Origin: Candidatus Bathyarchaeota archaeon
GTDB lineage: Archaea; Thermoproteota; Bathyarchaeia; Bathyarchaeales; DTEX01
Reading direction: 5' to 3'
DNA length: 64,000 nucleotides
NCBI GenBank assembly: GCA_018396635.1
Contig: JAGTQE010000005.1
Location: forward strand, 11,325 to 75,324
Part shown: positions 1 through 64,000 of the stretch, piece by piece
How positions within the stretch are numbered: position 1 is the first letter of the stretch
How the letters are laid out: every line of letters starts with the position of its first letter
The notes under the pieces: model-generated
Database searches by the model: none
Told to the model about the DNA's origin: nothing
Seen by the model: the letters and a program-made list of their open reading frames with translations, nothing else
Translations under genes and position numbers: made by a program

Positions 1-2871
1 ACAATAGCATACTATAGATTCATCCGAGGTTTTGAAGTGGTCTCCAGCCCAGTCGGCCATTGTCGGTAGCGGATGCTCTGTTAACATATACACGTCTGGA
101 TAGAATGCTACCGCGAAGGAGTTGAAAACCGCCCGTAAGAAATGCTTGTTTTTCCCTCTCAATAAGTATGGTATCTGGAAGCCGTAGAGATTCGGCTGCA
201 TAGAGAAGCCCCCTCTACTAAACCAGTACCTATCGAATTCTGAAGAAGGTATGCTGTACCCGTACTCGTCAGAGATGTAGCGGTTATCCTCATAATCCTT
301 CATTATCCACTCAGCTATCTTTGAGTGTGGATCTATCAGGCTGCATAAAATAAGATGCATAGCGCCTTCCAATGTCTCACGTATCCACCCTATATCCCGC
401 CCACGCCTATCGACTCTCGAAGGGATATATGGCACCCAAGTTCCATCCCTAAGCTTGACCACAGGGCTCCTAATCATGGCTTCAGTAATGCCCGCAAGCA
501 AATCATCTCTATATGCTTCAGCCTCCCTCCTAAGCCTTTCAGCCTCAGGATGATTTATTTCACCTAATATCTCTGCAATAGATTTAAGTCCCCTGTAAGC
601 GTGAGCGTTCGTCGCAATCCAATGCCAGAATTCTCTTACATCCTCTAGAGAGCCGGGAGGAAGGAAACCATACTCAATAACCTTCTTACCATTAATTGTC
701 TTCTTAGTTGCCTTTCTTTCTTCAATTATCCAATTGCATGCCTCGATTAGGTTTGGTGCAACTCTCTTAAGCCACTCTTTATCGCGAGTGTGCTTATAGT
801 GCTCTGCGAAAGCCCATAAAATCCATCCGTGATGCTGACCATAATCTCCACATTCATAGCCTCCGGCGCCGAAGAACACTCCCTTAGCGGTGGAGTATTT
901 TCCAGCCATAACGGCTGTTCCCTGATAATATATGAAGACGTCTAATCTGCGCTCCGCTTCATCGTAGAGCCCCCTCCGGTCAAGCTCGCTTATAACCATC
1001 GCGCTCTCATTAGCGAAAACGCCATAATTAAATGAGCTTACTCTACACATGTATCTCTGTGATCCAGGCTCCTTATCGTCAGTTATATGCACGTGGCTCA
1101 GAAAAGCCTTATAAAAATTGTTTAGCCATTTCTCCGGAATGTCAATCTGCATCCCCTGACTAAGTAGGCTCCTCCAGTATTGAACCGCTTTTTTCTTCTC
1201 CACCTCGAAATCTAAGCTTTTAAGCCTATTTATTTCAAAGTTTTCAAGCGGGGTTATTGAGGGAACCTTGAGATACAATACATGTTTTTCGCCTGGATTA
1301 AGGTTTAAAGTGTATATGGGGGAACCGTCTGAATCTTTAACCTCGCCACGCCCACATATATCCAAAATGTATCTAAGCCTCTTAGCTGGGTGATCTTGGC
1401 AAAGCGCATAAACGAGTCCATCCTCGTATTTAAGTTGCTCCTCCACACCTTTAGCGTCACGCCAATTCCTCTTACATAATGATGATAGTTTAAGACTGAT
1501 GGTTTTCGGAGAGAGACTCTGGGAGAAAAGCGTTATTTTCATCATGCACACTATTGGATCGTCGCCGTCTATCATCTCTTCCCCTTTAAGATCGTCAAGC
1601 AAGTTCTTTAACAGTAATGTTGCAAAAGCTTCCTGCTCAAAAACTACGCCGTCCTCTATCCACTTGGCATGAACTATCGGAAGATACTCATCCTCTAACC
1701 ATCTTTCATCCGGATCCCTATCTGGAAAGCCAAAGCCATAAGTTACGGTATCTCCATCCCAAAGAAATCTATCTGAATACTTCCCCTTCACCCTCAAATT
1801 CCAAAGCTTCGGTATAAAAATTGCACCCCTCGTATCTACCCCAATCTTCTGTCTTCGGCCCTTACATCCTAGAATGAAATGTATGCTCCTCCTCTTTGCG
1901 GGCATTTCTCTCCAGGCCCTTTCAAGGCTCTGCTCGGGCATTTTATCAATCATGTCATATATTGTCGCCAACCTTTTCCCACTTAACACGTCACTATATG
2001 CTCTGAGACTTATATTCTCAGATGATTTTGAGATCAGAACATCGTAGTCTTTTATTAGGATCGCTCTCTCCCTCTCAAGATCCCTCATAGAGAAAGAAAA
2101 GCTGAAGGCGGCTGAGCGGATAGTGACTATCGTTTCATCAAAGCTCTTTGGCTTATCAATGGAGGCATACCATATCTCCGCCCTAATTCCATCGGTTTCG
2201 CCGTCCTTGACCTCTGAGAGCCAAGAATCTTTCGATAAGATTCTTACCCTACTACAATTATTAAGTGGCTTTAAATCTTTTAGCTCGCCATTAAACACTT
2301 CAATAGACCCACTCCAAACCCTCACCTTATCCAGCCCACACCCCCACTCTACAGAGACCTCCATCAACCTCCAGGTGGAATCTGTATAAACCTCAAAACT
2401 CTCGATTTCAGGCAGATCTTTTGGGAAAAGCACCCTAACCTTTAGTGTCCTACGAAAACTCACATCATAATCAGTAAGCTCTGGATACTCCTCTGTAAGA
2501 GGTCTGAACGTGAAGAGCAGTACATTCCCTTCAACCCTCAAATTAAACCTTGCATCCCTCCACAGCCCATTATAGAGGTCATCTATGGGCCCCCAGCCGG
2601 AAAAACCAGCGCCTACATGCTCAAACTTAACTTTAGGCCAATTGCACTGCCAATATTGCACTTTAAAGGCCGCTTCACTTAGCCCTCCAGGTGGATGTTT
2701 AAACCGCATAATTATTGCGTAAATATCTCGCGGGTCGCTCCATAAAACGCCAATTTCACCTGCATTAAACCATGTTTCACCGTATCTTGCTATATTAACT
2801 GGCGCTCCGAGTGTAGGCATGGGAGTGAATACATTCATTGATATGCTACTCGTTATTCCATAACCCTCCAT
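1..2871 (-). CDS. large hypothetical protein, six-hairpin (alpha/alpha)6 glycosidase-like; C-terminus runs off the left edge
   Basis: Missing from the ORF track because no stop lies inside the window. Hand translation of the minus strand from ATG 2871..2869 (MEGYGITSSISMNVFTPMPTLGAP...) stays open for 957 codons to base 1. The distal part has GGYECGDYGQHHGWILWAFAEHYKHTRD and WHWIATNAHAYRGL helices reminiscent of six-hairpin glycosidases. The listed + strand ORFs here are short shadow ORFs. Confidence 0.6.
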   Translation of the reverse strand, partial: MEGYGITSSISMNVFTPMPTLGAPVNIARYGETWFNAGEIGVLWSDPRDIYAIIMRFKHPPGGLSEAAFKVQYWQCNWPKVKFEHVGAGFSGWGPIDDLYNGLWRDARFNLRVEGNVLLFTFRPLTEEYPELTDYDVSFRRTLKVRVLFPKDLPEIESFEVYTDSTWRLMEVSVEWGCGLDKVRVWSGSIEVFNGELKDLKPLNNCSRVRILSKDSWLSEVKDGETDGIRAEIWYASIDKPKSFDETIVTIRSAAFSFSFSMRDLERERAILIKDYDVLISKSSENISLRAYSDVLSGKRLATIYDMIDKMPEQSLERAWREMPAKRRSIHFILGCKGRRQKIGVDTRGAIFIPKLWNLRVKGKYSDRFLWDGDTVTYGFGFPDRDPDERWLEDEYLPIVHAKWIEDGVVFEQEAFATLLLKNLLDDLKGEEMIDGDDPIVCMMKITLFSQSLSPKTISLKLSSLCKRNWRDAKGVEEQLKYEDGLVYALCQDHPAKRLRYILDICGRGEVKDSDGSPIYTLNLNPGEKHVLYLKVPSITPLENFEINRLKSLDFEVEKKKAVQYWRSLLSQGMQIDIPEKWLNNFYKAFLSHVHITDDKEPGSQRYMCRVSSFNYGVFANESAMVISELDRRGLYDEAERRLDVFIYYQGTAVMAGKYSTAKGVFFGAGGYECGDYGQHHGWILWAFAEHYKHTRDKEWLKRVAPNLIEACNWIIEERKATKKTINGKKVIEYGFLPPGSLEDVREFWHWIATNAHAYRGLKSIAEILGEINHPEAERLRREAEAYRDDLLAGITEAMIRSPVVKLRDGTWVPYIPSRVDRRGRDIGWIRETLEGAMHLILCSLIDPHSKIAEWIMKDYEDNRYISDEYGYSIPSSEFDRYWFSRGGFSMQPNLYGFQIPYLLRGKNKHFLRAVFNSFAVAFYPDVYMLTEHPLPTMADWAGDHFKTSDESIVCYC

Positions 2872-2880
2872 TTAACTGCC

Positions 2881-4395
2881 TTATATACTCCATAGAGACT
2901 CTAGATGTTTCCTAATATGCTTGGAGATAACTTCATAGTATTCTTCCTCCCTATCGAGTAAAACTCTCTTAATCCTATCTCTGAAGAGCCATCTTCCATC
3001 TTCCCCTCTAGCCGATAATACTGAGCCGAATGTCACATGAAGAATCTGTCTCGCCTTAGGGTTGTCAAGATATGTCTCCTCAAGCTTCCCGTCTGTGACT
3101 TCTTCTGGCTGCCGGATCTGTGATGGGTCTGCGCTAGTATAATATGATGCCCTATCCTCCCCGAACCTTTGGATACTAAACTTAACAATCTCGCGGAATA
3201 GACTTGGATCGTGCCTCGCTATTATGCGTAGAGACTCTAGATAGCTGGTTCCAGCAGTCTTTAGGTGGATTATGTCGCCAGCTAATCTACCCATTATTGG
3301 GTATATCGAGAATTTATCGCTGCCGGAGTGTATGCTTAGCTTGTATGGTCCAAAGTTTCTGGCTATTAACGCGTGGATCTGGAACGTCCTCTCAAACTCC
3401 CCTAAATCGCCTATATAGTCGACGGCCTTCTCAAATCTGCCAACAAACCTCAGGGCTAGGCTTTGTAAGCTTATTCCTAGCCTCTTAAGCTCCAATGCTA
3501 TAAATAAGTGTTCGATTGGTTTGGTCGGGGTTTCCGTCTCATCAACGGATAGCTCAAGATCGTATCTTCCACCCTTAAACAGGTCATCTAGGAGCTCCTT
3601 CAATTTTAGGGTATGAGCGATTGCAGCAGAATACTTTACAGAAGCTCTGAGGAGATCCTCCCTTAAGAAACATAGTTCCAGGACGACTCTTCCAGCGGGA
3701 TCTTTAACTTCAAAAGTTTTCCCTAAATATCTTTCGAGGATCTCTCTCCCACTACACCTTAAAATTCCCCATGGTAAACGATTAAACTTCTCCTCTAAGA
3801 CATGGATTGGATAATTGTCTGCACCATTATCAACGTACTCTGATGGATCTATTGTATACATTGTGAAGCCCGCCGCAAACGCCTCCTTAACGTCCTCCTC
3901 AGTCTTCAAGTGATCAGCGTCGGCTGCAAAGCCATTCCGATAACCCTCTTGAAAAACCGCCCATGTAACATCATCTATAACTTCTTGAGGTGATCTTAGC
4001 GTGCGCTTCATCTCCCGCACCGACTGCTGGGCGAGGACTGGGAAGAACCTCAAATCACGTACAGCGCGTATATGTCCAGGTGTAGCTAATCCAATGCGAT
4101 CGCCTGTTCCAATGGCGGGCGTTAAACCTATTGGTATTGGCTTGGTATATGGGAAATGTTCGCGTATTTCGGCTGCGTTGTGAGGGTTGCATGGACAAAT
4201 CCTGTAGGTTAAGGATTTATCGAGGGCGCCCTCCTCCTCATGGAGAAAGTTAGCTAAGAATTTTGGGGGATTCTCTGAAGGATATATTATGACGAGCTTC
4301 CGCTCATATCCATCCCTAATCAAGAAGAAGAGAGCGTCATCCTTAATTGAGATTGAAGAATCGTAGACCTTCACCCTGCGTCCCCGTTCCTCCAT
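2881..4395 (-). CDS. tagaturonate/fructuronate epimerase (UxaE)-like protein
   Basis: 504-aa ORF. The size and the GTGDRIGLATPGHIRA motif match my memory of the UxaE family. It lies 9 nt upstream of the glycosidase-like gene on the same strand, and a uxuA gene occurs elsewhere in the window. Confidence 0.5.
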   Translation of the reverse strand: MEERGRRVKVYDSSISIKDDALFFLIRDGYERKLVIIYPSENPPKFLANFLHEEEGALDKSLTYRICPCNPHNAAEIREHFPYTKPIPIGLTPAIGTGDRIGLATPGHIRAVRDLRFFPVLAQQSVREMKRTLRSPQEVIDDVTWAVFQEGYRNGFAADADHLKTEEDVKEAFAAGFTMYTIDPSEYVDNGADNYPIHVLEEKFNRLPWGILRCSGREILERYLGKTFEVKDPAGRVVLELCFLREDLLRASVKYSAAIAHTLKLKELLDDLFKGGRYDLELSVDETETPTKPIEHLFIALELKRLGISLQSLALRFVGRFEKAVDYIGDLGEFERTFQIHALIARNFGPYKLSIHSGSDKFSIYPIMGRLAGDIIHLKTAGTSYLESLRIIARHDPSLFREIVKFSIQRFGEDRASYYTSADPSQIRQPEEVTDGKLEETYLDNPKARQILHVTFGSVLSARGEDGRWLFRDRIKRVLLDREEEYYEVISKHIRKHLESLWSI

Positions 4396-4525
4396 TAGCC
4401 TTCTAAAAGCTGAAACCTTATCCTTCAGCCCAAATTCCCTCCTTTAACCCAACAACTCTTTTACAGATCTGAAGGATTAATTTTGAGTTATTGTGCTACG
4501 TTTTGCTGGCTAACAATATATAAAT

Positions 4526-6106
4526 GTGATGGACAAACAATTATTTTTAATGTCGACGGAAGTATGGATCCAGCCAATAGATCCGCTTGGGCATATGGCG
4601 TTATCCTTCCTATTCTCCCTAGCACCCATACTGCTGCTTATACTTCTCCTATGCCTCTTTAGGAAGCCTGGGTGGGTGGCGGCGTTAGCATCCTCTGTGG
4701 TGTGCTTTGTCATCTCAGTCACCGTATATGGGGCTCCTATGCAAGTGGCTCTCTTAAGCTACGCTTATGGGCTGGTTTTTGGGCTTTGGCCCATATCTTG
4801 GATAATTCTAAACGCCATATTTCTGTATAGGGTGTCTGAGAGGTGCGGCTGCATAGAGAGCCTTTCTAAGTGGATTGGGGAGAACATGCCTAACGATAGG
4901 GGGCTATATGCCCTCTTAATCTCATTCCTCTTCGGAGGGCTTATAGAGGGAGTCGATGGATACGGTTTTCCAATAGCCATATCGTCCACACTGCTCGCTG
5001 ATCTAGGGTTTAATCCCATTGACGCCGTATGCATATCACTTTTGGCAAACACCGTCACGGTTCCATTCGCAGGCTTAGGTGTACCTATAGAAACCCTCGG
5101 CGTAGCGTCGGGGCTAGATGTCAAGGACATATGCCTATACCTCTCATCCCACCTAGCGATGATATCAGTGGCCACGGCGCCTCTAATCATTCGCATGGCG
5201 TCTGGGCGGGGAGCCGCGAGCAGGGCATATGAGGCTAGCTTTGTGGCCGGGCTATCGTTGGGAGCAGTCATTTACCTAGTGTCTGCCTATATCGATCCGC
5301 GCATATCGGGGATACTTGCACCCCTAGCCTCCATGATACTAACAATAATCTATGTTAGGGTTAGGTTTAAGGCGAAGATTAAGTCTACAGGTTTCAGGGG
5401 CTGGCTTCCATGGATAATTGTCTCAGCACTTATGGGAACAGTCAGCTTCATTGGGCTGCATAAATTGTTTGCTGTAAAGATTTATGTTCCGGGTTTGCAT
5501 GGAAGAGTCTTCATACCACTATATAGTGTTGCCTACAGCGCCATATATGAGATACAGCCATTAGCCCATGGAACACTGGCCTTAATCTCCGCCATAATCG
5601 TGGCCCTCATCTTTAACTTGAAGCCATCAGTAATGCTGTGGCTCTACATAGATTCTCTAAGGAGGATGAAGAACGCATTTCTAACCATAGCGGAGATACT
5701 GGGCTTAGCCTTCCTCATGAACTACACGGGCCTATCCCTAACACTAGGATACTCTCTGTCACATGTTGGGCCGCTGTTCCCAGCCCTCTCAGGCTTCATA
5801 GGTTGGATTGGAACCTTTGTCAGCGGTTCGGAGACGGGCTCAAACGCCCTCTTCGGAAAACTTCAGAGAATAGCAGCCGAGCTCTCCGGCCTCCCACCCC
5901 ACTTAACTACAAGCCTTAACGCTGCAGGAGGAGTTCTGGGGAAAATCGTCTCGCTCCAGAGCATAGCGATAGGCCTATCGGCGACTGGGCTGAGGAGGGA
6001 GGAGGGTGTAATCTTGCGTAGGCTGATCGGCTATAGCCTAGCCCTAACGCTCATGCTGGGTTTGATGGGATATATACAGGCATATATCTCAACTCTGAGC
6101 ATATAA
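4526..6106 (+). CDS. L-lactate/glycolate permease family (LctP) transporter
   Basis: 526 aa and polytopic. It has a GSETGSNALFGKLQ signature like the LctP/LldP family. The start may be ATG 4529 or a later Met. Confidence 0.75.
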   Translation: MMDKQLFLMSTEVWIQPIDPLGHMALSFLFSLAPILLLILLLCLFRKPGWVAALASSVVCFVISVTVYGAPMQVALLSYAYGLVFGLWPISWIILNAIFLYRVSERCGCIESLSKWIGENMPNDRGLYALLISFLFGGLIEGVDGYGFPIAISSTLLADLGFNPIDAVCISLLANTVTVPFAGLGVPIETLGVASGLDVKDICLYLSSHLAMISVATAPLIIRMASGRGAASRAYEASFVAGLSLGAVIYLVSAYIDPRISGILAPLASMILTIIYVRVRFKAKIKSTGFRGWLPWIIVSALMGTVSFIGLHKLFAVKIYVPGLHGRVFIPLYSVAYSAIYEIQPLAHGTLALISAIIVALIFNLKPSVMLWLYIDSLRRMKNAFLTIAEILGLAFLMNYTGLSLTLGYSLSHVGPLFPALSGFIGWIGTFVSGSETGSNALFGKLQRIAAELSGLPPHLTTSLNAAGGVLGKIVSLQSIAIGLSATGLRREEGVILRRLIGYSLALTLMLGLMGYIQAYISTLSI

Positions 6107-6131
6107 GTCAAAACATTCGGTTTAGAGTTAA

Positions 6132-7376
6132 TCATGACGCAAATATCTTTATGAGGGCCTCCAGGTCCGCTTCTATCTCAACTGGCTTAGGGAATTGCCT
6201 TAAAACAATATCTGGATCTTTCAGTCCATGCCCGGTGAGTATGCAGACAACAGTCTCATCCCTATCTATTAGCTTCATGTCCGCAAGCTTTATCAATCCA
6301 GCTATAGCCGCCGCGCTTGCCGGCTCAACGAAAATGCCCTCTCGCCTAGCTAAAAGCGCCTGGGCGCTCAGTATCTCCTCATCGGAGACCGTTTCAGCCA
6401 GTCCGCCGGACTCCTTAATGGCTTTAACTGCCTTCTTCCAGTTAACCGGCGAACCTATCCTTATGGCTGTTGCAATGGTTTCCGGCCTCTCAACAAACCT
6501 CATCTCCTTTAAACCCCCCTTAATGAAGTTAGCTATTGGCGCAGCACCTTCAGATTGTATTCCAATCATTTCGGGAAGCTTCTCTATTAAGCCAGCCATA
6601 TACAGCTCCTTGAAGCCCTTCCATATGGCGCTGATATTGCCAGCATTCCCAACGGGAACTATAACCTTATCTGGCACCTTATGGCCCATCTGATCCCATA
6701 TCTCGAAGGCTATTGTCTTCTGCCCCTCAAGCCTATACGGATTTATCGAGTTCAATAAATATATTGGTTGCGTTAAGCAAAGCTCCTCAACGATTCTAAG
6801 AGCTTCATCAAAATTTCCCTTGACCTGAATTACCCTAGCTCCATGAATTATCGCTTGGACAAGCTTGCCGAACGCCACTTTACCTGAAGGGATTAGCACA
6901 ATGCATTCCAACCCGGCTTTAGCCGCATATGCCGCTAAGGAGGCGGAAGTGTTACCTGTTGAGGCGCATGCAACCCTCTTCATGTCAAGTTCTAGAGCCT
7001 TAGTTACTCCAACAGTCATTCCCCTATCCTTGAATGACCCGGTTGGATTCTCGCCCTCATTCTTCACATAGAGGTTCTTTAGGTTTAATTCGCATCCAAG
7101 CCTAACACACCTGTTCAGGCTTGTCCCGCCTTCGCCCAAACTCACCATTTTACTACTATCGCTTATTGGTAGCAGCTCTATGTAGCGCCAGACGGTTAGG
7201 GGTCTCGAAGCCCACCTTAGAGATATTTCAGGGCTCATTAAATCATTATTATATTCAACTGAGAGGAGTTCTCCACAGCTAGAACACTTATAAATGATTG
7301 TGTTTGGAGGAAACTCAGCCCCGCATCCTATACATTTTAGGCGATAATGCCAGGCCATAGATCTTCTCCCATTCAT
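6132..7376 (-). CDS. thrC: threonine synthase
   Basis: N-terminal Cys4 ribbon (CIGCG...CSSCG). It carries the canonical PLP lysine motif NPTGSFKDRG, then ASTGNTSASLAAYAA and the phosphate loop PVGNAGNISA. Confidence 0.85.
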   Translation of the reverse strand: MNGRRSMAWHYRLKCIGCGAEFPPNTIIYKCSSCGELLSVEYNNDLMSPEISLRWASRPLTVWRYIELLPISDSSKMVSLGEGGTSLNRCVRLGCELNLKNLYVKNEGENPTGSFKDRGMTVGVTKALELDMKRVACASTGNTSASLAAYAAKAGLECIVLIPSGKVAFGKLVQAIIHGARVIQVKGNFDEALRIVEELCLTQPIYLLNSINPYRLEGQKTIAFEIWDQMGHKVPDKVIVPVGNAGNISAIWKGFKELYMAGLIEKLPEMIGIQSEGAAPIANFIKGGLKEMRFVERPETIATAIRIGSPVNWKKAVKAIKESGGLAETVSDEEILSAQALLARREGIFVEPASAAAIAGLIKLADMKLIDRDETVVCILTGHGLKDPDIVLRQFPKPVEIEADLEALIKIFAS

Positions 7377-7467
7377 CCTATAAATGCTGAGACTGGCCTT
7401 CCCACCTATAAAATTATTTCAGGGATCTTAAAATAATAATGGTGAATTAGCTTCGAGGGCGACAAGC

Positions 7468-8862
7468 GTGCTTGCATGTACTGAGTGCGGGGAAAAGCTG
7501 GAGGAGGACTATCCGAGAGATAAATGCCCAAAATGTGGCGGGAAGGGCACTTTAGAGTATCAAATGGACCTTGAGGAGCTGAGGGCTGCCGAGTTTACAG
7601 GGGAGTTCTCATTCTGGAGGTATAGGGCGCTTCTCCCAAAAGTAAAGAATTATGCGACTTTACATGAGGGTGGAACTCCACTATATAAGGCTGAGCGCCT
7701 AGCAAAATATATTGGTCTCCCAAAATTATACTTGAAGGATGAAACCAGGAACCCTACAAACTCCTTTAGAGATAGGGCCGCCGCACTGATGGTTTCAAAT
7801 ATGCTAGATTTTGGCTACACAGCTGCGATATGTGCCTCAAGCGGCAATATGGGTGCATCCCTATCCGCCTACTGCGCCAGGTACGGCATAATATGTCATG
7901 TTATAGTACCCGAGTACGTTGATATGGGTAAGATGGCTCAGATGATAGTGTATGATGCTGTGATTGAGGAGTATGGTAAAACCGTTGATGAAGCGATAGA
8001 GAGGGCTGAGAAGATAGTTGAGGAGACTGGCTGGTATCAGGCCACATCAGCGCTGAATCCACTCGTCATTGAAGCACAGAAAACAGTGGCTTTCGAAATA
8101 GCCGAGCAGATAGGTGTCCCAGATGTTATTGTTGTCCCAATGGGTAGCGGGGGAACAATATACTCTATATGGAAAGGCTTCAGGGAGCTTAATGATCTAG
8201 GTAAAGTAAAGGGTATGCCAAGGCTTATTGGAGTCCAGTCGAGCGGGTGCCCGCCTATAGTTAACGCTTTCCTTGAAAGGGAGGGCGAGCAGGAAACGCT
8301 ATGGACTAAGGCCACAAGCATATTCGTCCTAAACCCATTCAAAAAGAAGCTTGCCATAAAGGCCATAAGGGAGACTGGGGGCCTCGCCCTCTCAGTATCT
8401 GACCAAGAGATGCTTGAAGCTGAGCGGGAAATTGCCAAGATGGAGGGACTATTCGCTGAGCCAGCCAGCTCCGGGACCATAGCGGCCCTTAAGAAGCTCG
8501 CTCAGGAGTCAGCCATCGGCAGAGATGAGAACGTCGTATGTATAATGACTGGGAGCGGGCTTAAGGCAACAGATGTCCTACAGGCCTTATCTAAAAAGCG
8601 TAAAATAGCCTTATTAGAGGCTGAGTTTAGCACAAAGGAGAAGATACTTCGCATAATATCGCGGAAGAAGACTTATGGATATGAGATATGGAAGGAGCTG
8701 GGCAGAGTTATGACTAAGGCAGCCATATACCAGCATCTAAACGACCTAAGGAATAGGGGCCTAATATCTGTTCAGGTGAAGGATGGGAGAAAATATTTCA
8801 CAATAACCCAGAGAGGTAGGAGGGTGCTTGCCGCCATAGACGAAGTAAAAGCACTTCTTTAG
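7468..8862 (+). CDS. threonine-synthase-like (fold-type II PLP) domain lacking the Schiff-base lysine, fused to a C-terminal PadR-like winged-helix domain
   Basis: GTG start and Zn ribbon CTECG...CPKCG. The motif reads NPTNSFRDRA, with codon AGA at 7768..7770 where thrC has Lys. It retains SSGNMGASLSAY and PMGSGGTIYS. The C-terminal ~75 aa, KKTYGYEIWKEL...IYQHLNDLRNRGLISVQVKDGRKYFTITQRGRRVL, is PadR-like. Confidence 0.75.
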   Translation: MLACTECGEKLEEDYPRDKCPKCGGKGTLEYQMDLEELRAAEFTGEFSFWRYRALLPKVKNYATLHEGGTPLYKAERLAKYIGLPKLYLKDETRNPTNSFRDRAAALMVSNMLDFGYTAAICASSGNMGASLSAYCARYGIICHVIVPEYVDMGKMAQMIVYDAVIEEYGKTVDEAIERAEKIVEETGWYQATSALNPLVIEAQKTVAFEIAEQIGVPDVIVVPMGSGGTIYSIWKGFRELNDLGKVKGMPRLIGVQSSGCPPIVNAFLEREGEQETLWTKATSIFVLNPFKKKLAIKAIRETGGLALSVSDQEMLEAEREIAKMEGLFAEPASSGTIAALKKLAQESAIGRDENVVCIMTGSGLKATDVLQALSKKRKIALLEAEFSTKEKILRIISRKKTYGYEIWKELGRVMTKAAIYQHLNDLRNRGLISVQVKDGRKYFTITQRGRRVLAAIDEVKALL

Positions 8863-8896
8863 ACTTGATATGCCAGTTAACAGCAATTTTTAAATA

Positions 8897-8940
8897 ATAG
8901 TTTAGTTACAACTATACTAATCAACTTATAACTATACTAA
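8897..8940. promoter_or_regulatory. candidate operator: imperfect palindrome ATAGTTTAGTT-AC-AACTATACTAA plus an extra AACTATACTAA half-site
   Basis: AACTATACTAA occurs at 8910..8920 and 8930..8940. The palindrome at 8897..8920 matches the reverse complement of the 11261..11284 site at 22/24 positions. Its right edge is 28 nt from ATG 8948. Confidence 0.55.
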
Positions 8941-8947
8941 TGAGGGC

Positions 8948-9481
8948 ATGCGCATGGAGAAAAGAAGGGAGAGTCTCTCCAGAAGAGTGTCATTTCTGGG
9001 AATCGCCATAGCGCTCGTATACGTGGCCACCTCCATCTCAATTCCCATGCCTAAACCATTAGGCGTCTGGCATATTGGAGATATAGCGTCATTTATCGTC
9101 GCCATATTCTTCGGCCCACTTATCGGAGCACTTGCATGTGGGGTTGGCGCAATGCTCTTTGACATATGGAATCCATTATGGGGCAGCAGTTTCATTATAT
9201 GGGCTCCGGCAACGCTTATAATTAGGGGGTTCATGGGCTTCTTGCTCGGGAAGATGAGGAAGATTATGCCGAATAAGCCCAGATTCTCAGAGATATTGGC
9301 TATGATAATTGCCTCTATTCAAAAAAATGTTTGTTACTTCCTTTACGATTACGCCCTTTTTGGATCAGTAGCCTTCTTAGATTTAATAACATTTTTCCCA
9401 TTAAGTGCACTCGACATAATTGTAGCGGTGCCGTTAATATCCTCAATACGAAAGATACTAAAAGTTGAGTATTACTGCTAG
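8948..9481 (+). CDS. ECF-transporter S-component-like small membrane protein
   Basis: 177 aa with about 5-6 TM segments. FFGPLIGALACGVGAMLFDI and APATLIIRGFMGFLLG are typical of ECF substrate-capture proteins. It is a paralogue of 11315..12070. Confidence 0.6.
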   Translation: MRMEKRRESLSRRVSFLGIAIALVYVATSISIPMPKPLGVWHIGDIASFIVAIFFGPLIGALACGVGAMLFDIWNPLWGSSFIIWAPATLIIRGFMGFLLGKMRKIMPNKPRFSEILAMIIASIQKNVCYFLYDYALFGSVAFLDLITFFPLSALDIIVAVPLISSIRKILKVEYYC

Positions 9482-9494
9482 CCGAGGTGTCATA

Positions 9495-10211
9495 ATGAAT
9501 ATAATAGATTCCCACACCCATCTCGGAACTTTCCCACTTTTCAATGTTAGTATGGATTCTGCTGAGATGATATCAATAATGAATCAATATGGAATTAAAA
9601 TCAGCGTAGTCTTCTCCTTGCCAAATGAGCTAACATTAGACGCGGTGAAAAAATATCCTGAAAGACTTATCGGTTTAGTATGGATTAATCCGCATGAGGG
9701 TAACTTAGCCCTACAAAAAGTGGATAGGGCAATTAACGAGTGGGGGTTTAAAGGGATAAAGATGCATCCCCTCCTAGATTCTTTCCTCCCGGATCAGGAG
9801 ATAGTTTATCCAGTAATGGAGAGAGCCCGAAAATATAGGGTTCCAATATTATTTCACTGTGGACATCCACCATGGTCTCTTCCATGGCACTTCAGCAACC
9901 TAGCTGAGGTATATCCCGATGTTACAATTATTTTGGGTCACATGGGCCATGGGCATATAGTGTATATTAATGGCTCGATTGATGTTGCGAGAAAACATGA
10001 AAATATAATCTTAGAAACATCAGCGATGCCCATGCATAGGAAGATTAAAGAGGCTGTTGAGAAGGTTGGCGAGGACAGAGTCATTTATGGATCAGATATG
10101 CCATTTGGGCATCCCTCATTCGAGATAAGGAAGGTCGAGGTTTCCGGTCTATCAGAGAAGCAGATTGAAATGGTTTTAAGTGTAAATGCACGCAAAATAT
10201 TTCGCTTATAA
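9495..10211 (+). CDS. amidohydrolase-family metal-dependent TIM-barrel hydrolase
   Basis: MNIIDSHTHLG N-terminus (HxH metal motif), plus later GHMGHGH and GSDMPFGH. I moved the start from the track's 9465 to ATG 9495, which sits just after the upstream stop. Confidence 0.7.
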   Translation: MNIIDSHTHLGTFPLFNVSMDSAEMISIMNQYGIKISVVFSLPNELTLDAVKKYPERLIGLVWINPHEGNLALQKVDRAINEWGFKGIKMHPLLDSFLPDQEIVYPVMERARKYRVPILFHCGHPPWSLPWHFSNLAEVYPDVTIILGHMGHGHIVYINGSIDVARKHENIILETSAMPMHRKIKEAVEKVGEDRVIYGSDMPFGHPSFEIRKVEVSGLSEKQIEMVLSVNARKIFRL

Positions 10212-10269
10212 AAGCATCGTCATGACGCAATGAAAATATTTATTTAGCGAATATTCTAGTGATTTTTGT

Positions 10270-11220
10270 ATGGCAGCTTCTTTAAAAGATGCTTTAGAAA
10301 AAACTAGTGAGTTTATCTCCACAGCCATAGGAAGGTATGGCAACAATCTTTTCGGATCCATTGTCTTTGGCAGTCTCGTTAAAGGGACCTGGCGTAAGAG
10401 CAGTGATGTCGACATAATATTACTATTTAACAAGTGTAACTACTCGAGAAGTGTGAGTTTTTACGGAGACCTAAAATTTGAGGTTTACAACATGCCTTTA
10501 AAGGTATTCTTCTCGCCTTTTTCCGGTGATGGAAAAAATCTTTTCTTTGACATGTTCCGCCTACAAGTGCTGAGAACCGGAAAGATTCTTTATGAGAGAG
10601 ACAATTTATTGAGCCAACTATTCACCAAACTGCGTGAACAAAGAATCTCCCGCAGATATTTAGATGAAGCATTGAGTAAGTTCTATAATTTAATAAATGC
10701 TGCTGAAATATACCTTAGTAGAGGGCGCATTGAGAAGGCCGAGTTAAGTTTAAGGGATTCTTCAATTAACCTTGCAAGGGCATTGTTGATGAAAATAAAT
10801 ATCCCTGAAATAAATACTCCTAGACTACTGATCCCACATTTACGTGAAAGGTCTCCAGAGCTTTATGAAGTAATTAGGGAAGTATATGGGTTAAATTATG
10901 TGGGGAGAAATGAAGCCGAGACTAGAATTAGAGAGGTTAAAGAGACGCTAAATAATATTAAACGTAGGTTTAAGAGAAATATTAGACTTAAGGGAGTTAT
11001 CGACATGGTGGAGAATGAGTTATTAAGCGCCGAAGACTGCCTAGAAGACGGCGACTACGACTCAGCAATACTACAGGCAGAATTCTCTCAATCAATACTC
11101 ATAAAAAATCCATTTATGCGTAATGAATATTGGTTACATACTTCCAAGCCGAATATTGAAAGGAGAGACATAAAAGAATGTATCGGACTTCTAAGAGAGA
11201 TTAAAGAGAAGTATTTATGA
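10270..11220 (+). CDS. nucleotidyltransferase-domain protein with long helical C-terminal region
   Basis: GSIVFGSLVKGTWRKSSDVDIILLF is a minimal Pol-beta-type NTase motif (GS...DxD). The C-terminal ~200 aa are predicted helical and contain one RLLIPH (Rx4H) match. Confidence 0.65.
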   Translation: MAASLKDALEKTSEFISTAIGRYGNNLFGSIVFGSLVKGTWRKSSDVDIILLFNKCNYSRSVSFYGDLKFEVYNMPLKVFFSPFSGDGKNLFFDMFRLQVLRTGKILYERDNLLSQLFTKLREQRISRRYLDEALSKFYNLINAAEIYLSRGRIEKAELSLRDSSINLARALLMKINIPEINTPRLLIPHLRERSPELYEVIREVYGLNYVGRNEAETRIREVKETLNNIKRRFKRNIRLKGVIDMVENELLSAEDCLEDGDYDSAILQAEFSQSILIKNPFMRNEYWLHTSKPNIERRDIKECIGLLREIKEKYL

Positions 11221-11260
11221 GAGCCCCTTGGCTAAGAAGAGCAGTTAAGAAAAAGCTTTA

Positions 11261-11284
11261 TTAGTATAGTTGTAACTATACTAA
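11261..11284. promoter_or_regulatory. candidate operator: perfect palindrome TTAGTATAGTT-GT-AACTATACTAA
   Basis: 11-bp perfectly complementary arms with a 2-bp spacer. The right edge is 31 nt upstream of ATG 11315. It shares the AACTATACTAATCA core with the 8897..8940 site. Confidence 0.6.
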
Positions 11285-11314
11285 TCAGATTCAACTGAAC
11301 ATGGAGGTTTATAA

Positions 11315-12070
11315 ATGCCTGAAGAAGCCAAAGCACCTGAGAGGAGACCGACATCATTAAACCTCATATTTGCCGCGATCTCAACTGCTCTAGTATGTAT
11401 TGCAACCATGTTCTTTAGCATGTATGTTCCGGCGACTAGGGGCTTCTTTAATATAGGTGAGTCTATGGTTTACCTATCAGCCCTACTTTTCGGGCCGTTT
11501 GTTGGGGCTTTTGCTGGCGGTGTTGGCTCAATGCTCGCCGACATACTGTTAGGCTACACGTATTACGCTCCGGCAACATTAGTGATTAAGGCATCAGAGG
11601 GCTTTATAGTCGGCTATCTGAGTAGGCGTAACCCTAAGCTTAATAGGGTTGGCTGGAGAACGCTTACAACAATCTTAGCGGTCGTTGCTGGAGCGCTATT
11701 AGCGGTCATCGGCTCAGCCTACTATAGCGGTGAAGTTGAGCTGACTTTAGGGCAAGCAATAATACCACTCTACATTCCGGAACTATTCTGGTTTATATTG
11801 AGCCTTATTGTTACAGCATCCATAATTGTGGTAGGTTTAGTCACAGAACCTGAGGCCGGCTGGACAATACTCTCACTGATGGTTGGCGGCCTTGCGATGG
11901 TTCTAGGATACTTCATCTATCAGATGTATCTTTTGTTCCCGCTCTTCGGCATAGAGGCGATAGCTGTGGCCGAAATACCAGTTAATATAGGGCAGATGAT
12001 TATAGGCTTAATAATAGCAACACCGGTGGCAAAAATCATAAAGAGGGAATTCTCCATAGGCGCCAAGTGA
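11315..12070 (+). CDS. ECF-transporter S-component-like membrane protein
   Basis: 251 aa and polytopic. LFGPFVGAFAGGVGSMLADI and APATLVIKASEGFIVGYL align with the 8948..9481 product. Confidence 0.6.
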   Translation: MPEEAKAPERRPTSLNLIFAAISTALVCIATMFFSMYVPATRGFFNIGESMVYLSALLFGPFVGAFAGGVGSMLADILLGYTYYAPATLVIKASEGFIVGYLSRRNPKLNRVGWRTLTTILAVVAGALLAVIGSAYYSGEVELTLGQAIIPLYIPELFWFILSLIVTASIIVVGLVTEPEAGWTILSLMVGGLAMVLGYFIYQMYLLFPLFGIEAIAVAEIPVNIGQMIIGLIIATPVAKIIKREFSIGAK

Positions 12071-12142
12071 AAACTATATAACCTTTCAACTCCTAGCTCA
12101 GAGGACGGAGGGAACCATCTATTAAGGGCGCAGTCTGAAACT

Positions 12143-12850
12143 CTACTGTTTATCTGGCATATATTGTGCCAATATCATCGCATGATCCTTATCGTATGGT
12201 TCTAAGTGTATGACCTGATATATTTGGAAGCCATTCTTCTCAAGTATTGCTATCTCCCTCTTATATATCTCGCTCGGCTCTTTAGTGACGTCTATGCTCC
12301 TAGCCTTTATGGCCAGCATTATCCAGCCGCCCTTCTTAAGAAATATTTTTGCGTTGTCAGCTAATATTTGGGCTTGCTCCGGCTGGGCTATATCACAATA
12401 TATCATATCAACCTTCCCAACAATATTAGCGTATTTCTCTGGAAATCTGGCATCCGCCAGAATTGGCGACATATTAGGCCTATACTTGCAAACATTATCT
12501 ATGAGCTCTTTTAGGGGTCGGGGAGCAAACTCTATGCAGTATACGTGCCCCTCCTCGCCGACTATGTCTGATACATGGCTTGCCGTAGTCCCAGAGGCTG
12601 CGCCAAGATATAGAACCTTGTATCCGGCTTTGAGGGGCAGCATCTTTAAGCCTTTAAGTATAGCTGCCGCTATCTTGCTCCTATATGGATCCCACAACCT
12701 ATATTCCGCATCGCCATACTTTATTAGGCGCTCGCCGTAAACATCCCTTCCCGGAGCCAGGTTCTTTGAGGCTATCCTATGCGATCCATCCTCAAGGGTT
12801 GCCCTATACACTCCATCAAACTTTGGAAGTGGCTCAACTTTAACGCTCAT
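12143..12850 (-). CDS. flpA: fibrillarin-like rRNA/tRNA 2'-O-methyltransferase
   Basis: It has the SAM motif VLYLGAASGTTASHVSDIV and is the size of archaeal fibrillarin. It lies immediately downstream of nop5. Confidence 0.9.
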   Translation of the reverse strand: MSVKVEPLPKFDGVYRATLEDGSHRIASKNLAPGRDVYGERLIKYGDAEYRLWDPYRSKIAAAILKGLKMLPLKAGYKVLYLGAASGTTASHVSDIVGEEGHVYCIEFAPRPLKELIDNVCKYRPNMSPILADARFPEKYANIVGKVDMIYCDIAQPEQAQILADNAKIFLKKGGWIMLAIKARSIDVTKEPSEIYKREIAILEKNGFQIYQVIHLEPYDKDHAMILAQYMPDKQ

Positions 12851-12857
12851 AGATCAC

Positions 12858-14066
12858 TCACCTACGCTCCTTAGGCCTAGCCTTCTTCTTCGCCTTAACT
12901 TTAGGTGGGCTTGGATACTTCTCCTCTATCTCCTTAACTCTCTGCATGAGCTCCTCCTTAAGCTTATCGCCTATATAGCTCCCTGTGAAGGCGTCGGTTC
13001 TAGCAGCTATGCAGAGCTTGCCTGCCAGGGCTCTCGCAATCTTACCCCTAAGCCACTTCTTAGCCCTGAAGATTAGGGAGTGCTGGAATATTATGCCATG
13101 TTTAGGCGGCTTGGAGCCTGTTCTAAGGGCCCTGAAAAGGGCTTTTTCAGCGCCCAAAACCTGAACTGTGCTGGCGGGCATCTTGGCGAGGTTTTCCAGG
13201 CTGCCGGCGATGGCTATAAGTCTAGCGCCGACAGACGGCCCGGCTACAGCCCTCAGGTTTGGCGCAACATCCTCCATGATCTCATCTATATATTTCTCAA
13301 GGTTCTCCCTAGCCTCATAAAGCTGAAGAATGTTTTTCGAAAGTCTTCGAATCTGCTCTATATCCATGTCCTGTAGGTCCGCACCCATAGAGGCTCTAGC
13401 CGCCTCATGAATCTGGGCGGCCTTATTTTCCGGGAAACCCTCCTTTCTAAGCCTCTCAACGGTGAAGTTGTCTCTACGCCCCAAAGTGTAAACTAGCTTA
13501 GCATATGTTTCGTGCCTATCCACTAGGCGGCCTAGCTCCGGGAAGTGTATGCCATACCACTCACGGAGCCTGCTCATGAAAAGGTTTAGTGTCTGATCTA
13601 AGTCGTCGAGTGCGTGGACCGCTTGAACGACAAGCAGATCCCTCTTCTCAGTAGCCTTCTTAATCCTGAGCTTTGAGAGCTCTATTGTCACATCACGTAT
13701 CCACTGATTTATCTCCGAGGGTTTACTTATGAAGCCTATCTCAACGCCCAGCTCACCCATATTCTCACGTATCTTCTCACTTACTTCAACTAGGGTTCCA
13801 GCCTCGGCGTTAACTTTAAACTCCTCTCTTATAGTATTCGCCAGGTCTGGGTTGTCAAAGAGAAAATCCGCATACTTCTGTTCCCTAAGCCTACGGATAA
13901 GTCTCCTTATCTCCGGTATGGGTTTACCCTGCTCCAGCGTGAAGAGCTTCTCAGCTATTTTAACTGGATCTTTATCAAAGACTTCCTTATCCACCAGCTC
14001 ACCGTTCTCGTTTAGGCATAGAATCCCCATAACGCTTGGTATAACTGCAATCCTCAATTCTTCCAC
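12858..14066 (-). CDS. nop5: C/D box sRNP protein Nop5 (Nop56/58)
   Basis: NOP domain GPSVGARLIAIAGSLENLAKMPASTVQVLGAEKALFRAL...PKHGIIFQH and a basic KK-rich tail. It forms an operon with flpA. Confidence 0.9.
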   Translation of the reverse strand: MEELRIAVIPSVMGILCLNENGELVDKEVFDKDPVKIAEKLFTLEQGKPIPEIRRLIRRLREQKYADFLFDNPDLANTIREEFKVNAEAGTLVEVSEKIRENMGELGVEIGFISKPSEINQWIRDVTIELSKLRIKKATEKRDLLVVQAVHALDDLDQTLNLFMSRLREWYGIHFPELGRLVDRHETYAKLVYTLGRRDNFTVERLRKEGFPENKAAQIHEAARASMGADLQDMDIEQIRRLSKNILQLYEARENLEKYIDEIMEDVAPNLRAVAGPSVGARLIAIAGSLENLAKMPASTVQVLGAEKALFRALRTGSKPPKHGIIFQHSLIFRAKKWLRGKIARALAGKLCIAARTDAFTGSYIGDKLKEELMQRVKEIEEKYPSPPKVKAKKKARPKERR

Positions 14067-14178
14067 CGCGCCGATCTTCCCCTAAAACTATAGCATATTC
14101 ACATAAATATGTGTTACCAAGATATTTAATTTATAAGCCGCATCAGAGGGCCGCAGGCTTTGCTGAGGGATTTAAAGC

Positions 14179-15090
14179 ATGGTCGGCCTGAGAACTTATA
14201 TCGCAGGGTTAGAGATGCCAAACCCAACCATGCTCGCATCTGGCATACTTGGAACAACAGCAGACATGCTTAGGGAGGCTGCCAACGCAGGGGCTGGCGC
14301 AGTGGTCACAAAGTCTGTTAGCCTTAAGCCGAGGGAAGGATACCCGAACCCGACAGTGATACAGGTTGATTGCGGCTTCCTAAACGCAGTTGGGCTGCCA
14401 AACCCAGGGATACATAAGTTTATAGACGAGATAAAGCGCCTACGCGACCTCAATGTTCCCTTAATTGTAAGCGTGTTCGGCTTTAAACCAGAGGAGTATG
14501 CTGAGGCCGCCAGGCTGGCTGTTGAGGCGGGGGCGAGCGCTGTTGAACTCAACTTATCCTGTCCACATGTTAAGGGTACTGGAGCCGAGATTGGGCAGGA
14601 TCCTGAAGCCGTTAAGCTAACCGTTAAGGCTGTTAAGGATTGTGTGGATAGACCTGTCTTCGCAAAGCTAACACCAAACACATCCAGCATTTCTGACCTG
14701 GCCAGGGCCGCTGCCTCCGCCGGGGCTGATGGAATTACTGCCATAAATACTGTTAGGGCTATGGCCATAGACATCGAGACATTTAGGCCTGTTCTCGCCA
14801 ATAGGTTTGGTGGGTTATCTGGTGCTGCGATAAAGCCGATAGCCGTCAGATGCGTCTACGAGATATATGAGGCTATCGATGTCCCCATCATTGGATGTGG
14901 TGGGGTGAGGGATTGGAGGGATGCAGTCGAATTCATGCTGGCCGGGGCTAGGGCAGTCCAGATTGGTTCAGCTATAGCTCTAGAGGGGCTCTCCATATTC
15001 AAGAGGATATGTGAGGGGATATGCGGCTTCCTGGAAAGGAAGGGTTTCAGGAGCGTTGATGAGATTATTGGACTGGCACATAAAAAATAA
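14179..15090 (+). CDS. pyrD: dihydroorotate dehydrogenase (class 1B) catalytic subunit
   Basis: It carries NLSCPH, GGLSGAAIKP and IGCGGV motifs. A pyrK gene follows. Confidence 0.9.
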   Translation: MVGLRTYIAGLEMPNPTMLASGILGTTADMLREAANAGAGAVVTKSVSLKPREGYPNPTVIQVDCGFLNAVGLPNPGIHKFIDEIKRLRDLNVPLIVSVFGFKPEEYAEAARLAVEAGASAVELNLSCPHVKGTGAEIGQDPEAVKLTVKAVKDCVDRPVFAKLTPNTSSISDLARAAASAGADGITAINTVRAMAIDIETFRPVLANRFGGLSGAAIKPIAVRCVYEIYEAIDVPIIGCGGVRDWRDAVEFMLAGARAVQIGSAIALEGLSIFKRICEGICGFLERKGFRSVDEIIGLAHKK

Positions 15091-15094
15091 TGTG

Positions 15095-15892
15095 ATGCGA
15101 GTCGTTAAGATAATTGGCGTCAGGCCTGAAAATCCACAAGTCAAAACATTATTCTTTATAGATGAATGCTGCCGCCTAGCTGAACCAGGGCAGTTCATCA
15201 TGGTCTGGATACCTGGGGTCGATGAAATACCCCTAAGCGTATCGTCAGTCCAGCCTGACGGCTCATCCTCAATAACTGTTGCTGAGGTCGGCGAGGCCAC
15301 CAGGGCTCTCACAAGCATGAAGGTCGGCGACCTCATAGGGGTTAGAGGCCCGTTTGGGTCTGGCTTCAAAGTTACTGGTGAGAGAGCTCTTGTTGTTGGT
15401 GGGGGCACAGGTATGGCGCCTTTAATGATTCTCATAAATAGGCTTGTTAGGATGGGCGTGGATGTGACTGTTATTGAGGGTGCGGAGAGATACAGCAAGC
15501 TGATATTCCTCAATGATCTAACGGATCTCTCAAGGAATTATGGTGTTAGGGTTCTCTTCACTACTGAGGACGGGAGCTACGGCTTTAGTGGGCTTGCAAC
15601 AGAGCTAGCCGAGAGCCTATTGAAGCGAGAAAGGTTTGACGTAATTTATACGTGTGGGCCGGAGAAGATGATCCGAAGAATTTATGAGCTGGCTAAGACT
15701 TACTCGATCGATTTGCAGGCTAGCTTGGAGCGGTATATGCGGTGCGCCATAGGGATATGTGGAAGCTGCACTATAGGCAGGTACAGGGTCTGCAGAGATG
15801 GACCAGTATTTAGCATGGATAGGCTTAAGGAGATTGAGGAGTATCTTGGGCTCTTCAAGTATGATGAGAGAGGCGAAAGGGTTCCAGTTTAA
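15095..15892 (+). CDS. pyrK: dihydroorotate dehydrogenase electron-transfer subunit
   Basis: Ferredoxin-reductase-like fold with a C-terminal 2Fe-2S motif CAIGICGSCTIGRYRVCRDG. I chose ATG 15095, just after the pyrD stop, rather than the track's 15011. Confidence 0.85.
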   Translation: MRVVKIIGVRPENPQVKTLFFIDECCRLAEPGQFIMVWIPGVDEIPLSVSSVQPDGSSSITVAEVGEATRALTSMKVGDLIGVRGPFGSGFKVTGERALVVGGGTGMAPLMILINRLVRMGVDVTVIEGAERYSKLIFLNDLTDLSRNYGVRVLFTTEDGSYGFSGLATELAESLLKRERFDVIYTCGPEKMIRRIYELAKTYSIDLQASLERYMRCAIGICGSCTIGRYRVCRDGPVFSMDRLKEIEEYLGLFKYDERGERVPV

Positions 15893-15901
15893 GTAGATTA
15901 G

Positions 15902-16849
15902 TCAGCCGACCTCCTTCGAGCCTTCCCCCTCACCCTTTTCCTCCCTGAGGAGACCCTCAATCCTCCTTAGTATGGGGGCTTCCTTAGTCTCCAGCTGCCT
16001 ATTCACTATGATTGCATGCACCTTTCTTGGGTTTGGCACGCCATATAGTGAGAAGTATGTTGCAGCCCTAGGCCTACTCACACCCTTCTTACCGCCGAAC
16101 CCTATGTTAATTTTACCCTTCATGTCAGGCGATGCTGAGACATATGCTAGGGATGCATCCTCGCCTAGACCGAAGCCAGCCTCAGATATGGGTATGATCG
16201 TGCCATAATTGAAGATTCTGCCAAGCAATCCCTGATCCACATATATGTCGGCTATCTTATCGTACATTATCTCCCTAACCTCCCTACCAATAAACTTCTT
16301 GACCGTAACTATTCTATAGTTTGTTAGAAAGTATTTGTGTCCCCTCCGATAGCTCTCAGTCAAGATTAATCCTATTACTGCGAATAGGGGTAAAAAGCAA
16401 ACTTTAATCTCCGCCTTCGGAATTATTGTGATGTATTGTGGTATAGGCGAATATAGTTCGATTAATGTGCCTGCAAGGGCGATTAAAATCATATATATTA
16501 GGGGCGCCTTACTAACCCATAAGACGCCGATAAGCAGCCCGCTTAAAACAAATATAGCCCAGAATATCACAAGAAAGATTAGGCTTTTTGCATCAATCCC
16601 GGGAACGAAGCCAAACAATGTGCTTAGAAATCCAGTCAAAATGGATTGAGCCTCCATAATCTCGTTGAGCCGTATATATATGAAGTGGAACACTATGGCC
16701 AAGAGGATTAGGTAGATGCACGCAAGATAGTATTTAATGAAGGAGAACGGATGGGGCTTAAGGCAGACATCGATCTTCTCATCCTTTAGGAGGTCAAAGC
16801 CACAATTTCCAACCATTATTTCACCAGCATGCAGTGCATGGCTGAGCAC
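15902..16849 (-). CDS. membrane protein with bacterial-PH (YdbS/YdbT-like) domain
   Basis: Several TM helices are followed by FLTNYRIVTVKKFIGREVREIMYDKIADIYVDQGLLGRIFNYGTI, which is typical of bPH_2 domains. Confidence 0.55.
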   Translation of the reverse strand: MLSHALHAGEIMVGNCGFDLLKDEKIDVCLKPHPFSFIKYYLACIYLILLAIVFHFIYIRLNEIMEAQSILTGFLSTLFGFVPGIDAKSLIFLVIFWAIFVLSGLLIGVLWVSKAPLIYMILIALAGTLIELYSPIPQYITIIPKAEIKVCFLPLFAVIGLILTESYRRGHKYFLTNYRIVTVKKFIGREVREIMYDKIADIYVDQGLLGRIFNYGTIIPISEAGFGLGEDASLAYVSASPDMKGKINIGFGGKKGVSRPRAATYFSLYGVPNPRKVHAIIVNRQLETKEAPILRRIEGLLREEKGEGEGSKEVG

Positions 16850-16908
16850 ACTTCCATTTAGGCGGAACTAACTAAAAATGTTTTTGATTGCCAGGGACTG
16901 TGGCGTCA

Positions 16909-19900
16909 TCAAGCCTTCCTAAGCCAGATCCTAAGCACCTCGCCAGCCAAGCTATATGTTGCTGAATGCGCTTCTCCAGCTGGGCTTCCCTTTCTAATCA
17001 CAATCGAAAGCGTCTCGGCCGCTATATAGTCCCCGAAGCTCTCGAAAACCTCAGTTAATATTGGCCCAGCCTCATAGTATGTTTCTATCTGATCGGCTAT
17101 GTTGAAGCCAGCCTCCTTCCTCTGATTCTGTATGCGCCTAACAATGTCTCTGGCAAGCCCCTCAAGCTTAAGGTTCTCTGGAATCACCCTGTATACGCCG
17201 ACAACTATATTATCTTCCTCAGAGACAGAATAGCCCTCCCTAGGTTCCTCAACTATCCTAATATCCTCAGGTAGGAGCTTTACCTCCTGCCCCTCAATAT
17301 TTAGGCTTAATCCTCCAGCCCCTATGGCCGCGATAACTTCCTCAGCGCTCATTCTCCCAATTGCTTCCTGGATTCTTGGGAGCAGCCTACCATACTTTCT
17401 GCCAATGTTCTCCGGGACTATTTTAACTGAGTAATTGAATAGGTCGCTCCTCCTTGTTGTTAGGGATAGACTCTTAATGTTCAGCTCATCAATGATTACG
17501 CCCTTAAGCCCCTCTATGCGCTTCAAGATCTCCTCTTCTGCGACAACTTTCGCCTCAAGTAGCGGTTGTCTCAGCTTAATCCCAGCCTTATTGCGGGCAG
17601 ACCTGCCTAGGCTGCAGACCTTCATGGCTAAATCCATGCTCCTCATAAGCTCCTCGTCGATCATCTTTTCGTCTACTGTGGGCCAGTCATTATGGTGGAC
17701 GCTCTCAGGCGCGTTTATATAAACGCTGCGGACAATATTCTGGTACATTTCCTCTGTTAGGAATGGTATGAATGGGGCTAGGAGCTTGATTAGTGTTGTT
17801 AGGCATATGTATAGTGTTGTGTATGCTGCGTTCTTATCCTCGTCCTGCTCACTCTTCCAGAACCTCCTCCTAGACCTCCTAATGTACCATGTTGAAAGCT
17901 CGTCTACAAACCTCTCTATAGCTAAGGCAGCGTCATATGGGTCGAAATCCTCAAGGTATCGCGTCACATCCCTAACTAGAACATTAAGTTTTGACAGGGC
18001 CCACCTATCGAGCGGCGATAGTATTTCATATGGCGCAAGCCTCTCTTTAGGAGACCATTTATCTAGGTTAGCATATGTCACAAAGAAGCTATATATGTTC
18101 CATAATGGGATTAGGAAGCGCCTCTTTACCTCCTCAGCCCTCCTATAGCCGAAGAGGAGGTTTTGCTCAGGCTTGGTTGTGCAGTATATCCAGCGCATGA
18201 CGTCCGCCCCCATCTTCTCAGCCGCCTCATCGAACCATATAACGTTCCCCCAAGACTTATGCATCTCACGCCCCTGCTCATCTAGGACTAGGCCGTGGCC
18301 GAAGCAGACCTTGAACGGCGGCTCACCCTCCATAACTGTGCTCATTGCCAGCATGGCATAGAACCAGTTCCTGAACTGGCCTGGGAGGGATTCACAGACG
18401 AACTCCGCTGGGAACCATCTCCTCCAGTATTCTCTGTCAGTCCTATATCGTATCGTTGAGTAGGCGACTATGCCAGCGTCGAGCCATGGGTTTCCAACGT
18501 CAGGTATTCTAGACATCAGCGAGCCACATCTCGGACACCTTATTTTGACAGCGTCAACCCAGGGCCTGTGGGGCGTGTGCCCCTCAAACATCTCCCAGCC
18601 CTCAACAGCCTTCTCCTTAAGCTCCTCCTTGCTTCCTATAACCTCAAAGTGGCCGCAGCTCTTACACTCCCATATTGGTAGGGCCAGGCCCCAGTAACGC
18701 TTCTTAGATATCATCCAGTCCTCCATGTTCTCCAGCCAGTTAAGCTCATGCTGGAGCCCGTACTCCGGTATCCATCGAACCTTTTTGGCGACCTCCATAA
18801 TCTGGTATCTGAGGTTCTGGGCTTTCTCCTCTTCAGTCAACTCTTCGAGGGGCTTATTGAGCTTCTTACCCATCGATATGAACCACTCGTCTACTAGGCG
18901 GAAGACTAGCTCGCTACCACAGCGCCAGCAGACCGGGTAGCGGTGCTTGTAATCCTCAACCTTAAACAGCAGGCCCTTAACCTTAAGGTCCTCAATTATG
19001 GGTTCGGCTGAATCGTAAACATGTATGCCAGTATATTTGCCGAAGCCCTCAATGAATACGCCGAACTCATCGAGTGGAGCTATACTCGGCAACCCATATA
19101 TCTTGCCGAGCTGGAAGTCCTCTCTACCGCATCCAGGAGCTATGTGAACTATGCATGTCCCCTCTTCCTCGGTAACCCCATCCCACAGTATTACTCTATG
19201 GGCTTTGACTGCTCCAGAGTTTATTTGGGCTGGAAGCTCATCGAAGGGTCCTTCGTAGGTCCAGCCCTCCATATCGCTACCCCTAACCTCCTCAACTATC
19301 TCATAGCTCCCCCTTGGCAGGATCCTATCGAGGGCTGGCTTTCCGAGGTAGAAGTATTCTTCACCATACTTGACCTTCACGTAGATTATGTCTGGGTGGA
19401 CTGCAACCGCAACGTTTGATGTCAATGTCCATGGGGTTGTTGTCCAAACTAGGAGCGATTCATTCACCCTGCCTTTAAGTGGGAATCTAAGCGTTAACCC
19501 GGGGTGGATTAGCTCCCTATAGCCTTCCGTAACGATCTCGTGTTCTGAGAGGGCTGTTGAGCATCTGGGGCACCATGGCATAACATCTGTGCCCTTATAG
19601 ATCCAGCCCCTCTCATAGCACTTCTTTAGGAAAGCCCAGATCATATAGTTGTTCTCGTCTGAGAATGTAAAGTATGAGCCGCCTATCTCAGGCGATCCTA
19701 GCTGACCAACAATCCTCTCAACCGTATCAGTTATGAGCTGGCCGTTTGCGCCCCGAATAGTTATTATTTGATCCGGGTTCTCCATAGCATCAGCAAGCCA
19801 TCTTAGGAAGTCCGGGTCGTTCCAGTCCATCCAGTATCCTAGCCGTATAGACTGCTCAGTCTGCTTGGCGGCGTATCGCAGAACCCTCTGCTTACACCTC

Positions 19901-20253
19901 TTAACGAACTCAGCTATGCCGTATGCCTCAATATCCCTCTTAGACTTAAAGCCGAGCTCCTTTTCAACCTCGACCTCAACCCAAAGCCCCTGACAGTCGA
20001 AGCCATTCTGGTATCGCAGCTCATAGCCCTGCATGGCTCTGAATCTCTGGAATAAGTCTTTATATGTACGGCCCCAAGCATGGTGGACTCCCATAGGGTT
20101 GTTGGCTGTTATTGGTCCATCTATGAAGGAGTAGGGCCTCTTCCCCCTATTCATCTCCATACGCTTTTTGAAAGCATCCGTCTCCCTCCAGAACCTAAGT
20201 ATCCTATGCTCAATCTCAGGAAAGTTTGGCATTGCCGGAACTTCTCTAAACAT
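16909..20253 (-). CDS. ileS: isoleucyl-tRNA synthetase
   Basis: 1114 aa. It has a HIGH-type motif (PMGVHHAWGRT), a KMSKS-type motif (EMHKSWGN), Zn knuckles (CPRCST, CWRCGS, CKSCGH, CPRCGS) and a CP1 editing-domain-sized insert. Confidence 0.92.
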   Translation of the reverse strand: MFREVPAMPNFPEIEHRILRFWRETDAFKKRMEMNRGKRPYSFIDGPITANNPMGVHHAWGRTYKDLFQRFRAMQGYELRYQNGFDCQGLWVEVEVEKELGFKSKRDIEAYGIAEFVKRCKQRVLRYAAKQTEQSIRLGYWMDWNDPDFLRWLADAMENPDQIITIRGANGQLITDTVERIVGQLGSPEIGGSYFTFSDENNYMIWAFLKKCYERGWIYKGTDVMPWCPRCSTALSEHEIVTEGYRELIHPGLTLRFPLKGRVNESLLVWTTTPWTLTSNVAVAVHPDIIYVKVKYGEEYFYLGKPALDRILPRGSYEIVEEVRGSDMEGWTYEGPFDELPAQINSGAVKAHRVILWDGVTEEEGTCIVHIAPGCGREDFQLGKIYGLPSIAPLDEFGVFIEGFGKYTGIHVYDSAEPIIEDLKVKGLLFKVEDYKHRYPVCWRCGSELVFRLVDEWFISMGKKLNKPLEELTEEEKAQNLRYQIMEVAKKVRWIPEYGLQHELNWLENMEDWMISKKRYWGLALPIWECKSCGHFEVIGSKEELKEKAVEGWEMFEGHTPHRPWVDAVKIRCPRCGSLMSRIPDVGNPWLDAGIVAYSTIRYRTDREYWRRWFPAEFVCESLPGQFRNWFYAMLAMSTVMEGEPPFKVCFGHGLVLDEQGREMHKSWGNVIWFDEAAEKMGADVMRWIYCTTKPEQNLLFGYRRAEEVKRRFLIPLWNIYSFFVTYANLDKWSPKERLAPYEILSPLDRWALSKLNVLVRDVTRYLEDFDPYDAALAIERFVDELSTWYIRRSRRRFWKSEQDEDKNAAYTTLYICLTTLIKLLAPFIPFLTEEMYQNIVRSVYINAPESVHHNDWPTVDEKMIDEELMRSMDLAMKVCSLGRSARNKAGIKLRQPLLEAKVVAEEEILKRIEGLKGVIIDELNIKSLSLTTRRSDLFNYSVKIVPENIGRKYGRLLPRIQEAIGRMSAEEVIAAIGAGGLSLNIEGQEVKLLPEDIRIVEEPREGYSVSEEDNIVVGVYRVIPENLKLEGLARDIVRRIQNQRKEAGFNIADQIETYYEAGPILTEVFESFGDYIAAETLSIVIRKGSPAGEAHSATYSLAGEVLRIWLRKA

Positions 20254-20468
20254 TTACGCCACCTCCACGCTTGTTAGAGGAAGATTAAAAACCATACATA
20301 TATTAGTTCATTGCTTTCAGATAATAGAGGGCACGATAATATCTTGTTAGGCGAAAATCTATCTAGGGATTTGGCGATCACCTTTCATTCCATACACCAT
20401 TAAAAGTATAGTTTGGGTCAGGAATATAAGACTATTGATGCAGAAGCGAAACATATTCCTACCCCCAA

Positions 20469-21530
20469 ATGAATAATTTTGGTGAGATGAGGAGAAAATG
20501 TAGGTTAGTTGAGCAGGGCTTTAAGCCTGGATGCTGTCTAACATATAGTGATGGCGAGTGGAGACCCGCCTGCGAGGTCTCCCTAATCTGGAAGAACAGC
20601 ATACCATACAGGCTGATACACTCCTATGCCCATAAATCCCCAGAGCTATACTTCTCAATATATCAGTCAGGCTGCAACTGGAGCTGCAAGAAATGCCATT
20701 CATGGCGCTTCACAAGATATGCCTCAGGAATATGGATGTCGCCGAAGGATATAGCGAGGATATCCGAGGAATACTTTACGCGTAACAGGGAGAACATTTA
20801 TAGGGAGCCTAGGATCCGCGCAACGAGCTGGCACGCCCACGAGCTTTGCCACGGGTGCGGATCCTGCATTCTAGCCGGGAGTAGATCTAAATATTGTCCA
20901 AATAAGCTCTCATTAAATCAGATAACCCTCCTAGACGACTTAACATGGGGCCCAGCTAGGAATATAATATCTTTTACTGGCGGGGATTTAGCATGCCAGC
21001 CGGAGTTTTATGCCGAGTCTGCTAGGGAGATTAAACGTTTGGGGCTGGATTTATGGGTGCTCTTCGAGACGAATGGTTATGGTCTAACGCCAAGTAACCT
21101 AGAAATGTTTAGAGAAGCCGGGATAGACTCATTCTGGCTTGACATAAAAGCCTACGATGAGAGGGTTCATAGGGAGCTGACGGGAGTATCAAATGAGTGG
21201 ATATTAAAGCTGCCAGCCGAGATAATTGATAGAGGATTCGTTTTGGAGGTCTCAACGGTTTACATCCCTGGATGGGTTGAAAGTGATCAGATAGGGGAGA
21301 TAGCCAAGCTCCTCGCACAAGTAGACTCGGAAATACCATATGCCATAATCGCCTTCATACCCGAATACCAGCTTAGGAGCGTTAGACCACCCACATTCGA
21401 GGAGATGGTTAGGGCCTTTGAGGCTGCTAAAGATGCTGGATTGAAGAATGTTAGGCTTGGGAATCTGGGGATTTTCGTGAGGACGATGGAGGAGTATGAG
21501 GAGCTTATGTCTCTGGAGAAATCTAAGTAA
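20469..21530 (+). CDS. radical SAM protein (activase-like), function unknown
   Basis: It has the CX3CX2C motif SGCNWSCKKCHSW and a second Cys cluster, CHGCGSCILAGSRSKYC. Confidence 0.7.
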   Translation: MNNFGEMRRKCRLVEQGFKPGCCLTYSDGEWRPACEVSLIWKNSIPYRLIHSYAHKSPELYFSIYQSGCNWSCKKCHSWRFTRYASGIWMSPKDIARISEEYFTRNRENIYREPRIRATSWHAHELCHGCGSCILAGSRSKYCPNKLSLNQITLLDDLTWGPARNIISFTGGDLACQPEFYAESAREIKRLGLDLWVLFETNGYGLTPSNLEMFREAGIDSFWLDIKAYDERVHRELTGVSNEWILKLPAEIIDRGFVLEVSTVYIPGWVESDQIGEIAKLLAQVDSEIPYAIIAFIPEYQLRSVRPPTFEEMVRAFEAAKDAGLKNVRLGNLGIFVRTMEEYEELMSLEKSK

Positions 21531-21644
21531 AATTGGCACTAAAATGCCGTATCATAAGAAGATATATGCTGTTCACCTGCACATCTGAGTTTTAAGCCTT
21601 GGGAAAACGGCTTCCTAAACGAAAAGCATTAGTGTTCAAGTAGG

Positions 21645-23747
21645 TCAAGATTTAATTCTCTCTTTTGGCATCCATAAGTGTACTTCGCCTAACCATTTGC
21701 CGATGAATGGTTTGCCAACGATCGCTGGCTTCCCATCTACATGTATAAGCCTAGCATCATGGCTCCCAACACCCTCATCGACAACATGGGTTTCAAATCT
21801 CCCATTACCTCGATTAACGAACAAAATTACTTGAGGGTTCTCTGTGAAATCCATTTCAATAACGCATATGTCTGGTAAGCCGTCGCCAGTAAGGTCGGCA
21901 ACTATTAGCGAATGCGGGTCAACTAAATCATTAGCTAAAACGTGTTCTTGCCAAAGTTGGCGGGGATCATTCCTCGCCTTAAACCATGCAACCCGACCCA
22001 TCTCCTTTCGCCCAAAGTATTGAGCGTCGCCCTCGGAGAGCACGATCTCCACTCGTCCATCGCCATCCAGATCTGCGGCTTCAACGAGCGTGCCCACATA
22101 TCCTTCTGCAAACTGGAAGCGCTGCCACTCCTTACATTCATTATCAGATGGTTTAAACCAATAGTTTCCCGCAATAAGCTCCGGTTTACCGTCTCCATCA
22201 ACATCCGCCCACGCAAGCCCTTCGCCCTCCACGTTCTTAGCTATAAAAGAAGCTTGCCACGCTCTTCGCAAGTCATCAACCGGCTTCAACCTTAATATAG
22301 CTCTTTGCCCCTGATTCCAGGTTACTAGCTCACCTCTACCATCAATATTTATCCAAATCTGCGTATGAAACTTATTGGCAAATTTTCCGATGATGTGCCG
22401 CCTCCATTTTTCCGTTGGGTTAGTCGGCTGCTCCCACCACCAAATATATGGGCTTCGCGAGTCGCCACCAGCTATAAAATCTAAGCGTCCATCATTATTT
22501 ACGTCGGCCAAAACTCCGCCTGACTCTAGCATTTCCGCCTCCTCATCGATCACATGCACATTCCAATTATTTGACGTTATTTGTTCGAGCCAGACAAGGG
22601 CATCCTTACCCTTCTGCCTGCTTCCAATAACTACATCCTCTTTTCCATCACTATTAATGTCGCCTACAATACAGATCGTCCGGTTAAGTTGCGGATTAAG
22701 GCGAGCAATAACAATGCGCTGCATTTCGTAAGTAACGCCTTCAGGAGGACATATGCCAACCCACTCAGCAGCCTTGTGGAAGAAAGCCCGCTTGCTTGGC
22801 GTATTTATGAGCCAGTTTGTGGGCGGCGATTGGAAGCCATCCCTATAATTGTTTCGTCCCTGATCGTAGTAACCCCAACTTGCGCCTTCGCTCAACGCTG
22901 CCTCCATATTCCGTAGATCTGTACCATCTTCGTTAAACACAATGGGTTTAGACATGCCAAAAGACTGGAGTCTAGATCTAACAGCTCTCACCATGCTTCT
23001 AATGCGCTCAGGAGTTTGCCCATTTCCATGAAGAAGAACAAAGTCAACAACGCGTAAAATATTGTCAGGCGGTATGACACCGCCGCAGAAGCTTGTTGAT
23101 ACTGGAAGCTCGCCACCACTAACCTCTTTCGCTAAGGAGATTAACTCGACGATACGGTGAGGCTTAATAATCTCATGATCGTAGCCGGGATGATCGCATT
23201 CATTAGCAATCTCTAAGAGAACATTCCTGTAACGGTGTTCCATCAACCAGTTAACCATGTTCTCAACAGCACGCTTAACGGCTGCTTCGTTAAGCAGCCG
23301 CTGATCCTGACCAAAGTAAAATAGCCCTAATATGACCACCATGCCCAGCTCTCGTGCAGCCTCTAAAACCCGCCTAAGCCTATTAATCCAAGAGCTTTTT
23401 AAAGCGCCGTTCTCTTCAAAACCACTTACATGCCAGGGCTGATTGCCAGTGAAGTACTGTGCTTTTGGACCCCCGCACTGCATGTTTATTGTGAAGGCGA
23501 TAACGCCATGCGCCTTATAGAGCGGCAATGCTGCAATAAATTCGTCAGTGTTTCTCTCCGGGTCAAAGTCGTCTCCGTTAGGATAGCGCCATAGACCTCT
23601 AGTCTCAGGGTTCTCATCCTCAAAGAGTGCTTGAACCATGCGGGCGTTTAACAGCATGCCTATAGCTCTTGGATTAACATTATTCACATCAGCGTAAGTA
23701 GGCATATTATTCAAAAGGAAACTTTCACCCTTAATAGAAACTTTCAT
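21645..23747 (-). CDS. clan GH-A (GH5-like) TIM-barrel glycosidase fused to FG-GAP/VCBS repeat beta-propeller
   Basis: The N-terminal half has LLEIANECDHPGY (NE acid/base-like) and IVFNEDG. The C-terminal half has repeated DxNxDGxxD-type motifs (DINSDGKEDVVIG, DVNNDGRLDFIAGGD, DVDGDGKPELIAGN, DLDGDGRVEIVLSEG, DLTGDGLPDICVIE). I prefer ATG 23747 over TTG 23759. Confidence 0.65.
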   Translation of the reverse strand: MKVSIKGESFLLNNMPTYADVNNVNPRAIGMLLNARMVQALFEDENPETRGLWRYPNGDDFDPERNTDEFIAALPLYKAHGVIAFTINMQCGGPKAQYFTGNQPWHVSGFEENGALKSSWINRLRRVLEAARELGMVVILGLFYFGQDQRLLNEAAVKRAVENMVNWLMEHRYRNVLLEIANECDHPGYDHEIIKPHRIVELISLAKEVSGGELPVSTSFCGGVIPPDNILRVVDFVLLHGNGQTPERIRSMVRAVRSRLQSFGMSKPIVFNEDGTDLRNMEAALSEGASWGYYDQGRNNYRDGFQSPPTNWLINTPSKRAFFHKAAEWVGICPPEGVTYEMQRIVIARLNPQLNRTICIVGDINSDGKEDVVIGSRQKGKDALVWLEQITSNNWNVHVIDEEAEMLESGGVLADVNNDGRLDFIAGGDSRSPYIWWWEQPTNPTEKWRRHIIGKFANKFHTQIWINIDGRGELVTWNQGQRAILRLKPVDDLRRAWQASFIAKNVEGEGLAWADVDGDGKPELIAGNYWFKPSDNECKEWQRFQFAEGYVGTLVEAADLDGDGRVEIVLSEGDAQYFGRKEMGRVAWFKARNDPRQLWQEHVLANDLVDPHSLIVADLTGDGLPDICVIEMDFTENPQVILFVNRGNGRFETHVVDEGVGSHDARLIHVDGKPAIVGKPFIGKWLGEVHLWMPKERIKS

Positions 23748-24055
23748 TCTTAGAATCAACCCCGCATATTGCAGTTCACTTAACCTAATATTTTAAGATT
23801 TTTGAGATGTCAGAATTAGATAAATCTTTGGCGTTAGTCAAGCGAAACACGTGATGTTTGGAGCAATTTGTTGGAATCAGCGATCCGCTGATTCCACTTA
23901 ATAGTCATCATAAATCAACTTCAGCAATACCCGCTTTCCTCATCGAACCCTCAGACAGCCGCAGTAAATAAATGCTGCACCATAAGATATAAGCTTTGCT
24001 ATTAAGTTAGGGGCGATATATTTTTAAGATTGGTTTTAAAACAAGATTTCCTGCT

Positions 24056-25441
24056 ATGTCAGGGGAGATTAAGATTAGAGAGGTTGAGACCAGAAGAGTT
24101 GAGGCTAGGCGAATAGGAATCCACAGCCATGTAACAGGCCTCGGATTAGATAAGAACTTAAGGGCTATTGATGTAGCCGATGGCCTTGTTGGACAGAAAG
24201 AGGCTAGGGAAGCTGCCGGCATAATAGTCCACCTGATTAAGCAGGGTAAGAGACCAGGCCATGGCCTACTCCTCGTCGGGCCTCCGGGGACTGGGAAGAC
24301 AGCTATAGCCATTGGCATGGCTAGGGAGCTAGGCCAAGACGTGCCCTTCGTGGCCATATCAGGCTCAGAGATCTATGGGTTAACTATCAGGAAGACCGAG
24401 TTCCTTAGGCAGGCCATTAGGAGGGCTATTGGCGTTAGGATTAAGGAGACTAAAGAGGTTTATGAGGGCGAGGTTGTTGAGTTAGAGGTTGAGAAGGAGC
24501 CATATCCATACAATCCATATATTCAGATCGCAACCGGTGCGCTCATAACTCTAGCGACCAAAGATGAGACTAAGACCCTTGAGGTTGGAGAAAGGATAGC
24601 CAATAAGCTCCTAGAACTGCCAGTGAGGATTGGGGATGTCATAGAGATTGATGCTGAGACTGGATGGATAACTAAGATAGGCAGGGCTGCTGGCAGGGGC
24701 ATAACCTCAAAGGGTAAGACTGGCGAGTACAGAGTTGCCAGAGTCGTTGAGAGGCCAAGCGGGCCTGTTAGGAAGACTAAGACGATAACACACACCGTCA
24801 CCCTACATGACATAGACATAGCAAACATAAGGCTGCATAGAGGCCTACTATTCAGGGAGGAGGAGGTCTCAGACGAGATCAGGCAGAAGGTCGACGAGTA
24901 CGTGAATGATCTCATTAAAGACCATAAAGCTGAGCTTGTTCCAGGAGTACTATTCATCGATGAGGCGCACATGCTGGACGTCGAATCCTTTGCATTCTTA
25001 AGTAGAGCCCTAGAAGAAGAGTTCGCCCCGGTGCTCGTCCTAGCAACGAATAGGGCAATAACGACTGTTAAGGGTACGGATATAAAGTCTCCGCATGGGA
25101 TACCAATAGATATGCTTGATAGGCTGCTCATAGCGAGAACAAGGTTCCCAACAAGAGACGAGATAATGAGGATTCTTGATATAAGGGCTGAAGCCGAGGA
25201 CCTAAAGATATCTAAGGAGGCGCTGGAGATGCTCACGGACATAGGCGAAAAATACTCTCTGAGACACGCATCCCAGCTAATGCTTCCGGCTAAGGCCGTT
25301 GCTGAGGCCATGGGAGACAGCATAGTCGAGCCAAAGCACATAGAGCGCGTAAGATCACTCTTCATAGACACGAGGGAGTCGGTGGAATACTTAAAGAACG
25401 AACTTGCTAAAGACGCCTTCCTAGCAGAATTCTTAAAGTAG
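24056..25441 (+). CDS. TIP49 / RuvB-like (RuvBL1/2-type) AAA+ ATPase
   Basis: GLVGQKEAREAAGIIV...LLLVGPPGTGKTAIA (Walker A) and VLFIDEAHMLD (Walker B) are separated by a ~170-aa OB-like insertion, as in eukaryotic pontin/reptin. The protein is 461 aa. Confidence 0.85.
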   Translation: MSGEIKIREVETRRVEARRIGIHSHVTGLGLDKNLRAIDVADGLVGQKEAREAAGIIVHLIKQGKRPGHGLLLVGPPGTGKTAIAIGMARELGQDVPFVAISGSEIYGLTIRKTEFLRQAIRRAIGVRIKETKEVYEGEVVELEVEKEPYPYNPYIQIATGALITLATKDETKTLEVGERIANKLLELPVRIGDVIEIDAETGWITKIGRAAGRGITSKGKTGEYRVARVVERPSGPVRKTKTITHTVTLHDIDIANIRLHRGLLFREEEVSDEIRQKVDEYVNDLIKDHKAELVPGVLFIDEAHMLDVESFAFLSRALEEEFAPVLVLATNRAITTVKGTDIKSPHGIPIDMLDRLLIARTRFPTRDEIMRILDIRAEAEDLKISKEALEMLTDIGEKYSLRHASQLMLPAKAVAEAMGDSIVEPKHIERVRSLFIDTRESVEYLKNELAKDAFLAEFLK

Positions 25442-25703
25442 ATACTAAGATACTGTGGGCACTCTAAGGCGAATTTCTGCCGCTAAAATTGGCACTTTAA
25501 AACAAGATTAACCCTCAAATCAATATTTTCCTTTCTCCACCATTGCCCATACTTACGTTAAAAACTAAGCGCTCTTCAAGGCTCATTAAGCTAGCATCCG
25601 CCGTAATTTACAAGAGAACCGCTCGGCAGTCTCTTTTCGGAGACATATTTTATGAGCCTTAAATCAATTCTAGTTTAATAGGAGCTTTGCCAGATTAAAT
25701 AAT

Positions 25704-26927
25704 ATGGAGGCGCTTAGAAAATTTAGGCTTTATTTTTCTAACCTTGGATCAATGTTTGTCTTATTGTGGGTTATGATGTTTATGGTGTGTTTCGCTGATT
25801 CTCTTTGCGGGCCTGTCATCCCATATCTTGTTAGAGAGTTTCTCCTTGATGAAGCAGCGGTTGTTGCTATGATTGGTTTATTGAGCTCTGTATTTAACCT
25901 TGTTAAGACGATAGCCAACGTTCCAGGAGGTATTCTTGGAGATAAAATGAATAGGAGCATGATTGTTCTCATCTCACTTCTCCTTTTGCCAACCTCCTAT
26001 TTGCTTCTCTTCCTTGCGGAGCAGAGCTATTGGATTCTATGCTCATATATTCTCCTCGGAATCTTTTGGGGTCTCTCAATGCCATCCTTAAGTGCCATAA
26101 TTGCCGACATCATCCCCGAAAACATTAGGGGGACGGCTTTCGCCATCTTTAATCTCTCGTGGATTACGAGCCAGACGGTGGCCCCAGTCTTAGGAGGATT
26201 TCTCGCAGACAATTTTTTTATACGTTTCCCATTTATCTCAGCATTACTTCTATCTATAGCAGTAATATCACTCTATTTAAGTTCTATAGGCAAGGTTAAA
26301 GCCGCAGCCTTGCCCGTCAGGTTAAAAAGAGAAATCGGGCGACAGAAAGGCACAATTTCAACAGAACATCTTCGGCTCAACATCCTCCTATTATGTTGTA
26401 TGCGGTTCTTTTCAGGAGTTGGCAATGGAATTCTAATGCCGATAACCACAGCATTCCTAATGTATACCCTTAACACGTCCCCCACAGAAATGGGTTTAGC
26501 ATTTTCAGTAGGTTGGGGTGTTGCTACAGCATTGGCTCAAGTTCCCGGAGGAAAAGCCGCTGACAAGTTGGGGCCTAAGGTAGTCATACTTTTATCTACG
26601 TTAGTAGCCACACCACTTCTTCTGCTCTTACCATTTTCCGTAAACGTTTTTCAATTCATGTTATTTATGGGACTAATATGCTTTATCGGAAACTTATCAT
26701 CCCCCGCATTCTCAGCGTGGATTGCAAACTTAATTGGAACCGAGAGGCGCGGTAAAGGCTACGGATTCACGTCCGCAGCCTCCGGCGCTGGAGCAATAAT
26801 AGGTCCAATTATTGGAAGCCTTACATGGACTCTTTTTGAGCCTAATCACCTCTTACCGTTTGCCTTCGCCCTAATACCATTCCTTCTCATGCTGCCATTC
26901 GTAATCATCCTTAAAAGCAAAGTCTAA
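25704..26927 (+). CDS. MFS transporter
   Basis: 407 aa with about 12 TM segments. It has a GILGDKMNR loop motif between TM2 and TM3 and a second-half repeat, GKAADKLGPK. Confidence 0.8.
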   Translation: MEALRKFRLYFSNLGSMFVLLWVMMFMVCFADSLCGPVIPYLVREFLLDEAAVVAMIGLLSSVFNLVKTIANVPGGILGDKMNRSMIVLISLLLLPTSYLLLFLAEQSYWILCSYILLGIFWGLSMPSLSAIIADIIPENIRGTAFAIFNLSWITSQTVAPVLGGFLADNFFIRFPFISALLLSIAVISLYLSSIGKVKAAALPVRLKREIGRQKGTISTEHLRLNILLLCCMRFFSGVGNGILMPITTAFLMYTLNTSPTEMGLAFSVGWGVATALAQVPGGKAADKLGPKVVILLSTLVATPLLLLLPFSVNVFQFMLFMGLICFIGNLSSPAFSAWIANLIGTERRGKGYGFTSAASGAGAIIGPIIGSLTWTLFEPNHLLPFAFALIPFLLMLPFVIILKSKV

Positions 26928-27119
26928 AAGAGAATCTCAGAGAATATAGTGCAAGCACATAGGCATTTAAAGTATCCCACCTACTGTTTAAATGGAAAGC
27001 CCAGCTTAGCCTTTTTTAGTGCAGGTATAAGCAAGAAGGGGTAAAGGTTAAAGTACGGGGTAAGCGGATTGAGATAAAATTAATACTTGATTCTAAATAA
27101 ACTTAATCTGGGAGTTAAC

Positions 27120-27461
27120 ATGATCGGCGCTGAGAGACCAGTCTTAATAAGGTTTGATGATCCAGTAGAGTTTTTTAGGACTGTTTCAAGAATCAGCATA
27201 ACGACAGAATCCATCCTATTCCATCAATCAGATACGCTATACACATTTGGAGTCGCTGAGGGCAGAGTCTTCGTCTACTACCTACGCCCAGCAAACCTCC
27301 AAATAAAACCATACGTCGAGTTCGATATGAACTGCGAGCTGAAGTTCTCCGAGAAACCATTTACGCCAGACCCAAGAAAGAAATATTTTGTTATTGTGAA
27401 GCCGATTGAGAGCGACATAATGAGGGATATAGAGGCAAGGGAGAGGTTTAAACCACTATAG
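27120..27461 (+). CDS. hypothetical small protein
   Basis: The ORF is open from TTG 27087, and ATG 27120 (MIGAERPVLIRFDD...) is more plausible. I recognise no motif. Confidence 0.35.
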   Translation: MIGAERPVLIRFDDPVEFFRTVSRISITTESILFHQSDTLYTFGVAEGRVFVYYLRPANLQIKPYVEFDMNCELKFSEKPFTPDPRKKYFVIVKPIESDIMRDIEARERFKPL

Positions 27462-27904
27462 AGAATGAAAAGGCCAGCCATAACTAACACCCACAGGCAA
27501 GACCTAGGGAGAGGGCTATCCTGGAAAACAGGCCGTAAAATGCAATAAAAAATGTAATAAAATCACTAAAAACTTCTACTTTCTAACATTAGCGGAATCC
27601 CCTTTAAGGCAGCCACAGCAATCCTTATAGGCTCCAATAAACAATATTATCTGCGCCGCGGGGTACTGAGCTCCACCAGAGATGCTGAAAGCCCAAAGCC
27701 CTGAGGCACCAATGAGGATTCATACTACATTTAAAATTTCTCTTTCTGACAAAAATCCTTAATAAAAGACGAAAACTTAAAATCTAGGCTAGATTATTTT
27801 TAGTTTGACCATAGCCGCCTAATCTGAGCTTTAATGCTGAGGGGCACGAGCTACTGAGGAAGCCAATGATGTGCCTCCTCTCAACCTTCCCGCTCTTGAA
27901 AGAT

Positions 27905-29395
27905 TTATGGCCGACTGCTCTGCGCAGCCTCTAAACCCTTCTCTCTTGAGAAGAATAGCCTTGTCTCGCCCATAGCCCTAACATTCAGCGGCTTCACCTT
28001 AGCCACTATTGGAAAATTTCTGACAACATCGCCCAATATGAGGCAGTGGTGTGGCGGCAGATCTCGGACAATAGATACCGTTGTCTCAGCGTCAACCTTA
28101 GCAGCCCTAGAGATAACCTCTAGATCATGCTCGTTAACAAAGTTGAAGAGGAATATGTTGTCAGCCTGCCGATATATGCTCTCCTTTATCGTGTCCGGCT
28201 GATTGGTTATGAACGTTGTGAATATGCCGAAGTGCCTCATCCTTGTAACTATGTCATCCCAGTATGTCTCCCTAAGATATAGATGGGCCTCCTCAGCGAA
28301 AAGGAAGACGGCCCTAATCTTCCATTGGGATAAAAGATCCTGCAGCTTAGCGAGAATATACTCCACAACTATCTGCCGATCCACAGAGGAGGAGTTGCTT
28401 AAATCTATAATTATTGCTCCGCCACCACTTCGTTCAACATTCTGTAATAAACCTTCAAAGTTAACTGACTCATTCACATTGTCTGTGAAGAAGTTTGCGT
28501 GGAGAAGCGTGTAATATCGGGAGAAGAGGGCGTCTTTAACCTGCTGATTGCACTGCCACCTCCTGATGGCTTCACCAATCTCATGAAGCGACAGCATATT
28601 ACGCTCCTCAAGAAAGCGCCAAATGTGCCTAAACTCGCGGGCAGATGTTCCGGGAAGGTTCAGGGCGTGGACAAGTATCTTCATTACTACTGAGAGCCCA
28701 GTCTGCGCTAAAGTGACCTTAAAGTTCTCGCCTGGGACAAGTACATGAACCTTCTCATAGAACTCATTCCTCTCACCATCTAGGTTTAATCCAAGGTTCT
28801 TATATTCGCCATTCAGGTCGAAGACCACAACTGTAGCGCCGTAACTAATTAAGCCTAAAACAAGGATCTTGGATAAATGGGATTTCCCAACGCCCTTTCT
28901 CCCAGTAATAATATTGAGTTTACCATCAAGTATCGAGGCGTCTATTACCATAGGCGTGCCCTCCATAGTTTCGCCTATACTTATCGGATACCTTATTGAC
29001 GCATTAACTATATCCATCAACCTGCCGATGGGCAGCCTACATATCGTCGAGTGGGTTCTAGATGGCAGCCAAGAACTATCCGAACATAGCCCACCATCCT
29101 CAATCGTCCCATGAACCTTGCAGACAAGCAGCCTAGCATCTTGAACATATAAGATGTGCGATGTTATATCAAATGGATCGATATCATCCCCCTTAACAGG
29201 ATCATCTATAAGCGGCTCGCGCAGAAGCTCCTCCATTATCCCCGGAACATTTGCAAATTGAACGTCAATAACTTGGACAATCATAGATCTTCCAGCCCTC
29301 TTATCATCAATAATGAGATAGCACCCCTTCTCAACATCCTCATCCGGAAAACTAATAATATGAATAGTGTTACCAGTCTTCTTATATAGGCGCAT
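27905..29395 (-). CDS. HerA-like (DUF87/FtsK-HerA superfamily) ATPase
   Basis: N-terminal barrel-like region, Walker A ITGRKGVGKSH and Walker B AVFLFAEEAH. I chose the start at ATG 29395 (MRLYKKTG...), 4 nt after the NurA-like stop, instead of the overlapping 29479. Confidence 0.75.
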   Translation of the reverse strand: MRLYKKTGNTIHIISFPDEDVEKGCYLIIDDKRAGRSMIVQVIDVQFANVPGIMEELLREPLIDDPVKGDDIDPFDITSHILYVQDARLLVCKVHGTIEDGGLCSDSSWLPSRTHSTICRLPIGRLMDIVNASIRYPISIGETMEGTPMVIDASILDGKLNIITGRKGVGKSHLSKILVLGLISYGATVVVFDLNGEYKNLGLNLDGERNEFYEKVHVLVPGENFKVTLAQTGLSVVMKILVHALNLPGTSAREFRHIWRFLEERNMLSLHEIGEAIRRWQCNQQVKDALFSRYYTLLHANFFTDNVNESVNFEGLLQNVERSGGGAIIIDLSNSSSVDRQIVVEYILAKLQDLLSQWKIRAVFLFAEEAHLYLRETYWDDIVTRMRHFGIFTTFITNQPDTIKESIYRQADNIFLFNFVNEHDLEVISRAAKVDAETTVSIVRDLPPHHCLILGDVVRNFPIVAKVKPLNVRAMGETRLFFSREKGLEAAQSSRP

Positions 29396-29399
29396 AGCT

Positions 29400-30500
29400 C
29401 TAATCTCCAGCCCCACCAGTCCCAAACGGCCCAAAGAGAGCCTTTCTAATGCTCGGCCACGTAACAACCTTAAGCCCATACTTCCTAGATATAAAACGCT
29501 GTATACCTATAACATCGCTCGCAGTGAAAGTCGAGAATATATGAGCCAGTCGAAGAGCCTCCGGATAACCCTGAAAAACCGAGTCGTTGCCCATAAGCCT
29601 CCGAAGCGCCATCATGTGCACGTCTCTGGACAGGCCCCTATCAACATCCACCCTGAAGGCGTAGCCCTTCTCACTCAATTTAGCAACATATATTTTGCCA
29701 AGCAGACGTAGACTCTTAGAGGATATCGATAGCATGTGCTCATCTATCTCTAGGAGGCAAGGCTCCCTCTGCTTCATGAGTAGATCCGTGATCCTCCTAC
29801 CAAGAAATTTAACTGTCGACGCCTTCGATAACGATATGACGGCATTTGAATTTCTCCTAGCATCCTCCAAAATTCGGAGCAGTAGACTCACACAGTCATT
29901 TTGTGGCCTGCAGGAGAGAGTTCCATCCCAAAGTATTATGCTGTTGCTTGCAGATCTAGACACCATCATTTGAATCCACCTTTCAAGGGCGTTACATAAG
30001 CGACTCTGCACCTCAATGAGAAACGACGCATTTGAACTATAGGCAATTGGTGAATATTGCCCAAGAACCCTCAATATCTCCCTCTTATTATCCTCAGTTA
30101 TGTGGAATGGAAATGGGCCTATACGCAAGCACCTATATTGCCTCCTCTCATTCCACACAACAGCCCCCCTAACAGCACATATAACCCCACTCTCAGTCTC
30201 GCCAACCTTAATGCTCGAGGTATCAATGGCCACTATAGGCGTATTGTCGGGGATAGGTTCCAGAGGCGAAATTATAGAGAAGGCATCCCTACTATAGACT
30301 TCAACAGTATCCTCCTGTTCACCGGATCTTTCAATAGACTGGCCGTTAAATTCGATCCACGGCTGAAAGAACCTCTCCTTTATCTCGTTCATTGAATTAA
30401 GGCTTAACTCAATAAACTTTCTTGAGAGGCCGATATTGTTGATAATTTGGGAAAAGTTATATTTTGGTGTTGCTGTATATTGTATTTGTTCAATCAACAA
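29400..30500 (-). CDS. NurA-like nuclease
   Basis: NurA-type motifs appear in order: IVAIDTSS, NALERW, IILWDGTL and FQGYPEALRLAHIFS. It has a TTG start and is directly upstream of the HerA-like gene. Confidence 0.65.
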   Translation of the reverse strand: MLIEQIQYTATPKYNFSQIINNIGLSRKFIELSLNSMNEIKERFFQPWIEFNGQSIERSGEQEDTVEVYSRDAFSIISPLEPIPDNTPIVAIDTSSIKVGETESGVICAVRGAVVWNERRQYRCLRIGPFPFHITEDNKREILRVLGQYSPIAYSSNASFLIEVQSRLCNALERWIQMMVSRSASNSIILWDGTLSCRPQNDCVSLLLRILEDARRNSNAVISLSKASTVKFLGRRITDLLMKQREPCLLEIDEHMLSISSKSLRLLGKIYVAKLSEKGYAFRVDVDRGLSRDVHMMALRRLMGNDSVFQGYPEALRLAHIFSTFTASDVIGIQRFISRKYGLKVVTWPSIRKALFGPFGTGGAGD

Positions 30501-30587
30501 CTTTCACCAAATAATAGGTAAGTGATCTTGTATATAAATGTTGCGCATGAACAAAATGCGCAATACAATAACAAAAGAGAGATAGAA

Positions 30588-31001
30588 ATGAGCGAAGAGC
30601 CTAAAGAGAAGCCCCCAGTCCACATAAAAATGAGGGTTGGAAATATAGAGTTTGAGATCAGCTGTAGGGAGGACCAGGTAAAGGAGGTTATAGATAAGGT
30701 TCTTTCAAGTGTATCCAGCTATACTTCTAAGGGGGAGGTTGCTCCAGAAGCCGCCGCACCTCCAGCTAAGGCTGAGACATGTCGTGGCGTTATCGAGCGG
30801 CTATGGAGGGAGGGGTGGTTTTCTGTTCCACGCTCCCTCAACGATGTCCATAAGGAGATGACCCGCATAGGCTACCACTACGATCGGACAGCTGTAGCTC
30901 ACGTCCTACTAGATCTTGTTAGGGATGGGATACTTACCCGGGAAGGGAAGGCGAAGAGATACCTTTATGCCCAGAAGAGACCTCCACCCCCTCAAAAATG
31001 A
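30588..31001 (+). CDS. small protein with C-terminal winged-helix domain
   Basis: MSEEPKEKPP... The C-terminal RIGYHYDRTAVAHVLLDLVRDGILTREGKAKRYLYAQ looks like a wHTH. It is divergent from the NurA-HerA pair. The track start, 30522, is a GTG. Confidence 0.5.
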   Translation: MSEEPKEKPPVHIKMRVGNIEFEISCREDQVKEVIDKVLSSVSSYTSKGEVAPEAAAPPAKAETCRGVIERLWREGWFSVPRSLNDVHKEMTRIGYHYDRTAVAHVLLDLVRDGILTREGKAKRYLYAQKRPPPPQK

Positions 31002-31025
31002 TTTATAGGAGAGCGAAGAGCTGGC

Positions 31026-31568
31026 ATGGGTATGGAATCTAGAGTTTTAGTTCTTGCCCACTGCCTACTCAACAAGGCCACTAGGTGGTGGCAGGAAGGA
31101 AAGCCCTTGGAAAGGAACATCGGCCTAGCCGCAGAGATAATTGAATACGCCTTAAGGCATAATATTGGAGTTATCCAGATGCCATGCCCAGAATTCACGT
31201 TCTGCGGAAATCCCCGCCCATCTAGGACGAAGGATGAGTATGAATCCCTACCGGGCTTCAAGGAGCACTGCGATAGGCTGGCGAGATCCGTCGCTGAGCA
31301 ACTTAAGACCCTAACTTCTATAAGCGTAAGGCCTAGAATTTATGTGTTGGCCATCGTCGGCGTTAGACGCTCCCCTTCATGCGCTGTCAGGAGCGCAACC
31401 AGAAAAGTGTGCGGTGAGGTGAAGGTTGTTGAGGAGAGAGGCGTTTTTATGGATGCCTTAGAGAGGCATATTGCAAGGGAGGGGTTAAATGTAGAGTTCT
31501 TGGAGTTCGACTTTGACCACCCGCAGGAAGCGATTATTGGCTTGAAGAGAATTCTGGCCAGAGAATAA
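31026..31568 (+). CDS. hypothetical protein, possibly DUF523/TudS-like Cys-rich protein
   Basis: LAHCLLNKATRW, MPCPEF and PRPSRT loosely resemble the DUF523 CLLG/CPE/PRP pattern. The assignment is weak. Confidence 0.3.
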   Translation: MGMESRVLVLAHCLLNKATRWWQEGKPLERNIGLAAEIIEYALRHNIGVIQMPCPEFTFCGNPRPSRTKDEYESLPGFKEHCDRLARSVAEQLKTLTSISVRPRIYVLAIVGVRRSPSCAVRSATRKVCGEVKVVEERGVFMDALERHIAREGLNVEFLEFDFDHPQEAIIGLKRILARE

Positions 31569-31569
31569 A

Positions 31570-32265
31570 TTAAACCCTCGACTTAACTTGGCTCAGCATT
31601 ATCTTCACTTCATCCTCCCCTATAGCATCCATCTCATATAATTTTTGGGCAACATTACTTATCTTCAGCACCGAGTGTAGCTTTACACCTATTTTCTCAA
31701 GTCTCTCACGCCCACCCTCCTCCCTATCCAGCAGCACGATAGCATCTGAGACTAAACCGCCCTCAGCCCTAACAGCAAGGGCTGATTTCTTGAGGGTTAA
31801 ACCTGTTGTCACAAGATCATCCACTAGAAGAACTCTGTCTCCGGGCACAATTATCCCCTCAACCCTACGCTCCCTACCCCTAAGCCTCTGCTTCTGTCTG
31901 ATATATATGAAGGGCTTCTTGAGCAGGTAAGCTGAAACAGAACTTAGCGGTAGACCAGCAGTGGGTATGCCAGCTATCCTATCGAAATTCTCCACCCCAA
32001 TCTCGCTTCTTATAGAATCAACAAATATATCAACAACCTTAGCAAAGGCATCAGGAAAACTTGTAATAACTCTCAAATCAATATAGTAGGGGGTTATTCT
32101 ACCATTAGGCAGCTTAAATGTGCCAAACTCAATGGCCCCAGTCCTCTTCAGCACCCTACAAATCTCCTCTAAAATCAATCCCCTTCCACCAAGCCCATAT
32201 CCTATAATGGCCATATCAACCCCATATAAGACTAGACTTAATCTCCTTAAAAGGATAATTAACAA
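31570..32265 (-). CDS. pyrE: orotate phosphoribosyltransferase
   Basis: GAIEFGTFKLPNGRITPYYIDLR and the PRPP loop VLLVDDLVTTGLT. The true start is probably the internal Met at MAIIGYG. Confidence 0.85.
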   Translation of the reverse strand: MLIILLRRLSLVLYGVDMAIIGYGLGGRGLILEEICRVLKRTGAIEFGTFKLPNGRITPYYIDLRVITSFPDAFAKVVDIFVDSIRSEIGVENFDRIAGIPTAGLPLSSVSAYLLKKPFIYIRQKQRLRGRERRVEGIIVPGDRVLLVDDLVTTGLTLKKSALAVRAEGGLVSDAIVLLDREEGGRERLEKIGVKLHSVLKISNVAQKLYEMDAIGEDEVKIMLSQVKSRV

Positions 32266-32323
32266 ATTTATTGATGGACATCTAAAAATTATTATGCTAA
32301 GCAGCCATGCGTGGTGAGCCTTA

Positions 32324-33757
32324 TTGGAAGATATTGCCCACTACATTATTGACAGCGCCAGGAACATGGGTGCAGAGTACGCTGAGGCAAGGCTGCAGAC
32401 AGACTTACGCGAATCCATAGTCATGAAGAATGGTGTTCTAGAGGCATCAGTCCTCGAGGAGAGTAGGGGTGTTGGCATAAGGATCCTTGTGGACGGCTCT
32501 TTAGGCTTCGCCTCAACAAACTCCATGAGAAGGAGGGATGTTGAGAGAGCGCTTAAAAGCGCCTTTAAGATCGCTAGGTCGGCATCTAGACTAATTAAGC
32601 GGAAGATAACTATGGGTAAGGGTGAGCTTGGAAGTGGAAAGGTTGATATCAAGCCCAGAATAAATTTTGGAAGCGTCGATCTAGAGTCTAGGGTTAATCT
32701 GCTTAAGGAAGCGGACGAGCAAGCAATTAATGCATCCTCAATGCTTAATGTTAAGGTCCCATCAAGAATGATTGTTCTGGACACCTGGGTGACGGAGAAA
32801 CTGGTCATGACAAGCGACGGAGCGAACGTTTATAGCGTAACTCCAAGGGCAGCCCTCTTCACCTTCATAACAGTCTTTCACCCACAGAAGGGCCCGGCTC
32901 AAAGATACTTTAATCTCGGCGAGACAGGCGGATGGGAAGTTGTTGAGAGGTGGAATCTACCCAAAATATTCTATGATGAGACGTATGCCCTATCAAAAGT
33001 GCTTATGGAGGCTGTAAAAACGCCTGAGGGTGAGATGGACGCTGTCTTGGGCCCGGAGGTCGTTGGGATCGTTAGCCATGAGTCGTGTGGACACCCAAGT
33101 GAAGCCGATAGGATACTTGGGAGGGAGGCGGCTCAAGCTGGCGAAACATTTCTCAAGCCCGATTCAATAGGGCTTAGGGTTGGCTCAAATTACGTGAATG
33201 TTGTTGATGACCCAACCATAAAAGGATCTTTCGGATTCTATCTATACGATGATGAGGGCGTTAAGGCTAGGAGGCGTATACTAATTAAGGAGGGCGTGGT
33301 GAACGAGTTCCTACATAACCGTGAGACCGCAAGTGTGTTTGGCGTCGAGAGCAATGGTTCTTCTAGATCCGTAGCGTATAATCGTGAGCCGATTGTTAGG
33401 ATGGCGAACACATTCTTCCTACCGGGAGACTACTCTGAGGAGGAGATCTTTGAGGACATAAAGCATGGAATATATATGAAGAGTTTCATGGAGTGGAATA
33501 TTGACGATAGAAGGTTTAACCAACGCTACGTTGGATTAGAAGCCTACAGAATAGAGAATGGTGAGCTAAGAGAGATGATCAGAAACCCAATCCTTGAGAT
33601 AACGACAATTGGACTTTGGTCCTCAGTCGACGCAGCTAGCAAGAAACCCGAATTCCAGGCAGCATATTGTGGTAAGGGAGATCCAATGCAGGGCATACCA
33701 GTTTGGACTGGCGGACCACATATACGCTTAAGAAAAGTTAGGATTGGTGGTGCATGA
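32324..33757 (+). CDS. tldD: TldD-family metalloprotease
   Basis: It has the HESCGH (HExxxH) motif and a C-terminal GKGDPMQG...GGP region. It overlaps pmbA through a shared ATGA. Confidence 0.85.
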   Translation: MEDIAHYIIDSARNMGAEYAEARLQTDLRESIVMKNGVLEASVLEESRGVGIRILVDGSLGFASTNSMRRRDVERALKSAFKIARSASRLIKRKITMGKGELGSGKVDIKPRINFGSVDLESRVNLLKEADEQAINASSMLNVKVPSRMIVLDTWVTEKLVMTSDGANVYSVTPRAALFTFITVFHPQKGPAQRYFNLGETGGWEVVERWNLPKIFYDETYALSKVLMEAVKTPEGEMDAVLGPEVVGIVSHESCGHPSEADRILGREAAQAGETFLKPDSIGLRVGSNYVNVVDDPTIKGSFGFYLYDDEGVKARRRILIKEGVVNEFLHNRETASVFGVESNGSSRSVAYNREPIVRMANTFFLPGDYSEEEIFEDIKHGIYMKSFMEWNIDDRRFNQRYVGLEAYRIENGELREMIRNPILEITTIGLWSSVDAASKKPEFQAAYCGKGDPMQGIPVWTGGPHIRLRKVRIGGA

Positions 33758-35091
33758 GGATGAAGTTGAGCGAGATTCCACAATATATTGTTGATTTAGC
33801 TAGGCGTCTAGGGGCAACAGATGTAGCGGCTAAGCTTGTTGAGTCTCAGAGGACCATGATACGTTTCTCAAATAATGAGGTCACTGTATCAAAGACCTTC
33901 TTCGAGAATAGTGTAGACGTATTCCTTATGGTTGAGAAGCATAGGGCTGCAACATCAATAAGTACATTATCTCTCAAAAACATTAAAAAATCCATAGAGA
34001 ACCTCATAAAAGTGGCTAAATCAACACCGCCAGCCGACATATATGCGCCACTACCTAAAGGACCATTCACCTATAATCCTGAGTTAATTAAGGCTCCTGA
34101 AATACCGCTAGACGCTGATACATTGACGGGCTACGTTGAGTCAGCGATAAAATGTGCTTTAGATAAGGGCGCTGAGAGGGCTGCTGGAACACTAACAGCA
34201 TCCAGGTTTAAGGTTGCCCTCGCAACCTCAGGCGAAGTTTACGCCTCGGAAGAAAAAGCCAGCATAGAGTTATCTATTAGGGCTTTCGTCTCTGAGCTCG
34301 CCACAGGCCAAGCGGTCTCAGTTGCCAGCAGACTGGAAGACTTCAATCCCGAGGAGGCTGGAAGAATGGCTGGCGAAATAGCTAAAGCGGCATCTAATCC
34401 AAAGCCCGGCGAACCCGGAAAATATATGGCTCTTCTAGGGCCAATGGTTTTCGCAGACATCGCTAGCCAGGTTGGCGCCCTTTCATCAGCCTTCCTAGTT
34501 GAGGCAGGGCAATCATTCCTAGTCGATAAAATAAACTCTGAGGTAGCTTCTGAGAAATTTACTTTAATAGATGATCCAACGTTAGCTGGCACGCTTGGGG
34601 CAAGGGCATTCGATGACGAGGGTGTTCCAACCAGAAGGAACATTATAGTTGAGAGAGGCGTCCTTAAGACTTATCTACATAATAGTATTACTGCTAAAAA
34701 GTTTGGTGTAGAGACAACCGGCAACGCTGGAATAATTGTGCCTCACCCCTGGAACCTGGTAATTGAGCCGGGTGGCAAGTCGCCTGAGGAATTGTTAGCC
34801 GAAATAGACGATGGAATATATGTTACAAATGACTGGTATCTAAGGTATCAGAATTACAGGACTGGAGACTTCTCAACAATACCTAGGGATGGAATGTTCC
34901 GAGTTAGGAATGGAGAGATCGTTGAGTCGATTAGGGAGCTCAGGATAAGCGATAATATGCTCAGAATTTTAAGGAATATAGTGGACTTAAGCAGATCGAG
35001 GACTTGGATAAGGTGGTGGGAAGTAGAAATCCCAACGCTTACGCCATACGCGTTGATTAGCGAAGTAAACTTTACAAAGTCAAGAATGTAA
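33754..35091 (+). CDS. pmbA: PmbA/TldE-family protein
   Basis: It is a paralogue of TldD without HExxxH, and carries the FDDEGVPTRR and GDFS motifs. Its start is coupled to the tldD stop. Confidence 0.8.
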   Translation: MRMKLSEIPQYIVDLARRLGATDVAAKLVESQRTMIRFSNNEVTVSKTFFENSVDVFLMVEKHRAATSISTLSLKNIKKSIENLIKVAKSTPPADIYAPLPKGPFTYNPELIKAPEIPLDADTLTGYVESAIKCALDKGAERAAGTLTASRFKVALATSGEVYASEEKASIELSIRAFVSELATGQAVSVASRLEDFNPEEAGRMAGEIAKAASNPKPGEPGKYMALLGPMVFADIASQVGALSSAFLVEAGQSFLVDKINSEVASEKFTLIDDPTLAGTLGARAFDDEGVPTRRNIIVERGVLKTYLHNSITAKKFGVETTGNAGIIVPHPWNLVIEPGGKSPEELLAEIDDGIYVTNDWYLRYQNYRTGDFSTIPRDGMFRVRNGEIVESIRELRISDNMLRILRNIVDLSRSRTWIRWWEVEIPTLTPYALISEVNFTKSRM

Positions 35092-35170
35092 ATGCCCGCT
35101 AAATAAAGCTGAAACTTTCATAACTCCTCAATTTTATATCCTTGATGTGAATGGGGAGAGGGGAATATAA

Positions 35171-36397
35171 TTAAACTTTCCAGTCAACCTTAATATTGTG
35201 GGGTTTAACATAAACCTTAATTAAACTAACTACTATTATTAGAAGCCATAATGGAGCCGCAATAAAATAGAAGACCGTAAACTCAAGAAAATTAAAATGA
35301 AAATGAAGTTTTCTGGCAATTAAGTAGAATGTTGTTGAGTATGTGGCTAGGCTTCCGAGAAATATAAGGAAATTTCTTAGCATTAATAGTGTTGTAGAGG
35401 TTAGGGCTGTTGGGGGCATGAAAATGTTCATTTTTGTGGATAAAAGAATTAAGGATACATATAGCATCTTAAGGGATAAGTCGTCTGGTATAAAAAGGTT
35501 CGCTAGCATTATTGGCAGGGCTGGAAAAATCAGCAATAATGATGGAATTATGACTTTAGGATACTTGCGCACAGCATACTTAAGTATCCTAAGGTTCTCT
35601 TTAAACCAGAAAGCTGCCCCTATCCCCCAACGTTTTCTCTGAATAAACCACTCCCTCCACGATGAGGGAGCCTTTGTGTGAACGGATATATTTTCTGCAA
35701 ACTTGAAGCGTGCGCCGTTAGTGAAAGATCTTGTGGCTATGTCCAGATCTTCACATATTACTCTCCTAAACCCACCCAGCTCCTCAAAAGTACTCTTCTT
35801 GACAGCGAATGCTGCACCATTAATCCCTAAACACCGCCCTATACTACGGGAGAAATATAGGCTTGTAAAGTTGAAGCCTAAGTAATCATAGCTCGCAACC
35901 TTTGCAACAAATGAATTTCTAATAATTCCTTTCTTAATTTCAAGGATATCAGCATCATTCATTTCGCTAGCTACTGCCTTAAGGAAACTCTCTCCATTCT
36001 TCTCTATTAAAACATCAGAGTCTAAGAATAGTAATATGTCGCCTTTTGATTTTTTAGCAATCTCGTTCAATACGTTAGCCTTACCCTTCCTAACGCCATT
36101 AAATATAAAGTGAACGTTCTCGCCGGAAAATCTCTTAGAGAGATCTAAGCTTTTCTGCGTTGGCTCATCTATTATGACGAAAATCTCCTTCTCTTCATAT
36201 GGATCTTTAAGTAGATCTTCGATCAAAGGCTCGAGTAGATCTGATTCTCGGTAAACTGGAATTAAAATGCTTATCTTCCCAGAGCTAATCATATTAACCA
36301 TTAGTAACATTCTGAAAATATTTTTGATTTTCGATATCTTCAGATAAAGAAGATCTTTCATTACCTCAACGTATACATTAAATCCAATCCAACCCAT
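35171..36397 (-). CDS. family 2 glycosyltransferase, processive-type, membrane-anchored
   Basis: ISILIPVYRES, LFLDSDV (DxD) and the QRKRWGIG (QxxRW) motif, with C-terminal TM helices. Confidence 0.75.
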   Translation of the reverse strand: MGWIGFNVYVEVMKDLLYLKISKIKNIFRMLLMVNMISSGKISILIPVYRESDLLEPLIEDLLKDPYEEKEIFVIIDEPTQKSLDLSKRFSGENVHFIFNGVRKGKANVLNEIAKKSKGDILLFLDSDVLIEKNGESFLKAVASEMNDADILEIKKGIIRNSFVAKVASYDYLGFNFTSLYFSRSIGRCLGINGAAFAVKKSTFEELGGFRRVICEDLDIATRSFTNGARFKFAENISVHTKAPSSWREWFIQRKRWGIGAAFWFKENLRILKYAVRKYPKVIIPSLLLIFPALPIMLANLFIPDDLSLKMLYVSLILLSTKMNIFMPPTALTSTTLLMLRNFLIFLGSLATYSTTFYLIARKLHFHFNFLEFTVFYFIAAPLWLLIIVVSLIKVYVKPHNIKVDWKV

Positions 36398-36455
36398 TAA
36401 AAAGGGTATTAAGATTTAATTACCTACTTAATTGAGATTAATATTTGGTGATTGA

Positions 36456-37658
36456 ATGAAGATAGTTGATTTAAAATGTACCGTTGTTGAGGGATACCCT
36501 CTAGTTAGAGTTGATACTGATGAGGGTATTAGCGGCATCGCCCAAATAGAGAAACCCAAACACTACATAAAGCCGCACGTCCTCTTCTATAAGCGGTTTA
36601 TTATTGGGCAGGATCCAACGAACGTTGAGAGGGTCATGTTAAGAATCCGAAATCTAGGCGGCTTCAAGCCCTGGGGCAGCGCTGTCAGCGCAATTGAGAT
36701 TGCGCTCTGGGATATAGCTGGAAAGGCTGCCGGGTTACCCGTATATAAACTGCTTGGTGGGAAAATAAGGGATAGGGTTCTCGTTTATAATACTGGCATA
36801 GGACCTGCGCCCACGGGCTTCACGCCAGAAGAATATGCTGAGAGCGCTAGAAGGAGGAAGGCTCTCCCAGAAGGCTTCAAGATATTCAAGTTCGGCGTTG
36901 CCTTCCACACGAGAATGCCTGCTGTCATCCCCAACTTCTTTTATGGCGAGGTTGAGGAGGGACCGACACCATACCCGAATAGGGGGCGCCTAACTGAGAG
37001 AGGATTAAAGCATATAGTTGAGTGTGTCAAAGCGCTTAAAGAAGTCCTTGGAGACGAGTACGGATTAGCCCTAGACTGCGGACCCGGATTCGACGTACAA
37101 TCGGCTTTAAGCTTGGCTAAGGCGTTGGAGCCATTCAATTTAATGTGGCTTGAGGATATGATTACTGGGGATTATACTCCATACACCGCGGTTGAAGCCT
37201 ACCGCTTAGTCTCATCCAATACAACGACCCCAATACATACGGGCGAGCAGATATATTTAAGGTACGGCTTTAAAGATTTGATCGAAAATAATGCTGTCGA
37301 TGTTATAGGTCCAGATCCATGCGATATTGGGGGGCTAGCTGAGCTCAAATGGGTTGCTGAGTTTGCGGATCTACATGGCATTCTTATAGCTCCTCACGGT
37401 GTCTTTGACGGCATAATTGGCGTTGCTGCGTTAACGCAGGTTTGCGCAACCCTACCTAAAAACTTCATAGCTTTTGAGATGCCAGTGATAGAGCCTGTAT
37501 GGTGGGAGCTTGTTAAGGGACTACCGAATCCTCTTGTTAAGGATGGATATGTAGAGGTTCAGGATAAGCCTGGGTTGGGCGTTGAGCTTAATGAGAAGGC
37601 TCTAGCAAAATATCTTCCTGAAGGCGATGACTTTCTAGATTACAGCTCAAAGAAGTAG
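36456..37658 (+). CDS. enolase-superfamily (mandelate racemase/muconate lactonizing) acid-sugar dehydratase
   Basis: It has a capping domain (MKIVDLKCTVV...VDTDEGISGIAQIE) and a barrel with LALDCG, MWLEDM and HTGEQ metal-ligand-like motifs. The protein is 400 aa. Confidence 0.7.
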   Translation: MKIVDLKCTVVEGYPLVRVDTDEGISGIAQIEKPKHYIKPHVLFYKRFIIGQDPTNVERVMLRIRNLGGFKPWGSAVSAIEIALWDIAGKAAGLPVYKLLGGKIRDRVLVYNTGIGPAPTGFTPEEYAESARRRKALPEGFKIFKFGVAFHTRMPAVIPNFFYGEVEEGPTPYPNRGRLTERGLKHIVECVKALKEVLGDEYGLALDCGPGFDVQSALSLAKALEPFNLMWLEDMITGDYTPYTAVEAYRLVSSNTTTPIHTGEQIYLRYGFKDLIENNAVDVIGPDPCDIGGLAELKWVAEFADLHGILIAPHGVFDGIIGVAALTQVCATLPKNFIAFEMPVIEPVWWELVKGLPNPLVKDGYVEVQDKPGLGVELNEKALAKYLPEGDDFLDYSSKK

Positions 37659-37683
37659 ATAACCTTCCATCCACATTTCTTAG

Positions 37684-38721
37684 CTAATCAAGTATTTGGA
37701 GGTCTAGAGCTAAACCATTAGGGGAAAGATCTCTATAGATCATTTGAAGCTCCTGCCGAGTGACGGGGCCTGTTATTATAAGGGGCTTCTCCCTTTGTAT
37801 CCTTTTGAGGGTTGGGAGCAAACTCTGTACTGGCGGAGAGAAGACCTTAGCCGGGTAATCTATGCTCACCTGTATTGCGCTTAGCTCCGGTATCTCCACT
37901 AGCTTATCCGCCAAATGAATATTTGCAGAATGAAGATGAAAAATGGAGTATTTAGATGCCTTAATAACCTTTACATCATAGGGGAGGAATATTTTCTCAT
38001 AAACTTTTGGAGAAATGAGCACCGAATAGTCCGCTTGGTTTCTACAGATCGGTTCAGGAGCCCAAATACCATACATGCAGCTGTAGCCGCCGCTAAACTT
38101 TGGAAGTAAACTTAGCTGCATGTTAAATGATTGGATAAACACATCTGCATAGAAATCTAGAAGGCTTCTAAGAGCATCAGGGCGCCTAAATATCGATATG
38201 CAAAGTCTCTCCGGACCTAAAGCGGATGCAGCCATATCCATTGGCCCTCTAAAAAGTGGCTGCACGACTGGTAGGCGACCTCTAGAGAATTCGACTAGCG
38301 CGGACGTGAATTCAAGAAACTTTTGCAGCCATTTATCATTTATTTTCATATGCATATGTATATTTTCCACATCATGTATGATTGGTTCAGCCCATACTTT
38401 ACCAGCGGAAACACGGATTGGGCAGCCAATGAAAGCCTGAGTCCAGCAAAGGTCGGCTGGGGCCAAAGTTCTAATAAAGTCGCCGGAAAGTATTGGCGAG
38501 TCAAAATTTATGTCTAGGCATCTAATGAAGAGTTTAGGCTCTATCAACTGGGGCTCTAAAAGCACGCCATCTGTTACCAGACGCCCATCAGCCAATGGTA
38601 TCGCCACATCCCTCCTAAGAGGCTCATATCTGCCTAATCGAGTAAGCGGCCTCGAATTACTCATCTGCCAGAAGAGCATATGCATCTTTAGAGCCTCTTC
38701 CAAGCTTAACCCACCCATCAT
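37684..38721 (-). CDS. hypothetical protein, uroporphyrinogen-decarboxylase (URO-D)-like fold suspected
   Basis: RGPMDMAASALGPERLCISIFRRPDALRSLLDFYADVFI and the later FHLHSAN resemble URO-D/MtaA-like TIM barrels. It is only weakly similar to 53623..54792. Confidence 0.35.
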   Translation of the reverse strand: MMGGLSLEEALKMHMLFWQMSNSRPLTRLGRYEPLRRDVAIPLADGRLVTDGVLLEPQLIEPKLFIRCLDINFDSPILSGDFIRTLAPADLCWTQAFIGCPIRVSAGKVWAEPIIHDVENIHMHMKINDKWLQKFLEFTSALVEFSRGRLPVVQPLFRGPMDMAASALGPERLCISIFRRPDALRSLLDFYADVFIQSFNMQLSLLPKFSGGYSCMYGIWAPEPICRNQADYSVLISPKVYEKIFLPYDVKVIKASKYSIFHLHSANIHLADKLVEIPELSAIQVSIDYPAKVFSPPVQSLLPTLKRIQREKPLIITGPVTRQELQMIYRDLSPNGLALDLQILD

Positions 38722-38938
38722 GGCAACTTACCGCGCTCCTATTAAAAATGCTTTAATATGTAGACCTTGAAGATAGCTCTATAAGGCATTTATTAACCTT
38801 AAAGATTATAGCTATATCTTCGATTTCTAGGGAGCGTTTATGGCCTGTATATTAAGTCACGTAATTTCGGAGTGCAAGTATCAAGCATAAAGCAATAATT
38901 TATAAAGGCAATTCAAAATAAGTGTTAATGGGTTGACC

Positions 38939-39901
38939 ATGAGGCTTGCCCTAGGATCCATATATGAGCTTACTGAAGATAAGCTTATCTTCGCGAAGCA
39001 GCTCGGCGTTGAGGAGATAGTTGTCCATGCGCCCGTAGACCCCTCCCTATCTGGTGGGCCAGGATACTATGAGTTTTACCCGCTCCTGAGACTTAGGACT
39101 CGTGTTGAGGCGTATGGGCTTAAACTGCTCGCAATAGAGAACATACCCTCACAATGGTATATGAAGGTGATGCTTGGCGAGGAGGGGCGGGATGAACAAA
39201 TAGAGAACTTCTGTAAGACTTTAGAAAATATGGGTAAGGCTCGGATACCAATACTCGGCTATAACTTTATGCCGACCGGTGTTTGGAGAACATGTACAGA
39301 CATGCCTTGGAGAGGAGCCCGCGTAACGAGCTTCGATTATGAGCTCGTTAAGGATGCTCCCGCAAAGCTGGGTAAACTTAACGATGAACAGATGTGGGAG
39401 AACTTTAAATACTTCATTAAGAGGGTTTTGCCGACGGCCGAGGAGGCGGGGGTTAAGCTAGCCCTTCACCCAGATGATCCGCCCGTCCCATCTATTGCTG
39501 GCATAGCGAGGATTTTTAGGAGTGTTGAGGCCTTTAAGCGCCTTATAGAGATGGCTCCAAGCGAATATAATGGCATATTGTTCTGCCAAGGGAACTTTGC
39601 ACTAATGGAGACTGATATTATGGAGGCGATACGGTACTTTGGCTCTAGGCGGAAGATATTTTATGTGCACTTTAGGAATGTTCGTGGGAACGCATACAAG
39701 TTCCATGAGACGTTCATAGATGATGGACAAGTAGATATGCTGAGGGCTATGTTAGCCTATAAGGAAGTTGGCTATGACAGCGTCTTCATAGATGATCATG
39801 TCCCACACTCCCCAGACGACACGCCATGGTGCCATAGGGGCAGAGCCTACGCATGCGGCTACATAAAAGCCCTCATAGAGGCTGTGAAGAGACTTGGCTA
39901 A
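38939..39901 (+). CDS. uxuA: mannonate dehydratase
   Basis: It aligns by eye with E. coli UxuA: GYNFMPTGVWRTCTD; PTAEEAGVKLALHPDDPPVPSIAGIARIF; IFYVHFRNV; FHETFIDDGQVDM; and FIDDHVPH. Confidence 0.85.
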   Translation: MRLALGSIYELTEDKLIFAKQLGVEEIVVHAPVDPSLSGGPGYYEFYPLLRLRTRVEAYGLKLLAIENIPSQWYMKVMLGEEGRDEQIENFCKTLENMGKARIPILGYNFMPTGVWRTCTDMPWRGARVTSFDYELVKDAPAKLGKLNDEQMWENFKYFIKRVLPTAEEAGVKLALHPDDPPVPSIAGIARIFRSVEAFKRLIEMAPSEYNGILFCQGNFALMETDIMEAIRYFGSRRKIFYVHFRNVRGNAYKFHETFIDDGQVDMLRAMLAYKEVGYDSVFIDDHVPHSPDDTPWCHRGRAYACGYIKALIEAVKRLG

Positions 39902-40043
39902 AACACTGTGATAGTGCATACGATATTTTGATGTACGGCCAATATAGATGTAATAAAATATTTTCGGCAAAAGGAGGGTTCTAAGCCGTAGGGCAAATCC
40001 ATTACTTTTAAAATACGATAACTTAAATTATTTTTGATGGAAT

Positions 40044-40814
40044 ATGAGCGGCCCTTTCAAATGGCCTGAAGGGAAAAAGCTGGCCGTCTCTCTAACATTT
40101 GATGATGGTCTACCTTCCCAGCTAAAATTTGCGGCGCCATTGCTTGAGAAGTTCAACATTAGGGCCACCTTCTACGTAAATCCCAGAGGGGAGGATTATA
40201 AGAGTTTTCTTAAGCCCTGGAAGGATATGGCTGATCGGGGGCATGAGATAGGCAATCATACCCTTACACATCCATGCTCCTGCAATTTTCAGGTTTACAG
40301 GAGGGAGGGCTTACAGAACCCCAGATGCCTAGAGAACATGAGCCTTGAAGATATAAAGGCGGATATCCTTGAGGCGCATAGGAGGATTAGAGAAGTTATA
40401 CCTGAGGGAAGCAGGACATTTGCATATCCATGTTATCAGACTTATGTAGGTAGGGGGAAGACTAAGAAGAGCTATGTGCCGATAGTTGCCGAAACCTTTC
40501 TAGCTGCTAGGGGTTGGGGTGAGCCCGTATGCGCCAACTCCCCCCTACTATGCGATTTACATGAGTTGTGGTCTTGGCCCGCCCATAGGATGAGCTATGA
40601 GGAAATGATAGGGTTGGCCGTTAAATCTTCATATGAGGAGAGATGGGCAATATACACATTTCATAACGTTAATGGCGGCTATCTATCAGTCTCAGACTAC
40701 GATCTAACAGGCTTTCTAAAGTTTCTGAAAGACCATGAGGATGAGATATGGGTTGCACCCGTATGCGAAGTCGCTGAATATATATTAGAGGAGCGGGCAA
40801 AGTTAGGTCTCTAG
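40044..40814 (+). CDS. polysaccharide deacetylase (CE4, NodB homology domain)
   Basis: It has LTFDDGLPSQ and GNHTLTHP motifs. Confidence 0.8.
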   Translation: MSGPFKWPEGKKLAVSLTFDDGLPSQLKFAAPLLEKFNIRATFYVNPRGEDYKSFLKPWKDMADRGHEIGNHTLTHPCSCNFQVYRREGLQNPRCLENMSLEDIKADILEAHRRIREVIPEGSRTFAYPCYQTYVGRGKTKKSYVPIVAETFLAARGWGEPVCANSPLLCDLHELWSWPAHRMSYEEMIGLAVKSSYEERWAIYTFHNVNGGYLSVSDYDLTGFLKFLKDHEDEIWVAPVCEVAEYILEERAKLGL

Positions 40815-40862
40815 TACTTCAGTCACAGCGATTAACTGTTTTTTATACCTTTCCCTTGATGA

Positions 40863-41741
40863 TTAATAACTATTTAAATTCGCATAGTCGCGATAATATT
40901 CGTCAATTTCATCTTTGGATAGCTTTCCCTTATGCAGCAGAACCCTATACTTGAATTTTACTGAGCCTCCCCTATCTATCTTCATGCTTCCATCTAGACT
41001 CTTCCTTCCCTCAAAATGTGAGAGACCAAGGCAGTTGGCTGCAAAGAGCCCATAGGCCCTAACATGCCAGTATGTGGGGTGTCTGGGGTTGCTTGGGTGA
41101 TCCAGAACAGTTATTCCAGCAACCTCTCCATCAATTTTACCGGTGTAATCGCACCATTTAGCCCTCTTACCCCAACATTGGGGCTCACCTACACCGCCCT
41201 CGGAGTTCATTATAACTCCATTGCCTATCGACTCCCTCATGCTATCTGCGACCCTAAATGCTATTATTCCACCCTCTTTAGTATCACCCAAAATAACGTC
41301 ATCATAATCGGCTTGAAATCTCACCTCATAATCTATAATTCTTATGTTGCCCAAGGTTTTCCAGAATATTACCGTTTTATATTCGCTCATAAGTTTAATG
41401 CCAACGTTAGAGACCCATAAGTTTACGGAGCTCAATATACATTTATCCTCATCCAGAATTATTGTTGGGTTATCTACGCATTTTATGAAGCCGGCTTTCG
41501 GCCCCTCACTCCACAGATCCTCGCCATTAACATTGCCGTGCGCAGTCCACATAGACCTGTGGTGTATGTGGTCTGGCGGTCCATCCCTAGTCACTAGGAT
41601 GTTGCCCGGAGCATAAATGGGGTAAAAGTATGGCTTGCGGAGATCCTTGCTATACCTATATGCCGCTATCAATACATTGTCTTCCAGTATCTCTAGGAGA
41701 CCCCTACTAACCAAACGTGTGGAGAAAACCATTTTAAGCAC
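40863..41741 (-). CDS. PmoA-family / DUF6807-like protein
   Basis: KPYFYPIYAPG...PPDHIHHRSMWTAHGNVNGEDLW matches my recollection of the DUF6807 family. That family usually neighbours Gfo/Idh/MocA oxidoreductases, as it does here. Confidence 0.55.
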   Translation of the reverse strand: MLKMVFSTRLVSRGLLEILEDNVLIAAYRYSKDLRKPYFYPIYAPGNILVTRDGPPDHIHHRSMWTAHGNVNGEDLWSEGPKAGFIKCVDNPTIILDEDKCILSSVNLWVSNVGIKLMSEYKTVIFWKTLGNIRIIDYEVRFQADYDDVILGDTKEGGIIAFRVADSMRESIGNGVIMNSEGGVGEPQCWGKRAKWCDYTGKIDGEVAGITVLDHPSNPRHPTYWHVRAYGLFAANCLGLSHFEGRKSLDGSMKIDRGGSVKFKYRVLLHKGKLSKDEIDEYYRDYANLNSY

Positions 41742-41745
41742 CAGC

Positions 41746-42573
41746 CTAATATTCCCTAAAAAACTTCTTAAGATTTTCCAGGCTCATCTTTATCGCCCAG
41801 GCAGGATTTTCTTCCCTTCTAAGGATCTCCACCGATATATACCCCTTAAACCCTATGCTCCTTAATCCCCTAACAACAGCTTTATAATCGGCGGATCCAA
41901 AACCAGGTCCACCCATATTGTCATCGTTAGCGTGAAAATGCATGAGGTATGCTCCACCCTTCTCTATCTGCCTATCTATAGGTTCATTGGTACCCGTCAT
42001 TGCATAGACATCCAATATGAGCCTAAAGTTTGGGCTGCTGACCTCCTCAATGAGCCACACAGCCTCATCAACAGTATTTATAAAGTTTGTCATCTCTCTT
42101 CTAAGCGGCTCTATACATATGTAGACGTTATGCTGCTCAGCATACATGGAGCATCTCTTAAATATCTCTACAGCCCATCTCCAGGCATCCTTTGGATCTA
42201 CGCCTTCCGGTATGCTCCTCTGGTGTGGTGAGCCGAGCACTATGATTCTGCCCCCAATATCGCTGCAGAAGTCTATGAGCGCCCTAAGATAGGCTTCGGT
42301 TCTCTCCCTCACAATGCGGTCAGGGCTCGTTAAGTGAACTCCTCTAACGCCCCTAAGAACCCAGTGTATTCCTATGACGTCTAAGCCGAAGCTCCCAGCC
42401 TCCTCTCTAATGGCTTCCCTAGTCTTCCTACTTATATCTGTAACCCGCTCAGCTATCGTGTATGGCGCTATCTCGATTCCCTCGTAACCAATCCTAGAGG
42501 CGCATTCAAAGATCTGTTTGAGGCTCCATCCCTCAAATATCTCATTACACACAGCAAATCTTGGGGTACTCAT
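41746..42573 (-). CDS. sugar phosphate isomerase/epimerase (xylose-isomerase-like TIM barrel)
   Basis: 275 aa with the pattern FECASRIGYEGIEI ... GSPHQR ... CIEPL ... FHANDDN, typical of the AP_endonuc_2 / xylose isomerase-like fold. Confidence 0.65.
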   Translation of the reverse strand: MSTPRFAVCNEIFEGWSLKQIFECASRIGYEGIEIAPYTIAERVTDISRKTREAIREEAGSFGLDVIGIHWVLRGVRGVHLTSPDRIVRERTEAYLRALIDFCSDIGGRIIVLGSPHQRSIPEGVDPKDAWRWAVEIFKRCSMYAEQHNVYICIEPLRREMTNFINTVDEAVWLIEEVSSPNFRLILDVYAMTGTNEPIDRQIEKGGAYLMHFHANDDNMGGPGFGSADYKAVVRGLRSIGFKGYISVEILRREENPAWAIKMSLENLKKFFREY

Positions 42574-42615
42574 CTAAACCACGCTAAAATGAACCTTTCC
42601 ACATCTCAGCTCTAA

Positions 42616-43635
42616 TTAAACCTCCTCTATCTTTACGGCTTTCCCTGTCTTAGAGGATTCGTATATGGCGTTAAGTATAAGAACGCTTTTTAACCCTTCT
42701 CGCCCATCAACGATCGGTTTTGTGCCTTTTCGGATGGCAGCCACCATATCCTCAAATATGTTAAGGGGCCTATCCTCAGGAAGACTTATGGAGTCAAGGA
42801 TTGATTGATCTCCATCTTTCAAATAGAAGAAATCTAGTTTCCCATCCTTCCATATTAGAGAACCCCTGTCGCTGTTAACCTCTATCCTAGTTCCAAGGTT
42901 AGGTATACTTGAAGTCGTTGTTGTAAGCGTCCCAAACGCCCCATTCTTAAACCTTAAGACAGCCACGCTACAGTCTTCAGTCTCTATATTATGTGTGAAT
43001 GTTCCAGACAATCCTTGGACTAAATCAACTCCACCCATCCACCACTGAACTAAATCTATAAAGTGTATACCTTGGTTAGCTGCGGATCCGCCTTCATATA
43101 GTCTACTGCTTCTCCATCCTGGAGGATATCCACCCTTATAGTATGCTTCATCCCTAAACCACTTCATTAGAACATCGACTAGAAAGACCCTGCCAATTAA
43201 ATTCTGTTGGATTGCATAATAGATTTTCTGGTTGAGGGGCTGATATCTTAGCTCAAAGTCAACGGCTAAGACAACATTAGCCTCCTCAGCCTCCTTGATT
43301 GCTAAGCGACACTTCTCCGCATCTATATCCATCGGTTTAGTCACAAATACGTGCAGCCCTCTTCTGATGGCCTTTAGAGCGTGATCCATGTGCATGCCGC
43401 TAGGAGTGAAGACCCCGACACAGTCTATGTCCTCCTTCTCTAGCATCTTATCGTAATCCGTATACCAGCGGCACTTGAACTCCTCGGCGATCTTCCTAGC
43501 CCTATCCTCCTGTAGATCACATACAGCCGATAATATTGCGCCCCTAGATTGAGTACACTGCTTGGCTTTGCTATAACCGACCCCTAAACCCAATATACCG
43601 AATCTAACTGGTTCAATAAAACCCATATTCTTCAC
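42616..43635 (-). CDS. Gfo/Idh/MocA-family NAD(P) oxidoreductase
   Basis: It has the Rossmann N-terminus VRFGILGLGVG and the motif FVTKPM (EKP-like). The protein is 339 aa. Confidence 0.8.
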   Translation of the reverse strand: MKNMGFIEPVRFGILGLGVGYSKAKQCTQSRGAILSAVCDLQEDRARKIAEEFKCRWYTDYDKMLEKEDIDCVGVFTPSGMHMDHALKAIRRGLHVFVTKPMDIDAEKCRLAIKEAEEANVVLAVDFELRYQPLNQKIYYAIQQNLIGRVFLVDVLMKWFRDEAYYKGGYPPGWRSSRLYEGGSAANQGIHFIDLVQWWMGGVDLVQGLSGTFTHNIETEDCSVAVLRFKNGAFGTLTTTTSSIPNLGTRIEVNSDRGSLIWKDGKLDFFYLKDGDQSILDSISLPEDRPLNIFEDMVAAIRKGTKPIVDGREGLKSVLILNAIYESSKTGKAVKIEEV

Positions 43636-43720
43636 CTACTAACATTAAGGTAAGCGAAGATTTATGCAAATATGCCTTCTAGGAAAACCTTTATTTTAAT
43701 ATTACCAATTCTTTTGCTGG

Positions 43721-44500
43721 GTGTGCAGCTTGAAGTTAGGTCTCGTCACGTATAATTTGGCTAAGGATTGGAGTCTTGAGAAGATCATTGATTTATGTAG
43801 CCGAGCAGGCTTTGAAGCTGTTGAGCTTAGGACAACACATGCCCATGGCGTAGAGCCCACTATAAGTGCTGATGAAAGGAGGAGGGTTAGGGAGCTCTTT
43901 GAGAGCTCGCCTGTTAAGCTTCTTAGCTTCGGCACTGTCTGCGAGTACCACTCTCCAGAGAGGAGCGAGGTTGAGAGGAATATAGAGCTGACAAAGGCTT
44001 TTGTTAAGCTTGCCTACGATACTGGAGCCATTGGCGTTAAAGTTAGGCCTAACAGGCTTATGGAGGATTATGGTATACCTAGGGAGAAGACGATAAGGCA
44101 GATAGGTAAGGCATTAAAGGTATGCGGGGATTATGGAAAAGAGTATGGTGTGGAGATATGGCTTGAGGTGCACGGTTATGGTACAAGCGACCCGAAGTGC
44201 ATAGGGGACATAATGGAGATAGCAGACCACCCATATGTGGGAGTATGCTGGAACTCTAACTACACCGATATAGTCGACGGATCAATATCATACGGCTTTA
44301 ATCTACTCAGGAAATGGATAAAATCTGTGCATATCCATGAACTCTACGATGAGAAATATCCCTATAAGGAGCTATTCACCCTACTTAAGGGGGCGGGATA
44401 CCAAAGGTACTGTTTAGCCGAAATACCCGAAAGCCCTGAGCCTGAGAGAATAATGCGATACTACAAGGCTTTATGGAGCGAGATGATAAGAAATATATGA
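43721..44500 (+). CDS. sugar phosphate isomerase/epimerase (xylose-isomerase-like TIM barrel)
   Basis: KLGLVTYNL..., GFEAVELR, WLEVHG and VHIHEL motifs. The start may be TTG 43730 (MKLGLVTYN). Confidence 0.6.
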   Translation: MCSLKLGLVTYNLAKDWSLEKIIDLCSRAGFEAVELRTTHAHGVEPTISADERRRVRELFESSPVKLLSFGTVCEYHSPERSEVERNIELTKAFVKLAYDTGAIGVKVRPNRLMEDYGIPREKTIRQIGKALKVCGDYGKEYGVEIWLEVHGYGTSDPKCIGDIMEIADHPYVGVCWNSNYTDIVDGSISYGFNLLRKWIKSVHIHELYDEKYPYKELFTLLKGAGYQRYCLAEIPESPEPERIMRYYKALWSEMIRNI

Positions 44501-45555
44501 TGGAGCTAAAGCACATGCTTCAGTCTCAAATTTTCACAACAGACAGCTGCAACAAGTCCGCCCACATGAAAAGCGAAACCCCATCTGCGGGCACGGCGCT
44601 CGTTACTGGCGGAGCCGGCTTTATTGGAAGCCATCTAGTCGATAGACTCATCGCCGATAGTTTTAGGGTTCGAGTTGCAGACAACTTCAGCAGCGGTAGG
44701 CTTGAGAATCTTCAGCGCCATAAGGGTGAACGGCGCCTCGAGATTTTAAACGCCGACCTAAAGAACCCGCTGATGGCGATGGAGGCGGTTAGAGGCGTTG
44801 ACACAGTCTTCCATTTTGCAGCTAACCCTGAGGTGCGTGTTAGCACGACGAATCCAGAGACCCATTTCAACGAGAATATTCTTGCAACGTTTAATCTGCT
44901 TGAGGCTGTAAGGAAGACTGGTGTTAAGGAGCTTATTTTTGCATCTTCTAGCAGCGTCTACGGTGAGCCGGATACTATACCAGTTGGTGAAGATGCTTCG
45001 GTAAAGCCCGTTTCAGTGTATGGCGCAAGTAAGGCTGCATGCGAAAACCTAATATACGCTTATAGCCGTCTCTACGGGATTAAAGCCATCGTACTGAGAT
45101 ACGCTAACGTTGTTGGGCCGAGGCTTAAGCATGGCGTCGTCTATGACTTCATAGTTAAGCTGCTAAGGAGCCCGGACAGCCTAGAGATTTTAGGTGATGG
45201 GATGCAGTTGCGAAGCTACATTTATGTATCTGATGCTATAGATGCCACCATAACTGCCTGGAAGAAGACCGTGAGTGCTTTTGAAGTCTATAATGTTGGG
45301 AGTGAGGATTGGGTAAGCGTTAATGAGGTTGCCGATATCATTATGGAAGTTATGGGGCTTAAAGATGTTAAACGTGTATATAAGCCGGTACTGCATGGCG
45401 TAGGTTGGCCTGGCGACGTTAAGCAAATAGCCCTATCAATTGAGAAGATTAAGGCCCTAGGCTGGCGGCCAAAAATGAGGAGCAGAGAGGCGCTGGCTGA
45501 GGCTGTGAGGGGAATTCTAGCTGATCTCAATATTAGAAAGGGGCCATCTTCCTAA
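44497..45555 (+). CDS. NAD-dependent epimerase/dehydratase (UDP-sugar 4-epimerase-like SDR)
   Basis: VTGGAGFIGSHLVDRL and the catalytic YGASK. ATG 44497 overlaps the upstream stop (ATGA). Met 44566 is an alternative start. Confidence 0.8.
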   Translation: MMELKHMLQSQIFTTDSCNKSAHMKSETPSAGTALVTGGAGFIGSHLVDRLIADSFRVRVADNFSSGRLENLQRHKGERRLEILNADLKNPLMAMEAVRGVDTVFHFAANPEVRVSTTNPETHFNENILATFNLLEAVRKTGVKELIFASSSSVYGEPDTIPVGEDASVKPVSVYGASKAACENLIYAYSRLYGIKAIVLRYANVVGPRLKHGVVYDFIVKLLRSPDSLEILGDGMQLRSYIYVSDAIDATITAWKKTVSAFEVYNVGSEDWVSVNEVADIIMEVMGLKDVKRVYKPVLHGVGWPGDVKQIALSIEKIKALGWRPKMRSREALAEAVRGILADLNIRKGPSS

Positions 45556-45639
45556 GGCCTAAGATGACCTTCTCCAAATGAACCTTTAGAATTAAGATTT
45601 CAGTAGCGCCTAAAAAGGAGCGGATTAGTTAATTTAATA

Positions 45640-47262
45640 GTGCGTGGTAGGTTAGGCTTGGGGTTGAGCCGCGCCTCCCTTATATCTCTGCCGCTCATAA
45701 TCGCCTTAGCTCTCAGGCTTTATCCATCTTTAATGAGCCAGCTGCCATTCTCGACAGATTCCTGGCCGCTCATAAGAAATGCAGAGGTTCTTTTGGAGCA
45801 CACACCAGTAAACTTAGAGGAAGAGATATTCGATGGATACAATAATTATTGGCCCTCTAGCAGCATATTCGGCGCAGTAGTCTCGCTAGTTACTGGTTCA
45901 AGTCCTATGGCCGCTATGGCCCTAGGCATACCGGCCGCAGCCGCGCTTGCAATACCGTTATTCTACACGCTTACATGCAGGTTCTATGGAAAAATCTCTC
46001 CAGCCTTCATTGCATCAATAATTTTGGCCACCTCATTCCCATATGCTCTGTCAACAGCTGGCGCTATCAAAGAGACTTATGCCAGCCCACTACTCATGTT
46101 GCTCGTCCTAATTGTTCTGAGCTCTTGGGGTTGGAGGGGCGCTGCGCTCTTTGCGATATCTTCAGCGACTTTAGCAATGACCCATCATCTAACATCTGTG
46201 GTGGCGCTGGCGGCTTTGGCTTTCATGATGCTATCAGATAGTCTTAAAAGGTTTCTTAGGGGCATGGTTTTGGAGCGGCTCCGCCCCACGCTGACATTTA
46301 TGTTGGCCACTTCGATAGCGCTACACTTTCTGTTGTATGCATATAGAGGCTTTAAGGTAACCTTAACATTAAATGATTTTATCACTGTAATCTCATATCA
46401 GGTTGTAGCATTCGCATTCGCACTTTATGTGGCGCGTTCCTCCGAGGGAGGGATTGGATCATGGAGGGGGATAAAATGTTTTTTAGCCGCAGCAATACCT
46501 ACAGTAGTCCTTACACTCTGCACGTTTAGGCGAATAACTCCTGATGCTCCGATGCTCCCGAGAAGATATATAATTTATGGATTGCCATTCGCCGCATCTG
46601 CACCCCTAGCTCTTATTGGGTTCTGGGAGCTTAAGAAAGCTGGTGGGGGTTACGCGAAGCTTGAGCCTCTCTTCTGGCTGGCGTCTGTTCTTGGTTTTGA
46701 GATATACGCCGTGTTTGGAGGTCCCCCTGTAGGTCTAACCTTAGCGTATAGAATGATAAACTTTATGTGGCCTCCGCTGGCTATGTTATGTGGCTATGGG
46801 GTTTATAGGCTGCTCTCGGCCGGTAGGCTAGCCGCCAAGATATTTTCAGCCACATCTATAGTGTTGATGGCCGTGCTAGGATGCTACAGCAGCTATGCGG
46901 CAACTATCGTTGGGGAGCGCTATATGGGTTACTTCTGGCTCTATAGGGCTCAGGAGTTTAGGGCAGGTGTTTGGATTTCGAGTCTATACAATAATAGAAC
47001 TGTCTTTGGAGATGTGAAGTACGCTTATCTTTTAAGAGGGTACTTCGAAGTAAAATATAATGAGTTTCAGGGTCTACTGTACTTGTCTGGATTAGATAAA
47101 TCGAAGCCAAGCATACTCATAACTTATGATTTAATGAGTAGAAACGGCTATGTTATTTATGGTGGATATAGTGTAGATTTGCCCCTTGGGTGGGTTAAAA
47201 GGCTCCATAATTTAAGCCTCATATACTTGAATGGTGTGGTGAACATTTATTTAGGAGACTAA
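45640..47262 (+). CDS. polytopic membrane protein, GT-C-type glycosyltransferase-like (ArnT/PMT-like)
   Basis: 540 aa with more than 10 TM helices and an early loop, LPFSTDSWPL. It sits beside the epimerase gene. The family assignment is tentative. Confidence 0.35.
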   Translation: MRGRLGLGLSRASLISLPLIIALALRLYPSLMSQLPFSTDSWPLIRNAEVLLEHTPVNLEEEIFDGYNNYWPSSSIFGAVVSLVTGSSPMAAMALGIPAAAALAIPLFYTLTCRFYGKISPAFIASIILATSFPYALSTAGAIKETYASPLLMLLVLIVLSSWGWRGAALFAISSATLAMTHHLTSVVALAALAFMMLSDSLKRFLRGMVLERLRPTLTFMLATSIALHFLLYAYRGFKVTLTLNDFITVISYQVVAFAFALYVARSSEGGIGSWRGIKCFLAAAIPTVVLTLCTFRRITPDAPMLPRRYIIYGLPFAASAPLALIGFWELKKAGGGYAKLEPLFWLASVLGFEIYAVFGGPPVGLTLAYRMINFMWPPLAMLCGYGVYRLLSAGRLAAKIFSATSIVLMAVLGCYSSYAATIVGERYMGYFWLYRAQEFRAGVWISSLYNNRTVFGDVKYAYLLRGYFEVKYNEFQGLLYLSGLDKSKPSILITYDLMSRNGYVIYGGYSVDLPLGWVKRLHNLSLIYLNGVVNIYLGD

Positions 47263-47650
47263 GCCTATAATCGCCGATAACCTCTTTGGTTAAGTTAGGC
47301 TTAGATTCTGCTACGATAAGGTTTCCAGCTAAATATATGCTGAGGGCACATGAACCGCGTTCTACACCTCCTAAAGACGATAATATTTTCAGGTTTATGA
47401 CGGGTTTCTCAGCTTCACTTCTCCGCCTAATGCTTTCAGATCTTATGGCGACCGCTCTGCCCAATAGGTCAGGCGTGGGCCGTATTTGCGTTAATCTATA
47501 GGCTTAAACTCGGCTGGCGGCGCATCAACCGCTAAGATTTTGATGGCTGCCTTTAAGGTAGATGTAGCGTGGATATTTAAAGCGTGGGTTCAAACCGAAA
47601 AGAAAAATAGAAACCCAAACAAAAACAAAGCAAGAATTATACAGGATTCT

Positions 47651-47694
47651 TACTCAAAAACAGCCAAAAATACGCCTAAAATGAGCAAAATGAT
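47651..47694 (-). terminator. oligo-T tract region downstream of tRNA-Ser
   Basis: Read on the minus strand, the sequence just 3' of the tRNA contains TTTT, TTTTT and TTTTT runs (ATCATTTTGCTCATTTTAGGCGTATTTTTGGCTGTTTTTGAG). Archaeal termination typically uses oligo-T. Confidence 0.4.
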
Positions 47695-47746
47695 TGGCGC
47701 CGGGGGTGGGATTTGAACCCACGCGGCCCAGATTGGGCCACAGGCT

Positions 47747-47763
47747 TTCTAACACTTCCCGGT
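47747..47763 (-). other. tRNA-Ser intron 3 (17 nt, canonical 37/38)
   Basis: 24 nt lie between CAGGC and GCCTG. Removing ACCGGGAAGTGTTAGAA leaves the loop CTGGAGA. The central helix is CTGG/TTAG (2 WC + 2 GU pairs) with bulges AGA and AAA. Confidence 0.55.
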
Positions 47764-47771
47764 CTCCAGGC

Positions 47772-47801
47772 CTGAGCTTGTATTTATCTCTCTTTTATGA
47801 T
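47772..47801 (-). other. tRNA-Ser intron 2 (30 nt, anticodon stem, position 29/30)
   Basis: The central helix GAGC/GCTC is flanked by the bulges AGA and AGG. CAG is repeated at both junctions. Removal restores the stem strand CAGGC, which pairs with GCCTG. Confidence 0.55.
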
Positions 47802-47815
47802 CTGCTCCCTACCGG

Positions 47816-47837
47816 ATTCCCCGCCGCTGTTTTGGCT
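47816..47837 (-). other. tRNA-Ser intron 1 (22 nt, D-loop, after position 15)
   Basis: Removal gives the canonical D-loop TAGCCGGTAG (A14 G15 CC G18 G19 T A21) between the TCC/GGA stems. There is a BHB-like fold: 4-bp helix TCCT/GGGA, 3-nt bulges AGA and ATC, and inner helix GCC/GGC. Boundaries were set by hand. Confidence 0.5.
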
Positions 47838-47880
47838 CTAGGAGACCCCGGCTCCAAGATATATCTTTATTTGTGTTAGT

Positions 47881-47889
47881 CTATTTAAA
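47881..47889 (-). promoter_or_regulatory. TATA-like box for tRNA-Ser
   Basis: TTTAAATAG on the minus strand lies 29-37 nt upstream of the tRNA 5' end. Confidence 0.4.
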
Positions 47890-47898
47890 CTGTTTGAT

Positions 47899-48923
47899 TT
47901 ATTTCCAGAGTTTAGGATATGTTCCTCTGGGCATTAGGACCCTGTCTGTTCTAACCATTATTCCGTGGGTGGCTTTCAGGATTTCCTCCGTGCTTGCTAT
48001 GGCCGTTCCGAGGGCTACTGCCTCACCCTTCAGTGTGAATATGGCGACTTTATCGGAGGGCTTTATTCCAGACTCCACATGCGTTATTCCGGGAGCAGTT
48101 AAGTGTGCGCCGTGACAAACAGCGTCTACGGCTGAGTCTCTAATGAAGATTTTAGGCATGAAGTCAAGGGCTCTCTCCATTGGAAGAATAAATTTCCTGA
48201 GTATCTTTATGTCATTTGTCTCAAGCCACTTATTGTAAAGGTATAATGTATCGTGTAACGTAACTATATTATTCTCAGTGAATGGGCCGGCTCTTATTCT
48301 GCGCAGCTCATGCATATGTGCGCCGCAACCTAAAGCTCTGCCTATGTCAAATACGAGCTTCCTAATGTATGTTCCAGCCTCGCATCCAACCTTAAACAGG
48401 ATGTTTCTGCCCTCTATCTCCAATATGTCTAAGTAATAGATTGTTCTTGTGCGCAGAACTTTCTTTACTGATGCCCTAGCTGGTGGCCTCTGATAAATTT
48501 TGCCCTTAAACTCATCGAATACTTCCCTAATTCTCCTCTCTGACATATCCTTATGGAGCTTCATCACACCAACATACTCTTTGCCAGCTATTAGTAATGC
48601 TTGTATAACCTTGGTTGCCTCCTCTAGGGCTATGGGCAGAACGCCGGTCACTTTGGGATCTCCACGCCAATAATCTAAGCTAGGGGCTGTAAGGGCTCTA
48701 GGGTCCCTCCGTGACCGGCATGCTCAATATTTAGTATGCGTTTAACCCATGCTGTAACCTCATGGCTTGATGGACCTGGCGGCTTGTCCAAGTTTATTAT
48801 GCCGAATTTTATTATGTCTGGGTATGGGCGTTCCTCAGGCTTACATCCATACCGTGGGTCTGTCTCATCATCAGACTTTGTTAGCAGCTCCCGCTTTACA
48901 TCCCATGGGGCCTTTTCCTGCAT
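47899..48923 (-). CDS. cbf5: tRNA/rRNA pseudouridine synthase Cbf5 (H/ACA RNP catalytic subunit), interrupted by a 38-nt intron
   Basis: Two track ORFs (48675..48923 and 47899..48651) end and begin inside the TruB motif. Exon 1 ends ...IEHAGHGGTL and exon 2 begins DPKVTGVLPIALEEATK. Joining 48698|48659 gives 328 aa with a C-terminal PUA-like region. The gene is next to rpl14e. Confidence 0.85.
48660..48697 (-). other. BHB-like intron within cbf5 pre-mRNA
   Basis: The 38 nt (not a multiple of 3) contain an in-frame TAG, and GA is repeated at both junctions. The fold has outer helices GGTCAC/GTGACC and GGGA/TCCC, 3-nt bulges AGA/AGA around the central helix CCCT/GTGG (one mismatch), and inner helix GCC/GGC. 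Confidence 0.7.
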
Positions 48924-48945
48924 TCTATCCCACCATTAGAATAAT

Positions 48946-49242
48946 TTAAGTCTGGGCTTTTGCTTCCCTAACCTCCTTAACCTGCATATATTCCTCGAGC
49001 ATTCCAGATTCGACTAGAGCTTTATAAACCTCCTCATCAGACGCCCCTCTTCTTACCTTCAGAACCTTCTCCGTTGGTTTTAGATGGTTTATGTTGACGC
49101 GTCTCCGCCTAACTCCAGTAACATTTTTTGGGCCGGTAATAAGTACAAAATTTTTATCTATTATGTCGAGTATTACGCATCGCCTGCCAGACTCCCTACC
49201 TCTAACCTTAACGCAGACCCTGCCAATCTCTATTGCCGGCAT
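48946..49242 (-). CDS. rpl14e: 50S ribosomal protein L14e
   Basis: 98 aa with the KOW-like N-terminus MPAIEIGRVCVKVRGRESGRRCVILDIID. It has the conserved neighbourhood with cbf5. Confidence 0.85.
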   Translation of the reverse strand: MPAIEIGRVCVKVRGRESGRRCVILDIIDKNFVLITGPKNVTGVRRRRVNINHLKPTEKVLKVRRGASDEEVYKALVESGMLEEYMQVKEVREAKAQT

Positions 49243-49295
49243 TTAACATCACCAACCTTCCCTCTTCTTTCAAGTAAACTCTGACTTATATTCGT

Positions 49296-50156
49296 TTATC
49301 TAAGCCTAGGCGATTTTACGGGTTTCTCCATTAAGAGCCTTTTTTCTCCGCGAGTCCCATCCCTGAAGTGTGGTTTTCTGAGAACTGAATCGCCACTCTT
49401 TTCGATTTCTCTAACTTCGTCTGCTAGTCTAGCGGCTACCCTCATAATTTCATGTGCTGCTGCGACCAGCGGGATATATTCTTCAGGCTCATGTAGCTTA
49501 AAACAAGCCTCAAAAGTTATGTTAGAAACTTGCTTGGCGAGCTCATATGCCGCTATAGCTTTGGCCTTAGCGTAGGGGTTCGAGAGGCCCGCTGCTTCAA
49601 CTGCCCGCCTACTGTCAACTATTAATTTCGGTAATGGAGGCTTCTCGCCATATTTTATGGCATTAATAGCCTTATCCAGCTCTTCGACAATAATATTTAG
49701 TACTCCTGTCACAGCTAAGACCCTTATAATGTCAGAGTTATATAGAGCCATCTCAACGGGGTCGAGAAACTCTCTCCTCGCACCTATCATTGAGTCTGCT
49801 TCAACAATTATGTATCCAAAACCATATTCTTCAAGCTCTTTAATAATTCTCCTTGCTGGGCTATCCGATATTACTATAACAGGCTTGTTAGAAGATCTAA
49901 GAATCTTGCGCGCTTCAGCCGGTCCTTGAGTTGTCTGCGCCGGCCCAATAAATATTATTAAGTCGATATTCATCTTCAGAATATATTCCGCCCCCTCAAT
50001 GCAAGCTTCTGGAGTGACCTTAGAGCCGGAGCCGACAACCTTAACTTGAATATCTTCCCTATCAGCCCTTTCATCGAGAATGAACTCCAGTAGCGGTAAA
50101 GAGCCTAAGCAGCCAGCTTTTAACACTCCAATTTTAACGACTTCGCTCATACTCAT
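49296..50156 (-). CDS. mtd: F420-dependent methylenetetrahydromethanopterin dehydrogenase
   Basis: It aligns along its whole length with remembered methanogen Mtd: VKIGVLKAGCLGS..LDERADRED..VVGSGSK; GARREFLDPVEMALYN; NPYAKAKAIAA; and PLVAAAHEIMR. Confidence 0.85.
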   Translation of the reverse strand: MSMSEVVKIGVLKAGCLGSLPLLEFILDERADREDIQVKVVGSGSKVTPEACIEGAEYILKMNIDLIIFIGPAQTTQGPAEARKILRSSNKPVIVISDSPARRIIKELEEYGFGYIIVEADSMIGARREFLDPVEMALYNSDIIRVLAVTGVLNIIVEELDKAINAIKYGEKPPLPKLIVDSRRAVEAAGLSNPYAKAKAIAAYELAKQVSNITFEACFKLHEPEEYIPLVAAAHEIMRVAARLADEVREIEKSGDSVLRKPHFRDGTRGEKRLLMEKPVKSPRLR

Positions 50157-50288
50157 TCACCACAATGTTAATAATGATGCCATTAATGCTACAGGCCTAT
50201 TCCTATTAATATTTTTCTTAAACTATAACGCTTCTATGAAACACGCTTAAGTTACAGAAAGCATCTCCTAAATATGGAGACAATAGTT

Positions 50289-51308
50289 TTAGACTATTTT
50301 TGGTGACGAAAATTTTGACATGCCCCTTTTTCTCAGCACAGTTATTAGATCGTTTAATATTGCTGAAATAGTTTCTTTCCCGGCTCCATAACCTACAAGG
50401 GTTATCTCTCTTGCTAAGTCCGTCTCGATATGAATTGCATTCAATGTTCCATGTACGCATATTGGGTGATTTATTGGAACCAGTTTGGGTGCAACCTCGA
50501 GCCCCCTATCTATTGTGCCGATTAGCTTTATTGCGTAATTCGCCCTCTTCGCTAAGCTTATAGCCTCCTGAGTTATGCCACGTATGCCAACTATTCTGAC
50601 GTCATTCAGTCTCGCTTCTCGCCCCATGAGGGCGTTCGCCAAAATAACTAACTTACAGGCAGCGTCTATGCCGTCTATATCGTAGGACGGATCTCTCTCC
50701 GCTATACCCTTCTCTTGAGCCTCTTTAAGGGCGATTTCAAAGCTAATCTCCTCAAAGAACATTCTGGAGAGAATGTAATTTGTTGTCCCATTTAGAATGC
50801 CTGATAACCTGACTATTTTATCGCCTTGCAGACACTCTCTAACCAGGGAGAACACAGGGATCGCCCCAGCGACAGCACCTTCATAGAGTAGGGCACATTC
50901 ATTTCTCTCCGCTAAGTTCATAAGCTCCCTAAATGCCAAGACAAGTGGACCTTTATTGGGTGTAATAACGTGTATACCCCTACTTAATGCAAGCCTAATG
51001 TGCGTCAGACCCGGTTCACCATCCTTGATGTTTGTTGGTGTTGCCTCAACCATTATGTCGCATAAATTCTGGCCGAGTAGATCTAAAGCTGTTCCACCAA
51101 GCTTATAGTCTCTATGCTCTGAGAGCCTAGTAATCTTGTTAAGATCATCAATATCTATACCCTTACCATTATATAGGTAGCCTTTACTATCCACGATACC
51201 AACGACCTTAAAATCCCTATCAATGCTCCTCAGAAAGCTCATCTTATCCCTTAAAGCCTTAACGAGCTCTCTTCCAATGAAGCCGAACCCAACTATTAAG
51301 AGCCTCAT
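50289..51308 (-). CDS. hom: homoserine dehydrogenase
   Basis: It has the NAD fold MRLLIVGFGFIGREL, central LYEGAVAGAIP and GILNGTTNYIL motifs. Confidence 0.85.
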   Translation of the reverse strand: MRLLIVGFGFIGRELVKALRDKMSFLRSIDRDFKVVGIVDSKGYLYNGKGIDIDDLNKITRLSEHRDYKLGGTALDLLGQNLCDIMVEATPTNIKDGEPGLTHIRLALSRGIHVITPNKGPLVLAFRELMNLAERNECALLYEGAVAGAIPVFSLVRECLQGDKIVRLSGILNGTTNYILSRMFFEEISFEIALKEAQEKGIAERDPSYDIDGIDAACKLVILANALMGREARLNDVRIVGIRGITQEAISLAKRANYAIKLIGTIDRGLEVAPKLVPINHPICVHGTLNAIHIETDLAREITLVGYGAGKETISAILNDLITVLRKRGMSKFSSPKIV

Positions 51309-51340
51309 CCATTCTTCTCCTGCGCTTCAGTCTTTTAGTT

Positions 51341-51817
51341 TCAGGCGTATATTGGCGCTATTAATAGCGCATTCTGATCTTCAGCTAATCTCCTGAGATG
51401 GTCTACGAGAATATTAACAGCTTCTGCATGGGTTTCAACATCAAGTTTAATTGAAACTTTATTCAGACTCGGTGTTAAGATTTCTAAGCCTATTATTTCC
51501 ACCCCCTCAATTCTCGACTCAATAATCTTCTTCAAATCCGTAATTCCAATTAATATAAATGTCAGCCTAACCTTCTCCACAACCTCCTCAGACTTTATCA
51601 CCGCTATACCAAGATTCTTTAGCTCGTTTATCGCGTTCCTAAAGTTTTGTCGAGATGGAAAATCAACAACTAAGCTTACTGGAACATACCCTTCAACAGG
51701 CTTATCCCTCTCATGTATAATTGATATTATGTTTCCACCATTCTTTGCAATGGGTTCTAGGGCCCTAAGTAGCTGACCCGGCTTATCTGCGAGTGCAAGG
51801 GTCATATCAAACTTCAA
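51341..51817 (-). CDS. ACT-domain regulatory protein
   Basis: 158 aa with two beta-alpha-beta-beta-alpha-beta-like halves (LALADKPGQLLRALEPI...). It is directly upstream of hom, as in many archaea. Confidence 0.6.
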   Translation of the reverse strand: MKFDMTLALADKPGQLLRALEPIAKNGGNIISIIHERDKPVEGYVPVSLVVDFPSRQNFRNAINELKNLGIAVIKSEEVVEKVRLTFILIGITDLKKIIESRIEGVEIIGLEILTPSLNKVSIKLDVETHAEAVNILVDHLRRLAEDQNALLIAPIYA

Positions 51818-51852
51818 GGGCTATCACATCCATGCTGAGCAAGCGCATAAAC

Positions 51853-53544
51853 TTATAGTTCTGGAGATGGGCTCCTGAAGGTCCCGCCAGTATCTGCTGA
51901 TTGAACAAAATACCAGTATCTCCTTAAGTATCCCTTAAAAATCTTTGGAGGCCTAGGCTTCCATGAAGATAGGCGCTGCTTGATTTCCTCATCGCTTAAC
52001 TCGACATCCAGTCTCCTTGCAGGTATATCGATGCTTACAATATCTCCATCTTTTAGGGAAGCTATTGGGCCCCCTTCAGCCGCCTCTGGTGAAACGTGGC
52101 CTATACATGGCCCCCTAGTTGCGCCTGAGAACCTACCATCGGTTATCAGCGCAACTGAGTTACTTAAACCCATACCGGCTATAGCCGCTGTTGGTGAAAG
52201 CATCTCACGCATTCCAGGCCCACCCTTAGGCCCCTCATATCTTATGACGATCACATCACCACTATTAATTTCACGATTTAGAATAGCCTTCATAGCATCT
52301 TCCTCTGAATCAAATACTCTAGCCGGACCCCTATGAACTAGCATTCGTGGCGATATAGCTGTTGTCTTGGTCACAGCGCCCTTTGGCGCTAGGTTACCGA
52401 ATAAAACCGCTATACCTCCCTCCCTATGTACTGGATTATCTAAGGGTCTAATGACTTCCGTGTCATATATTATAGCGTCCTTTATATTCTCGCCTACTGT
52501 CTTCCCAGTTACCGTTAATGCATCTAAATGTAGCCTTTCACCTAAAGTCTTCATAACTGCTGGTATACCGCCAGCAGCATCGAGCTCCTCCATATCATAT
52601 GGACCGCTAGGTCTCATGTCACATATATGTGGGACTCTCCTAGCGATCTCATCGAACGTTCTAAGCGGCAACTCTACGCCAGCCTCTTCAGCAATAGCCT
52701 TAACGTGCAGGACAGCGTTTGTGGATCCTCCCAGCGCCATGTCAACTGCTATGGCGTTCTCGAAAGCCTTTCGGGTTAAGATTTCTGAGGGCTTAAGATC
52801 CTCCTTAACCATCTCAACTATCCTCTCGCCACTCTTCTTGGCTATACGAAGCTTCTTGGATGACACTGCCAGAGCTGTTGCGCATCCAGGAAGCGATAGG
52901 CCAAGCGCTTCGGCTACGCATGCCATTGTATTGGCAGTGTACATGCCATTACATGAGCCGCAGCTGGGGAAAGCGTAATCCTCTAGGACCTTTAACCCCT
53001 CTAAACTTATTTTTCCAGCTGAGTACTCACCTATAGCTTCAAATATTGCTGTTACGTCAACACGCCTGCGCCCATATCTGCCCGAAAGCATCGGGCCACC
53101 GGTCACAACTATCGCCGGAACATTTAGTCTTGCAGCCGCCATAATCATGCCCGGAGTTATCTTATCGCAGTTGGTTAATAGGACTAGGCCGTCGAAGTGA
53201 TATGCTTCAGCCATGACCTCAATTGAGTCTGCAATGAGCTCTCTGGAGGGAAGCGAGTAATGCATGCCCTTATGCCCCATAGCCAATCCATCACATATTG
53301 CTATGGTATTAAACTCAAATGGAACACCGCCAGCTGCCCTAACACCAGCCTTAACGTACTGGACGAGCTTATCTAGGTGCATATGGCCCGGAACAAGATC
53401 CGTAAAGCTATTTGCTATGCCGATAAATGGCTTGCTGAAATCCTCATCTGTAACACCTAGACATTTCCAAATGGCCCTATGCGGGGCCCTCTCAACACCA
53501 AACTTAACGACATCGCTCCTCAAATCCACTAAGCCCCGCCACAT
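51853..53544 (-). CDS. ilvD: dihydroxy-acid dehydratase
   Basis: Motifs [26 protein letters not shown] and GGSTNAVLH. Confidence 0.92.
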
Positions 53545-53622
53545 TTAACAAATATTTACTTTATAAGCCGCTGATGTTAATAAAGTCTTTGCGGAACATG
53601 ATTTAAAGGCAATATTTTTCCA

Positions 53623-54792
53623 TCACTCAACCCATCCGCAAACCTTCCTAAGGAGATTCAAGAAATATTGGAAGTTTTCGAAAGAAACGTCTGGTGGAAC
53701 GGCGTGATCGACGCCGGGGAAATAGCCGCCAGACTTTATTACTGGTGAAACTCTACTGACCTCTTGGTCTATGTCCCCCTTTGAGGATGCGAGCTTTCTC
53801 TTGTCGATGCCGCCCATCATTATAAGTTTAGGGTATTTACGCCTAAGAATATTGACGTCCATGCCTGCGGCAACTTCACATGGCGTTATCCCATTAACCC
53901 CTGTTTCCAGGAGATCTGGCAGGAGCGGCTCAAGGTTACCATCACTGTCAACGAAGATCACTTTGACGCCATTGCTTTTAAGGAAATCTATAATCTCTCT
54001 GTATGTCGGTGAGAGACGATCCCTGAAAAGCGCTGGTGAAATCATGGGCCCATGCTTATAAGCCATGTCCTCGTTCAGTATAACGTAGTCTACTTCCACT
54101 TCCTCTAGGGCTCTCTCCAGGGTTTTTGAGTGGAACTCGACGTATAGGTCTAGGATGTCATGAATTAAATCCTTCTCTTTAAAGAATGAGATCAGCGTTC
54201 TCTCAAGCCCCATCATGTCTCTAATCCACCAGAATGGGCCGCTGAAGCTCATGCTCACTAAATAGGCCCTGCCCCTCTCGTTAAGTCTTTTTGCCATTTC
54301 CCGCCATTTCGGCGGGTATCTCTCAGGCGAGTTGGGGTTATAGCGCTTTCTAATATTCTCAAAGTCGCTTCTCGTCTTAACTGGGAAATCAATAAATGTT
54401 CTTGTTGCGAAGCCGCTCCAGCCATCCTTCCAATCCTCTTGGAAGCCTATCTGCGTTACACCTAAACTATCTATCCAGATGCGGTACCGCTCATCCTCCC
54501 TAAGAACCCTATATTCGAATGGCGGTATGGGGCCTAAGTTCACTAGCGTTTCACTGGGCTCCCACTTAAATCCTTCGGAGGGGTGGGAGATTATATTAAC
54601 GGAGTTCAGGCCGTAAACATCGAACCTAAAGTATTTTGAAGCGCTAAGACCGTATGGCAATCCTTCACTCCACCAGCGCTTAAGGGTTGCCGGCCTAATC
54701 TCCCATAGGGAGAGCGGAATCTTATCCGGTTTTCCAAAGAACGCAACTTCGAAAAACCTCTCTCTAACAGATAATCTTCGCTCTAGACTCAT
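53623..54792 (-). CDS. uroporphyrinogen decarboxylase (URO-D) family protein, MtaA/CmuA-like
   Basis: 389 aa. The region DYVILNEDMAYKHGPMISPALFRDRLSPTYREIIDFLKSNGVKVIFVDSDGNLEPLLPDLLETGVNGITPCE is typical of URO-D-like methyltransferase/decarboxylase barrels. Confidence 0.65.
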   Translation of the reverse strand: MSLERRLSVRERFFEVAFFGKPDKIPLSLWEIRPATLKRWWSEGLPYGLSASKYFRFDVYGLNSVNIISHPSEGFKWEPSETLVNLGPIPPFEYRVLREDERYRIWIDSLGVTQIGFQEDWKDGWSGFATRTFIDFPVKTRSDFENIRKRYNPNSPERYPPKWREMAKRLNERGRAYLVSMSFSGPFWWIRDMMGLERTLISFFKEKDLIHDILDLYVEFHSKTLERALEEVEVDYVILNEDMAYKHGPMISPALFRDRLSPTYREIIDFLKSNGVKVIFVDSDGNLEPLLPDLLETGVNGITPCEVAAGMDVNILRRKYPKLIMMGGIDKRKLASSKGDIDQEVSRVSPVIKSGGYFPGVDHAVPPDVSFENFQYFLNLLRKVCGWVE

Positions 54793-55345
54793 AGCGCTCC
54801 TCTCTGATGAGGAAGAAGCTAAAAATAAAACTGAAGTTAGTTACGTATATGTTTTATTGCAAGCCTACGTTTTTATCATAGCATAAGCCGCTGTGAACAT
54901 TAGGTACGGCTCAAATATTGATGAATTATTCTCAGTGGCAGTCACTATTGTTCCGCCGACTGGCGGCGGATAGTTAGCGAAATTATTGCCAAATGAAACC
55001 TTATTCTCTTACTCTTTGTTCCCATTACGCTTCCAAAAGCCCTCAGAGCGGCTGAATTGGGCGAATATATTTCCACTGGCTTCAAGACCTATGCTTATTC
55101 GCGTTGTGGGCCTCATCATCACCCGTCTCGGGGAAATATATTTCGCCTGAAGGAGCAGTTAACACCATAGAGGAGAACTGCAACAAGAAGGATTAGCAGC
55201 GTTAAAGCTACAATGAGCCTTATCTTCCTCAGCTTTGATCACAAAACATTAGGTAGGTTTGCTCAGCAGAATATGCGATGGTCTCGGGAACCGAAAGGCT
55301 TTTATATTAATCGCCAATATTTGCTTGTTTTGAGGTTGCCGTAAA

Positions 55346-56894
55346 ATGGGGAATTGTTTTATTTAAGCCGGGAAGCTATTTACCAAAGAAGGTTAAAATT
55401 CTAGACACGACTTTACGCGATGGTGAACAGACTCCTGAAGTATCATTAACGCCCGATAAAAAGGTTTTAATCGCTAAGAAGCTCGATGAGATCGGAGTGG
55501 ATATTATAGAGGCTGGCTTTGCAGCAGCATCTGAGGGTGAAGCTGAGGCTATAAAGCTTATAGCAAAGGAAAATTTGAGGGCTGAGATATGTAGCTTCGC
55601 TAGGGGCGTTAAAAGCGATATAGATGCTGCCCTAAAATGTGACGTAGATTCAATATTCCTTGTCATACCCGCATCAGACATTCATATAAGGCATAAGCTC
55701 AGAAAGACTAGAGAAGAAGTCTTAAAAATGGTTGAAGAATGCGTTGATTACGCCAAGGATCACGGTTTAGTGGTTGAGTTTGGACCTGAGGATTCCACAA
55801 GAAGCGACATAAACTTCCTTAAGGAGACCATTAATGCTGCAGTCAAAGCTGGCGCTGAGAGAGTTACACCGCCGGATACTGTTGGCATTTTAACTCCTGA
55901 GAAATCCTACGAACTCTTCTCTAACCTGAAAAGAGCATTCCCAAACGTACCCTTCGGCGTACACTGTCATGATGACTTCGGCTTAGCTGTAGCTAACACT
56001 TTAGCCGCATTAATGGCGGGCGCTGAGGAAGCTCATGTAACAGTTAATGGGCTTGGCGAGAGGGCTGGGAACGCAGCCCTAGAGGAGGTTGCCGTTGCGC
56101 TAAAGATACACTATGGTGTAGAAACTTCCATAAAGACCGAGCTGCTTTACGATTTATCGATGCTTGTCTCAAGATTGACTGGCATAGTTATTCAACCCAA
56201 TAAAGCTATCGTCGGTGAAAACGCCTTCACCCATGAATCCGGCATACATACACACGCGATTCTATCCGAGCCAACAACATATGAAGCCATACCGCCTGAG
56301 CTTGTCGGCAGAAAGAGGCGAATAGTTGCTGGTAAACACGCGGGCTCACATGGTATAAGGGCGGCCCTAATGGAGATGGGGCTAAACCCAACCGAGGAGC
56401 AGCTTAAAGAGATATTTAAGAGGGTTAAGGAAGTTGGAGATAAGGGTAAGAGGGTTACTGACGCCGATCTTAAGGCGATAGCTGAAGCGGTTATGGGGAT
56501 ACCCTCAATCCAACCAATAAAGCTGGAGGAGCTAACCGTCGTAACGGGGAATAGTGTCACGCCAACAGCTTCTGTTAAACTTAATGTCAATGGGAGAACT
56601 ATTATTGAAGCTGCCACAGGCGTCGGCCCAGTTGACGCCGCAATAAACGCCATAAGAAAGGCTGTTTCAGCAATAGAACCAATCCGCTTAGAAGAGTATT
56701 ACGTTAAAGCTATAACTGGTGGAACGGACGCCGTGGTGGAGGTCATCGTCAGATTGCGTAAGGGAGATCAGGTAGCTACGGCGATGGGGGTTCATGAAGA
56801 CATAGTTATGGCGAGCGTTAATGCAATGATAAGCGGTATAAATGTTTTAATGGGCAGCAACAGGACAAGTGGGCTAAGAAATGCAGCGCAATAA
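55346..56894 (+). CDS. 2-isopropylmalate / (R)-citramalate synthase family enzyme; the 5' end needs a +1 shift or a non-canonical start
   Basis: The frame is open from 55311 and encodes KKVKILDTTLRDGEQTPEVSL (catalytic N-terminus), HCHDDFGLA and GLGERAGNAALEE, plus a C-terminal LeuA-dimer-like domain. There is no ATG/GTG/TTG in frame before 55497. ATG 55346 is in the adjacent frame, upstream of a T4 run. Confidence 0.75.
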
Positions 56895-57105
56895 TGGCCA
56901 AAAGATTTTTAAGTAACATCTGCAAATATTACATGCGTTTTCTTATCCCTTGGAGGGCGAAAAGTGAGGGATATACGGGTACGGAGGAATTGCTACCTCC
57001 ACAGCGAATAACCACTTTCATAGCTTGAGCGCCATAAGAAGCATTCCTTTATCATTCTATGAGAAGTATCCAATAAAAATCGAGAGAATTACGGGGTGAT
57101 TCTAG

Positions 57106-58788
57106 ATGAGTAGAATGAGTGGAGCAAAGGCCTTAATAGAGGCTTTAAAGAGGGAAAAGGTTGAGGTTATATTCGGCATACCGGGTGGCGCAATCCTTCC
57201 AGTATACGATGCTCTCTATAACTCGGATATAAAGCATATTTTAATGAGACATGAGCAGTGCGCAGCCCATGCAGCTGATGGGTATGCTAGGGCTAGTGGC
57301 AGAGTCGGCGTCTGCATGTCCACGTCCGGTCCAGGGGCAACAAATCTCGTCACTGGGATAGCAACTGCTTACATGGATTCTTCGCCTATAGTTGCCATAA
57401 CCGGTCAGGTTCCAAGGGCGTTTATAGGTAAAGACGCATTTCAGGAGACCGATATTATTGGAATAACTACGCCTATAACCAAATGCAACTTCCAGGTTAG
57501 AGAGGCTTCTGAGATACCTAAGATTGTTAAGACCGCCTTTTATATAGCGTCAACCGGTAGGAGGGGGCCTGTCCTGATAGATCTTCCTAGAGACGTTCAG
57601 ACCGAGGAGTCCGAAATGAGCTTTGATTATAAGGTGGAGCTCAGGGGCTATAAGCCAATCTATGATCCACATCCACTACAGGTTGAGAAAGCAGCTAATC
57701 TGCTAATTCAAGCCGAACGCCCAGTGATAGTTGCAGGTGGAGGAGTTATAGCTTCGGACGCCTCTCCGGAGCTGCTCGCCCTATCTGAGCTATTAATCGC
57801 GCCAGTTGCAACAACACTCATGGGTAAGGGCGCCATACCGGAAAATCATCCGCTTTCAATAGGTATGTTAGGTATGCATGGCACAGTTGCGGCCAACTAT
57901 TTGGTTCAGGAGGCGGATGTATTATTGGCTGTTGGCACGAGGTTCTCTGATAGAAGCACTGGAAACATTAAGACATTTTGCCCGAACGGAAAGATAATCC
58001 ATGTGGACATAGATGCTTCAGAGATAGGTAAAAACATTAAGCCCTATGTTCCAATAGTTGCCGATGCGAAGAGGGCGCTAAAAGCAATCTACGATCGGAT
58101 AGTTGAGAAATTCAATAGAAAGGAGCGATCAACATGGTTTAACAGGATCCAGGAGCTAAAGAGAATGCATGAAGAGCTCATAAAGTCCGATAATGAGCGA
58201 ATTAGACCGCCAGCTTTAATGGCTGAGATAAGAAATATCCTACCAAACGACGCCATCATAACGACGGAAGTTGGGCAGAACCAGATGTGGGCTGCACTAT
58301 ATTTGAAGGTTTATAAGCCAAGAAAATTCATAAGTTCAGGCGGGCTTGGAACAATGGGCTTTGGCTTCCCAGCCGCAATAGGCGCTAAGGTAGCGTGCCC
58401 AGATGTGCCTGTTGTCGATATAGCTGGCGACGGAAGCTTCCTTATGACCGAGCAGGATCTCGCATCATCAATAGCGTGGAAGATACCTATTATCGTGGTA
58501 ATTTTGAATAACTTGGTCCTTGGCATGGTTGCACAGTGGCAAAGATTATTTTACGGTAGGCGCTACTTCGCGGTGGAACTTAAAGGCATACCGGATTTTG
58601 TTAAGCTTGCTGAGGCATATGGTGCGCAGGGTTTCAGGGTTCAGTCTATAGACGAGTTTAGGAGGGCCTTCAAAGAGGCTTTAAACAGTGATGTGACAAC
58701 AGTCATAGATGTTCCAATATCGCCTGAGGAGAACGTTTTACCTATGGTCCCGCCGGGTCAAGATCTTAAAAATGTTATGTTGAGTTGA
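57106..58788 (+). CDS. ilvB: acetolactate synthase large subunit
   Basis: ThDP enzyme with GLGTMGFGFPAAIGAK and DIAGDGSFLMT motifs. The protein is 560 aa. Confidence 0.9.
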   Translation: MSRMSGAKALIEALKREKVEVIFGIPGGAILPVYDALYNSDIKHILMRHEQCAAHAADGYARASGRVGVCMSTSGPGATNLVTGIATAYMDSSPIVAITGQVPRAFIGKDAFQETDIIGITTPITKCNFQVREASEIPKIVKTAFYIASTGRRGPVLIDLPRDVQTEESEMSFDYKVELRGYKPIYDPHPLQVEKAANLLIQAERPVIVAGGGVIASDASPELLALSELLIAPVATTLMGKGAIPENHPLSIGMLGMHGTVAANYLVQEADVLLAVGTRFSDRSTGNIKTFCPNGKIIHVDIDASEIGKNIKPYVPIVADAKRALKAIYDRIVEKFNRKERSTWFNRIQELKRMHEELIKSDNERIRPPALMAEIRNILPNDAIITTEVGQNQMWAALYLKVYKPRKFISSGGLGTMGFGFPAAIGAKVACPDVPVVDIAGDGSFLMTEQDLASSIAWKIPIIVVILNNLVLGMVAQWQRLFYGRRYFAVELKGIPDFVKLAEAYGAQGFRVQSIDEFRRAFKEALNSDVTTVIDVPISPEENVLPMVPPGQDLKNVMLS

Positions 58789-58794
58789 TGGGCC

Positions 58795-59313
58795 ATGGGT
58801 GAGGAGAAGAAGACTTATATGATATCGGCGTTGGTTGAGCACAGGCCTGGGGTACTTTACAGCATCTCAAATATGTTTAGGAGGAGGGGCTTTAATATAG
58901 AGAGCATCTCCGTTGGCGAAGCTGAGCAGCCTGACTTAGCCAGAATGACTATAACAATTAAGGGCGATGAGACATTAGTTGAGCAGGTTGTTAAGCAGCT
59001 GAAGAAGCTTATATGCGTTATTAAGGTTAGCATACTCGATCCAAATAACACGGTTGCTAGAGAGCTAGCCCTTATAAAAGTGAATACGCCGGACACAAAA
59101 ATTAGGACAGATGTAATAAATTATGTTGAGATATTTAAGGGACATATTGTCGATGTATCTCATGACTCATTAACAATAGAGATAACTGGAGATACAGATA
59201 AGATAAGTGCGTTCATAGAGTTGATGAAACCCTTCGGTATAAAGGAGATCGCCAGGACCGGGATAGCCGCCCTTCCAAGGGAGATGAAGGCTATTAGAAT
59301 GGAAACAGAATAA
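58795..59313 (+). CDS. ilvN: acetolactate synthase small (regulatory, ACT) subunit
   Basis: ISALVEHRPGVLYSISNMFRRRGFNIESISVG. It follows ilvB. Confidence 0.85.
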   Translation: MGEEKKTYMISALVEHRPGVLYSISNMFRRRGFNIESISVGEAEQPDLARMTITIKGDETLVEQVVKQLKKLICVIKVSILDPNNTVARELALIKVNTPDTKIRTDVINYVEIFKGHIVDVSHDSLTIEITGDTDKISAFIELMKPFGIKEIARTGIAALPREMKAIRMETE

Positions 59314-59346
59314 GAGAGAATTAGCATGATTATTGGGTGAAGGAGA

Positions 59347-60336
59347 ATGGTTAAGATATATTTTGATAAAGATGCTGACATCGGCGTAATTAAAGATAAG
59401 ATTATCTCCGTAATCGGCTATGGAAGTCAGGGCTCGGCCCAAGCACAAAACATGCGTGACTCAGGCCTAAAAGTAATTGTTGGTGTTAGACCTGAAGGCG
59501 AGTCTTGGAGGAGAGCCAAAGAGGACGGGTTTGAAGTATATCCGGTTCCAGAAGCTGCTAGGATAGGCGACATAATTTTTATGCTTGTCCCAGACATGGT
59601 TCAGCCAGCAATATATAGGGAGAGCATAGCGCCAAATCTTTCAGAGGGAAAGGTTCTAGACTTCGCACATGGCTTCAACGTACATTTTGGGCAGATAGTT
59701 CCGCCAAAAAATATAGATGTTATAATGGTTGCCCCAAAAAGCCCTGGGCCAAGGCTACGCGAAACATATCTGAGCGGTTTTGGTGTTCCAGCCCTAATAG
59801 CCATCTATCAAGACTATTCGGGTAAGGCTAAGAGTATAGCGCTTGCAATAGCTAAGGCCCTAGGATGCACAAGGGCCGGTGTCATAGAGACAACCTTTAA
59901 AGATGAGACTGAAAGCGATCTTATAGGCGAGCAGACTGTTTTAGTCGGTGGGCTAATCGAGCTCATCAAGAAGGGGTTTGAGGTGCTTGTTGAATGCGGT
60001 TACCCACCCGAGCTCGCGTATTTTGAGGCTTGTAATGAGGCTAAACTGATAATGGATCTAATCTATCAGAAGGGGATAGTGGGGATGCTTAGGGCTGTTT
60101 CCGACACAGCTAAGTATGGCGGCCTAACAATCGGGCCTAAAGTGATAGATGAACATGTTAAGGAGAATATGCGTAGGGTTGCGAGGGATGTTCAAAGCGG
60201 AAAATTTGCTAAAGAATGGATAGCTGAGCATGAAGCGGGCGAGAAGACATTGGAGAAGTTGATGAAAGAGATCGAGGAGCATCCAATCGAGAAGGTTGGG
60301 GCCCTTATACGCAGGATGTCTGGGCTTGAAAAATGA
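59347..60336 (+). CDS. ilvC: ketol-acid reductoisomerase
   Basis: Motifs [19 protein letters not shown] and GFGVPALIA. The protein is 329 aa. Confidence 0.92.
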
Positions 60337-60367
60337 TCATTTTGTGGTGACCTCTAGTTTGAGCGGC

Positions 60368-61630
60368 ATGACTATATCTGAGAAGATTCTGGCATACGCC
60401 TCTGGGGAGGAGTATGTTAAGCCTGGCGACATAGTAGAGGCTAAAGTGGATATGGCCATGATAAATGAGATAACGGGGCCTCTAGCTATACAAATGTTTA
60501 AGCGCATAGGCCTAGAGAAGGTTTGGGATAATCAACGCATAGTTCTTGTTTTAGATCACCAAGTTCCGGCAGACTCCGTTAGATCAGCTGAGTTACATAA
60601 AATCATGAGAGCATTCGCCAAAGAGCAGAATATTCCATACCTGTATGATGTTGGTAATGGTGGGATATGTCACCAAGTGATGGTTGAGAGGGGACACGTC
60701 AGGCCCGGCGAGCTAATTGTAGGCGCAGACTCACATACATGTACATATGGTGCCCTTGGAGCCTTCGCTACAGGAATAGGTTCAACTGAGATGGCTGCTG
60801 TCTTCGCAACTGGTAAAATATGGCTTAAAGTCCCATCCACCATAAAAATCAATGTATCCGGGGCATTTAGGGAGCTTGTAACTCCAAAAGATTTAATATT
60901 GCATATTATTGGCAAGGTTGGTGCTGACGGAGCCACGTATAAGGCGATTGAATTCGCGGGTCCTACGATAAGTGAGATGGATATAAGTGGGCGGCTGACG
61001 CTCTGTAACATGGCTGTTGAGATGGGGGCTAAAACTGGCATAATTGAGCCAGATGAGAAAACAATCCAGTATGTTAGGGAGCGGACAGATAAGCAGTTTA
61101 AAATTTTCAAGAGCGACCGGGATGCTGCATACGAGAAGACTTTGGAGTTCAATGTCGATGATCTTGAGCCGATGGTTGCGTGCCCGCACTCAGTCGATAA
61201 TGTTAGGCCAGTTAAGGACGTTGAGGGCGTTGAGATAGATCAGGCTTTTCTCGGCTCTTGTACAAATGGTCGGCTGGAAGATCTTGAGCTTGCAGCTAGG
61301 ATATTGAGAGGTAGACGCGTTAATAAAGGTGTAAGGATGATCGTTACGCCAGCATCCTCAGAGGTCTATCTTCAGGCGCTGAGAAGGGGATTGCTTGAGG
61401 TTTTTGTTGAGGCTGGAGCATACGTCTGTAACCCAACCTGTGGGGCATGTTTTGGAGGACATATGGGTTTGCTCGCAGCTGGTGAAGTCTGCATAAGCTC
61501 ATCAAATAGGAATTTTATTGGGAGGATGGGCAGCCCAGAGGCGAAGATATATTTGGCTTCCCCGGCAACTGTCGCAGCCTCAGCCGTAGAGGGGAAGATA
61601 ATTGACCCAAGGAGGTTTATGGGGAGGTGA
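60368..61630 (+). CDS. leuC: 3-isopropylmalate dehydratase large subunit
   Basis: Aconitase-family motifs GADSHTCTYGALGAFATGIG and NPTCGACFGGH. I chose the start at ATG 60368 (MTISEKILAYA). Confidence 0.88.
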   Translation: MTISEKILAYASGEEYVKPGDIVEAKVDMAMINEITGPLAIQMFKRIGLEKVWDNQRIVLVLDHQVPADSVRSAELHKIMRAFAKEQNIPYLYDVGNGGICHQVMVERGHVRPGELIVGADSHTCTYGALGAFATGIGSTEMAAVFATGKIWLKVPSTIKINVSGAFRELVTPKDLILHIIGKVGADGATYKAIEFAGPTISEMDISGRLTLCNMAVEMGAKTGIIEPDEKTIQYVRERTDKQFKIFKSDRDAAYEKTLEFNVDDLEPMVACPHSVDNVRPVKDVEGVEIDQAFLGSCTNGRLEDLELAARILRGRRVNKGVRMIVTPASSEVYLQALRRGLLEVFVEAGAYVCNPTCGACFGGHMGLLAAGEVCISSSNRNFIGRMGSPEAKIYLASPATVAASAVEGKIIDPRRFMGR

Positions 61631-61634
61631 CGCT

Positions 61635-62144
61635 ATGAAGATTGTTGGTAGAGCCATAAAGTATGGCGACAACATCAATACTGACATTATAATTCCAAGC
61701 AAATATTTGACAATACTAGACCCGAATGAGCTGGCTAAGCATGCAATGGAAAGCATAGATCCCGATTTTCCAAAGAAGGCTAGGGAAGGCGCAATCATCG
61801 TCGCCGGGAGAAATTTTGGGTGCGGTTCCAGCCGCGAGCAGGCGCCCATAGCACTCAAGTATGCTGGAGTAAAATGTATAGTTGCGGAGTCCTTTGCGCG
61901 CATATTCTACAGAAACTCTATAAATATAGGTTTACCGGTCCTAGAGGCCCCTGGGGTATCTAAGGATGTTGAGGAAGGTGATATGTTAACGGTCGCACTC
62001 GATGAGGGCGAAGTATTAAATGAGACGAAGGGTAAGATTATTAAGGCAAATAGGCTACCAGAATTTATTCTGGAAATCATTAGGGATGGGGGGTTAATTG
62101 AACATTTAATAAAGGTTCTTAGGGGTGGAAGGGTTGAAGTATAA
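61635..62144 (+). CDS. leuD: 3-isopropylmalate dehydratase small subunit
   Basis: GDNINTDIIIP and GRNFGCGSSREQAP motifs. The start is ATG 61635. Confidence 0.88.
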   Translation: MKIVGRAIKYGDNINTDIIIPSKYLTILDPNELAKHAMESIDPDFPKKAREGAIIVAGRNFGCGSSREQAPIALKYAGVKCIVAESFARIFYRNSINIGLPVLEAPGVSKDVEEGDMLTVALDEGEVLNETKGKIIKANRLPEFILEIIRDGGLIEHLIKVLRGGRVEV

Positions 62145-63168
62145 GGTTGCTTTAATCCCAGGCGACGGGATAGGACCGGAATTAACTGAGACAACAATGC
62201 ATGTCCTTAACGCTGTCCAGAGGAAGTTTGGCCTAAGCCTAGAGTTCATTGAGCTGGAAGCCGGAGATTCGTGCTATGAGAAGAGGGGTGTGGCGCTGCC
62301 TGAGGAGACTATAGCCGCAATACGGAGTTCGCATGCATGCTTGAAGGGGCCTGTAGGTGAGACTGCGGCAGACGTTATAGTTAAGCTTAGGATCATGTTC
62401 GACCTATACGCCAATATAAGGCCAATTAAATCCTATCCAAACGTTCCATGTCTAAGAGACGATATAGACATGGTTTTCGTGAGAGAGAACACAGAAGATC
62501 TCTATAAGGGCTTTGAATTCAAGCTTAGCGGCGACACGGCTGTGGCGCTTAGAGTTATAACTAGGAGGGGTTGTGAGCGCATAGCAAGAAAAGCGTTTGA
62601 GATAGCCATGAGGAGGAATAAGAGAAGAAGGGTGACTGCGGTGCATAAGGCGAATGTAATGCGTCTTACATGCGGCCTATTTGCGGAGGTCTGCCGCGAG
62701 GTTGCAAAGGAATATCCAAACATAACGTTTGATGAGCAGTACGTTGATGCAGCAGCCATGAGACTCATCAAGGAGCCACAGAACTTCGACGTTATTGTGA
62801 CAACGAACATGTTTGGGGATATATTATCTGATGAGGCTGCGCAGTTGATTGGTGGGTTAGGTATGGCTCCGGGAGGGAACATAGGCGATGACTTCGCGAT
62901 ATTTGAGCCGATCCATGGTTCAGCTCCGACCAGAGTTGGTAAGCATACTGCCAATCCATGTTCAATGATCCTTGCCGCTAGGATGATGCTTGAGTGGCTC
63001 GGTGAGAAGTATCATGATCAGCTATGCTCTAAGGCGGCTGAATCCATCGAGTTAGGCCTGATAGAGGCTTTAAAGAAGGGTCTATCAGTTCCAGACCTGG
63101 GCGGAAAATTGAAGACCGTTGAGATGGGTGAGGCTATAGCTAACGAGATAATGATGTTAAAAGTTTAG
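62125..63168 (+). CDS. leuB: 3-isopropylmalate dehydrogenase
   Basis: LIPGDGIGPE and NMFGDILSDEAAQLIGGLGMAPG motifs. The start is GTG 62125 or TTG 62134. Confidence 0.88.
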   Translation: MEGLKYKVALIPGDGIGPELTETTMHVLNAVQRKFGLSLEFIELEAGDSCYEKRGVALPEETIAAIRSSHACLKGPVGETAADVIVKLRIMFDLYANIRPIKSYPNVPCLRDDIDMVFVRENTEDLYKGFEFKLSGDTAVALRVITRRGCERIARKAFEIAMRRNKRRRVTAVHKANVMRLTCGLFAEVCREVAKEYPNITFDEQYVDAAAMRLIKEPQNFDVIVTTNMFGDILSDEAAQLIGGLGMAPGGNIGDDFAIFEPIHGSAPTRVGKHTANPCSMILAARMMLEWLGEKYHDQLCSKAAESIELGLIEALKKGLSVPDLGGKLKTVEMGEAIANEIMMLKV

Positions 63169-63180
63169 GTTGTGGTCTCT

Positions 63181-64000
63181 ATGGAGCCCGAGTATGTGAG
63201 GATTTTTGACACAACCCTCCGTGATGGGGAGCAGACCCCAGGCGTCTCGTTGACACCTGAGGAGAAACTAGAAATAGCATTTCAGCTCGATAAGCTGGGC
63301 GTGGATGTTATTGAAGCCGGGTTCCCGTCGGCATCTAAGGGTGAGGAGAGGGCTGTTAAGGAGATTGCGAATGCTGGATTAAGGGCGCAGGTTTGTGCTT
63401 TAGCCAGAGCGCTAACAAGTGATATAGATGCAGCTTTGAGGTGCGATGTTAAATATGTACATACCTTTATATCGACATCGGAGGTTCAGATGAAGTATGC
63501 CTTAAACATGACTCCTGAGCAAGTAATCGAGGCGGCTGTGAGCTCTGTCCAATACATTAAGGATCATGGCGCCTTCTGCGAGTTCTCGCCTATGGATGCC
63601 ACGAGAACCGATATGGAGTTTCTGAAGAGGGTTTGTAAGGCTGCTGAGGAGGCTGGCGCAGACTACATAAATATCCCTGATACGGTTGGAATCATGACTC
63701 CTAAATCTATGGAGAAGTTAATTAGGGAGCTGAAAAGCTTCTTAAAGGTTCCATTAAGCGTTCATTGTCACAACGACTTTGGTCTCGCCGTGGCGAATTC
63801 TCTTGCAGGAGTTGAGGGGGGAGCTACACAGATTCACGTGACGGTTAATGGGCTTGGCGAGAGGGCTGGGAACGCAGCCCTAGAGGAGGTTGTTTTAGCT
63901 TTACACCTACTCTATAACAAGAAGACGAAGATAAATACCAGGCTAATTTATGAGACTTCTAAAATGGTTTCGAGGTTAACTGGCGTAGTTGTCCAGCCCA
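63181..64000 (+). CDS. leuA: 2-isopropylmalate synthase (partial, runs off the right edge)
   Basis: MEPEYVRIFDTTLRDGEQTPGVSL, HCHNDFGLAVANS and GLGERAGNAALEE motifs. Confidence 0.85.
   Translation, partial: MEPEYVRIFDTTLRDGEQTPGVSLTPEEKLEIAFQLDKLGVDVIEAGFPSASKGEERAVKEIANAGLRAQVCALARALTSDIDAALRCDVKYVHTFISTSEVQMKYALNMTPEQVIEAAVSSVQYIKDHGAFCEFSPMDATRTDMEFLKRVCKAAEEAGADYINIPDTVGIMTPKSMEKLIRELKSFLKVPLSVHCHNDFGLAVANSLAGVEGGATQIHVTVNGLGERAGNAALEEVVLALHLLYNKKTKINTRLIYETSKMVSRLTGVVVQP

Follow-up and report, generated by a model that had tools for sequence, protein, structure and literature searches.

The gene at 7468..8862 of the window (the whole 64-kb stretch of DNA analysed here) encodes a threonine synthase (ThrC) paralogue that has lost the Schiff-base lysine and carries a PadR-type winged helix-turn-helix (wHTH) domain at its C-terminus. 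Its product is very probably no threonine synthase and would instead act as a non-catalytic one-component regulator. The first-pass annotation had read it as an enzyme-derived sensor, with a ThrC fold, a lost catalytic lysine and a PadR wHTH, and every computational test agrees with that reading. Computation establishes the architecture itself, the dispensability across the family of the lysine in a PLP pocket that is otherwise conserved, the synteny with genes for S components of ECF transporters and a conserved promoter-proximal palindrome. As a whole, we favour, with a probability of about 0.55, a ThrC-derived, non-catalytic repressor of B6-vitamer uptake that would respond to PLP or B6; for the part of this reading that assigns both ligand and transported substrate to the B6 family, we would go slightly below even odds. 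The fusion gene and its parts are as follows.

7468..8862, plus strand: fusion gene, GTG start, 464 aa, ThrC-like pseudoenzyme plus PadR-type wHTH (Pfam, HMM, AF2, Foldseek)
7468..7560, plus strand: N-terminal zinc ribbon with four conserved cysteines (C4, C7, C20, C23)
7657..8553, plus strand: fold-type-II PLP domain, residues 64-362 (Pfam PALP)
7768..7770, plus strand: codon AGA, Arg101, in the Schiff-base lysine column (alignment to 1UIM)
8560..8628, plus strand: flexible linker, residues 365-387 (AF2 pLDDT)
8632..8856, plus strand: PadR-type winged helix (a1-a2-a3-b-b) and C-terminal helix (Pfam, AF2, Foldseek)

The combination of a Zn ribbon with a fold-type-II PLP domain, first recognized by eye, is borne out by a Pfam PALP match to residues 64-362 (E 4e-77), by the four ribbon cysteines, which are invariant across 59 aligned family members and belong to a ribbon that thrC shares, and by the AF2 model (mean pLDDT 86.6), for which ThrC structures are the best whole-model Foldseek matches (TMt 0.82-0.85). 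The linker, with pLDDT values below 50 throughout, leads to the wHTH module, which lies C-terminal to the PLP domain and comprises residues 389-463 of 464. The proposed PadR domain likewise passed the fold check: residues 393-455 match PF03551 (E 2.4e-11, 43.9 bits, cut-off 27) over profile positions 1-74 of 75, and the C-terminal 80 residues, isolated and folded alone, find the PadR-like proteins 4ESF, 6ABQ and LmrR as best Foldseek matches, superposing with TM values of 0.80-0.82 and an rmsd of 1.8-2.2 Å; 7WJP is also among the best PadR-like matches. The predicted recognition helix reads AAIYQHLNDL, and its YQH is kept in nearly all subgroups of the family (HQH in Pyrococcus, YQQ in locus L014).

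According to the homologue survey the fusion is not a one-off but a large archaeal family, present in Bathyarchaeia, Asgard, Aigarchaeota, Thermoprotei, and Thermococcales, with an ECF S component as recurring neighbour. The architecture had been thought uncharacterised, and the literature search indeed found no paper on the ThrC-wHTH family; however, a model that spans the whole fusion exists in NCBIfam (NF004170/PRK05638), under the name 'threonine synthase', which claims a catalytic role impossible for Lys-less members. Proteins of P. horikoshii and T. onnurineus match the whole 442-position profile with 831 and 787 bits, and an Odinarchaeal protein scores 428 bits. The window protein, aligned from residue 2 to 456 with profile positions 2-440 of 442, scores 403.5 bits, slightly below the cut-off of 421, and by the NCBI criterion its sequence belongs to a sister clade and not to the members of NF004170. 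With 213 bits against TIGR00260 (cut-off 167), it lies above the threonine synthase threshold, a cut-off that fails to tell the fusion pseudoenzyme from real ThrC.

On pairwise alignment (40% identity over 412 columns), the fusion protein is a paralogue of the product of the thrC gene from which it is divergently oriented:

6132..7376, minus strand: thrC, threonine synthase, 414 aa, divergent from the fusion gene
7377..7467: divergent spacer of 91 bp between thrC and the fusion gene, with no candidate operator

The thrC product had been taken for a normal threonine synthase, and its TIGR00260 score of 373 bits (cut-off 167) together with the retained Schiff-base lysine within NPTGSFKDRG justifies this view. 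It also carries the motifs ASTGNTS, NSINPYRLEGQKT, and PVGNAGN; the motif residues correspond to K61, T88, N154, S155, R160, and N188 of T. thermophilus (numbering from the 1UIM alignment), and all its residues for the phosphate of O-phosphohomoserine (OPHS) are canonical.

In the fusion protein the motif reads NPTNSFRDRA, and Arg101 aligns exactly with Lys61 of T. thermophilus ThrC (1UIM), which lies within the invariant motif SFKDR. Arginine occupies this column in all 120 closest homologues (59-100% identity). Among 50%-identity representatives, lysine is found in 69 of 71 proteins of the non-wHTH class and in 6 of 81 of the wHTH class, four of these six being proteins of 614-622 aa that scored at the classification threshold and two, P0122 and P0128, clear fusions of normal length. 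The column in the 81 wHTH-class representatives is made up of R17, L18, I16, V5, T5, M4, F3, and Lys 6, with a residue other than lysine (R/L/I/V/M/T) in about 95% of fusion representatives. Because arginine is found in 120/120 homologues and lysine is split by wHTH class, the alignments rule out chance as the source of the substitution in this family. As had been claimed, the column shows a K-to-R exchange, and no relocated lysine is evident among the invariant lysines of the PLP domain (K90, K155, K205, and K366), each of which is also a conserved ThrC column. Most of the family lacks the lysine, but there are exceptions, as a Bathyarchaeial subclade (L030, L031, P0122) and the Lokiarchaeal P0128 combine lysine and wHTH. 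The Lys-bearing L030 and L031 also keep the adjoining transporter gene, preceded in L031 by a palindrome related to the one described below; in L030 such a palindrome was seen by eye. Since some members keep the lysine, its loss is not the mechanism as such.

By their established mechanism, all fold-type-II PLP enzymes need a general base. That arginine or another residue might replace the Schiff-base lysine in a bifunctional enzyme and regulator, comparable to RbkR or BirA, seems highly improbable: such a protein would account for the strong conservation of the remaining PLP pocket, for the few members that retain lysine and for a score above the TIGR00260 thrC cut-off, but most of the family has Leu, Ile, Val, Met, Phe, or Thr at the lysine column, residues that can neither form a Schiff base nor serve as general base and therefore count against catalysis, and a new invariant lysine is not seen in the family alignment.

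Among 71 fused representatives, the PLP-pocket columns are G126 (71/71), N127 (64/71), G226 (67/71), G228 (71/71), T361 (70/71), D102 and R103 (71/71), and E331 (70/71); the phosphate-binding loop that the first-pass annotation had described as kept is conserved. In contrast to thrC, the window protein has its OPHS-phosphate ligands replaced (K61R, T88M, N154S, S155A, R160V, and N188S in the 1UIM alignment); T88, N154, S155, R160, and N188 are what we take to be the binders of the OPHS phosphate in 1V7C. Arg101 and these replacements speak against a functional threonine synthase. Columns that align with the substrate-phosphate ligands of ThrC already vary among the nearest relatives that have the lysine, and therefore the ligand changes say little about what is bound.

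A pocket of this kind might alternatively serve an amino-acid sensor, in which PLP would be held non-covalently and an amino acid such as threonine, homoserine, O-phosphohomoserine, or serine would form a stable external aldimine without turnover, the complex switching DNA binding and tying amino-acid supply to thrC and an importer. Fold-type-II enzymes in which the lysine is mutated (Lys-to-X) trap the external aldimine, and the MocR-type GabR employs an external-aldimine mode with GABA. Both precedents are in line with this possibility, as are the descent of the domain from ThrC and the carboxylate-binding S-x-G-N loop, which is mostly kept (S/T 52/71, G 71/71, and N 64/71), although the canonical OPHS-phosphate residues have all been replaced. 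The genomic neighbourhood, in which the following genes lie downstream of the fusion gene, bears on this question as well.

8948..9481, plus strand: ecfS1, ECF-transporter S component 1, 177 aa (PF07155, E 4.7e-20)
9465..10211, plus strand: Amidohydro_2-family protein (PF04909, E 2e-28)
10270..11220, plus strand: nucleotidyltransferase-domain protein (Pfam Polbeta/NTP_transf_2)
11315..12070, plus strand: ecfS2, ECF-transporter S component 2, 251 aa (PF07155, E 6.8e-34)

A PF07155 gene adjoins the fusion in 29 of 39 informative loci and in three different orientations. In L001-L005 it is ecfS2 that directly follows the fusion gene; compared with related genomes, three genes, that for the nucleotidyltransferase included, are inserted between fusion and ecfS2, and the order in L006 is nucleotidyltransferase, then an S component. 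Distant fusions whose lysine column holds Leu, Ile, or Met also have a PF07155 neighbour (L007 Sifarchaeum, L035, L039, L051, L070, and L092 Odinarchaeota), divergent or convergent relative to the fusion. The head-to-head pairing with thrC, to which attention had first been drawn, is present but secondary, as thrC adjoins the fusion in the closest subclade only (L001-L005, L012, and L013). The ECF S-component gene or genes, not thrC, are the conserved partner and probably also the regulatory target of the fusion protein. The Amidohydro_2 gene overlaps the stop of ecfS1 by 17 nt, so that co-transcription of the two is probable; in L041 an Amidohydro_2 gene is divergent from a distant fusion.

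While head-to-head thrC in the window and in the seven loci mentioned would suit the sensing of an amino acid, the thrC neighbourhood is limited to one subclade, the thrC spacer lacks a candidate operator, and P. horikoshii and other Thermococcales hold the fusion in an unrelated context. ECF S components of the HmpT/PdxU family, to which the conserved partner belongs, are transporters of a class known for vitamins and not for bulk amino acids, and we consider an amino-acid sensor unlikely. No S component was found nearby in ten informative loci (Thermococcales L009-L011, L034, L040-L042, L046, L066, L093, and L094, with L009 and L010, which represent the same P. horikoshii gene, counted once), and for this reason the family may have other targets besides S components. 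In the Thermococcales, the fusion follows the genes for proteasome-beta and aCPSF1 with a gap of 5 nt.

A 22-bp palindrome, TAGTwwAGTT-RY-AACTwwACTA, is situated between a BRE/TATA-like box and the start codon of the S component:

8898..8919: candidate operator O1, TAGTTTAGTTACAACTATACTA, one mismatch to the palindrome (pattern search)
8918..8941: second, weaker site, 20 bp downstream of O1 (pattern search)
11262..11283: candidate operator O2, perfect palindrome TAGTATAGTT-GT-AACTATACTA (pattern search)

O1 comes directly after the TATA-like TTTTTAAATAA upstream of ecfS1. Within the weaker site, positions 8930..8941 form a further, exact half-site, AACTATACTAAT, and 6 nt separate the end of the weaker site from the ecfS1 ATG; tandem sites 20 bp apart occur in L001, L002, and L004 as well. 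O2 abuts AAAAAGCTTTAT, and the ecfS2 ATG follows 31 nt later. The exact 12-mer has four copies across the 64-kb window, each of them in one of the two spacers before S-component genes, and the full palindrome has two matches where none is expected by chance. The palindrome has 32 matches across 797 kb of related DNA, of which 31 are located just after a fusion gene or just before an S-component gene and none in the thrC spacer; it borders on BRE/TATA boxes of the cgAAAgTTTTATA type, with an ATG 1-60 nt downstream. A PWM from 24 sites has TAGT..AGTT / AACT..ACTA fixed, and no Rfam family matches the palindrome region. Three spacers had been named at the outset; 8863..8947 and 11221..11314 each carry the conserved candidate palindrome, but 7377..7467, next to thrC, contains neither the half-site AACTATACTA (up to 2 mismatches allowed) nor the full palindrome (up to 3 mismatches). 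Upstream of the fusion gene itself no palindrome was found, and thus an autoregulatory site does not corroborate the operator assignment.

It is likely that the fusion protein controls the adjacent S-component gene via this candidate palindrome, co-location being the sole basis on which site and protein are assigned to each other. Alternatively, the palindrome might be the site of another regulator, or a mere promoter element, with adjacency to the S component reflecting co-expression or shared metabolism. The fusion protein would then have a different role, for example a nucleic-acid-linked function, as its place behind aCPSF1/FttA in Thermococcales, with no S component nearby, would suggest. 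Candidate sites in the distant loci L035, L051, and L070 differ though the YQH of the recognition helix is nearly constant, which would agree with such a separation. We regard it as quite improbable, given the concentration of matches at the fusion/S-component junction over about 800 kb, a linkage that outlasts gene-order inversions across phyla, the suitability of a dyad-symmetric 22-mer for a dimeric wHTH protein, and the lack of any other conserved regulator gene among the loci compared.

With regard to the transported substrate, both S components score well above the PF07155 cut-off of 26.7 bits (117.8 bits for ecfS2 and 72.7 bits for ecfS1). RibU-type and other S components also belong to PF07155, and HmpT was at first predicted to be a hydroxymethylpyrimidine carrier. 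The sole PDB sequence match of ecfS1 (E 1.9e-4) as well as of ecfS2 (E 1.7e-11) is HmpT/PdxU2 (4HZU_S). Its substrate is pyridoxamine, and its pocket is formed by E41, H84, Q87, Y120, N140, and Q143 (PMC4860826); PF07155 includes PdxU and PdxU2/HmpT (PMC9997740). In the alignment of ecfS2 with HmpT, E41 and Y120 coincide, the N-x-x-Q motif is offset by 5 residues in a weak second alignment segment, and H84 and Q87 are replaced by Lys and Glu. Among 120 ecfS2 homologues, an E41-like FN[IV]GES is found in 85, a Y120-like GY in 110 and, given an assumed 5-residue shift, an N140/Q143-like N-x-[GA]-Q in 118. Genes for pdxS, pdxT, or pdxK were not seen near any locus, one of these searches having used an approximate query, and a motif scan (Walker A plus LSGGQ in one ORF) made no ECF A or T genes evident in the window; an EcfA/A'/T module shared with other S components might be encoded elsewhere in the genome.

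Short-form ThrC enzymes form dimers. The ThrC-like core of the fusion protein would dimerise and present two wHTH domains, a pair that could bind the 22-bp palindrome, which takes up the stretch from the BRE/TATA box to the beginning of ecfS1 or ecfS2. Occupation of this stretch would block recruitment of TFB and RNA polymerase, and we infer repression rather than activation. The sensor domain retains its PLP pocket without a Schiff-base lysine, and in the absence of that lysine PLP, a PLP adduct, or a B6 vitamer might bind reversibly and report cofactor status. If the regulated S components, as members of the HmpT/PdxU2/PdxU family (PF07155), import a B6 vitamer, uptake would be switched off when cells are B6-replete.

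We tentatively suggest that this protein could be the first archaeal transcription factor sensing vitamin B6 (PLP), from an ancient TACK/Asgard/Thermococcales family whose regulon might identify a missing B6-vitamer transporter. If so, loss of the Schiff-base lysine turned a threonine-synthase fold into a receptor that binds PLP reversibly, the missing archaeal transporter would be an HmpT/PdxU-like ECF S component, and thousands of 'threonine synthase' genes, including NF004170 matches, would be misannotated regulators. This label, which public annotation applies and a curated NCBIfam equivalog also bears, can corrupt metabolic reconstructions that ask whether archaeal MAGs are prototrophic for threonine. 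To our knowledge, the bacterial MocR/PdxR family (fold type I plus GntR) is the only known source of enzyme-derived PLP sensors, and an independent archaeal version built from fold type II and PadR would, if real, be a clear example of convergence in which an enzyme that uses a cofactor was recruited to sense it. B6 transport in prokaryotes and its regulation are acknowledged gaps (PMC9997740). The locus unites a testable regulator, operator, and transporter, and the presence of the family in cultivable, genetically tractable Thermococcales makes the hypothesis directly testable. New here are the S-component partnership, the promoter-proximal palindrome, and the HmpT/PdxU2 match of both S components.

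Threonine synthases (1UIM, 1V7C, 2ZSJ, 2D1F, and 6CGQ) share with the fusion protein the fold (34-39% identity in Foldseek alignments), the PLP phosphate loop, N87, the pyridine-N Thr and, as in the neighbouring thrC, the Zn ribbon, whereas the fusion protein has no Schiff-base lysine, has replaced its OPHS-phosphate ligands and has gained linker and wHTH. Members of the short PadR subfamily, such as BCE3449 (4ESF) and LmrR, possess the same wHTH plus one C-terminal helix, but they are small, stand-alone proteins with an N-terminal wHTH, while in the fusion the entire module comes after a sensor of 380 residues. HmpT/PdxU2 (4HZU chain S) and PdxU are of the same Pfam and COG family as ecfS1 and ecfS2, from which they differ by low identity, by the 85 additional residues of ecfS2 and by the lack of evident EcfA/EcfT genes nearby.

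ThiR (thiamine) is an archaeal enzyme-derived vitamin regulator. Similarly, RbkR (riboflavin; PMC5397151) derives from an enzyme. It is still an active kinase. In both, a DNA-binding domain joined to a vitamin-metabolism domain controls biosynthesis and transport, replacing bacterial riboswitches; vitamin, sensor fold, and DNA-binding domain differ from those of the fusion protein, and the literature search found no archaeal B6 regulator of this type described. The conceptual likeness to bacterial MocR/PdxR regulators, proposed from the outset with a different PLP fold and DNA-binding domain, is upheld. MocR, PdxR, and GabR also reuse a PLP-enzyme fold as effector domain of a wHTH factor, but they are bacterial and combine an N-terminal GntR-type wHTH with a fold-type-I aminotransferase domain that keeps its Schiff-base lysine, in contrast to the archaeal fusion with its C-terminal PadR-type wHTH, its fold-type-II ThrC sensor plus Zn ribbon and its usually lost lysine. 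With Pfam hits to PALP (fold type II) and PadR, in the opposite order, the fusion protein is no member of MocR/PdxR, and the likeness is functional. PdxR senses PLP. Regulons of PdxR in bacteria include the PF07155 transporter gene pdxU (PMC5320631), and the control of B6 uptake proposed here would follow the same logic.

The starting point is a head-to-head pair formed by a threonine synthase gene and a paralogue, hereafter the fusion:

6132..7376, minus strand: thrC, canonical threonine synthase, 414 aa (ORF map and TIGR00260)
7377..7467: thrC-fusion spacer, 91 bp
7468..8862, plus strand: the fusion, 464 aa, GTG start (ORF map, PALP and PadR matches)

The thrC product scores 373 bits against TIGR00260 (cut-off 167) and is the normal threonine synthase proposed in the first-pass annotation. 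For the paralogue, that annotation had claimed a zinc ribbon with fold-type-II PLP architecture, an arginine in place of the Schiff-base lysine, and an extra C-terminal PadR-type winged helix-turn-helix (wHTH), and all three are borne out. A PALP domain covers residues 64-362 (E 4e-77), identity to the neighbouring thrC product is 40% with a Zn ribbon in both, and an AlphaFold2 model based on 59 homologues (mean pLDDT 86.6) consists of a ThrC-like core, a disordered linker (365-387), and an α1-α2-α3-β-β-α4 module (389-463). In Foldseek searches the core matches ThrC crystal structures, and the isolated C-terminal 80 residues match the PadR-like proteins 4ESF, 6ABQ, and LmrR at TM 0.80-0.82; the PadR profile itself finds residues 393-455 with 43.9 bits (cut-off 27). 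Codon 7768..7770, read directly from the DNA, is AGA and lies inside NPTNSFRDRA, and the encoded Arg101 aligns on Lys61, the Schiff-base lysine of Thermus thermophilus ThrC. The annotation's own caveat, that another nearby lysine might occupy the Schiff-base position, does not apply, and a relocated catalytic lysine was rejected as well, because all invariant lysines of the PLP domain (K90, K155, K205, and K366) are also ThrC columns.

The closest relatives of the fusion are encoded in Bathyarchaeia MAGs (up to 85% identity), so that the window, too, is most likely Bathyarchaeial, and its 120 best homologues (59-100% identity) all carry Arg at the lysine column. Among the best 150 representatives analysed from a search of 1.84 billion 50%-identity representatives, the wHTH-less class has Lys at this column in 69 of 71 proteins. 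In the wHTH-bearing class (n = 81) the column is occupied by Arg (17), Leu (18), Ile (16), Val (5), Thr (5), Met (4), or Phe (3), by Ala, His, Asn, Ser, and Tyr once each, and by Lys in six, four of which are proteins of 614-622 aa scored at the threshold. Clear fusions of normal length with Lys are only P0122 (Bathyarchaeota) and P0128 (Lokiarchaeota). The combination of Schiff-base lysine (NPTNSFKDR) and wHTH is thus seen in this Lokiarchaeal protein and in a Bathyarchaeial subclade comprising P0122 and the loci L030 (765..2156) and L031 (4436..5821); such proteins may be reversions from Arg, which take one transition, or may have retained the ancestral state. The fused proteins form one cluster in a rough neighbour-joining tree of the PLP domain, divided into an Arg-rich part and a part with Leu, Ile, or Val. 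Loci were collected by a genome-collection scan with a single-sequence query, which gave eight, and by a metagenome scan with alignment A1, which added others. The family is represented in Bathyarchaeia, Loki-, Hel-, Odin-, Sif-, and Promethearchaeota, Aigarchaeota, Thermoprotei, Methanomicrobia-labelled MAGs, and cultured Thermococcales, e.g., Pyrococcus horikoshii, P. abyssi, and Thermococcus onnurineus.

While the lysine column is free, the PLP pocket is conserved in 71 fused representatives, with G126, G228, D102, and R103 present in 71/71, T361 and E331 in 70/71, G226 in 67/71, and N127 in 64/71. A 59-sequence alignment shows the four zinc-ribbon cysteines to be invariant and contains no new invariant lysine. 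Selection has thus retained the pocket while the catalytic residue was lost, a pattern that, judged from residue conservation, marks a domain for binding and not an enzyme. The rival view that the fusion is a bifunctional protein, enzyme and regulator at once, is unlikely: the retained pocket and the few Lys-bearing fusions speak for it, the other residues at the lysine column of most members and the lack of a new invariant lysine against it. ThrC residues T88, N154, S155, R160, and N188, the ligands of the O-phosphohomoserine phosphate in the canonical enzyme (PDB 1V7C), are all altered in the window protein (T88M, N154S, S155A, R160V, and N188S). Since these columns vary already in the nearest Lys-bearing relatives, the changes argue only against a ThrC-like binding of substrate.

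Downstream of the fusion, the window encodes two S components of ECF transporters:

8948..9481: ecfS1, second S component (PF07155, E 4.7e-20)
9465..10211, plus strand: Amidohydro_2 gene, overlapping ecfS1
10270..11220: nucleotidyltransferase-domain gene
11315..12070: ecfS2, S component (PF07155, E 6.8e-34)

In the related loci L001-L005 the order is thrC on the minus strand, the fusion on the plus strand, and next the gene of a 250-aa membrane protein, the orthologue of ecfS2. Compared with them, the window has a three-gene block (8948..11220) inserted between fusion and ecfS2, the candidate operator being duplicated together with the block; L006 has the nucleotidyltransferase gene at the same place as the window. 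A fibrillarin and Nop56/58 pair, directly downstream of ecfS2 in the window (12143..14066, minus strand), is found after the locus in L003, L004, and L006 as well and helps to anchor the synteny. In L016 (2402..3319) the operator is followed by a gene for a 305-aa S component whose PF07155 domain occupies just the C-terminal half (residues 150-299), an additional membrane region preceding it at the N-terminus. In the loci from genome, metagenome, and assembly look-ups, 29 of the 39 informative ones have a PF07155 gene next to the fusion, four further loci being left out of this count as they end too near the fusion gene; for Bathyarchaeia-like loci with enough flank the figure is 24/24. In distant members the pair is divergent (L007 from Sifarchaeum, L039, L051, and L070) or convergent (L035, and L092 from Odinarchaeota), and the lysine column of these S-component-linked proteins is Leu, Ile, or Met. 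As the linkage outlasts rearrangement across phyla, it indicates that fusion and S component are functionally connected.

The gene that stays with the fusion is thus that of an ECF S component rather than thrC, which stands head-to-head with the fusion only in the subclade to which the window belongs (L001-L005, L012, and L013). The adjacency would acquire a meaning if the fusion were an amino-acid sensor operating through a trapped external aldimine, a less likely rival reading against which this narrow distribution speaks. The window has an amino-acid biosynthesis neighbourhood (49296..53544 and 55497..64000), containing ilvD, an acetolactate-synthase-like TPP enzyme, ilvC, and the homoserine dehydrogenase and ACT-domain genes listed here together with two further features of the window:

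24056..25441, plus strand: TIP49/RuvB-like AAA+ ATPase, eukaryote-type (PF06068, E 4e-131)
49296..50156, minus strand: methylene-H4MPT dehydrogenase (MTD) gene
50289..51308, minus strand: homoserine dehydrogenase
51341..51817, minus strand: stand-alone ACT-domain protein

No S component was found near the fusion in 10 of the 39 informative loci, including those of Thermococcales (L009-L011). There the Arg-bearing fusion starts 5 nt after aCPSF1/FttA (KH and β-CASP domains), with a proteasome β subunit gene upstream (P. horikoshii and T. onnurineus; about 3410..7335), and the row looks like an operon. Amidohydro_2-family genes occur beside fusion or target in two unrelated loci, L041 (3715..5022, minus strand) and the window (9465..10211, plus strand), and further members of the regulon may be sought in this family.

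Four copies of the exact 12-mer AACTATACTAAT are present in the 64-kb window, all in the spacers upstream of ecfS1 and ecfS2. They make up a perfect 22-bp palindrome at 11262..11283, a second palindrome with one mismatch at 8898..8919, and a further half-site at 8930..8941, where chance would give none. Allowing up to four mismatches, the window and 797 kb of related loci together contain 32 palindrome matches, 31 of them directly after a fusion gene or before an S-component gene, and in several loci paired sites lie 17-26 bp apart. A position matrix from 24 sites reads TAGTwwAGTT-RY-AACTwwACTA with 16 near-invariant positions. An AT-rich, BRE/TATA-like box of the type cgAAAgTTTTATA abuts the palindrome, and the ATG of the S component follows 1-60 nt beyond it (in several loci only 1-12 nt), which fits a transcription start just past the palindrome and leaders that are short or absent. 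At archaeal promoters, TFB and RNA polymerase are not recruited when a protein occupies the DNA between TATA box and transcription start, so that the palindrome, by its position, looks like a repressor operator. Its dyad symmetry suits a protein that binds as a dimer, and the short-form ThrC enzymes are dimeric.

No convincing half-site or palindrome was detected in 7377..7467 or upstream of the fusion genes in about 40 loci, and thrC was rejected as a demonstrated target as its spacer has no operator match. The palindrome can also fold as a hairpin (z = -2.9), and there is no Rfam match in 7300..12100 at E up to 1. An RNA element was rejected, since the position between TATA box and predicted start and the independent drift of the half-sites in L004 make a DNA operator the better reading. 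Bacterial sigma-70/terminator and tandem-repeat scans are uninformative for an archaeon. In the Lys-bearing loci L030 and L031 an S component adjoins the fusion and is preceded by a related palindrome. Across the family, the recognition helix (A/T)(A/V/I)YQHL hardly varies. The distant loci L007, L035, L039, L051, and L070 carry palindromes of their own, e.g., TTATTCAAGT-gaaa-ACTTGAATAA in L035, and no common motif could be derived for these five; intergenic palindromes or repeats of L035, L051, and L070 differ (e.g., AAACTTATATAAGTTT, doubled TATATATAGGGTC, and CCTATATATAGG) despite a near-identical YQH helix. This divergence speaks for the much less likely rival proposal that the fusion has an unrelated role and some other factor binds the palindrome, whereas the placement of the 31 matches speaks against it.

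When ecfS2 and ecfS1 are compared with all PDB sequences, 4HZU_S is the only chain that either of them matches (E 1.7e-11 and 1.9e-4, respectively). This chain is HmpT/PdxU2 of Lactobacillus brevis, for which pyridoxamine was established as the bound substrate (PMC4860826). Of the three prokaryotic B6 transporters known, PdxU and PdxU2/HmpT belong to PF07155/COG4720 (PMC9997740), and pdxU is among the genes of bacterial PdxR regulons (PMC5320631). Among 120 ecfS2 homologues, an HmpT E41-like motif FN[IV]GES recurs in 85, a Y120-like GY in 110, and N-x-[GA]-Q, probably corresponding to HmpT N140/Q143, in 118; Lys and Glu take the places of HmpT H84 and Q87 here. Based on this match, the family's B6 transporters, the PdxR-pdxU precedent, and the recurring motifs, a B6 vitamer is the leading candidate substrate, with hydroxymethylpyrimidine or another small heterocycle possible. 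A tblastn search of 821 kb for pdxS near the loci with a B. subtilis PdxS query gave no match, which is a weak negative only.

With architecture, conservation pattern, synteny, and candidate operator as computed results, we infer DNA binding, direction of control, oligomeric state, ligand, and substrate. The best-supported model is that of a ThrC-derived, non-catalytic PLP-pocket sensor joined to a PadR wHTH, which would act at the promoter-proximal palindrome to repress one or two S-component genes of the HmpT/PdxU type. In the absence of the lysine, PLP would bind only reversibly, as a concentration sensor requires, and in a B6-replete cell uptake would be switched off.

The fusion passes the TIGR00260 score cut-off but lacks two of the features by which threonine synthase is defined. 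NCBIfam NF004170/PRK05638, named 'threonine synthase' and classed as equivalog, in fact describes the Thermococcales branch of the present family, fused and Lys-less; the profile gives 831 bits with the P. horikoshii protein, spanning the wHTH, and 403.5 with the window protein, just below the cut-off of 421. As this profile is misnamed and the window protein passes the thrC cut-off, archaeal MAG annotations and threonine-prototrophy calls are likely wrong for the fusion gene. The first-pass annotation had known of no characterisation of the architecture, in agreement with our full-text literature search, which found no paper on a ThrC-wHTH protein, and had compared it in concept to MocR/PdxR, built on another PLP fold and another DNA-binding domain. 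This comparison holds, in that the likeness to bacterial PdxR/MocR is functional, but their defining GntR and fold-type-I domains are both missing. We place the fusion among the enzyme-derived one-component regulators, as a putative vitamin regulator beside the archaeal RbkR and ThiR, each of which is built on a domain taken from the metabolism of the vitamin that it controls.

Follow-up and report, generated by a model that had tools for sequence, protein, structure and literature searches.

The fusion gene at positions 7468 to 8862 of the window (the whole 64,000-nucleotide stretch of DNA analysed) probably encodes a regulator that governs vitamin B6-like uptake in archaea, and no earlier description of such a regulator was found. 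The best explanation, held with modest confidence, is that the protein, a threonine synthase (ThrC)-like fold joined to a PadR-type winged helix, acts as a one-component B6-sensing repressor of S-component importer and salvage genes. The layout proposed in an earlier note on this DNA, five + strand genes with two operators, was recovered in place, and both S-component-like genes matched PF07155. The features are listed below.

6132..7376, - strand: thrC, bona fide threonine synthase (TIGR00260 373 bits, cutoff 167)
7468..8862, + strand: regulator, ThrC-PadR fusion (Pfam PALP 259.8 bits, PadR 43.9 bits)
Fusion residues 1-31: Cys4 zinc ribbon
Fusion residues 64-362: ThrC-like fold-type II PLP domain
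Fusion residues 363-386: linker, low-confidence
Fusion residues 393-455 (nt 8644-8832): PadR-type winged helix
8887..8897, + strand: putative AT-rich TATA-like box of the S1 operon promoter, TTTTTAAATAA, abutting the operator
8898..8919, no strand: operator A1, TAGTTTAGTT-AC-AACTATACTA, one mismatch to consensus, conserved in locus L001
8918..8939, no strand: operator A2, TAATCAACTT-AT-AACTATACTA, degenerate, 2-nt overlap with A1
8948..9481, + strand: S1, short S-component-type transporter, 177 aa (PF07155 72.7 bits)
9495..10211 (ORF listed from 9465), + strand: amidohydrolase (Amidohydro_2, Pfam 100.3 bits)
10270..11220, + strand: Pol-beta-type nucleotidyltransferase with C-terminal helical domain (Pfam Polbeta, 36 bits; NTP_transf_2)
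11248..11261, + strand: putative BRE/TATA-like box of the S2 promoter, GAAAAAGCTTTAT, arrangement conserved
11260..11285, no strand: operator B, ATTAGTATAGTT-GT-AACTATACTAAT, perfect 26-bp palindrome (22-bp core 11262-11283)
11315..12070, + strand: S2, long S-component-type transporter, 251 aa (PF07155 117.8 bits)

Domain analysis of the probable regulator

The fusion is annotated as threonine synthase in databases and scored 213 bits on the TIGR00260 thrC model (cutoff 167). The earlier description of a pseudo-ThrC/PadR fusion was borne out by the two Pfam matches and by the active-site motif, which reads NPTNSFRDR in the fusion versus NPTGSFKDR in the divergent true thrC and places Arg101 (codon 7768-7770) at the position of the Schiff-base lysine. 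C4, C7, C20, C23 and R101 were invariant in 49 homologues. Arginine occupied the lysine position in all 120 close homologues examined, and the replacements across the family were R, L, I, V, T, M or F. Loss of the lysine is coupled to the presence of the winged helix-turn-helix (wHTH): among 270 relatives, the lysine was lost in 192 of the 194 that bear this domain and retained in 73 of the 75 without a DNA-binding domain. Despite this loss, the PLP pocket motifs are conserved, with NPTxSFxDR, SxGN, GxGG, TGxGLK and EPAS near-invariant. On sequence grounds, the ThrC-like domain is a predicted pseudoenzyme whose catalysis was lost with the change from lysine to arginine. When the fusion was aligned with Aquifex ThrC and with the ThrC of the window, three further changes (SGNT to SGNM, PYRIE to PLVIE, and GNAGN to GSGGT) were seen at positions expected from the Thermus structure to bind the substrate phosphate. 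The winged helix exceeded the Pfam PadR cutoff (43.9 versus 27 bits) and contained a YGY motif and a conserved recognition helix.

Operators and promoters

The palindrome has the 22-bp consensus TAGTWWAGTT-NN-AACTWWACTA. Both operators described earlier were present, with the refinement that the first is a tandem pair, A1 and A2, set in a 20-bp register that is common to L001, L091 and L096. The orthologous site of operator B was kept in every locus examined. The exact 11-mer half-site occurred four times in 64 kb, always in the S1 and S2 promoters. A conserved BRE-like GAAAAG and TATA directly abut the palindrome, with the start codon close behind, and this BRE/TATA-then-palindrome order was common to 75 aligned Bathyarchaeia promoters. 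Such abutment fits a repressor, and the operator position, read from the DNA alone, suggests repression. There was no palindrome upstream of the fusion gene itself, and the thrC-fusion spacer contained none.

Conservation of the regulator-operator-transporter linkage

A genome-wide palindrome pattern scan gave 119 matches, 76 of them in Bathyarchaeia. Of these 76 sites, 74 immediately precede a PF07155 S-component gene, 66 have a fusion gene no more than 1.5 kb away, and 65 meet both conditions; no transcription factor gene other than the fusion was conserved at these loci. A PF07155 gene adjoined the fusion in all six Bathyarchaeia neighbourhoods examined, with otherwise different flanks, and the linked fusion homologues span 85% down to 40% identity. 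Palindrome sites away from a fusion gene (L037, L103, L049, L068, L116 and L105) behave like trans-regulon members.

In three of five remote fusion clades, which show 40-45% identity and have Leu, Ile or Ser in place of the lysine, the fusion adjoins PF07155 genes with related palindromes, whose half-sites are TATTAAAGT and GTGTAAGT; these clades have also retained the A[IV]YQHL recognition helix. The other two of the five remote homologues had no S-component neighbour. The link between regulator, operator and transporter is strong, and the conserved neighbourhood and palindrome co-occurrence that the earlier note had proposed to look for were both found.

Neighbouring genes of the window

The window's thrC retains an intact catalytic motif, SFKDRG. 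It is divergent from the fusion and adjoins it only in the window's closer relatives; the sensor domain is likely to have arisen from a duplicated thrC, which itself lies outside the regulon.

Most of the 76 Bathyarchaeia loci have an S2 orthologue directly 3' of the fusion and its palindrome, and S2 is the family's core regulated gene. The other two genes of the S1 unit, for the amidohydrolase and the nucleotidyltransferase, are accessory, lineage-specific additions. The Amidohydro_2 protein is a metal-dependent hydrolase or decarboxylase co-transcribed with S1, and homology places its probable start at ATG 9495 (MNIIDSHTHLG) and not at TTG 9465 as listed before. Its closest solved proteins were LigW 5-carboxyvanillate decarboxylase, gamma-resorcylate decarboxylase and ACMSD. 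Orthologues with 70% identity follow S1 in L037, L103 and L114, where the palindrome-S1-amidohydrolase unit is kept. The nucleotidyltransferase had no match among PDB chains, and its orthologues occur at the locus only in L001, L060 and L096.

The reported absence of EcfA/EcfT from the window held for ABC-ATPase genes (no Walker A match, no in-frame LSGGQ), while EcfT was not separately excluded. Metatranscriptome contigs covered thrC, the fusion, S1, the nucleotidyltransferase and S2. The commonest co-transcribed gene at the palindrome loci encodes an uncharacterised protein of the AIR-synthase family; blastp matched 46 such ORFs, and in about 42 of 76 loci the gene immediately follows that of the S-component. 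This most conserved partner is absent from the window. Other co-transcribed genes were NAD-kinase-like, GDPD and ComB-like, none of them vitamin-specific.

Proposed mechanism and ligand

In the proposed mechanism, the fusion would be a one-component transcription factor in which the ThrC-derived domain, with catalysis lost and a PLP-shaped pocket kept, serves as ligand sensor. The C-terminal winged helix is inferred to recognise the 22-bp palindrome, and since ThrC enzymes are dimers, the protein probably binds as a dimer too. The palindrome would cover the expected transcription start of both the S1-amidohydrolase-nucleotidyltransferase unit and the S2 unit; since it also abuts the TATA box, bound fusion should block the basal transcription machinery and so repress the uptake and salvage genes, although the sign of regulation is itself inferred. 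The most plausible ligand is PLP or a different phosphorylated B6 vitamer, which would act as co-repressor, and the S-components would import B6 vitamers in the manner of PdxU and PdxU2.

The evidence for a B6 ligand is circumstantial and leaves the matter evenly poised, with no binding or transport experiment; the B6-vitamer idea of the earlier note gained thin independent support from PLP motifs, a pdxS-pdxT site and a PdxU2/HmpT match, and the ligand remains unproven. In L105, a perfect palindrome with the same promoter geometry precedes the PLP synthase genes pdxS (SOR_SNZ 341 bits) and pdxT. This link is weak because it rests on one genome, and 80 metagenomic pdxS loci, including relatives at 84-85% identity, had no palindrome within 4 mismatches. 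Among all PDB chains, the sole match of S2 (E 1.7e-11) and of S1 (E 1.9e-4) was 4HZU_S, PdxU2/HmpT. AIR-synthase-family members are not known to phosphorylate an alcohol, so a role for the common partner in B6 salvage is not obvious. PdxU and PdxU2 are both members of PF07155 (PMC9997740).

The same regulator-operator-transporter logic would hold for a thiamine ligand (HMP-P, HMP-PP or ThDP), with S-components importing HMP or thiamine-related pyrimidines and the amidohydrolase processing a degraded pyrimidine, and this was considered unlikely. HMP-P resembles PLP but lacks the aldehyde and could therefore fit a PLP pocket that has lost its lysine, and hydroxymethylpyrimidine is a close structural analogue of B6 vitamers. 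A true thiL (TIGR01379 270 bits, cutoff 184) after the regulated 301-aa S-component in L049, L068 and L116 points to thiamine, but it is linked in this one lineage only, and there it is the second gene, set off by 48-69 nt. ThiL is a distant relative of the abundant AIR-synthase-family partner, yet that partner scored 90-94 bits, well short of the ThiL cutoff of 184. None of the 76 sites precedes thiC, thi4, thiD or thiE, whereas one precedes pdxST. The closest solved S-component was originally named HmpT after hydroxymethylpyrimidine, the cargo first predicted for it, but pyridoxamine is the substrate shown bound (PMC4860826). Also doubtful is an amino-acid-pathway ligand (O-phosphohomoserine, threonine, homoserine, or a PLP-amino-acid adduct), with import of an amino-acid-derived nutrient and a thrC neighbourhood that reflects function and not just ancestry. 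The sensor domain is ThrC-derived, a divergent thrC precedes the fusion in the window and in L001, L003, L008 and a small number of further loci, and in L212 an aminotransferase gene and a regulated S-component have a common divergent promoter region. However, only some 10% of loci have an adjacent thrC, and these are the window's closest relatives; the spacer carries no palindrome, and the presumed substrate-phosphate positions are altered. The PF07155 members with known substrates are vitamin carriers.

Quite improbable is that the palindrome serves a different regulator, such as the riboflavin regulator RbkR or a further wHTH protein whose gene lies elsewhere, the fusion being merely a conserved neighbour and the S-components RibU-type riboflavin importers. 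PF07155 is named after riboflavin S-components, and ribU is under RbkR in several archaeal lineages via 16-20 bp palindromes (PMC5397151), but the published RbkR motifs differ, Thermoproteales AAACT-N2-AGTTT having the opposite half-site orientation. The RibU NCBIfam model gave 17.8-27.8 bits (cutoff 99), RibU structures were unmatched at E<=1 whereas PdxU2 was matched, and none of the 76 sites is followed by a rib gene. The fusion is the only transcription factor gene that travels with the site, including in remote clades with a changed palindrome. That the fusion is a bifunctional enzyme-regulator like RbkR, still making threonine or a related product, would accord with its thrC model score and database name, but it is very hard to reconcile with the lysine replaced throughout the close homologues and the wider family and with a normal thrC encoded next door.

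Comparison with known systems

The repressor proposed here has the same fold as ThrC (TIGR00260; PDB 2ZSJ, 1UIM and 6NMX), its AF2 model (pLDDT 80.6) giving a TM of 0.84 to solved ThrC. The cofactor motifs are common to both, and its N-terminal zinc ribbon is that of the window's own ThrC. It differs in the replaced catalytic lysine, the changed positions expected to bind substrate, and the appended DNA-binding domain. The winged helix meets the PadR family (PF03551) in score, YGY motif and recognition helix. Canonical PadR proteins, however, have an N-terminal wHTH, a short C-terminal dimerisation helix and phenolic-acid or drug sensing, whereas in the fusion a 370-residue sensor precedes a C-terminal wHTH.

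S1 and S2 belong to the same PF07155 family as Lactobacillus brevis PdxU2/HmpT (4HZU chain S). The binding-site Glu41 of that protein (PMC4860826) is Glu in S2 and Asp in S1, while Lys (S2) and Arg (S1) replace its His84. The similarity lies mainly in the N-terminal half. S2 differs by an internal insertion of about 75 residues, and unlike that system the window encodes no identified ECF module. RbkR, likewise an archaeal one-component regulator, joins the fold of a vitamin-pathway enzyme to a wHTH and binds lineage-specific palindromes, sometimes tandem, before an ECF S-component gene (PMC5397151); RbkR is still an active kinase, and its fold, wHTH family and motifs are different.

The bacterial PdxR (MocR-type) regulators also fuse a PLP-enzyme-derived sensor domain to a winged helix, control PdxU, which is a PF07155 S-component, together with salvage genes and, in certain genomes, pdxST, and lie beside the transporter gene, as in the PdxR-PdxKU locus of Streptococcus pyogenes (PMC5320631, PMC11619246). 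PdxR regulons comprise pdxST, pdxK and pdxU in Firmicutes and Actinobacteria, and Archaea lack MocR regulators (PMC5320631). In PdxR, the wHTH is of the GntR type and N-terminal, and the aminotransferase domain is of fold-type I with the lysine kept; the protein is mainly an activator switched off by PLP (PMC5320631), whereas the fusion has a C-terminal PadR-like wHTH, a fold-type II (ThrC) sensor without the lysine, and an operator position suggesting repression. The resemblance is convergent, not homologous, and if the B6-sensing proposal is true, the module would be an archaeal functional analogue of the bacterial PdxR-PdxK-PdxU system.

Genes of the locus and their surroundings

All closest homologues of the window proteins came from the class Bathyarchaeia, and the stretch was also present in hot-spring metagenomes. 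The five plus-strand ORFs were recovered at the positions given for them in the earlier note, and they are listed below with the neighbouring normal thrC and the palindromic sites.

Features of the locus (window coordinates)
6132-7376, divergent from the fusion gene: normal thrC, TIGR00260 373 bits, motif SFKDRG
7468-8862, + strand: fusion gene, Pfam PALP 259.8 bits and PadR 43.9 bits
8898-8919: near copy of the palindrome, with a degenerate second copy next to it at 8918-8939
8948-9481, + strand: S1, PF07155 ECF S-component, 72.7 bits (cutoff 26.7)
9465-10211, + strand: amidohydrolase, Amidohydro_2 100.3 bits
10270-11220, + strand: Pol-beta nucleotidyltransferase (NTase), 36 bits
11260-11285: perfect 26-bp palindrome, ATTAGTATAGTT-GT-AACTATACTAAT
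11315-12070, + strand: S2, PF07155, 117.8 bits (cutoff 26.7)

Metatranscriptome contigs of a related strain covered thrC, the fusion gene, S1, the NTase gene and S2, so these genes are expressed; start sites were not shown. One contig of metatranscriptome run X14 joined position 11044 back to 10197 ("goes back 848") within the NTase gene, and this junction may reflect either a misassembly or a rearranged gene in a related strain. The window also contained genes for uronate catabolism (UxaE tagaturonate epimerase, 2881-4395, and UxuA), a lactate permease (4526-6106), branched-chain amino-acid biosynthesis genes and methylene-tetrahydromethanopterin dehydrogenase (MTD, E 4e-113). An Rfam scan of the window matched no riboswitch and no other RNA family, and RNA-based control was dropped on these grounds.

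The sensor as a pseudoenzyme with a winged helix

The fusion was placed in the ThrC subfamily of fold-type II PLP proteins by PALP (259.8 bits) and TIGR00260 (213 bits, cutoff 167), and Foldseek aligned it with 6NMX, 2D1F and 1V7C at a TM of 0.84. The Schiff-base lysine of SFKDR was absent and was replaced by Arg101 (SFRDR); with NPTNSFRDR at this position, the "pseudo-ThrC" label of the earlier note was correct. Arginine was found here in all 120 of 120 close homologues. An alignment of 270 relatives (these 120 close homologues plus 150 proteins each standing for a cluster at 50% identity) showed the lysine lost in 192 of 194 members with a C-terminal winged helix (R in 136, L in 18, I in 16, then V, T, M, F and others) and kept in 73 of the 75 without one. 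The contig of P0122, a homologue that retained both lysine and winged helix, was too short for gene context. The cofactor motifs NPTxSFxDR, SxGN, the GxGG phosphate loop, TGxGLK and EPAS were near-invariant in the family. Compared with the ThrC of the window and 2ZSJ (Aquifex), the fusion was changed at three positions (SGNT to SGNM, YR to LV, and GNAGN to GSGGT), which we take from the Thermus structure to be binders of O-phosphohomoserine phosphate. These columns also varied among the sampled Lys-containing relatives, so the changes are only suggestive.

The AlphaFold model of the fusion (pLDDT 80.6) consisted of a Cys4 zinc ribbon, the ThrC fold, a flexible linker and a winged helix. The PadR-type winged helix-turn-helix (wHTH) matched PF03551 at residues 393-455 (43.9 bits against a cutoff of 27), and residues 389-463 were modelled as helices with a beta-hairpin wing. 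The fusion departs from the canonical PadR order, in which the wHTH comes first and a dimerisation helix or domain forms the C-terminus; its wHTH lies at the extreme C-terminus behind the ThrC-like domain. The recognition helix, A[IV]YQHL, was kept throughout, including the remote clades.

A normal thrC adjoined the fusion gene only in closer relatives of the window, which fits an origin of the sensor domain by duplication of thrC. The NCBIfam equivalog NF004170 "threonine synthase" (PRK05638, 442 positions) spanned the whole fusion including the wHTH; the architecture is thus already in databases under an enzyme name, and the name threonine synthase has probably been given systematically to Lys-less regulators of this family. 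A large set of such entries consists of Lys-less pseudoenzymes fused to DNA-binding domains, and their mislabelling bears on annotation and on the metabolic modelling of Bathyarchaeia.

A further ThrC-wHTH homologue, an Arg variant at 41% identity, was located at 6001-7326 of locus L209 (CP015193.1, a complete genome of 1.96 Mb whose gene content resembles that of Thermococcales), flanked by an aCPSF1-like gene and an amino-acid-kinase-family gene; no adjacent S-component gene and no matching palindrome were seen at this homologue. Should CP015193.1 come from a strain that can be cultivated, that strain could serve as an experimental model for genetic work on the family.

The probable operator and its linkage to the fusion and transporter genes

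The exact half-site did not occur elsewhere in the 64 kb beyond the palindrome sites of the window. The neighbourhood of fusion and S-component genes, on whose conservation the earlier note had let its reading depend, was maintained in 6/6 homologue contigs (84% to 59% identity): a PF07155 gene lay downstream on the same strand, once with an intervening gene, and TAGTAWAGTT-NT-AACTWWACTA was present in its promoter at each locus. The outer flanks of these six loci differed between contigs.

A scan for the pattern TAGTWWAGTTNNAACTWWACTA in one genome per species (185,579 species) gave at least 119 loci, while about nine matches were expected by chance under uniform base composition (our own arithmetic). 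Bathyarchaeia accounted for 76 of the matches listed. Among these, a PF07155 gene lay just downstream of 74 of the 76 sites, a fusion gene was within 1.5 kb of 66, and both were found at 65. Sites far from any fusion gene belonged to S1-amidohydrolase units (loci L037 and L103) or to a 301-aa S-component (L049, L068 and L116), which is what would be produced by a trans-acting factor with a small regulon. Three of the five members examined from remote clades had PF07155 neighbours, namely L210 (Leu variant), L211 (Ile) and L212 (Ser). The remote intergenic regions contained different palindromes with related half-sites, with two tandem TATTAAAGT-N4 sites in L212 and GTGTAAGT-GAGT-ACTTAC in L210.

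The palindrome was assigned to the fusion because no other transcription-factor gene was conserved at the examined loci. The inference that it is the operator of the fusion is strong, but it rests on co-occurrence of gene and palindrome alone, without binding data. The link between regulator, operator and transporter is well supported.

No fusion or S-component homologue was found near the non-archaeal TAGTWWAGTTNNAACTWWACTA matches listed, which fell in Streptococcus, Hespellia, Acidobacteriota and further taxa. In several Streptococcus species (L027, L033, L034, L045, L102 and L118), an identical 22-mer, TAGTAAAGTTATAACTTTACTA, was located in a divergent promoter between genes for an XRE/HTH_3-type regulator and a Gfo/Idh/MocA-like oxidoreductase; it is probably the XRE regulator's own operator, unrelated to the archaeal system. 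In Hespellia stercorisuis (L021, L069, L076 and L109; at least four contigs), the palindrome centres a longer repeated inverted-repeat element, AGGGACAGGT...CAATTGGGGACG-TAGTAAAGTTxxAACTTTACTA-CGTCCCCAATTG..., that looks like a REP- or MITE-like repeat. The Streptococcus and Hespellia sites were treated as coincidental, given the lack of either homologue nearby. The variants TAGTTAAGTTxxAACTTAACTA and TAGTTTAGTTxxAACTAAACTA recurred in many Acidobacteriota MAGs (Solibacteraceae, Bryobacteraceae and Terriglobia; L010, L012, L014, L025, L026, L032, L058, L072, L088, L098 and L106), where the same lack suggests an unrelated conserved operator or repeat.

Promoter geometry and proposed mechanism

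In 75 promoters from the matches listed, aligned in gene orientation, a conserved purine-rich BRE-like element (GAAAAG) preceded a TATA-like box (CTTAATA, TTTTAA) that merges at its end into the palindrome, and the start codon was usually within a few tens of bases after the palindrome. The 22-bp site thus covers the DNA between the TATA box and the expected transcription start, which is the classic repressor position in Archaea. Judged by this position, the fusion would act as a repressor when bound to the site. The S1 promoter of the window and promoters in L001, L091 and L096 carried paired sites set 20 bp apart in register, or roughly two turns of the helix, which suggests cooperative binding. 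The window would contain two regulated units, one comprising S1, the amidohydrolase and the NTase (gaps of 13 and 58 nt) and the other S2. The PLP-shaped pocket is kept while covalent attachment of the cofactor is impossible, and by our inference such a pocket would lend itself to sensing the free pool reversibly.

Co-transcribed genes

The S1-Amidohydro_2 pair with the palindrome recurred in L037, L103 and L114 (63-72% identity) among the matches listed. The nearest solved relatives of the amidohydrolase were LigW, gamma-resorcylate decarboxylase and ACMSD, which are non-oxidative decarboxylases of ortho-hydroxy aromatic acids; the enzyme might conceivably act on 4-pyridoxate or another pyridine carboxylate, which is pure speculation. 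Among the matches listed, L001, L060 and L096 alone had an NTase orthologue at the locus, and no solved relative was found in the PDB.

The commonest co-transcribed gene coded for an uncharacterised AIR-synthase (AIRS)-family protein (about 335 aa, with HypE or "AIR synthase family" as its database label) and lay directly downstream of the S-component gene in about 42 of the 76 Bathyarchaeia loci (among the matches listed; L013-L127). A total of 46 ORFs across loci matched it in blastp, again among the matches listed. The protein was under the HypE, ThiL, SelD and PurM cutoffs and lacked the C-terminal Cys of HypE. It was highly conserved, the best 120 database matches all being at least 82% identical to the copy at L104; these best 120 matches of a large database search were close Bathyarchaeia relatives only and gave no functional clue. 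Other co-transcribed partners were an NAD-kinase-like protein with a GDPD phosphodiesterase, and a ComB-like phosphatase. No pdxS, pdxT or AIRS gene was found in the window, and none was found near other fusion loci except L105.

Transporters and candidate ligands

S1 and S2 were both members of the S-component family by sequence, and their sole match among all PDB sequences was 4HZU chain S (S2, E 1.7e-11; S1, E 1.9e-4). This chain is PdxU2/HmpT, shown holding pyridoxamine (PMC4860826), and PdxU and PdxU2 are PF07155 proteins (PMC9997740). The binding-site Glu41 of PdxU2 was conserved, and His84 was replaced by Lys in S2 and by Arg in S1. The RibU, FolT and TIGR04002 models were all under their cutoffs on the S-components, RibU far under. 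No ABC ATPase signature was found in the 64-kb window or seen beside the Bathyarchaeia loci; as this covers only the window and locus flanks, a shared EcfA/A'/T energising module could still be encoded at another place in the genome. At the remote locus L210, an ABC_tran gene followed the S-component gene.

Vitamin B6 has about an even chance of being the ligand, with no binding or transport data, and most of the remainder goes to hydroxymethylpyrimidine/thiamine and to amino-acid-derived ligands. In one Bathyarchaeon (L105), a perfect palindrome with the same promoter geometry preceded pdxS (SOR_SNZ 341 bits) and pdxT, and pdxST, pdxK and pdxU likewise make up the PdxR regulons of bacteria (PMC5320631, PMC11619246). 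The PdxU2 match of S1 and S2, the PF07155 membership of PdxU and PdxU2 together with the low RibU score, and the PLP-shaped pocket of the sensor also speak for B6. A true thiL after the regulated S-component in one lineage, the uncharacterised AIRS-family partner and the other co-transcribed partners count against B6 or are neutral. The palindrome, allowing 4 mismatches, was absent from 80 metagenomic pdxS loci, by which pdxS was ruled out as a general regulon member, and the pdxST link is a single case. The metagenomic pdxS genes most similar to that of L105 (L128, L129 and L130; 84-85% identity) had no palindrome but shared, about 90 nt upstream, a different conserved element, GAGAAAACTTAAATTTGYCTG...GTTGTGTTCGTTAT...TGTTTGTCGTGATGGT, and this element may be another regulatory signal for pdxS.

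A joint reading would make the ThrC-wHTH proteins widespread archaeal PLP sensors, which read the free cofactor pool by binding PLP reversibly and non-covalently in a Lys-less pocket and repress B6 uptake, and de novo pdxST in some genomes, with the AIRS-family (HypE-like) partner as one missing alternative B6 salvage enzyme; we regard this as rather unlikely in full. If true, Archaea would have their first B6 regulon, under a convergent counterpart of bacterial MocR/PdxR. Comparative genomics indicates that alternative B6 salvage enzymes are still missing. For prokaryotes, the transporters of B6 and its alternative kinases are recognised gaps in knowledge (PMC9997740).

Comparison with known systems

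To our knowledge, no vitamin B6-responsive regulator is known in Archaea, and no description of a ThrC-wHTH regulator, an archaeal PLP regulator or an archaeal B6 regulator was found in the literature searched. The fusion was classed as a vitamin-responsive one-component regulator built on a pseudoenzyme, its ligand not being established. The module supplies widely conserved candidates for one regulator, an operator of 22 bp, three or more transporter subtypes and a co-regulated uncharacterised enzyme. Bathyarchaeia are abundant, uncultured archaea of sediments and hot springs, and their vitamin dependencies shape community interactions.

The fusion is not a threonine synthase, since it fails the defining test with its Schiff-base Lys missing. 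MocR/PdxR regulators, which are absent from Archaea (PMC5320631), have an N-terminal GntR-type wHTH and a fold-type I aminotransferase-like domain with PLP on a Lys, whereas the fusion had no GntR or Aminotran_1_2 match and combines PALP (fold type II) with PadR, without the Lys; the likeness is one of functional analogy only. RbkR joins a wHTH to a CTP-dependent riboflavin kinase, with operators before rib and ribU genes. In contrast, the fusion has no riboflavin-kinase domain, its palindrome is unlike the published RbkR motifs, and no rib genes were found behind the Bathyarchaeia palindrome sites among the matches listed. PdxR-PdxKU, RbkR and the fusion are alike in that an enzyme-derived sensor with a winged helix controls an S-component gene (for the fusion, as inferred here), but the fusion differs from PdxR and RbkR in folds, wHTH type, domain order and motifs, and is a member of neither family.

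What the first reader, a model, noticed from the sequence alone, without database searches (positions are those of the whole stretch)
8897..11284. Shared 11-bp-arm palindromic operator upstream of two paralogous S-component-like transporter genes
TTAGTATAGTT-GT-AACTATACTAA (11261..11284) is a perfect inverted repeat ending 31 nt before ATG 11315. Its reverse complement recurs at 22/24 identity at 8897..8920, ending 28 nt before ATG 8948. A third exact AACTATACTAA half-site lies at 8930..8940. So the window holds three exact copies of the 11-mer, one exact inverted copy and one 9/11 inverted copy, and I saw no further exact copy elsewhere in it. All sit at the same promoter-proximal position of two paralogous genes, which points to a dimeric transcription-factor site overlapping the TATA/BRE region. 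Simple duplication of promoter DNA would not explain it.
Basis: seen in the sequence. Interest (0 to 1): 0.7.

Follow-up and report, generated by a model that had tools for sequence, protein, structure and literature searches.

The report
Conserved archaeal operator, probable B6 regulon
The 24-bp palindrome in front of two transporter genes is a real, highly conserved regulatory site of Bathyarchaeia; it is most likely bound by the neighbouring "threonine synthase" look-alike, which has lost its catalytic lysine and gained a DNA-binding domain, and it appears to control vitamin B6 uptake and synthesis.

Summary
A perfect 24-bp palindrome lies at 11261-11284, a 22/24 copy at 8897-8920 and an extra half-site at 8930-8940. 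None is expected by chance and there is no other copy in the window.

It is not a dispersed repeat. In 79 Bathyarchaeia species, 70 carry the same palindrome (consensus ATAGTATAGTT-NN-AACTATACTAT) just upstream of the orthologous transporter gene. It follows a BRE/TATA-like element and ends a median 11-14 nt before the start codon. No other hit occurs in 923 kb.

In 64 of those 70 loci the gene directly upstream is the ThrC-like/PadR fusion (Fisher p = 1e-6). That protein is a pseudoenzyme: the PLP Schiff-base lysine is replaced in 62/63 orthologues and in 36/38 distant fusions.

The transporters match only HmpT/PdxU2, a pyridoxamine S-component, among solved structures. In two independent metagenome contigs the fusion-plus-palindrome unit precedes pdxS or pdxS-pdxT instead.

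Best reading: this is the operator of a ligand-sensing repressor, an archaeal functional analogue of bacterial PdxR. Operator status and the identity of the regulator are well supported by comparative evidence. The B6 effector is inferred. DNA binding and transcription starts are untested.

The parts
7468..8862 (+). Gene for the candidate regulator: N-terminal Zn-ribbon, ThrC-like (PLP fold type II) pseudoenzyme domain, and C-terminal PadR-type winged helix (464 aa)
   Evidence: Pfam PALP E = 4e-77 and PadR 43.9 bits against a cutoff of 27. It sits directly upstream of the palindrome in 64/70 motif-bearing species loci.
7768..7770 (+). Codon for Arg101, which replaces the PLP Schiff-base lysine (SFKDRG in ThrC becomes SFRDRA)
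   Evidence: Aligned to Lys of 2zsj and 2d1f threonine synthases. Arg in 62/63 and 29/29 orthologues. Non-Lys in 36/38 distant fusions.
8623..8859 (+). Winged helix-turn-helix domain (about residues 386-464), with predicted recognition helix TKAAIYQHLNDL
   Evidence: The AlphaFold2 model has helices 389-399, 404-410 and 417-429, a wing at 433-446 and a helix at 448-463. The helix T(R/K)AA(I/V)YQHL is nearly invariant across orthologues. PDB sequence hits are PadR-family proteins.
8887..8896 (+). TATA-like element TTTTTAAATA of the S1 promoter (inferred)
   Evidence: Read from the sequence. The same position is T/A-rich and is preceded by an A-rich BRE-like stretch in 70 orthologous promoters.
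8897..8920 (.). Operator site 1 of the S1 promoter: ATAGTTTAGTT-AC-AACTATACTAA
   Evidence: PWM score 34.5 bits.
8917..8940 (.). Operator site 2 (weak left arm, perfect right arm at 8930-8940), offset +20 bp from site 1
   Evidence: PWM score 18.2 bits. The same +20 bp tandem site occurs in L007-L009, L011-L014, L019, L020 and L033.
8954..9481 (+). S1: ECF S-component-like membrane protein (175 aa, or 177 aa from ATG 8948)
   Evidence: PF07155 E = 5e-20. The only PDB hit is HmpT/PdxU2, 4HZU_S. Gene call.
9495..10211 (+). Amidohydro_2-family gene, apparently in an operon with S1; role unknown
   Evidence: PF04909 E = 2e-28. Homologues lie next to the fusion or the S gene in L025, L029, L038, L055, L063, L067, L073 and L074.
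11247..11264 (+). BRE-like AAGAAAAAG plus TATA-like CTTTATTAG of the S2 promoter (inferred); the TATA-like part overlaps the first 4 bp of the palindrome
   Evidence: Sequence and the conserved upstream profile.
11261..11284 (.). Operator of the S2 promoter: perfect palindrome TTAGTATAGTT-GT-AACTATACTAA
   Evidence: PWM score 37.0 bits. Orthologous sites in 70/79 species.
11315..12070 (+). S2: ECF S-component-like membrane protein (251 aa), the conserved target gene
   Evidence: PF07155 E = 7e-34. The only PDB hit is 4HZU_S, E = 1.7e-11 for the single sequence and 7e-14 for the profile. GGAGG at 11303-11307 precedes the ATG.

Best explanation
The palindrome is the DNA operator of a one-component, ligand-sensing transcription factor encoded next door (7468-8862).

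That protein is a duplicated threonine synthase. It has lost the PLP Schiff-base lysine and carries a C-terminal PadR-type winged helix.

Proposed mechanism (inferred):
1. The protein dimerises through the ThrC-like domain.
2. Its two winged helices read the two arms, ATAGTWWAGTT / AACTWWACTAT.
3. The site runs from the 3' edge of the TATA-like element to the predicted transcription start, so occupancy would block TBP/TFB or RNA polymerase and repress the gene.
4. In the window's clade a second site 20 bp downstream, about two helical turns away, would allow cooperative binding of a second dimer.

The regulated genes are HmpT/PdxU2-like S-component transporters (S2, and S1 with an amidohydrolase). 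In other Bathyarchaeia they are pdxS-pdxT. The effector is therefore most likely a vitamin B6 form (PLP or a related vitamer) held non-covalently in the former active site. Uptake and synthesis would then be shut off when B6 is replete.

Status of each step:
- Shown: the motif, its conservation and position, its exclusive association with these genes, its co-occurrence with the fusion gene, and the lysine loss.
- Inferred: binding by this protein, repression, and B6 as the effector.
For: 1. Reality. There are 2 hits against 0 expected. The same 24-mer lies upstream of the S2 orthologue in 70/79 GTDB Bathyarchaeia species, although the proteins are only 50-80% identical.
2. Specificity. All 85 PWM hits of at least 12 bits in 923 kb lie in these promoters. 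Each of 87 archaeal-type metagenome loci (614 kb) has exactly one site.
3. Promoter position. An A-rich stretch at -11 to -7 and a T/A-rich stretch at -5 to -1 precede the palindrome. The median distance from palindrome end to start codon is 11-14 nt.
4. DNA site, not RNA. Arm changes are one-sided (21 and 26 cases at positions 6/19 and 7/18) with 0-1 compensatory changes. There is no Rfam hit.
5. Regulator. The fusion gene is adjacent in 64/70 motif loci and in 1/9 motif-less loci, Fisher p = 9.6e-7. Its recognition helix is as invariant as the operator. The motif travels with the S gene when gene order differs, as at window S2, L010, L036, L069 and L072.
6. Sensor. Lys is replaced by Arg in 62/63 and 29/29 orthologues, and by a non-Lys residue in 36/38 distant fusions, while the Gly-rich loop, EPAS and TGSGLK motifs stay conserved.
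7. B6 link. S1 and S2 hit only HmpT/PdxU2 in the PDB; it is a pyridoxamine transporter (PMC4860826), and PdxU and PdxU2 belong to PF07155 (PMC9997740). L138 and L216 show fusion, then palindrome, then pdxS 12-14 nt downstream, with pdxS-pdxT in L216. L216 keeps the synteny of L207/L208 with pdxST in place of the transporter.
8. Expression. The fusion, S1 and S2 are transcribed in a hot-spring metatranscriptome.
Against: - There is no binding, footprint or transcription-start evidence. The only RNA run gave contigs without 5' ends.
- The regulator's own promoter (7377-7467) has no site.
- Six loci have the motif without the fusion within 6 kb, and one (L062) has the fusion without the motif.
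- The pdxS link rests on two contigs.
- Distant ThrC-wHTH fusions, for example in a 1.96-Mb archaeal genome, are not next to B6 genes and have no such palindrome nearby.
- The residue replacing the lysine varies widely across the family (R, L, M, F, I, V, S, T, Y, H, E). The ligand therefore need not be PLP.
- The HmpT pocket residues are only partly kept: E41 = E49, but H84 becomes K92 and Q87 becomes E95.
- The amidohydrolase partner has no known B6 role.
Confidence: 0.65

Rival explanations
1. The operator and regulator are as above, but the effector and the transported substrate are not vitamin B6. The ThrC-like domain would sense an amino-acid-pathway metabolite such as O-phosphohomoserine, threonine or a related compound. 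The S-components would import something else.
For: The sensor derives from threonine synthase and sits beside a canonical thrC. The residue replacing the lysine is variable. The S pocket differs from that of HmpT. The co-transcribed Amidohydro_2 gene has no obvious B6 role.
Against: Two independent fusion-palindrome-pdxS(T) contigs exist. The only solved relative of S1 and S2 is the pyridoxamine transporter. The thrC/fusion intergenic region carries no site. In the alignment to ThrC, the motifs NSVNPYRIEGQKT and STGNTS are changed to TSALNPLVIEAQKT and SSGNMG. These are the motifs I recall, from memory of ThrC structures, as binding the substrate phosphate.
Confidence: 0.2
2. The palindrome is the site of a different, unlinked regulator. 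One example is the riboflavin kinase/regulator RbkR acting on RibU-like riboflavin transporters. The adjacency of the ThrC-PadR gene would then be coincidental or metabolic.
For: PF07155 is named after riboflavin S-components. RbkR controls ribU in some Thermoproteota through 16-20 bp palindromes that vary by lineage (PMC5397151).
Against: None of the published RbkR consensus motifs fits: AAACT-N2-AGTTT, TTAC-N10-GTAA, TnAG-N6-CTnA, TAAAA-N6-TTTTA, TnnCA-N4-TGnnA. NCBIfam RibU scores are far below cutoff, 18-28 against 99 bits. RibU structures are not hit in the PDB whereas HmpT is. The motif co-occurs tightly with the fusion gene. pdxST are targets.
Confidence: 0.08
3. It is not a protein operator. 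It would be a transcribed hairpin (5'-UTR element or terminator of the upstream gene), or simply duplicated core-promoter or repeat DNA.
For: It is a perfect inverted repeat lying 35 nt after the stop of the upstream gene at the first copy. The two window promoters are alignable beyond the palindrome.
Against: There is no compensatory covariation, and the frequent one-sided changes would break a stem. The 2-nt spacer is too short for a loop. The motif follows the S or pdxS gene whatever lies upstream. The sequence itself is conserved across a class of archaea, which duplication within one genome cannot explain. There is no Rfam family. There is one copy per locus and no dispersed copies.
Confidence: 0.04

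Closest known systems
PdxR and other MocR-family regulators of bacteria (GntR winged helix plus aminotransferase-like PLP domain)
   Same: Both are one-component regulators whose sensor is a PLP-enzyme fold. The PdxR regulon consists of pdxST, salvage genes and the PF07155 transporter pdxU (PMC5320631). That is the same gene set seen here: S-components and pdxS-pdxT.
   Different: The sensor fold differs (type II ThrC-like, not type I aminotransferase). The DNA-binding domain differs in family and position (C-terminal PadR-type, not N-terminal GntR). MocR regulators keep the PLP lysine and bind PLP covalently, whereas here the lysine is lost. Apo-PdxR activates pdxST, whereas the site position here suggests repression. 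The systems are in different domains of life and arose independently.
ThiR and RbkR, archaeal vitamin regulators built from an enzyme domain plus a winged helix
   Same: Same design logic in Archaea: an enzyme-derived sensor fused to a wHTH, palindromic 16-20 bp operators in promoters of vitamin synthesis and uptake genes, and ECF S-components among the targets (RbkR: PMC5397151; ThiR from my own knowledge, paper not held).
   Different: The enzyme ancestor differs (threonine synthase, against riboflavin kinase or ThiN). The domain order differs (wHTH is C-terminal here). The operator consensus differs from every published RbkR motif. RbkR is still a working kinase, whereas this protein lacks the catalytic lysine.
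PadR-family transcription factors
   Same: The C-terminal domain passes the Pfam PadR threshold. It hits PadR structures 4ESF and 6ABT. It has the YGYE/DxW signature and the predicted topology of three helices (389-399, 404-410, 417-429), a wing and a C-terminal helix. PadR proteins bind inverted repeats as dimers.
   Different: Canonical PadR proteins are small stand-alone proteins of about 110-180 aa that dimerise through their own terminal helices. Here the domain is appended to a 380-aa sensor that presumably provides dimerisation.
HmpT/PdxU2 (L. brevis ECF S-component, PDB 4HZU chain S)
   Same: It is the only solved structure matched by S1 and S2. It belongs to the same Pfam family, and the pocket Glu41 is conserved as the invariant Glu49. 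Its substrate was identified as pyridoxamine (PMC4860826).
   Different: The alignment covers mainly profile positions 11-102. Other pocket residues differ (H84 becomes K92, Q87 becomes E95, W76 becomes Y84). S2 carries an insertion and is 251 aa long, against 166 aa. No ECF energising module was seen in the window.

Membership tests
Threonine synthase (the database name of the upstream gene) | PLP Schiff-base lysine in the SFKDRG motif | tested here: not met
   Arg101 aligns with the Lys of 2zsj and 2d1f. Arg in 62/63 and 29/29 orthologues. The neighbouring canonical ThrC (6132-7376) keeps SFKDRG.
Threonine synthase (the database name of the upstream gene) | Score above curated family cutoffs | tested here: inconclusive
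   TIGR00260 gives 213 bits against a cutoff of 167, which is met. NF004170 (PRK05638), the model that also spans the wHTH, gives 403.5 bits against a cutoff of 421, which is not met. Sequence homology is clear; catalytic competence is not.
PadR-family winged-helix DNA-binding domain | Match to PF03551 above the gathering score, with wHTH topology | tested here: met
   43.9 bits against 27, residues 393-455. PadR structures are the top PDB hits. The AF2 model has three helices, a wing and a C-terminal helix at pLDDT 77-91.
ECF-transporter S-component (PF07155 / COG4720 group) | Match to PF07155 above the gathering score | tested here: met
   S1 72.7 bits and S2 117.8 bits against a cutoff of 26.7. 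The 300-aa variants in other loci also match.
ECF-transporter S-component (PF07155 / COG4720 group) | Works with an EcfA/A'/T energising module | not tested
   No EcfA or EcfT genes appear in the 64-kb window annotation. The rest of the genome was not available.
PdxU2/HmpT vitamin B6 transporter | Conserved pocket residues Glu41, His84, Gln87, Tyr120, Asn140, Gln143 and B6 transport | tested here: inconclusive
   Glu41 is kept. His84 and Gln87 are replaced by the invariant Lys92 and Glu95. The rest was not aligned confidently. The substrate is not testable here.
RbkR (riboflavin) regulon operator | Operator matching a lineage RbkR consensus, upstream of rib or ribU genes | tested here: not met
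   No published consensus fits AGTT-NN-AACT flanked by TAGT/ACTA. The targets include pdxST and no rib genes.
MocR/PdxR family | N-terminal GntR wHTH plus fold-type I aminotransferase-like domain with PLP lysine | tested here: not met
   The domains here are PALP (fold type II) plus a C-terminal PadR domain, and the lysine is lost. The resemblance is functional only.
Archaeal repressor operator | Site overlapping or downstream of TATA/BRE up to the transcription start | tested here: inconclusive
   A BRE/TATA-like profile lies directly upstream and short distances separate the site from the start codons. No transcription start has been mapped.

The most novel reading that the evidence does not exclude
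A whole family of archaeal proteins annotated as 'threonine synthase' would in fact be transcription factors. They are fold-type II PLP pseudoenzymes that lost the catalytic lysine and gained a C-terminal winged helix. The Bathyarchaeia branch would be the archaeal vitamin B6 sensor: it would hold a B6 vitamer non-covalently and repress B6 uptake (HmpT/PdxU2-like S-components) and synthesis (pdxST) through a 24-bp palindrome that is almost invariant across the class. This would be an independent invention of what MocR/PdxR does in bacteria.
Probability: 0.45. Interest if true: 0.75.

Novelty: new variant of a known kind. Interest (0 to 1): 0.68.

Why it matters
**Vitamin B6 regulation in Archaea.** No regulator of vitamin B6 homeostasis in Archaea appears in the papers I could search, and few B6 transporters are known in any prokaryote (PMC9997740). 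This locus offers three things:
- a defined operator with a position weight matrix built from 72 sites;
- a named candidate regulator;
- candidate B6 transporters in Bathyarchaeia, an abundant and uncultured group whose vitamin dependencies shape sediment and hot-spring communities.

**Annotation error.** Hundreds of database entries called "threonine synthase" lack the catalytic lysine and carry a DNA-binding domain. One NCBIfam threonine synthase model spans that domain. Metabolic reconstructions that count these genes as thrC are therefore wrong.

**Evolution of regulators.** This is a clean example of an enzyme paralogue turned into a ligand sensor. It adds fold type II PLP proteins to the set of enzyme-derived regulators.

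**Ease of testing.** The system is simple enough to test in vitro with one recombinant protein and a 24-mer.

Tried and rejected
- **RbkR/riboflavin.** I read PMC5397151. None of its motifs fits, so I rejected it as the regulator.
- **ThiR/thiamine.** The paper is not held. I kept it only as an analogy from memory.
- **RNA element.** Rfam at E <= 1 found nothing, and the pair statistics show no covariation.
- **Transcription starts from public RNA.** Only one metatranscriptome held the region, and only as assembled contigs. It shows the genes are expressed but gives no 5' ends.
- **Protein search with a 52-aa PdxS fragment.** One fragment (P0241) nevertheless led to the informative contig L216. 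Two others (P0251, P0263) were unrelated organisms with no motif.
- **Context of distant ThrC-wHTH fusions.** There were no S-component or pdx genes and no palindrome nearby, so the wider family's targets remain unknown.
- **Autoregulation.** There is no site in the fusion gene's own upstream region.
- **AlphaFold2 model of the fusion.** Confidence was only moderate (pLDDT 71). I used it for the wHTH topology only and ran no fold search.
- **Literature searches for a prior description of the fusion as a regulator.** They found nothing, but many subscription journals are not in the library.
- **Whole-genome regulon of the window's own organism.** I could not obtain it.
Full report

Yes. The window reads TTAGTATAGTT-GT-AACTATACTAA at 11261-11284. 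This is a perfect palindrome around a 2-nt spacer, and ATG 11315 follows 30 nt later. It reads ATAGTTTAGTT-AC-AACTATACTAA at 8897-8920, with a further AACTATACTAA at 8930-8940.

The exact 11-mer occurs four times on the two strands and nowhere else in 64 kb. The 24-mer with up to three mismatches gives exactly these two hits, against none in 100 dinucleotide-preserving shuffles.

The downstream genes are paralogues. S1 (8948/8954-9481) and S2 (11315-12070) both match PF07155, with 39% identity over 110 aa. Gene callers start S1 at 8954.

**2. What organism, and what surrounds the site?**

The same DNA is found in several hot-spring MAGs and metagenomes. All close homologues of S2 are labelled Bathyarchaeia.

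The gene order in the window is as follows:
- lactate permease;
- canonical thrC on the minus strand, with SFKDRG intact;
- the ThrC-like/PadR fusion (7468-8862);
- [palindrome] S1, then an Amidohydro_2 gene;
- a nucleotidyltransferase;
- [palindrome] S2;
- fibrillarin and Nop5 on the minus strand.

The rest of the window holds housekeeping and ilv/leu genes. It has no pdx genes and no ECF energising module.

**3. Conservation**

I fetched 80 loci encoding S2 orthologues, one per GTDB species, all Bathyarchaeia, with 49-80% protein identity. One locus has no upstream sequence.

- In 70 of the remaining 79, the best match to the 24-mer lies just upstream of the gene with at most 6 mismatches, and mostly 1-4.
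- The consensus is ATAGTATAGTT-NN-AACTATACTAT. Positions 2-5, 8-11, 14-17 and 20-23 are nearly invariant. Positions 6/7 and 18/19 are only W, and the spacer is free.
- Each arm is itself TAGT-N-TAGT.
- A position weight matrix from these sites was scanned over all 923 kb held at that point. It gave 85 hits of at least 12 bits, every one in an S-gene promoter.
Of these, 85 were archaeal loci of the same kind. PWM scanning of those plus L207 and L208 found exactly one site per locus in 87 loci, 614 kb in all.

That criterion is not met.

**4. Position in the promoter**

Aligned on the palindrome, the 70 promoters show an A-rich stretch at -11 to -7 (BRE-like) and a T/A-rich stretch at -5 to -1. 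This second stretch runs into the ATAG of the left arm and is TATA-like.

With the usual archaeal spacing, where the TATA centre lies about 26 nt before the start, transcription would begin at or just after the last base of the palindrome. The first in-frame start codon follows after a median of 11-14 nt.

In the window the elements are:
- S2 promoter: AAGAAAAAG-CTTTATTAG at 11247-11264, with GGAGG at 11303-11307;
- S1 promoter: TTTTTAAATA at 8887-8896, with GAGGG at 8942-8946.

The site therefore covers roughly -24 to -1. This is the classical place for an archaeal repressor. The placement is an inference, because no 5' ends could be recovered. The one metatranscriptome that holds the region shows only that the fusion gene, S1 and S2 are expressed in a 95-99% identical relative.

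**5. The 'third half-site'**

This is the right arm of a second, weaker 24-mer offset exactly 20 bp from the first and sharing 4 bp with it. The same +20 bp tandem arrangement is present upstream of S2 orthologues in the window's closest relatives: L007-L009, L011-L014, L019, L020 and L033. It is absent in more distant lineages.

Twenty base pairs is about two helical turns. That fits cooperative binding of a second dimer on the same face of the DNA (inference).

**6. DNA site or RNA structure?**

Departures from the consensus are overwhelmingly one-sided. There are 21 and 26 such cases at pairs 6/19 and 7/18, against 0-1 compensated. The sequence of each arm is conserved, not the pairing. Rfam finds nothing.

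The motif also follows the S gene whatever lies upstream. Examples are window S2, which follows a nucleotidyltransferase gene, and L010, L036, L069 and L072, which have no fusion nearby. It is therefore not the terminator of the upstream gene.

**7. Who binds it?**

In 64 of the 70 motif-bearing loci the ThrC-like/PadR fusion gene lies in the same locus, usually ending 20-60 nt before the palindrome. Of the 9 loci without the motif, only one has the fusion. Fisher's exact test gives p = 9.6e-7. At least one genome with the motif but no adjacent fusion (B26-2, L069) encodes the fusion elsewhere (P0220).

The C-terminal 80 residues pass the Pfam PadR threshold and hit PadR structures. They are predicted as three helices (389-399, 404-410, 417-429), a wing and a C-terminal helix. 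The predicted recognition helix T(R/K)AA(I/V)YQHL is almost invariant across orthologues, matching the invariance of the operator.

The most divergent orthologue is L038. Its helix reads TLGAIYQHL, and it has a concerted change (C21 to A) in all three of its sites.

This evidence is circumstantial but strong. It is the standard of evidence used to assign RbkR (PMC5397151).

**8. The regulator is a pseudoenzyme**

Aligned to solved threonine synthases, the Schiff-base lysine of SFKDRG is Arg101.

- It is Arg in 62/63 orthologues taken from the loci and in 29/29 database orthologues.
- The Gly-rich phosphate loop (MGSGGT), EPAS and TGSGLK remain conserved.
- Motifs that I recall as binding the substrate phosphate in ThrC are altered: STGNTS becomes SSGNMG in the window protein (mostly [ST]NGN[ML]G in orthologues), and NPYRIEGQKT becomes NPLVIEAQKT. 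This recollection was not verified here.

A search of 1.84 billion representative proteins with the wHTH domain alone found only 95 relatives. Most were 400-500-aa ThrC-like proteins carrying the domain at the C-terminus. Of 38 such distant fusions inspected, 36 have R, L, M, F, I, V, S, T, Y, H or E at the lysine position.

Loss of catalysis is therefore a family trait, and the fold serves as a sensor. Databases name these proteins 'threonine synthase', and NCBIfam NF004170 spans the wHTH.

**9. What is sensed and transported?**

Three lines point to vitamin B6.

1. The sensor is a PLP-binding fold that can no longer bind PLP covalently. That suits reversible sensing (inference).
2. Among all solved structures, S1, S2 and the S2 profile match only 4HZU chain S. 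This is HmpT/PdxU2, whose substrate was identified as pyridoxamine (PMC4860826). PdxU and PdxU2 are the B6 transporters of PF07155 (PMC9997740). Pocket residue Glu41 is kept as the invariant Glu49, but His84 and Gln87 are the invariant Lys92 and Glu95 in S2.
3. In two independent contigs the fusion-plus-palindrome unit precedes PLP synthase genes.
   - L138: TAGTATAGTTACAACTATACTA lies 12 nt before pdxS, which matches PF01680.
   - L216: ATAGTATAGCTGCAACTATACTAT lies 14 nt before pdxS-pdxT.
   - L216 keeps the neighbourhood of L207/L208 (DNA ligase ... fusion - X - AIRS gene). X is pdxS-pdxT in L216 and the S-component in L207/L208.

The bacterial PdxR regulon contains the same functions: pdxST, salvage genes and pdxU (PMC5320631).

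There are counter-indications. The pdxS link rests on only two cases. The Amidohydro_2 partner of S1 is unexplained; its nearest solved relatives are LigW-type decarboxylases and ACMSD. The residue at position 101 varies across the family. Distant fusions are not linked to B6 genes.

**10. Mechanism proposed**

A dimer of the fusion protein, loaded with a B6 vitamer, binds the palindrome. In the window's clade a second dimer binds the +20 site. Binding occludes the TATA-to-start region and represses S2 and the S1-amidohydrolase operon. When B6 is scarce the ligand leaves, the protein releases the DNA, and the transporters are made.

My confidence for each step:
- operator: about 0.9;
- this protein as the binder: about 0.75;
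- repression rather than activation: about 0.7, from position only;
- B6 as effector: about 0.5-0.55.

**11. Comparison with known systems**

The system works like bacterial PdxR/MocR and like archaeal RbkR and ThiR, where an enzyme-derived sensor plus a wHTH controls vitamin synthesis and uptake. It is a member of none of them:
- the sensor fold, the DNA-binding family and the domain order all differ from MocR;
- the operator fits no RbkR consensus.

It is a member of the PadR wHTH family by domain and of the PF07155 S-component family by target. It fails the defining catalytic feature of threonine synthase.

I found no description of this fusion as a regulator in the searchable library. Subscription journals are not covered, so prior description cannot be excluded.

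**12. Verdict**

The finding is real and functional, and it opens onto a previously unannotated regulatory family. I rate it a new variant of a known kind, with interest 0.68.

Noticed in passing
L094, L101, L102, L121, L126, L136, L166, L168, L169, L178, L195, L205 (metagenome contigs, 58-64% G+C): The near-identical palindrome TAGTTTAGTT-NN-AACTAAACTA sits just after a TTGACA box and 1-10 nt before genes for about 115-aa ArsR/HTH_20 regulators (MEPAVLEAIASPRRREILRLVW...). These genes are often divergent from dienelactone-hydrolase-like or PaiB-like genes. This looks like a separate bacterial autoregulated regulon using almost the same operator. The ArsR-like protein and the window's wHTH share only 28% identity (pairwise E = 5e-4).
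   Followed up: partly
window 6132-7376 (-) and 7468-8862 (+): A canonical thrC with the catalytic lysine intact lies divergently next to the lysine-less fusion. The same arrangement occurs in many of the 80 species loci. It suggests the regulator arose by tandem duplication of thrC followed by fusion to a wHTH. The shared 91-bp intergenic region carries no copy of the palindrome.
   Followed up: partly
window 7468-8862; NCBIfam NF004170 (PRK05638): Public records name the fusion and its orthologues 'threonine synthase'. The NCBIfam 'threonine synthase' model NF004170 aligns across the wHTH domain as well (profile 2-440 of 442). This looks like a propagated annotation error that affects metabolic reconstructions.
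   Followed up: partly
window 8954-12070 compared with L009, L012, L013, L020, L033: Gene order differs from the closest relatives. They have fusion - palindrome - S2 - nucleotidyltransferase - fibrillarin. The window has fusion - palindrome - S1 - amidohydrolase - nucleotidyltransferase - palindrome - S2 - fibrillarin. S2 kept its palindrome after the rearrangement, and the tandem second site stayed next to the fusion gene.
   Followed up: no
L095, L098, L108, L122, L129, L134, L151, L156: In some lineages the palindrome precedes a 300-310-aa membrane protein. Its C-terminal half is a PF07155 S-component and its N-terminal roughly 140 residues form an extra hydrophobic extension. This is a third type of target (S3).
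   Followed up: partly
L015 and L200 (intergenic region holding the palindrome): A 423-aa UxaC/amidohydrolase-like gene is transcribed divergently from the S2 orthologue and shares the operator-containing intergenic region. It may be co-regulated.
   Followed up: no
window 10197-11044 (nucleotidyltransferase gene 10270-11220): One metatranscriptome contig (run X13) joins 11044 back to 10197 ('goes back 848'). This could be an assembly artefact or a rearranged variant in the related strain.
   Followed up: no
window 10270-11220: A 316-aa protein with an N-terminal MntA-like nucleotidyltransferase domain and a long helical C-terminal part lies between the two regulated units. It has no evident link to them.
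   Followed up: no
L038 5826-6001: In this divergent species the S1-amidohydrolase operon and S2 are transcribed divergently from one intergenic region that holds three sites. All three carry the same variant arm, ACTATAATA. The fusion protein's recognition helix there reads TLGAIYQHL, and a relative (P0286) keeps the catalytic lysine.
   Followed up: partly
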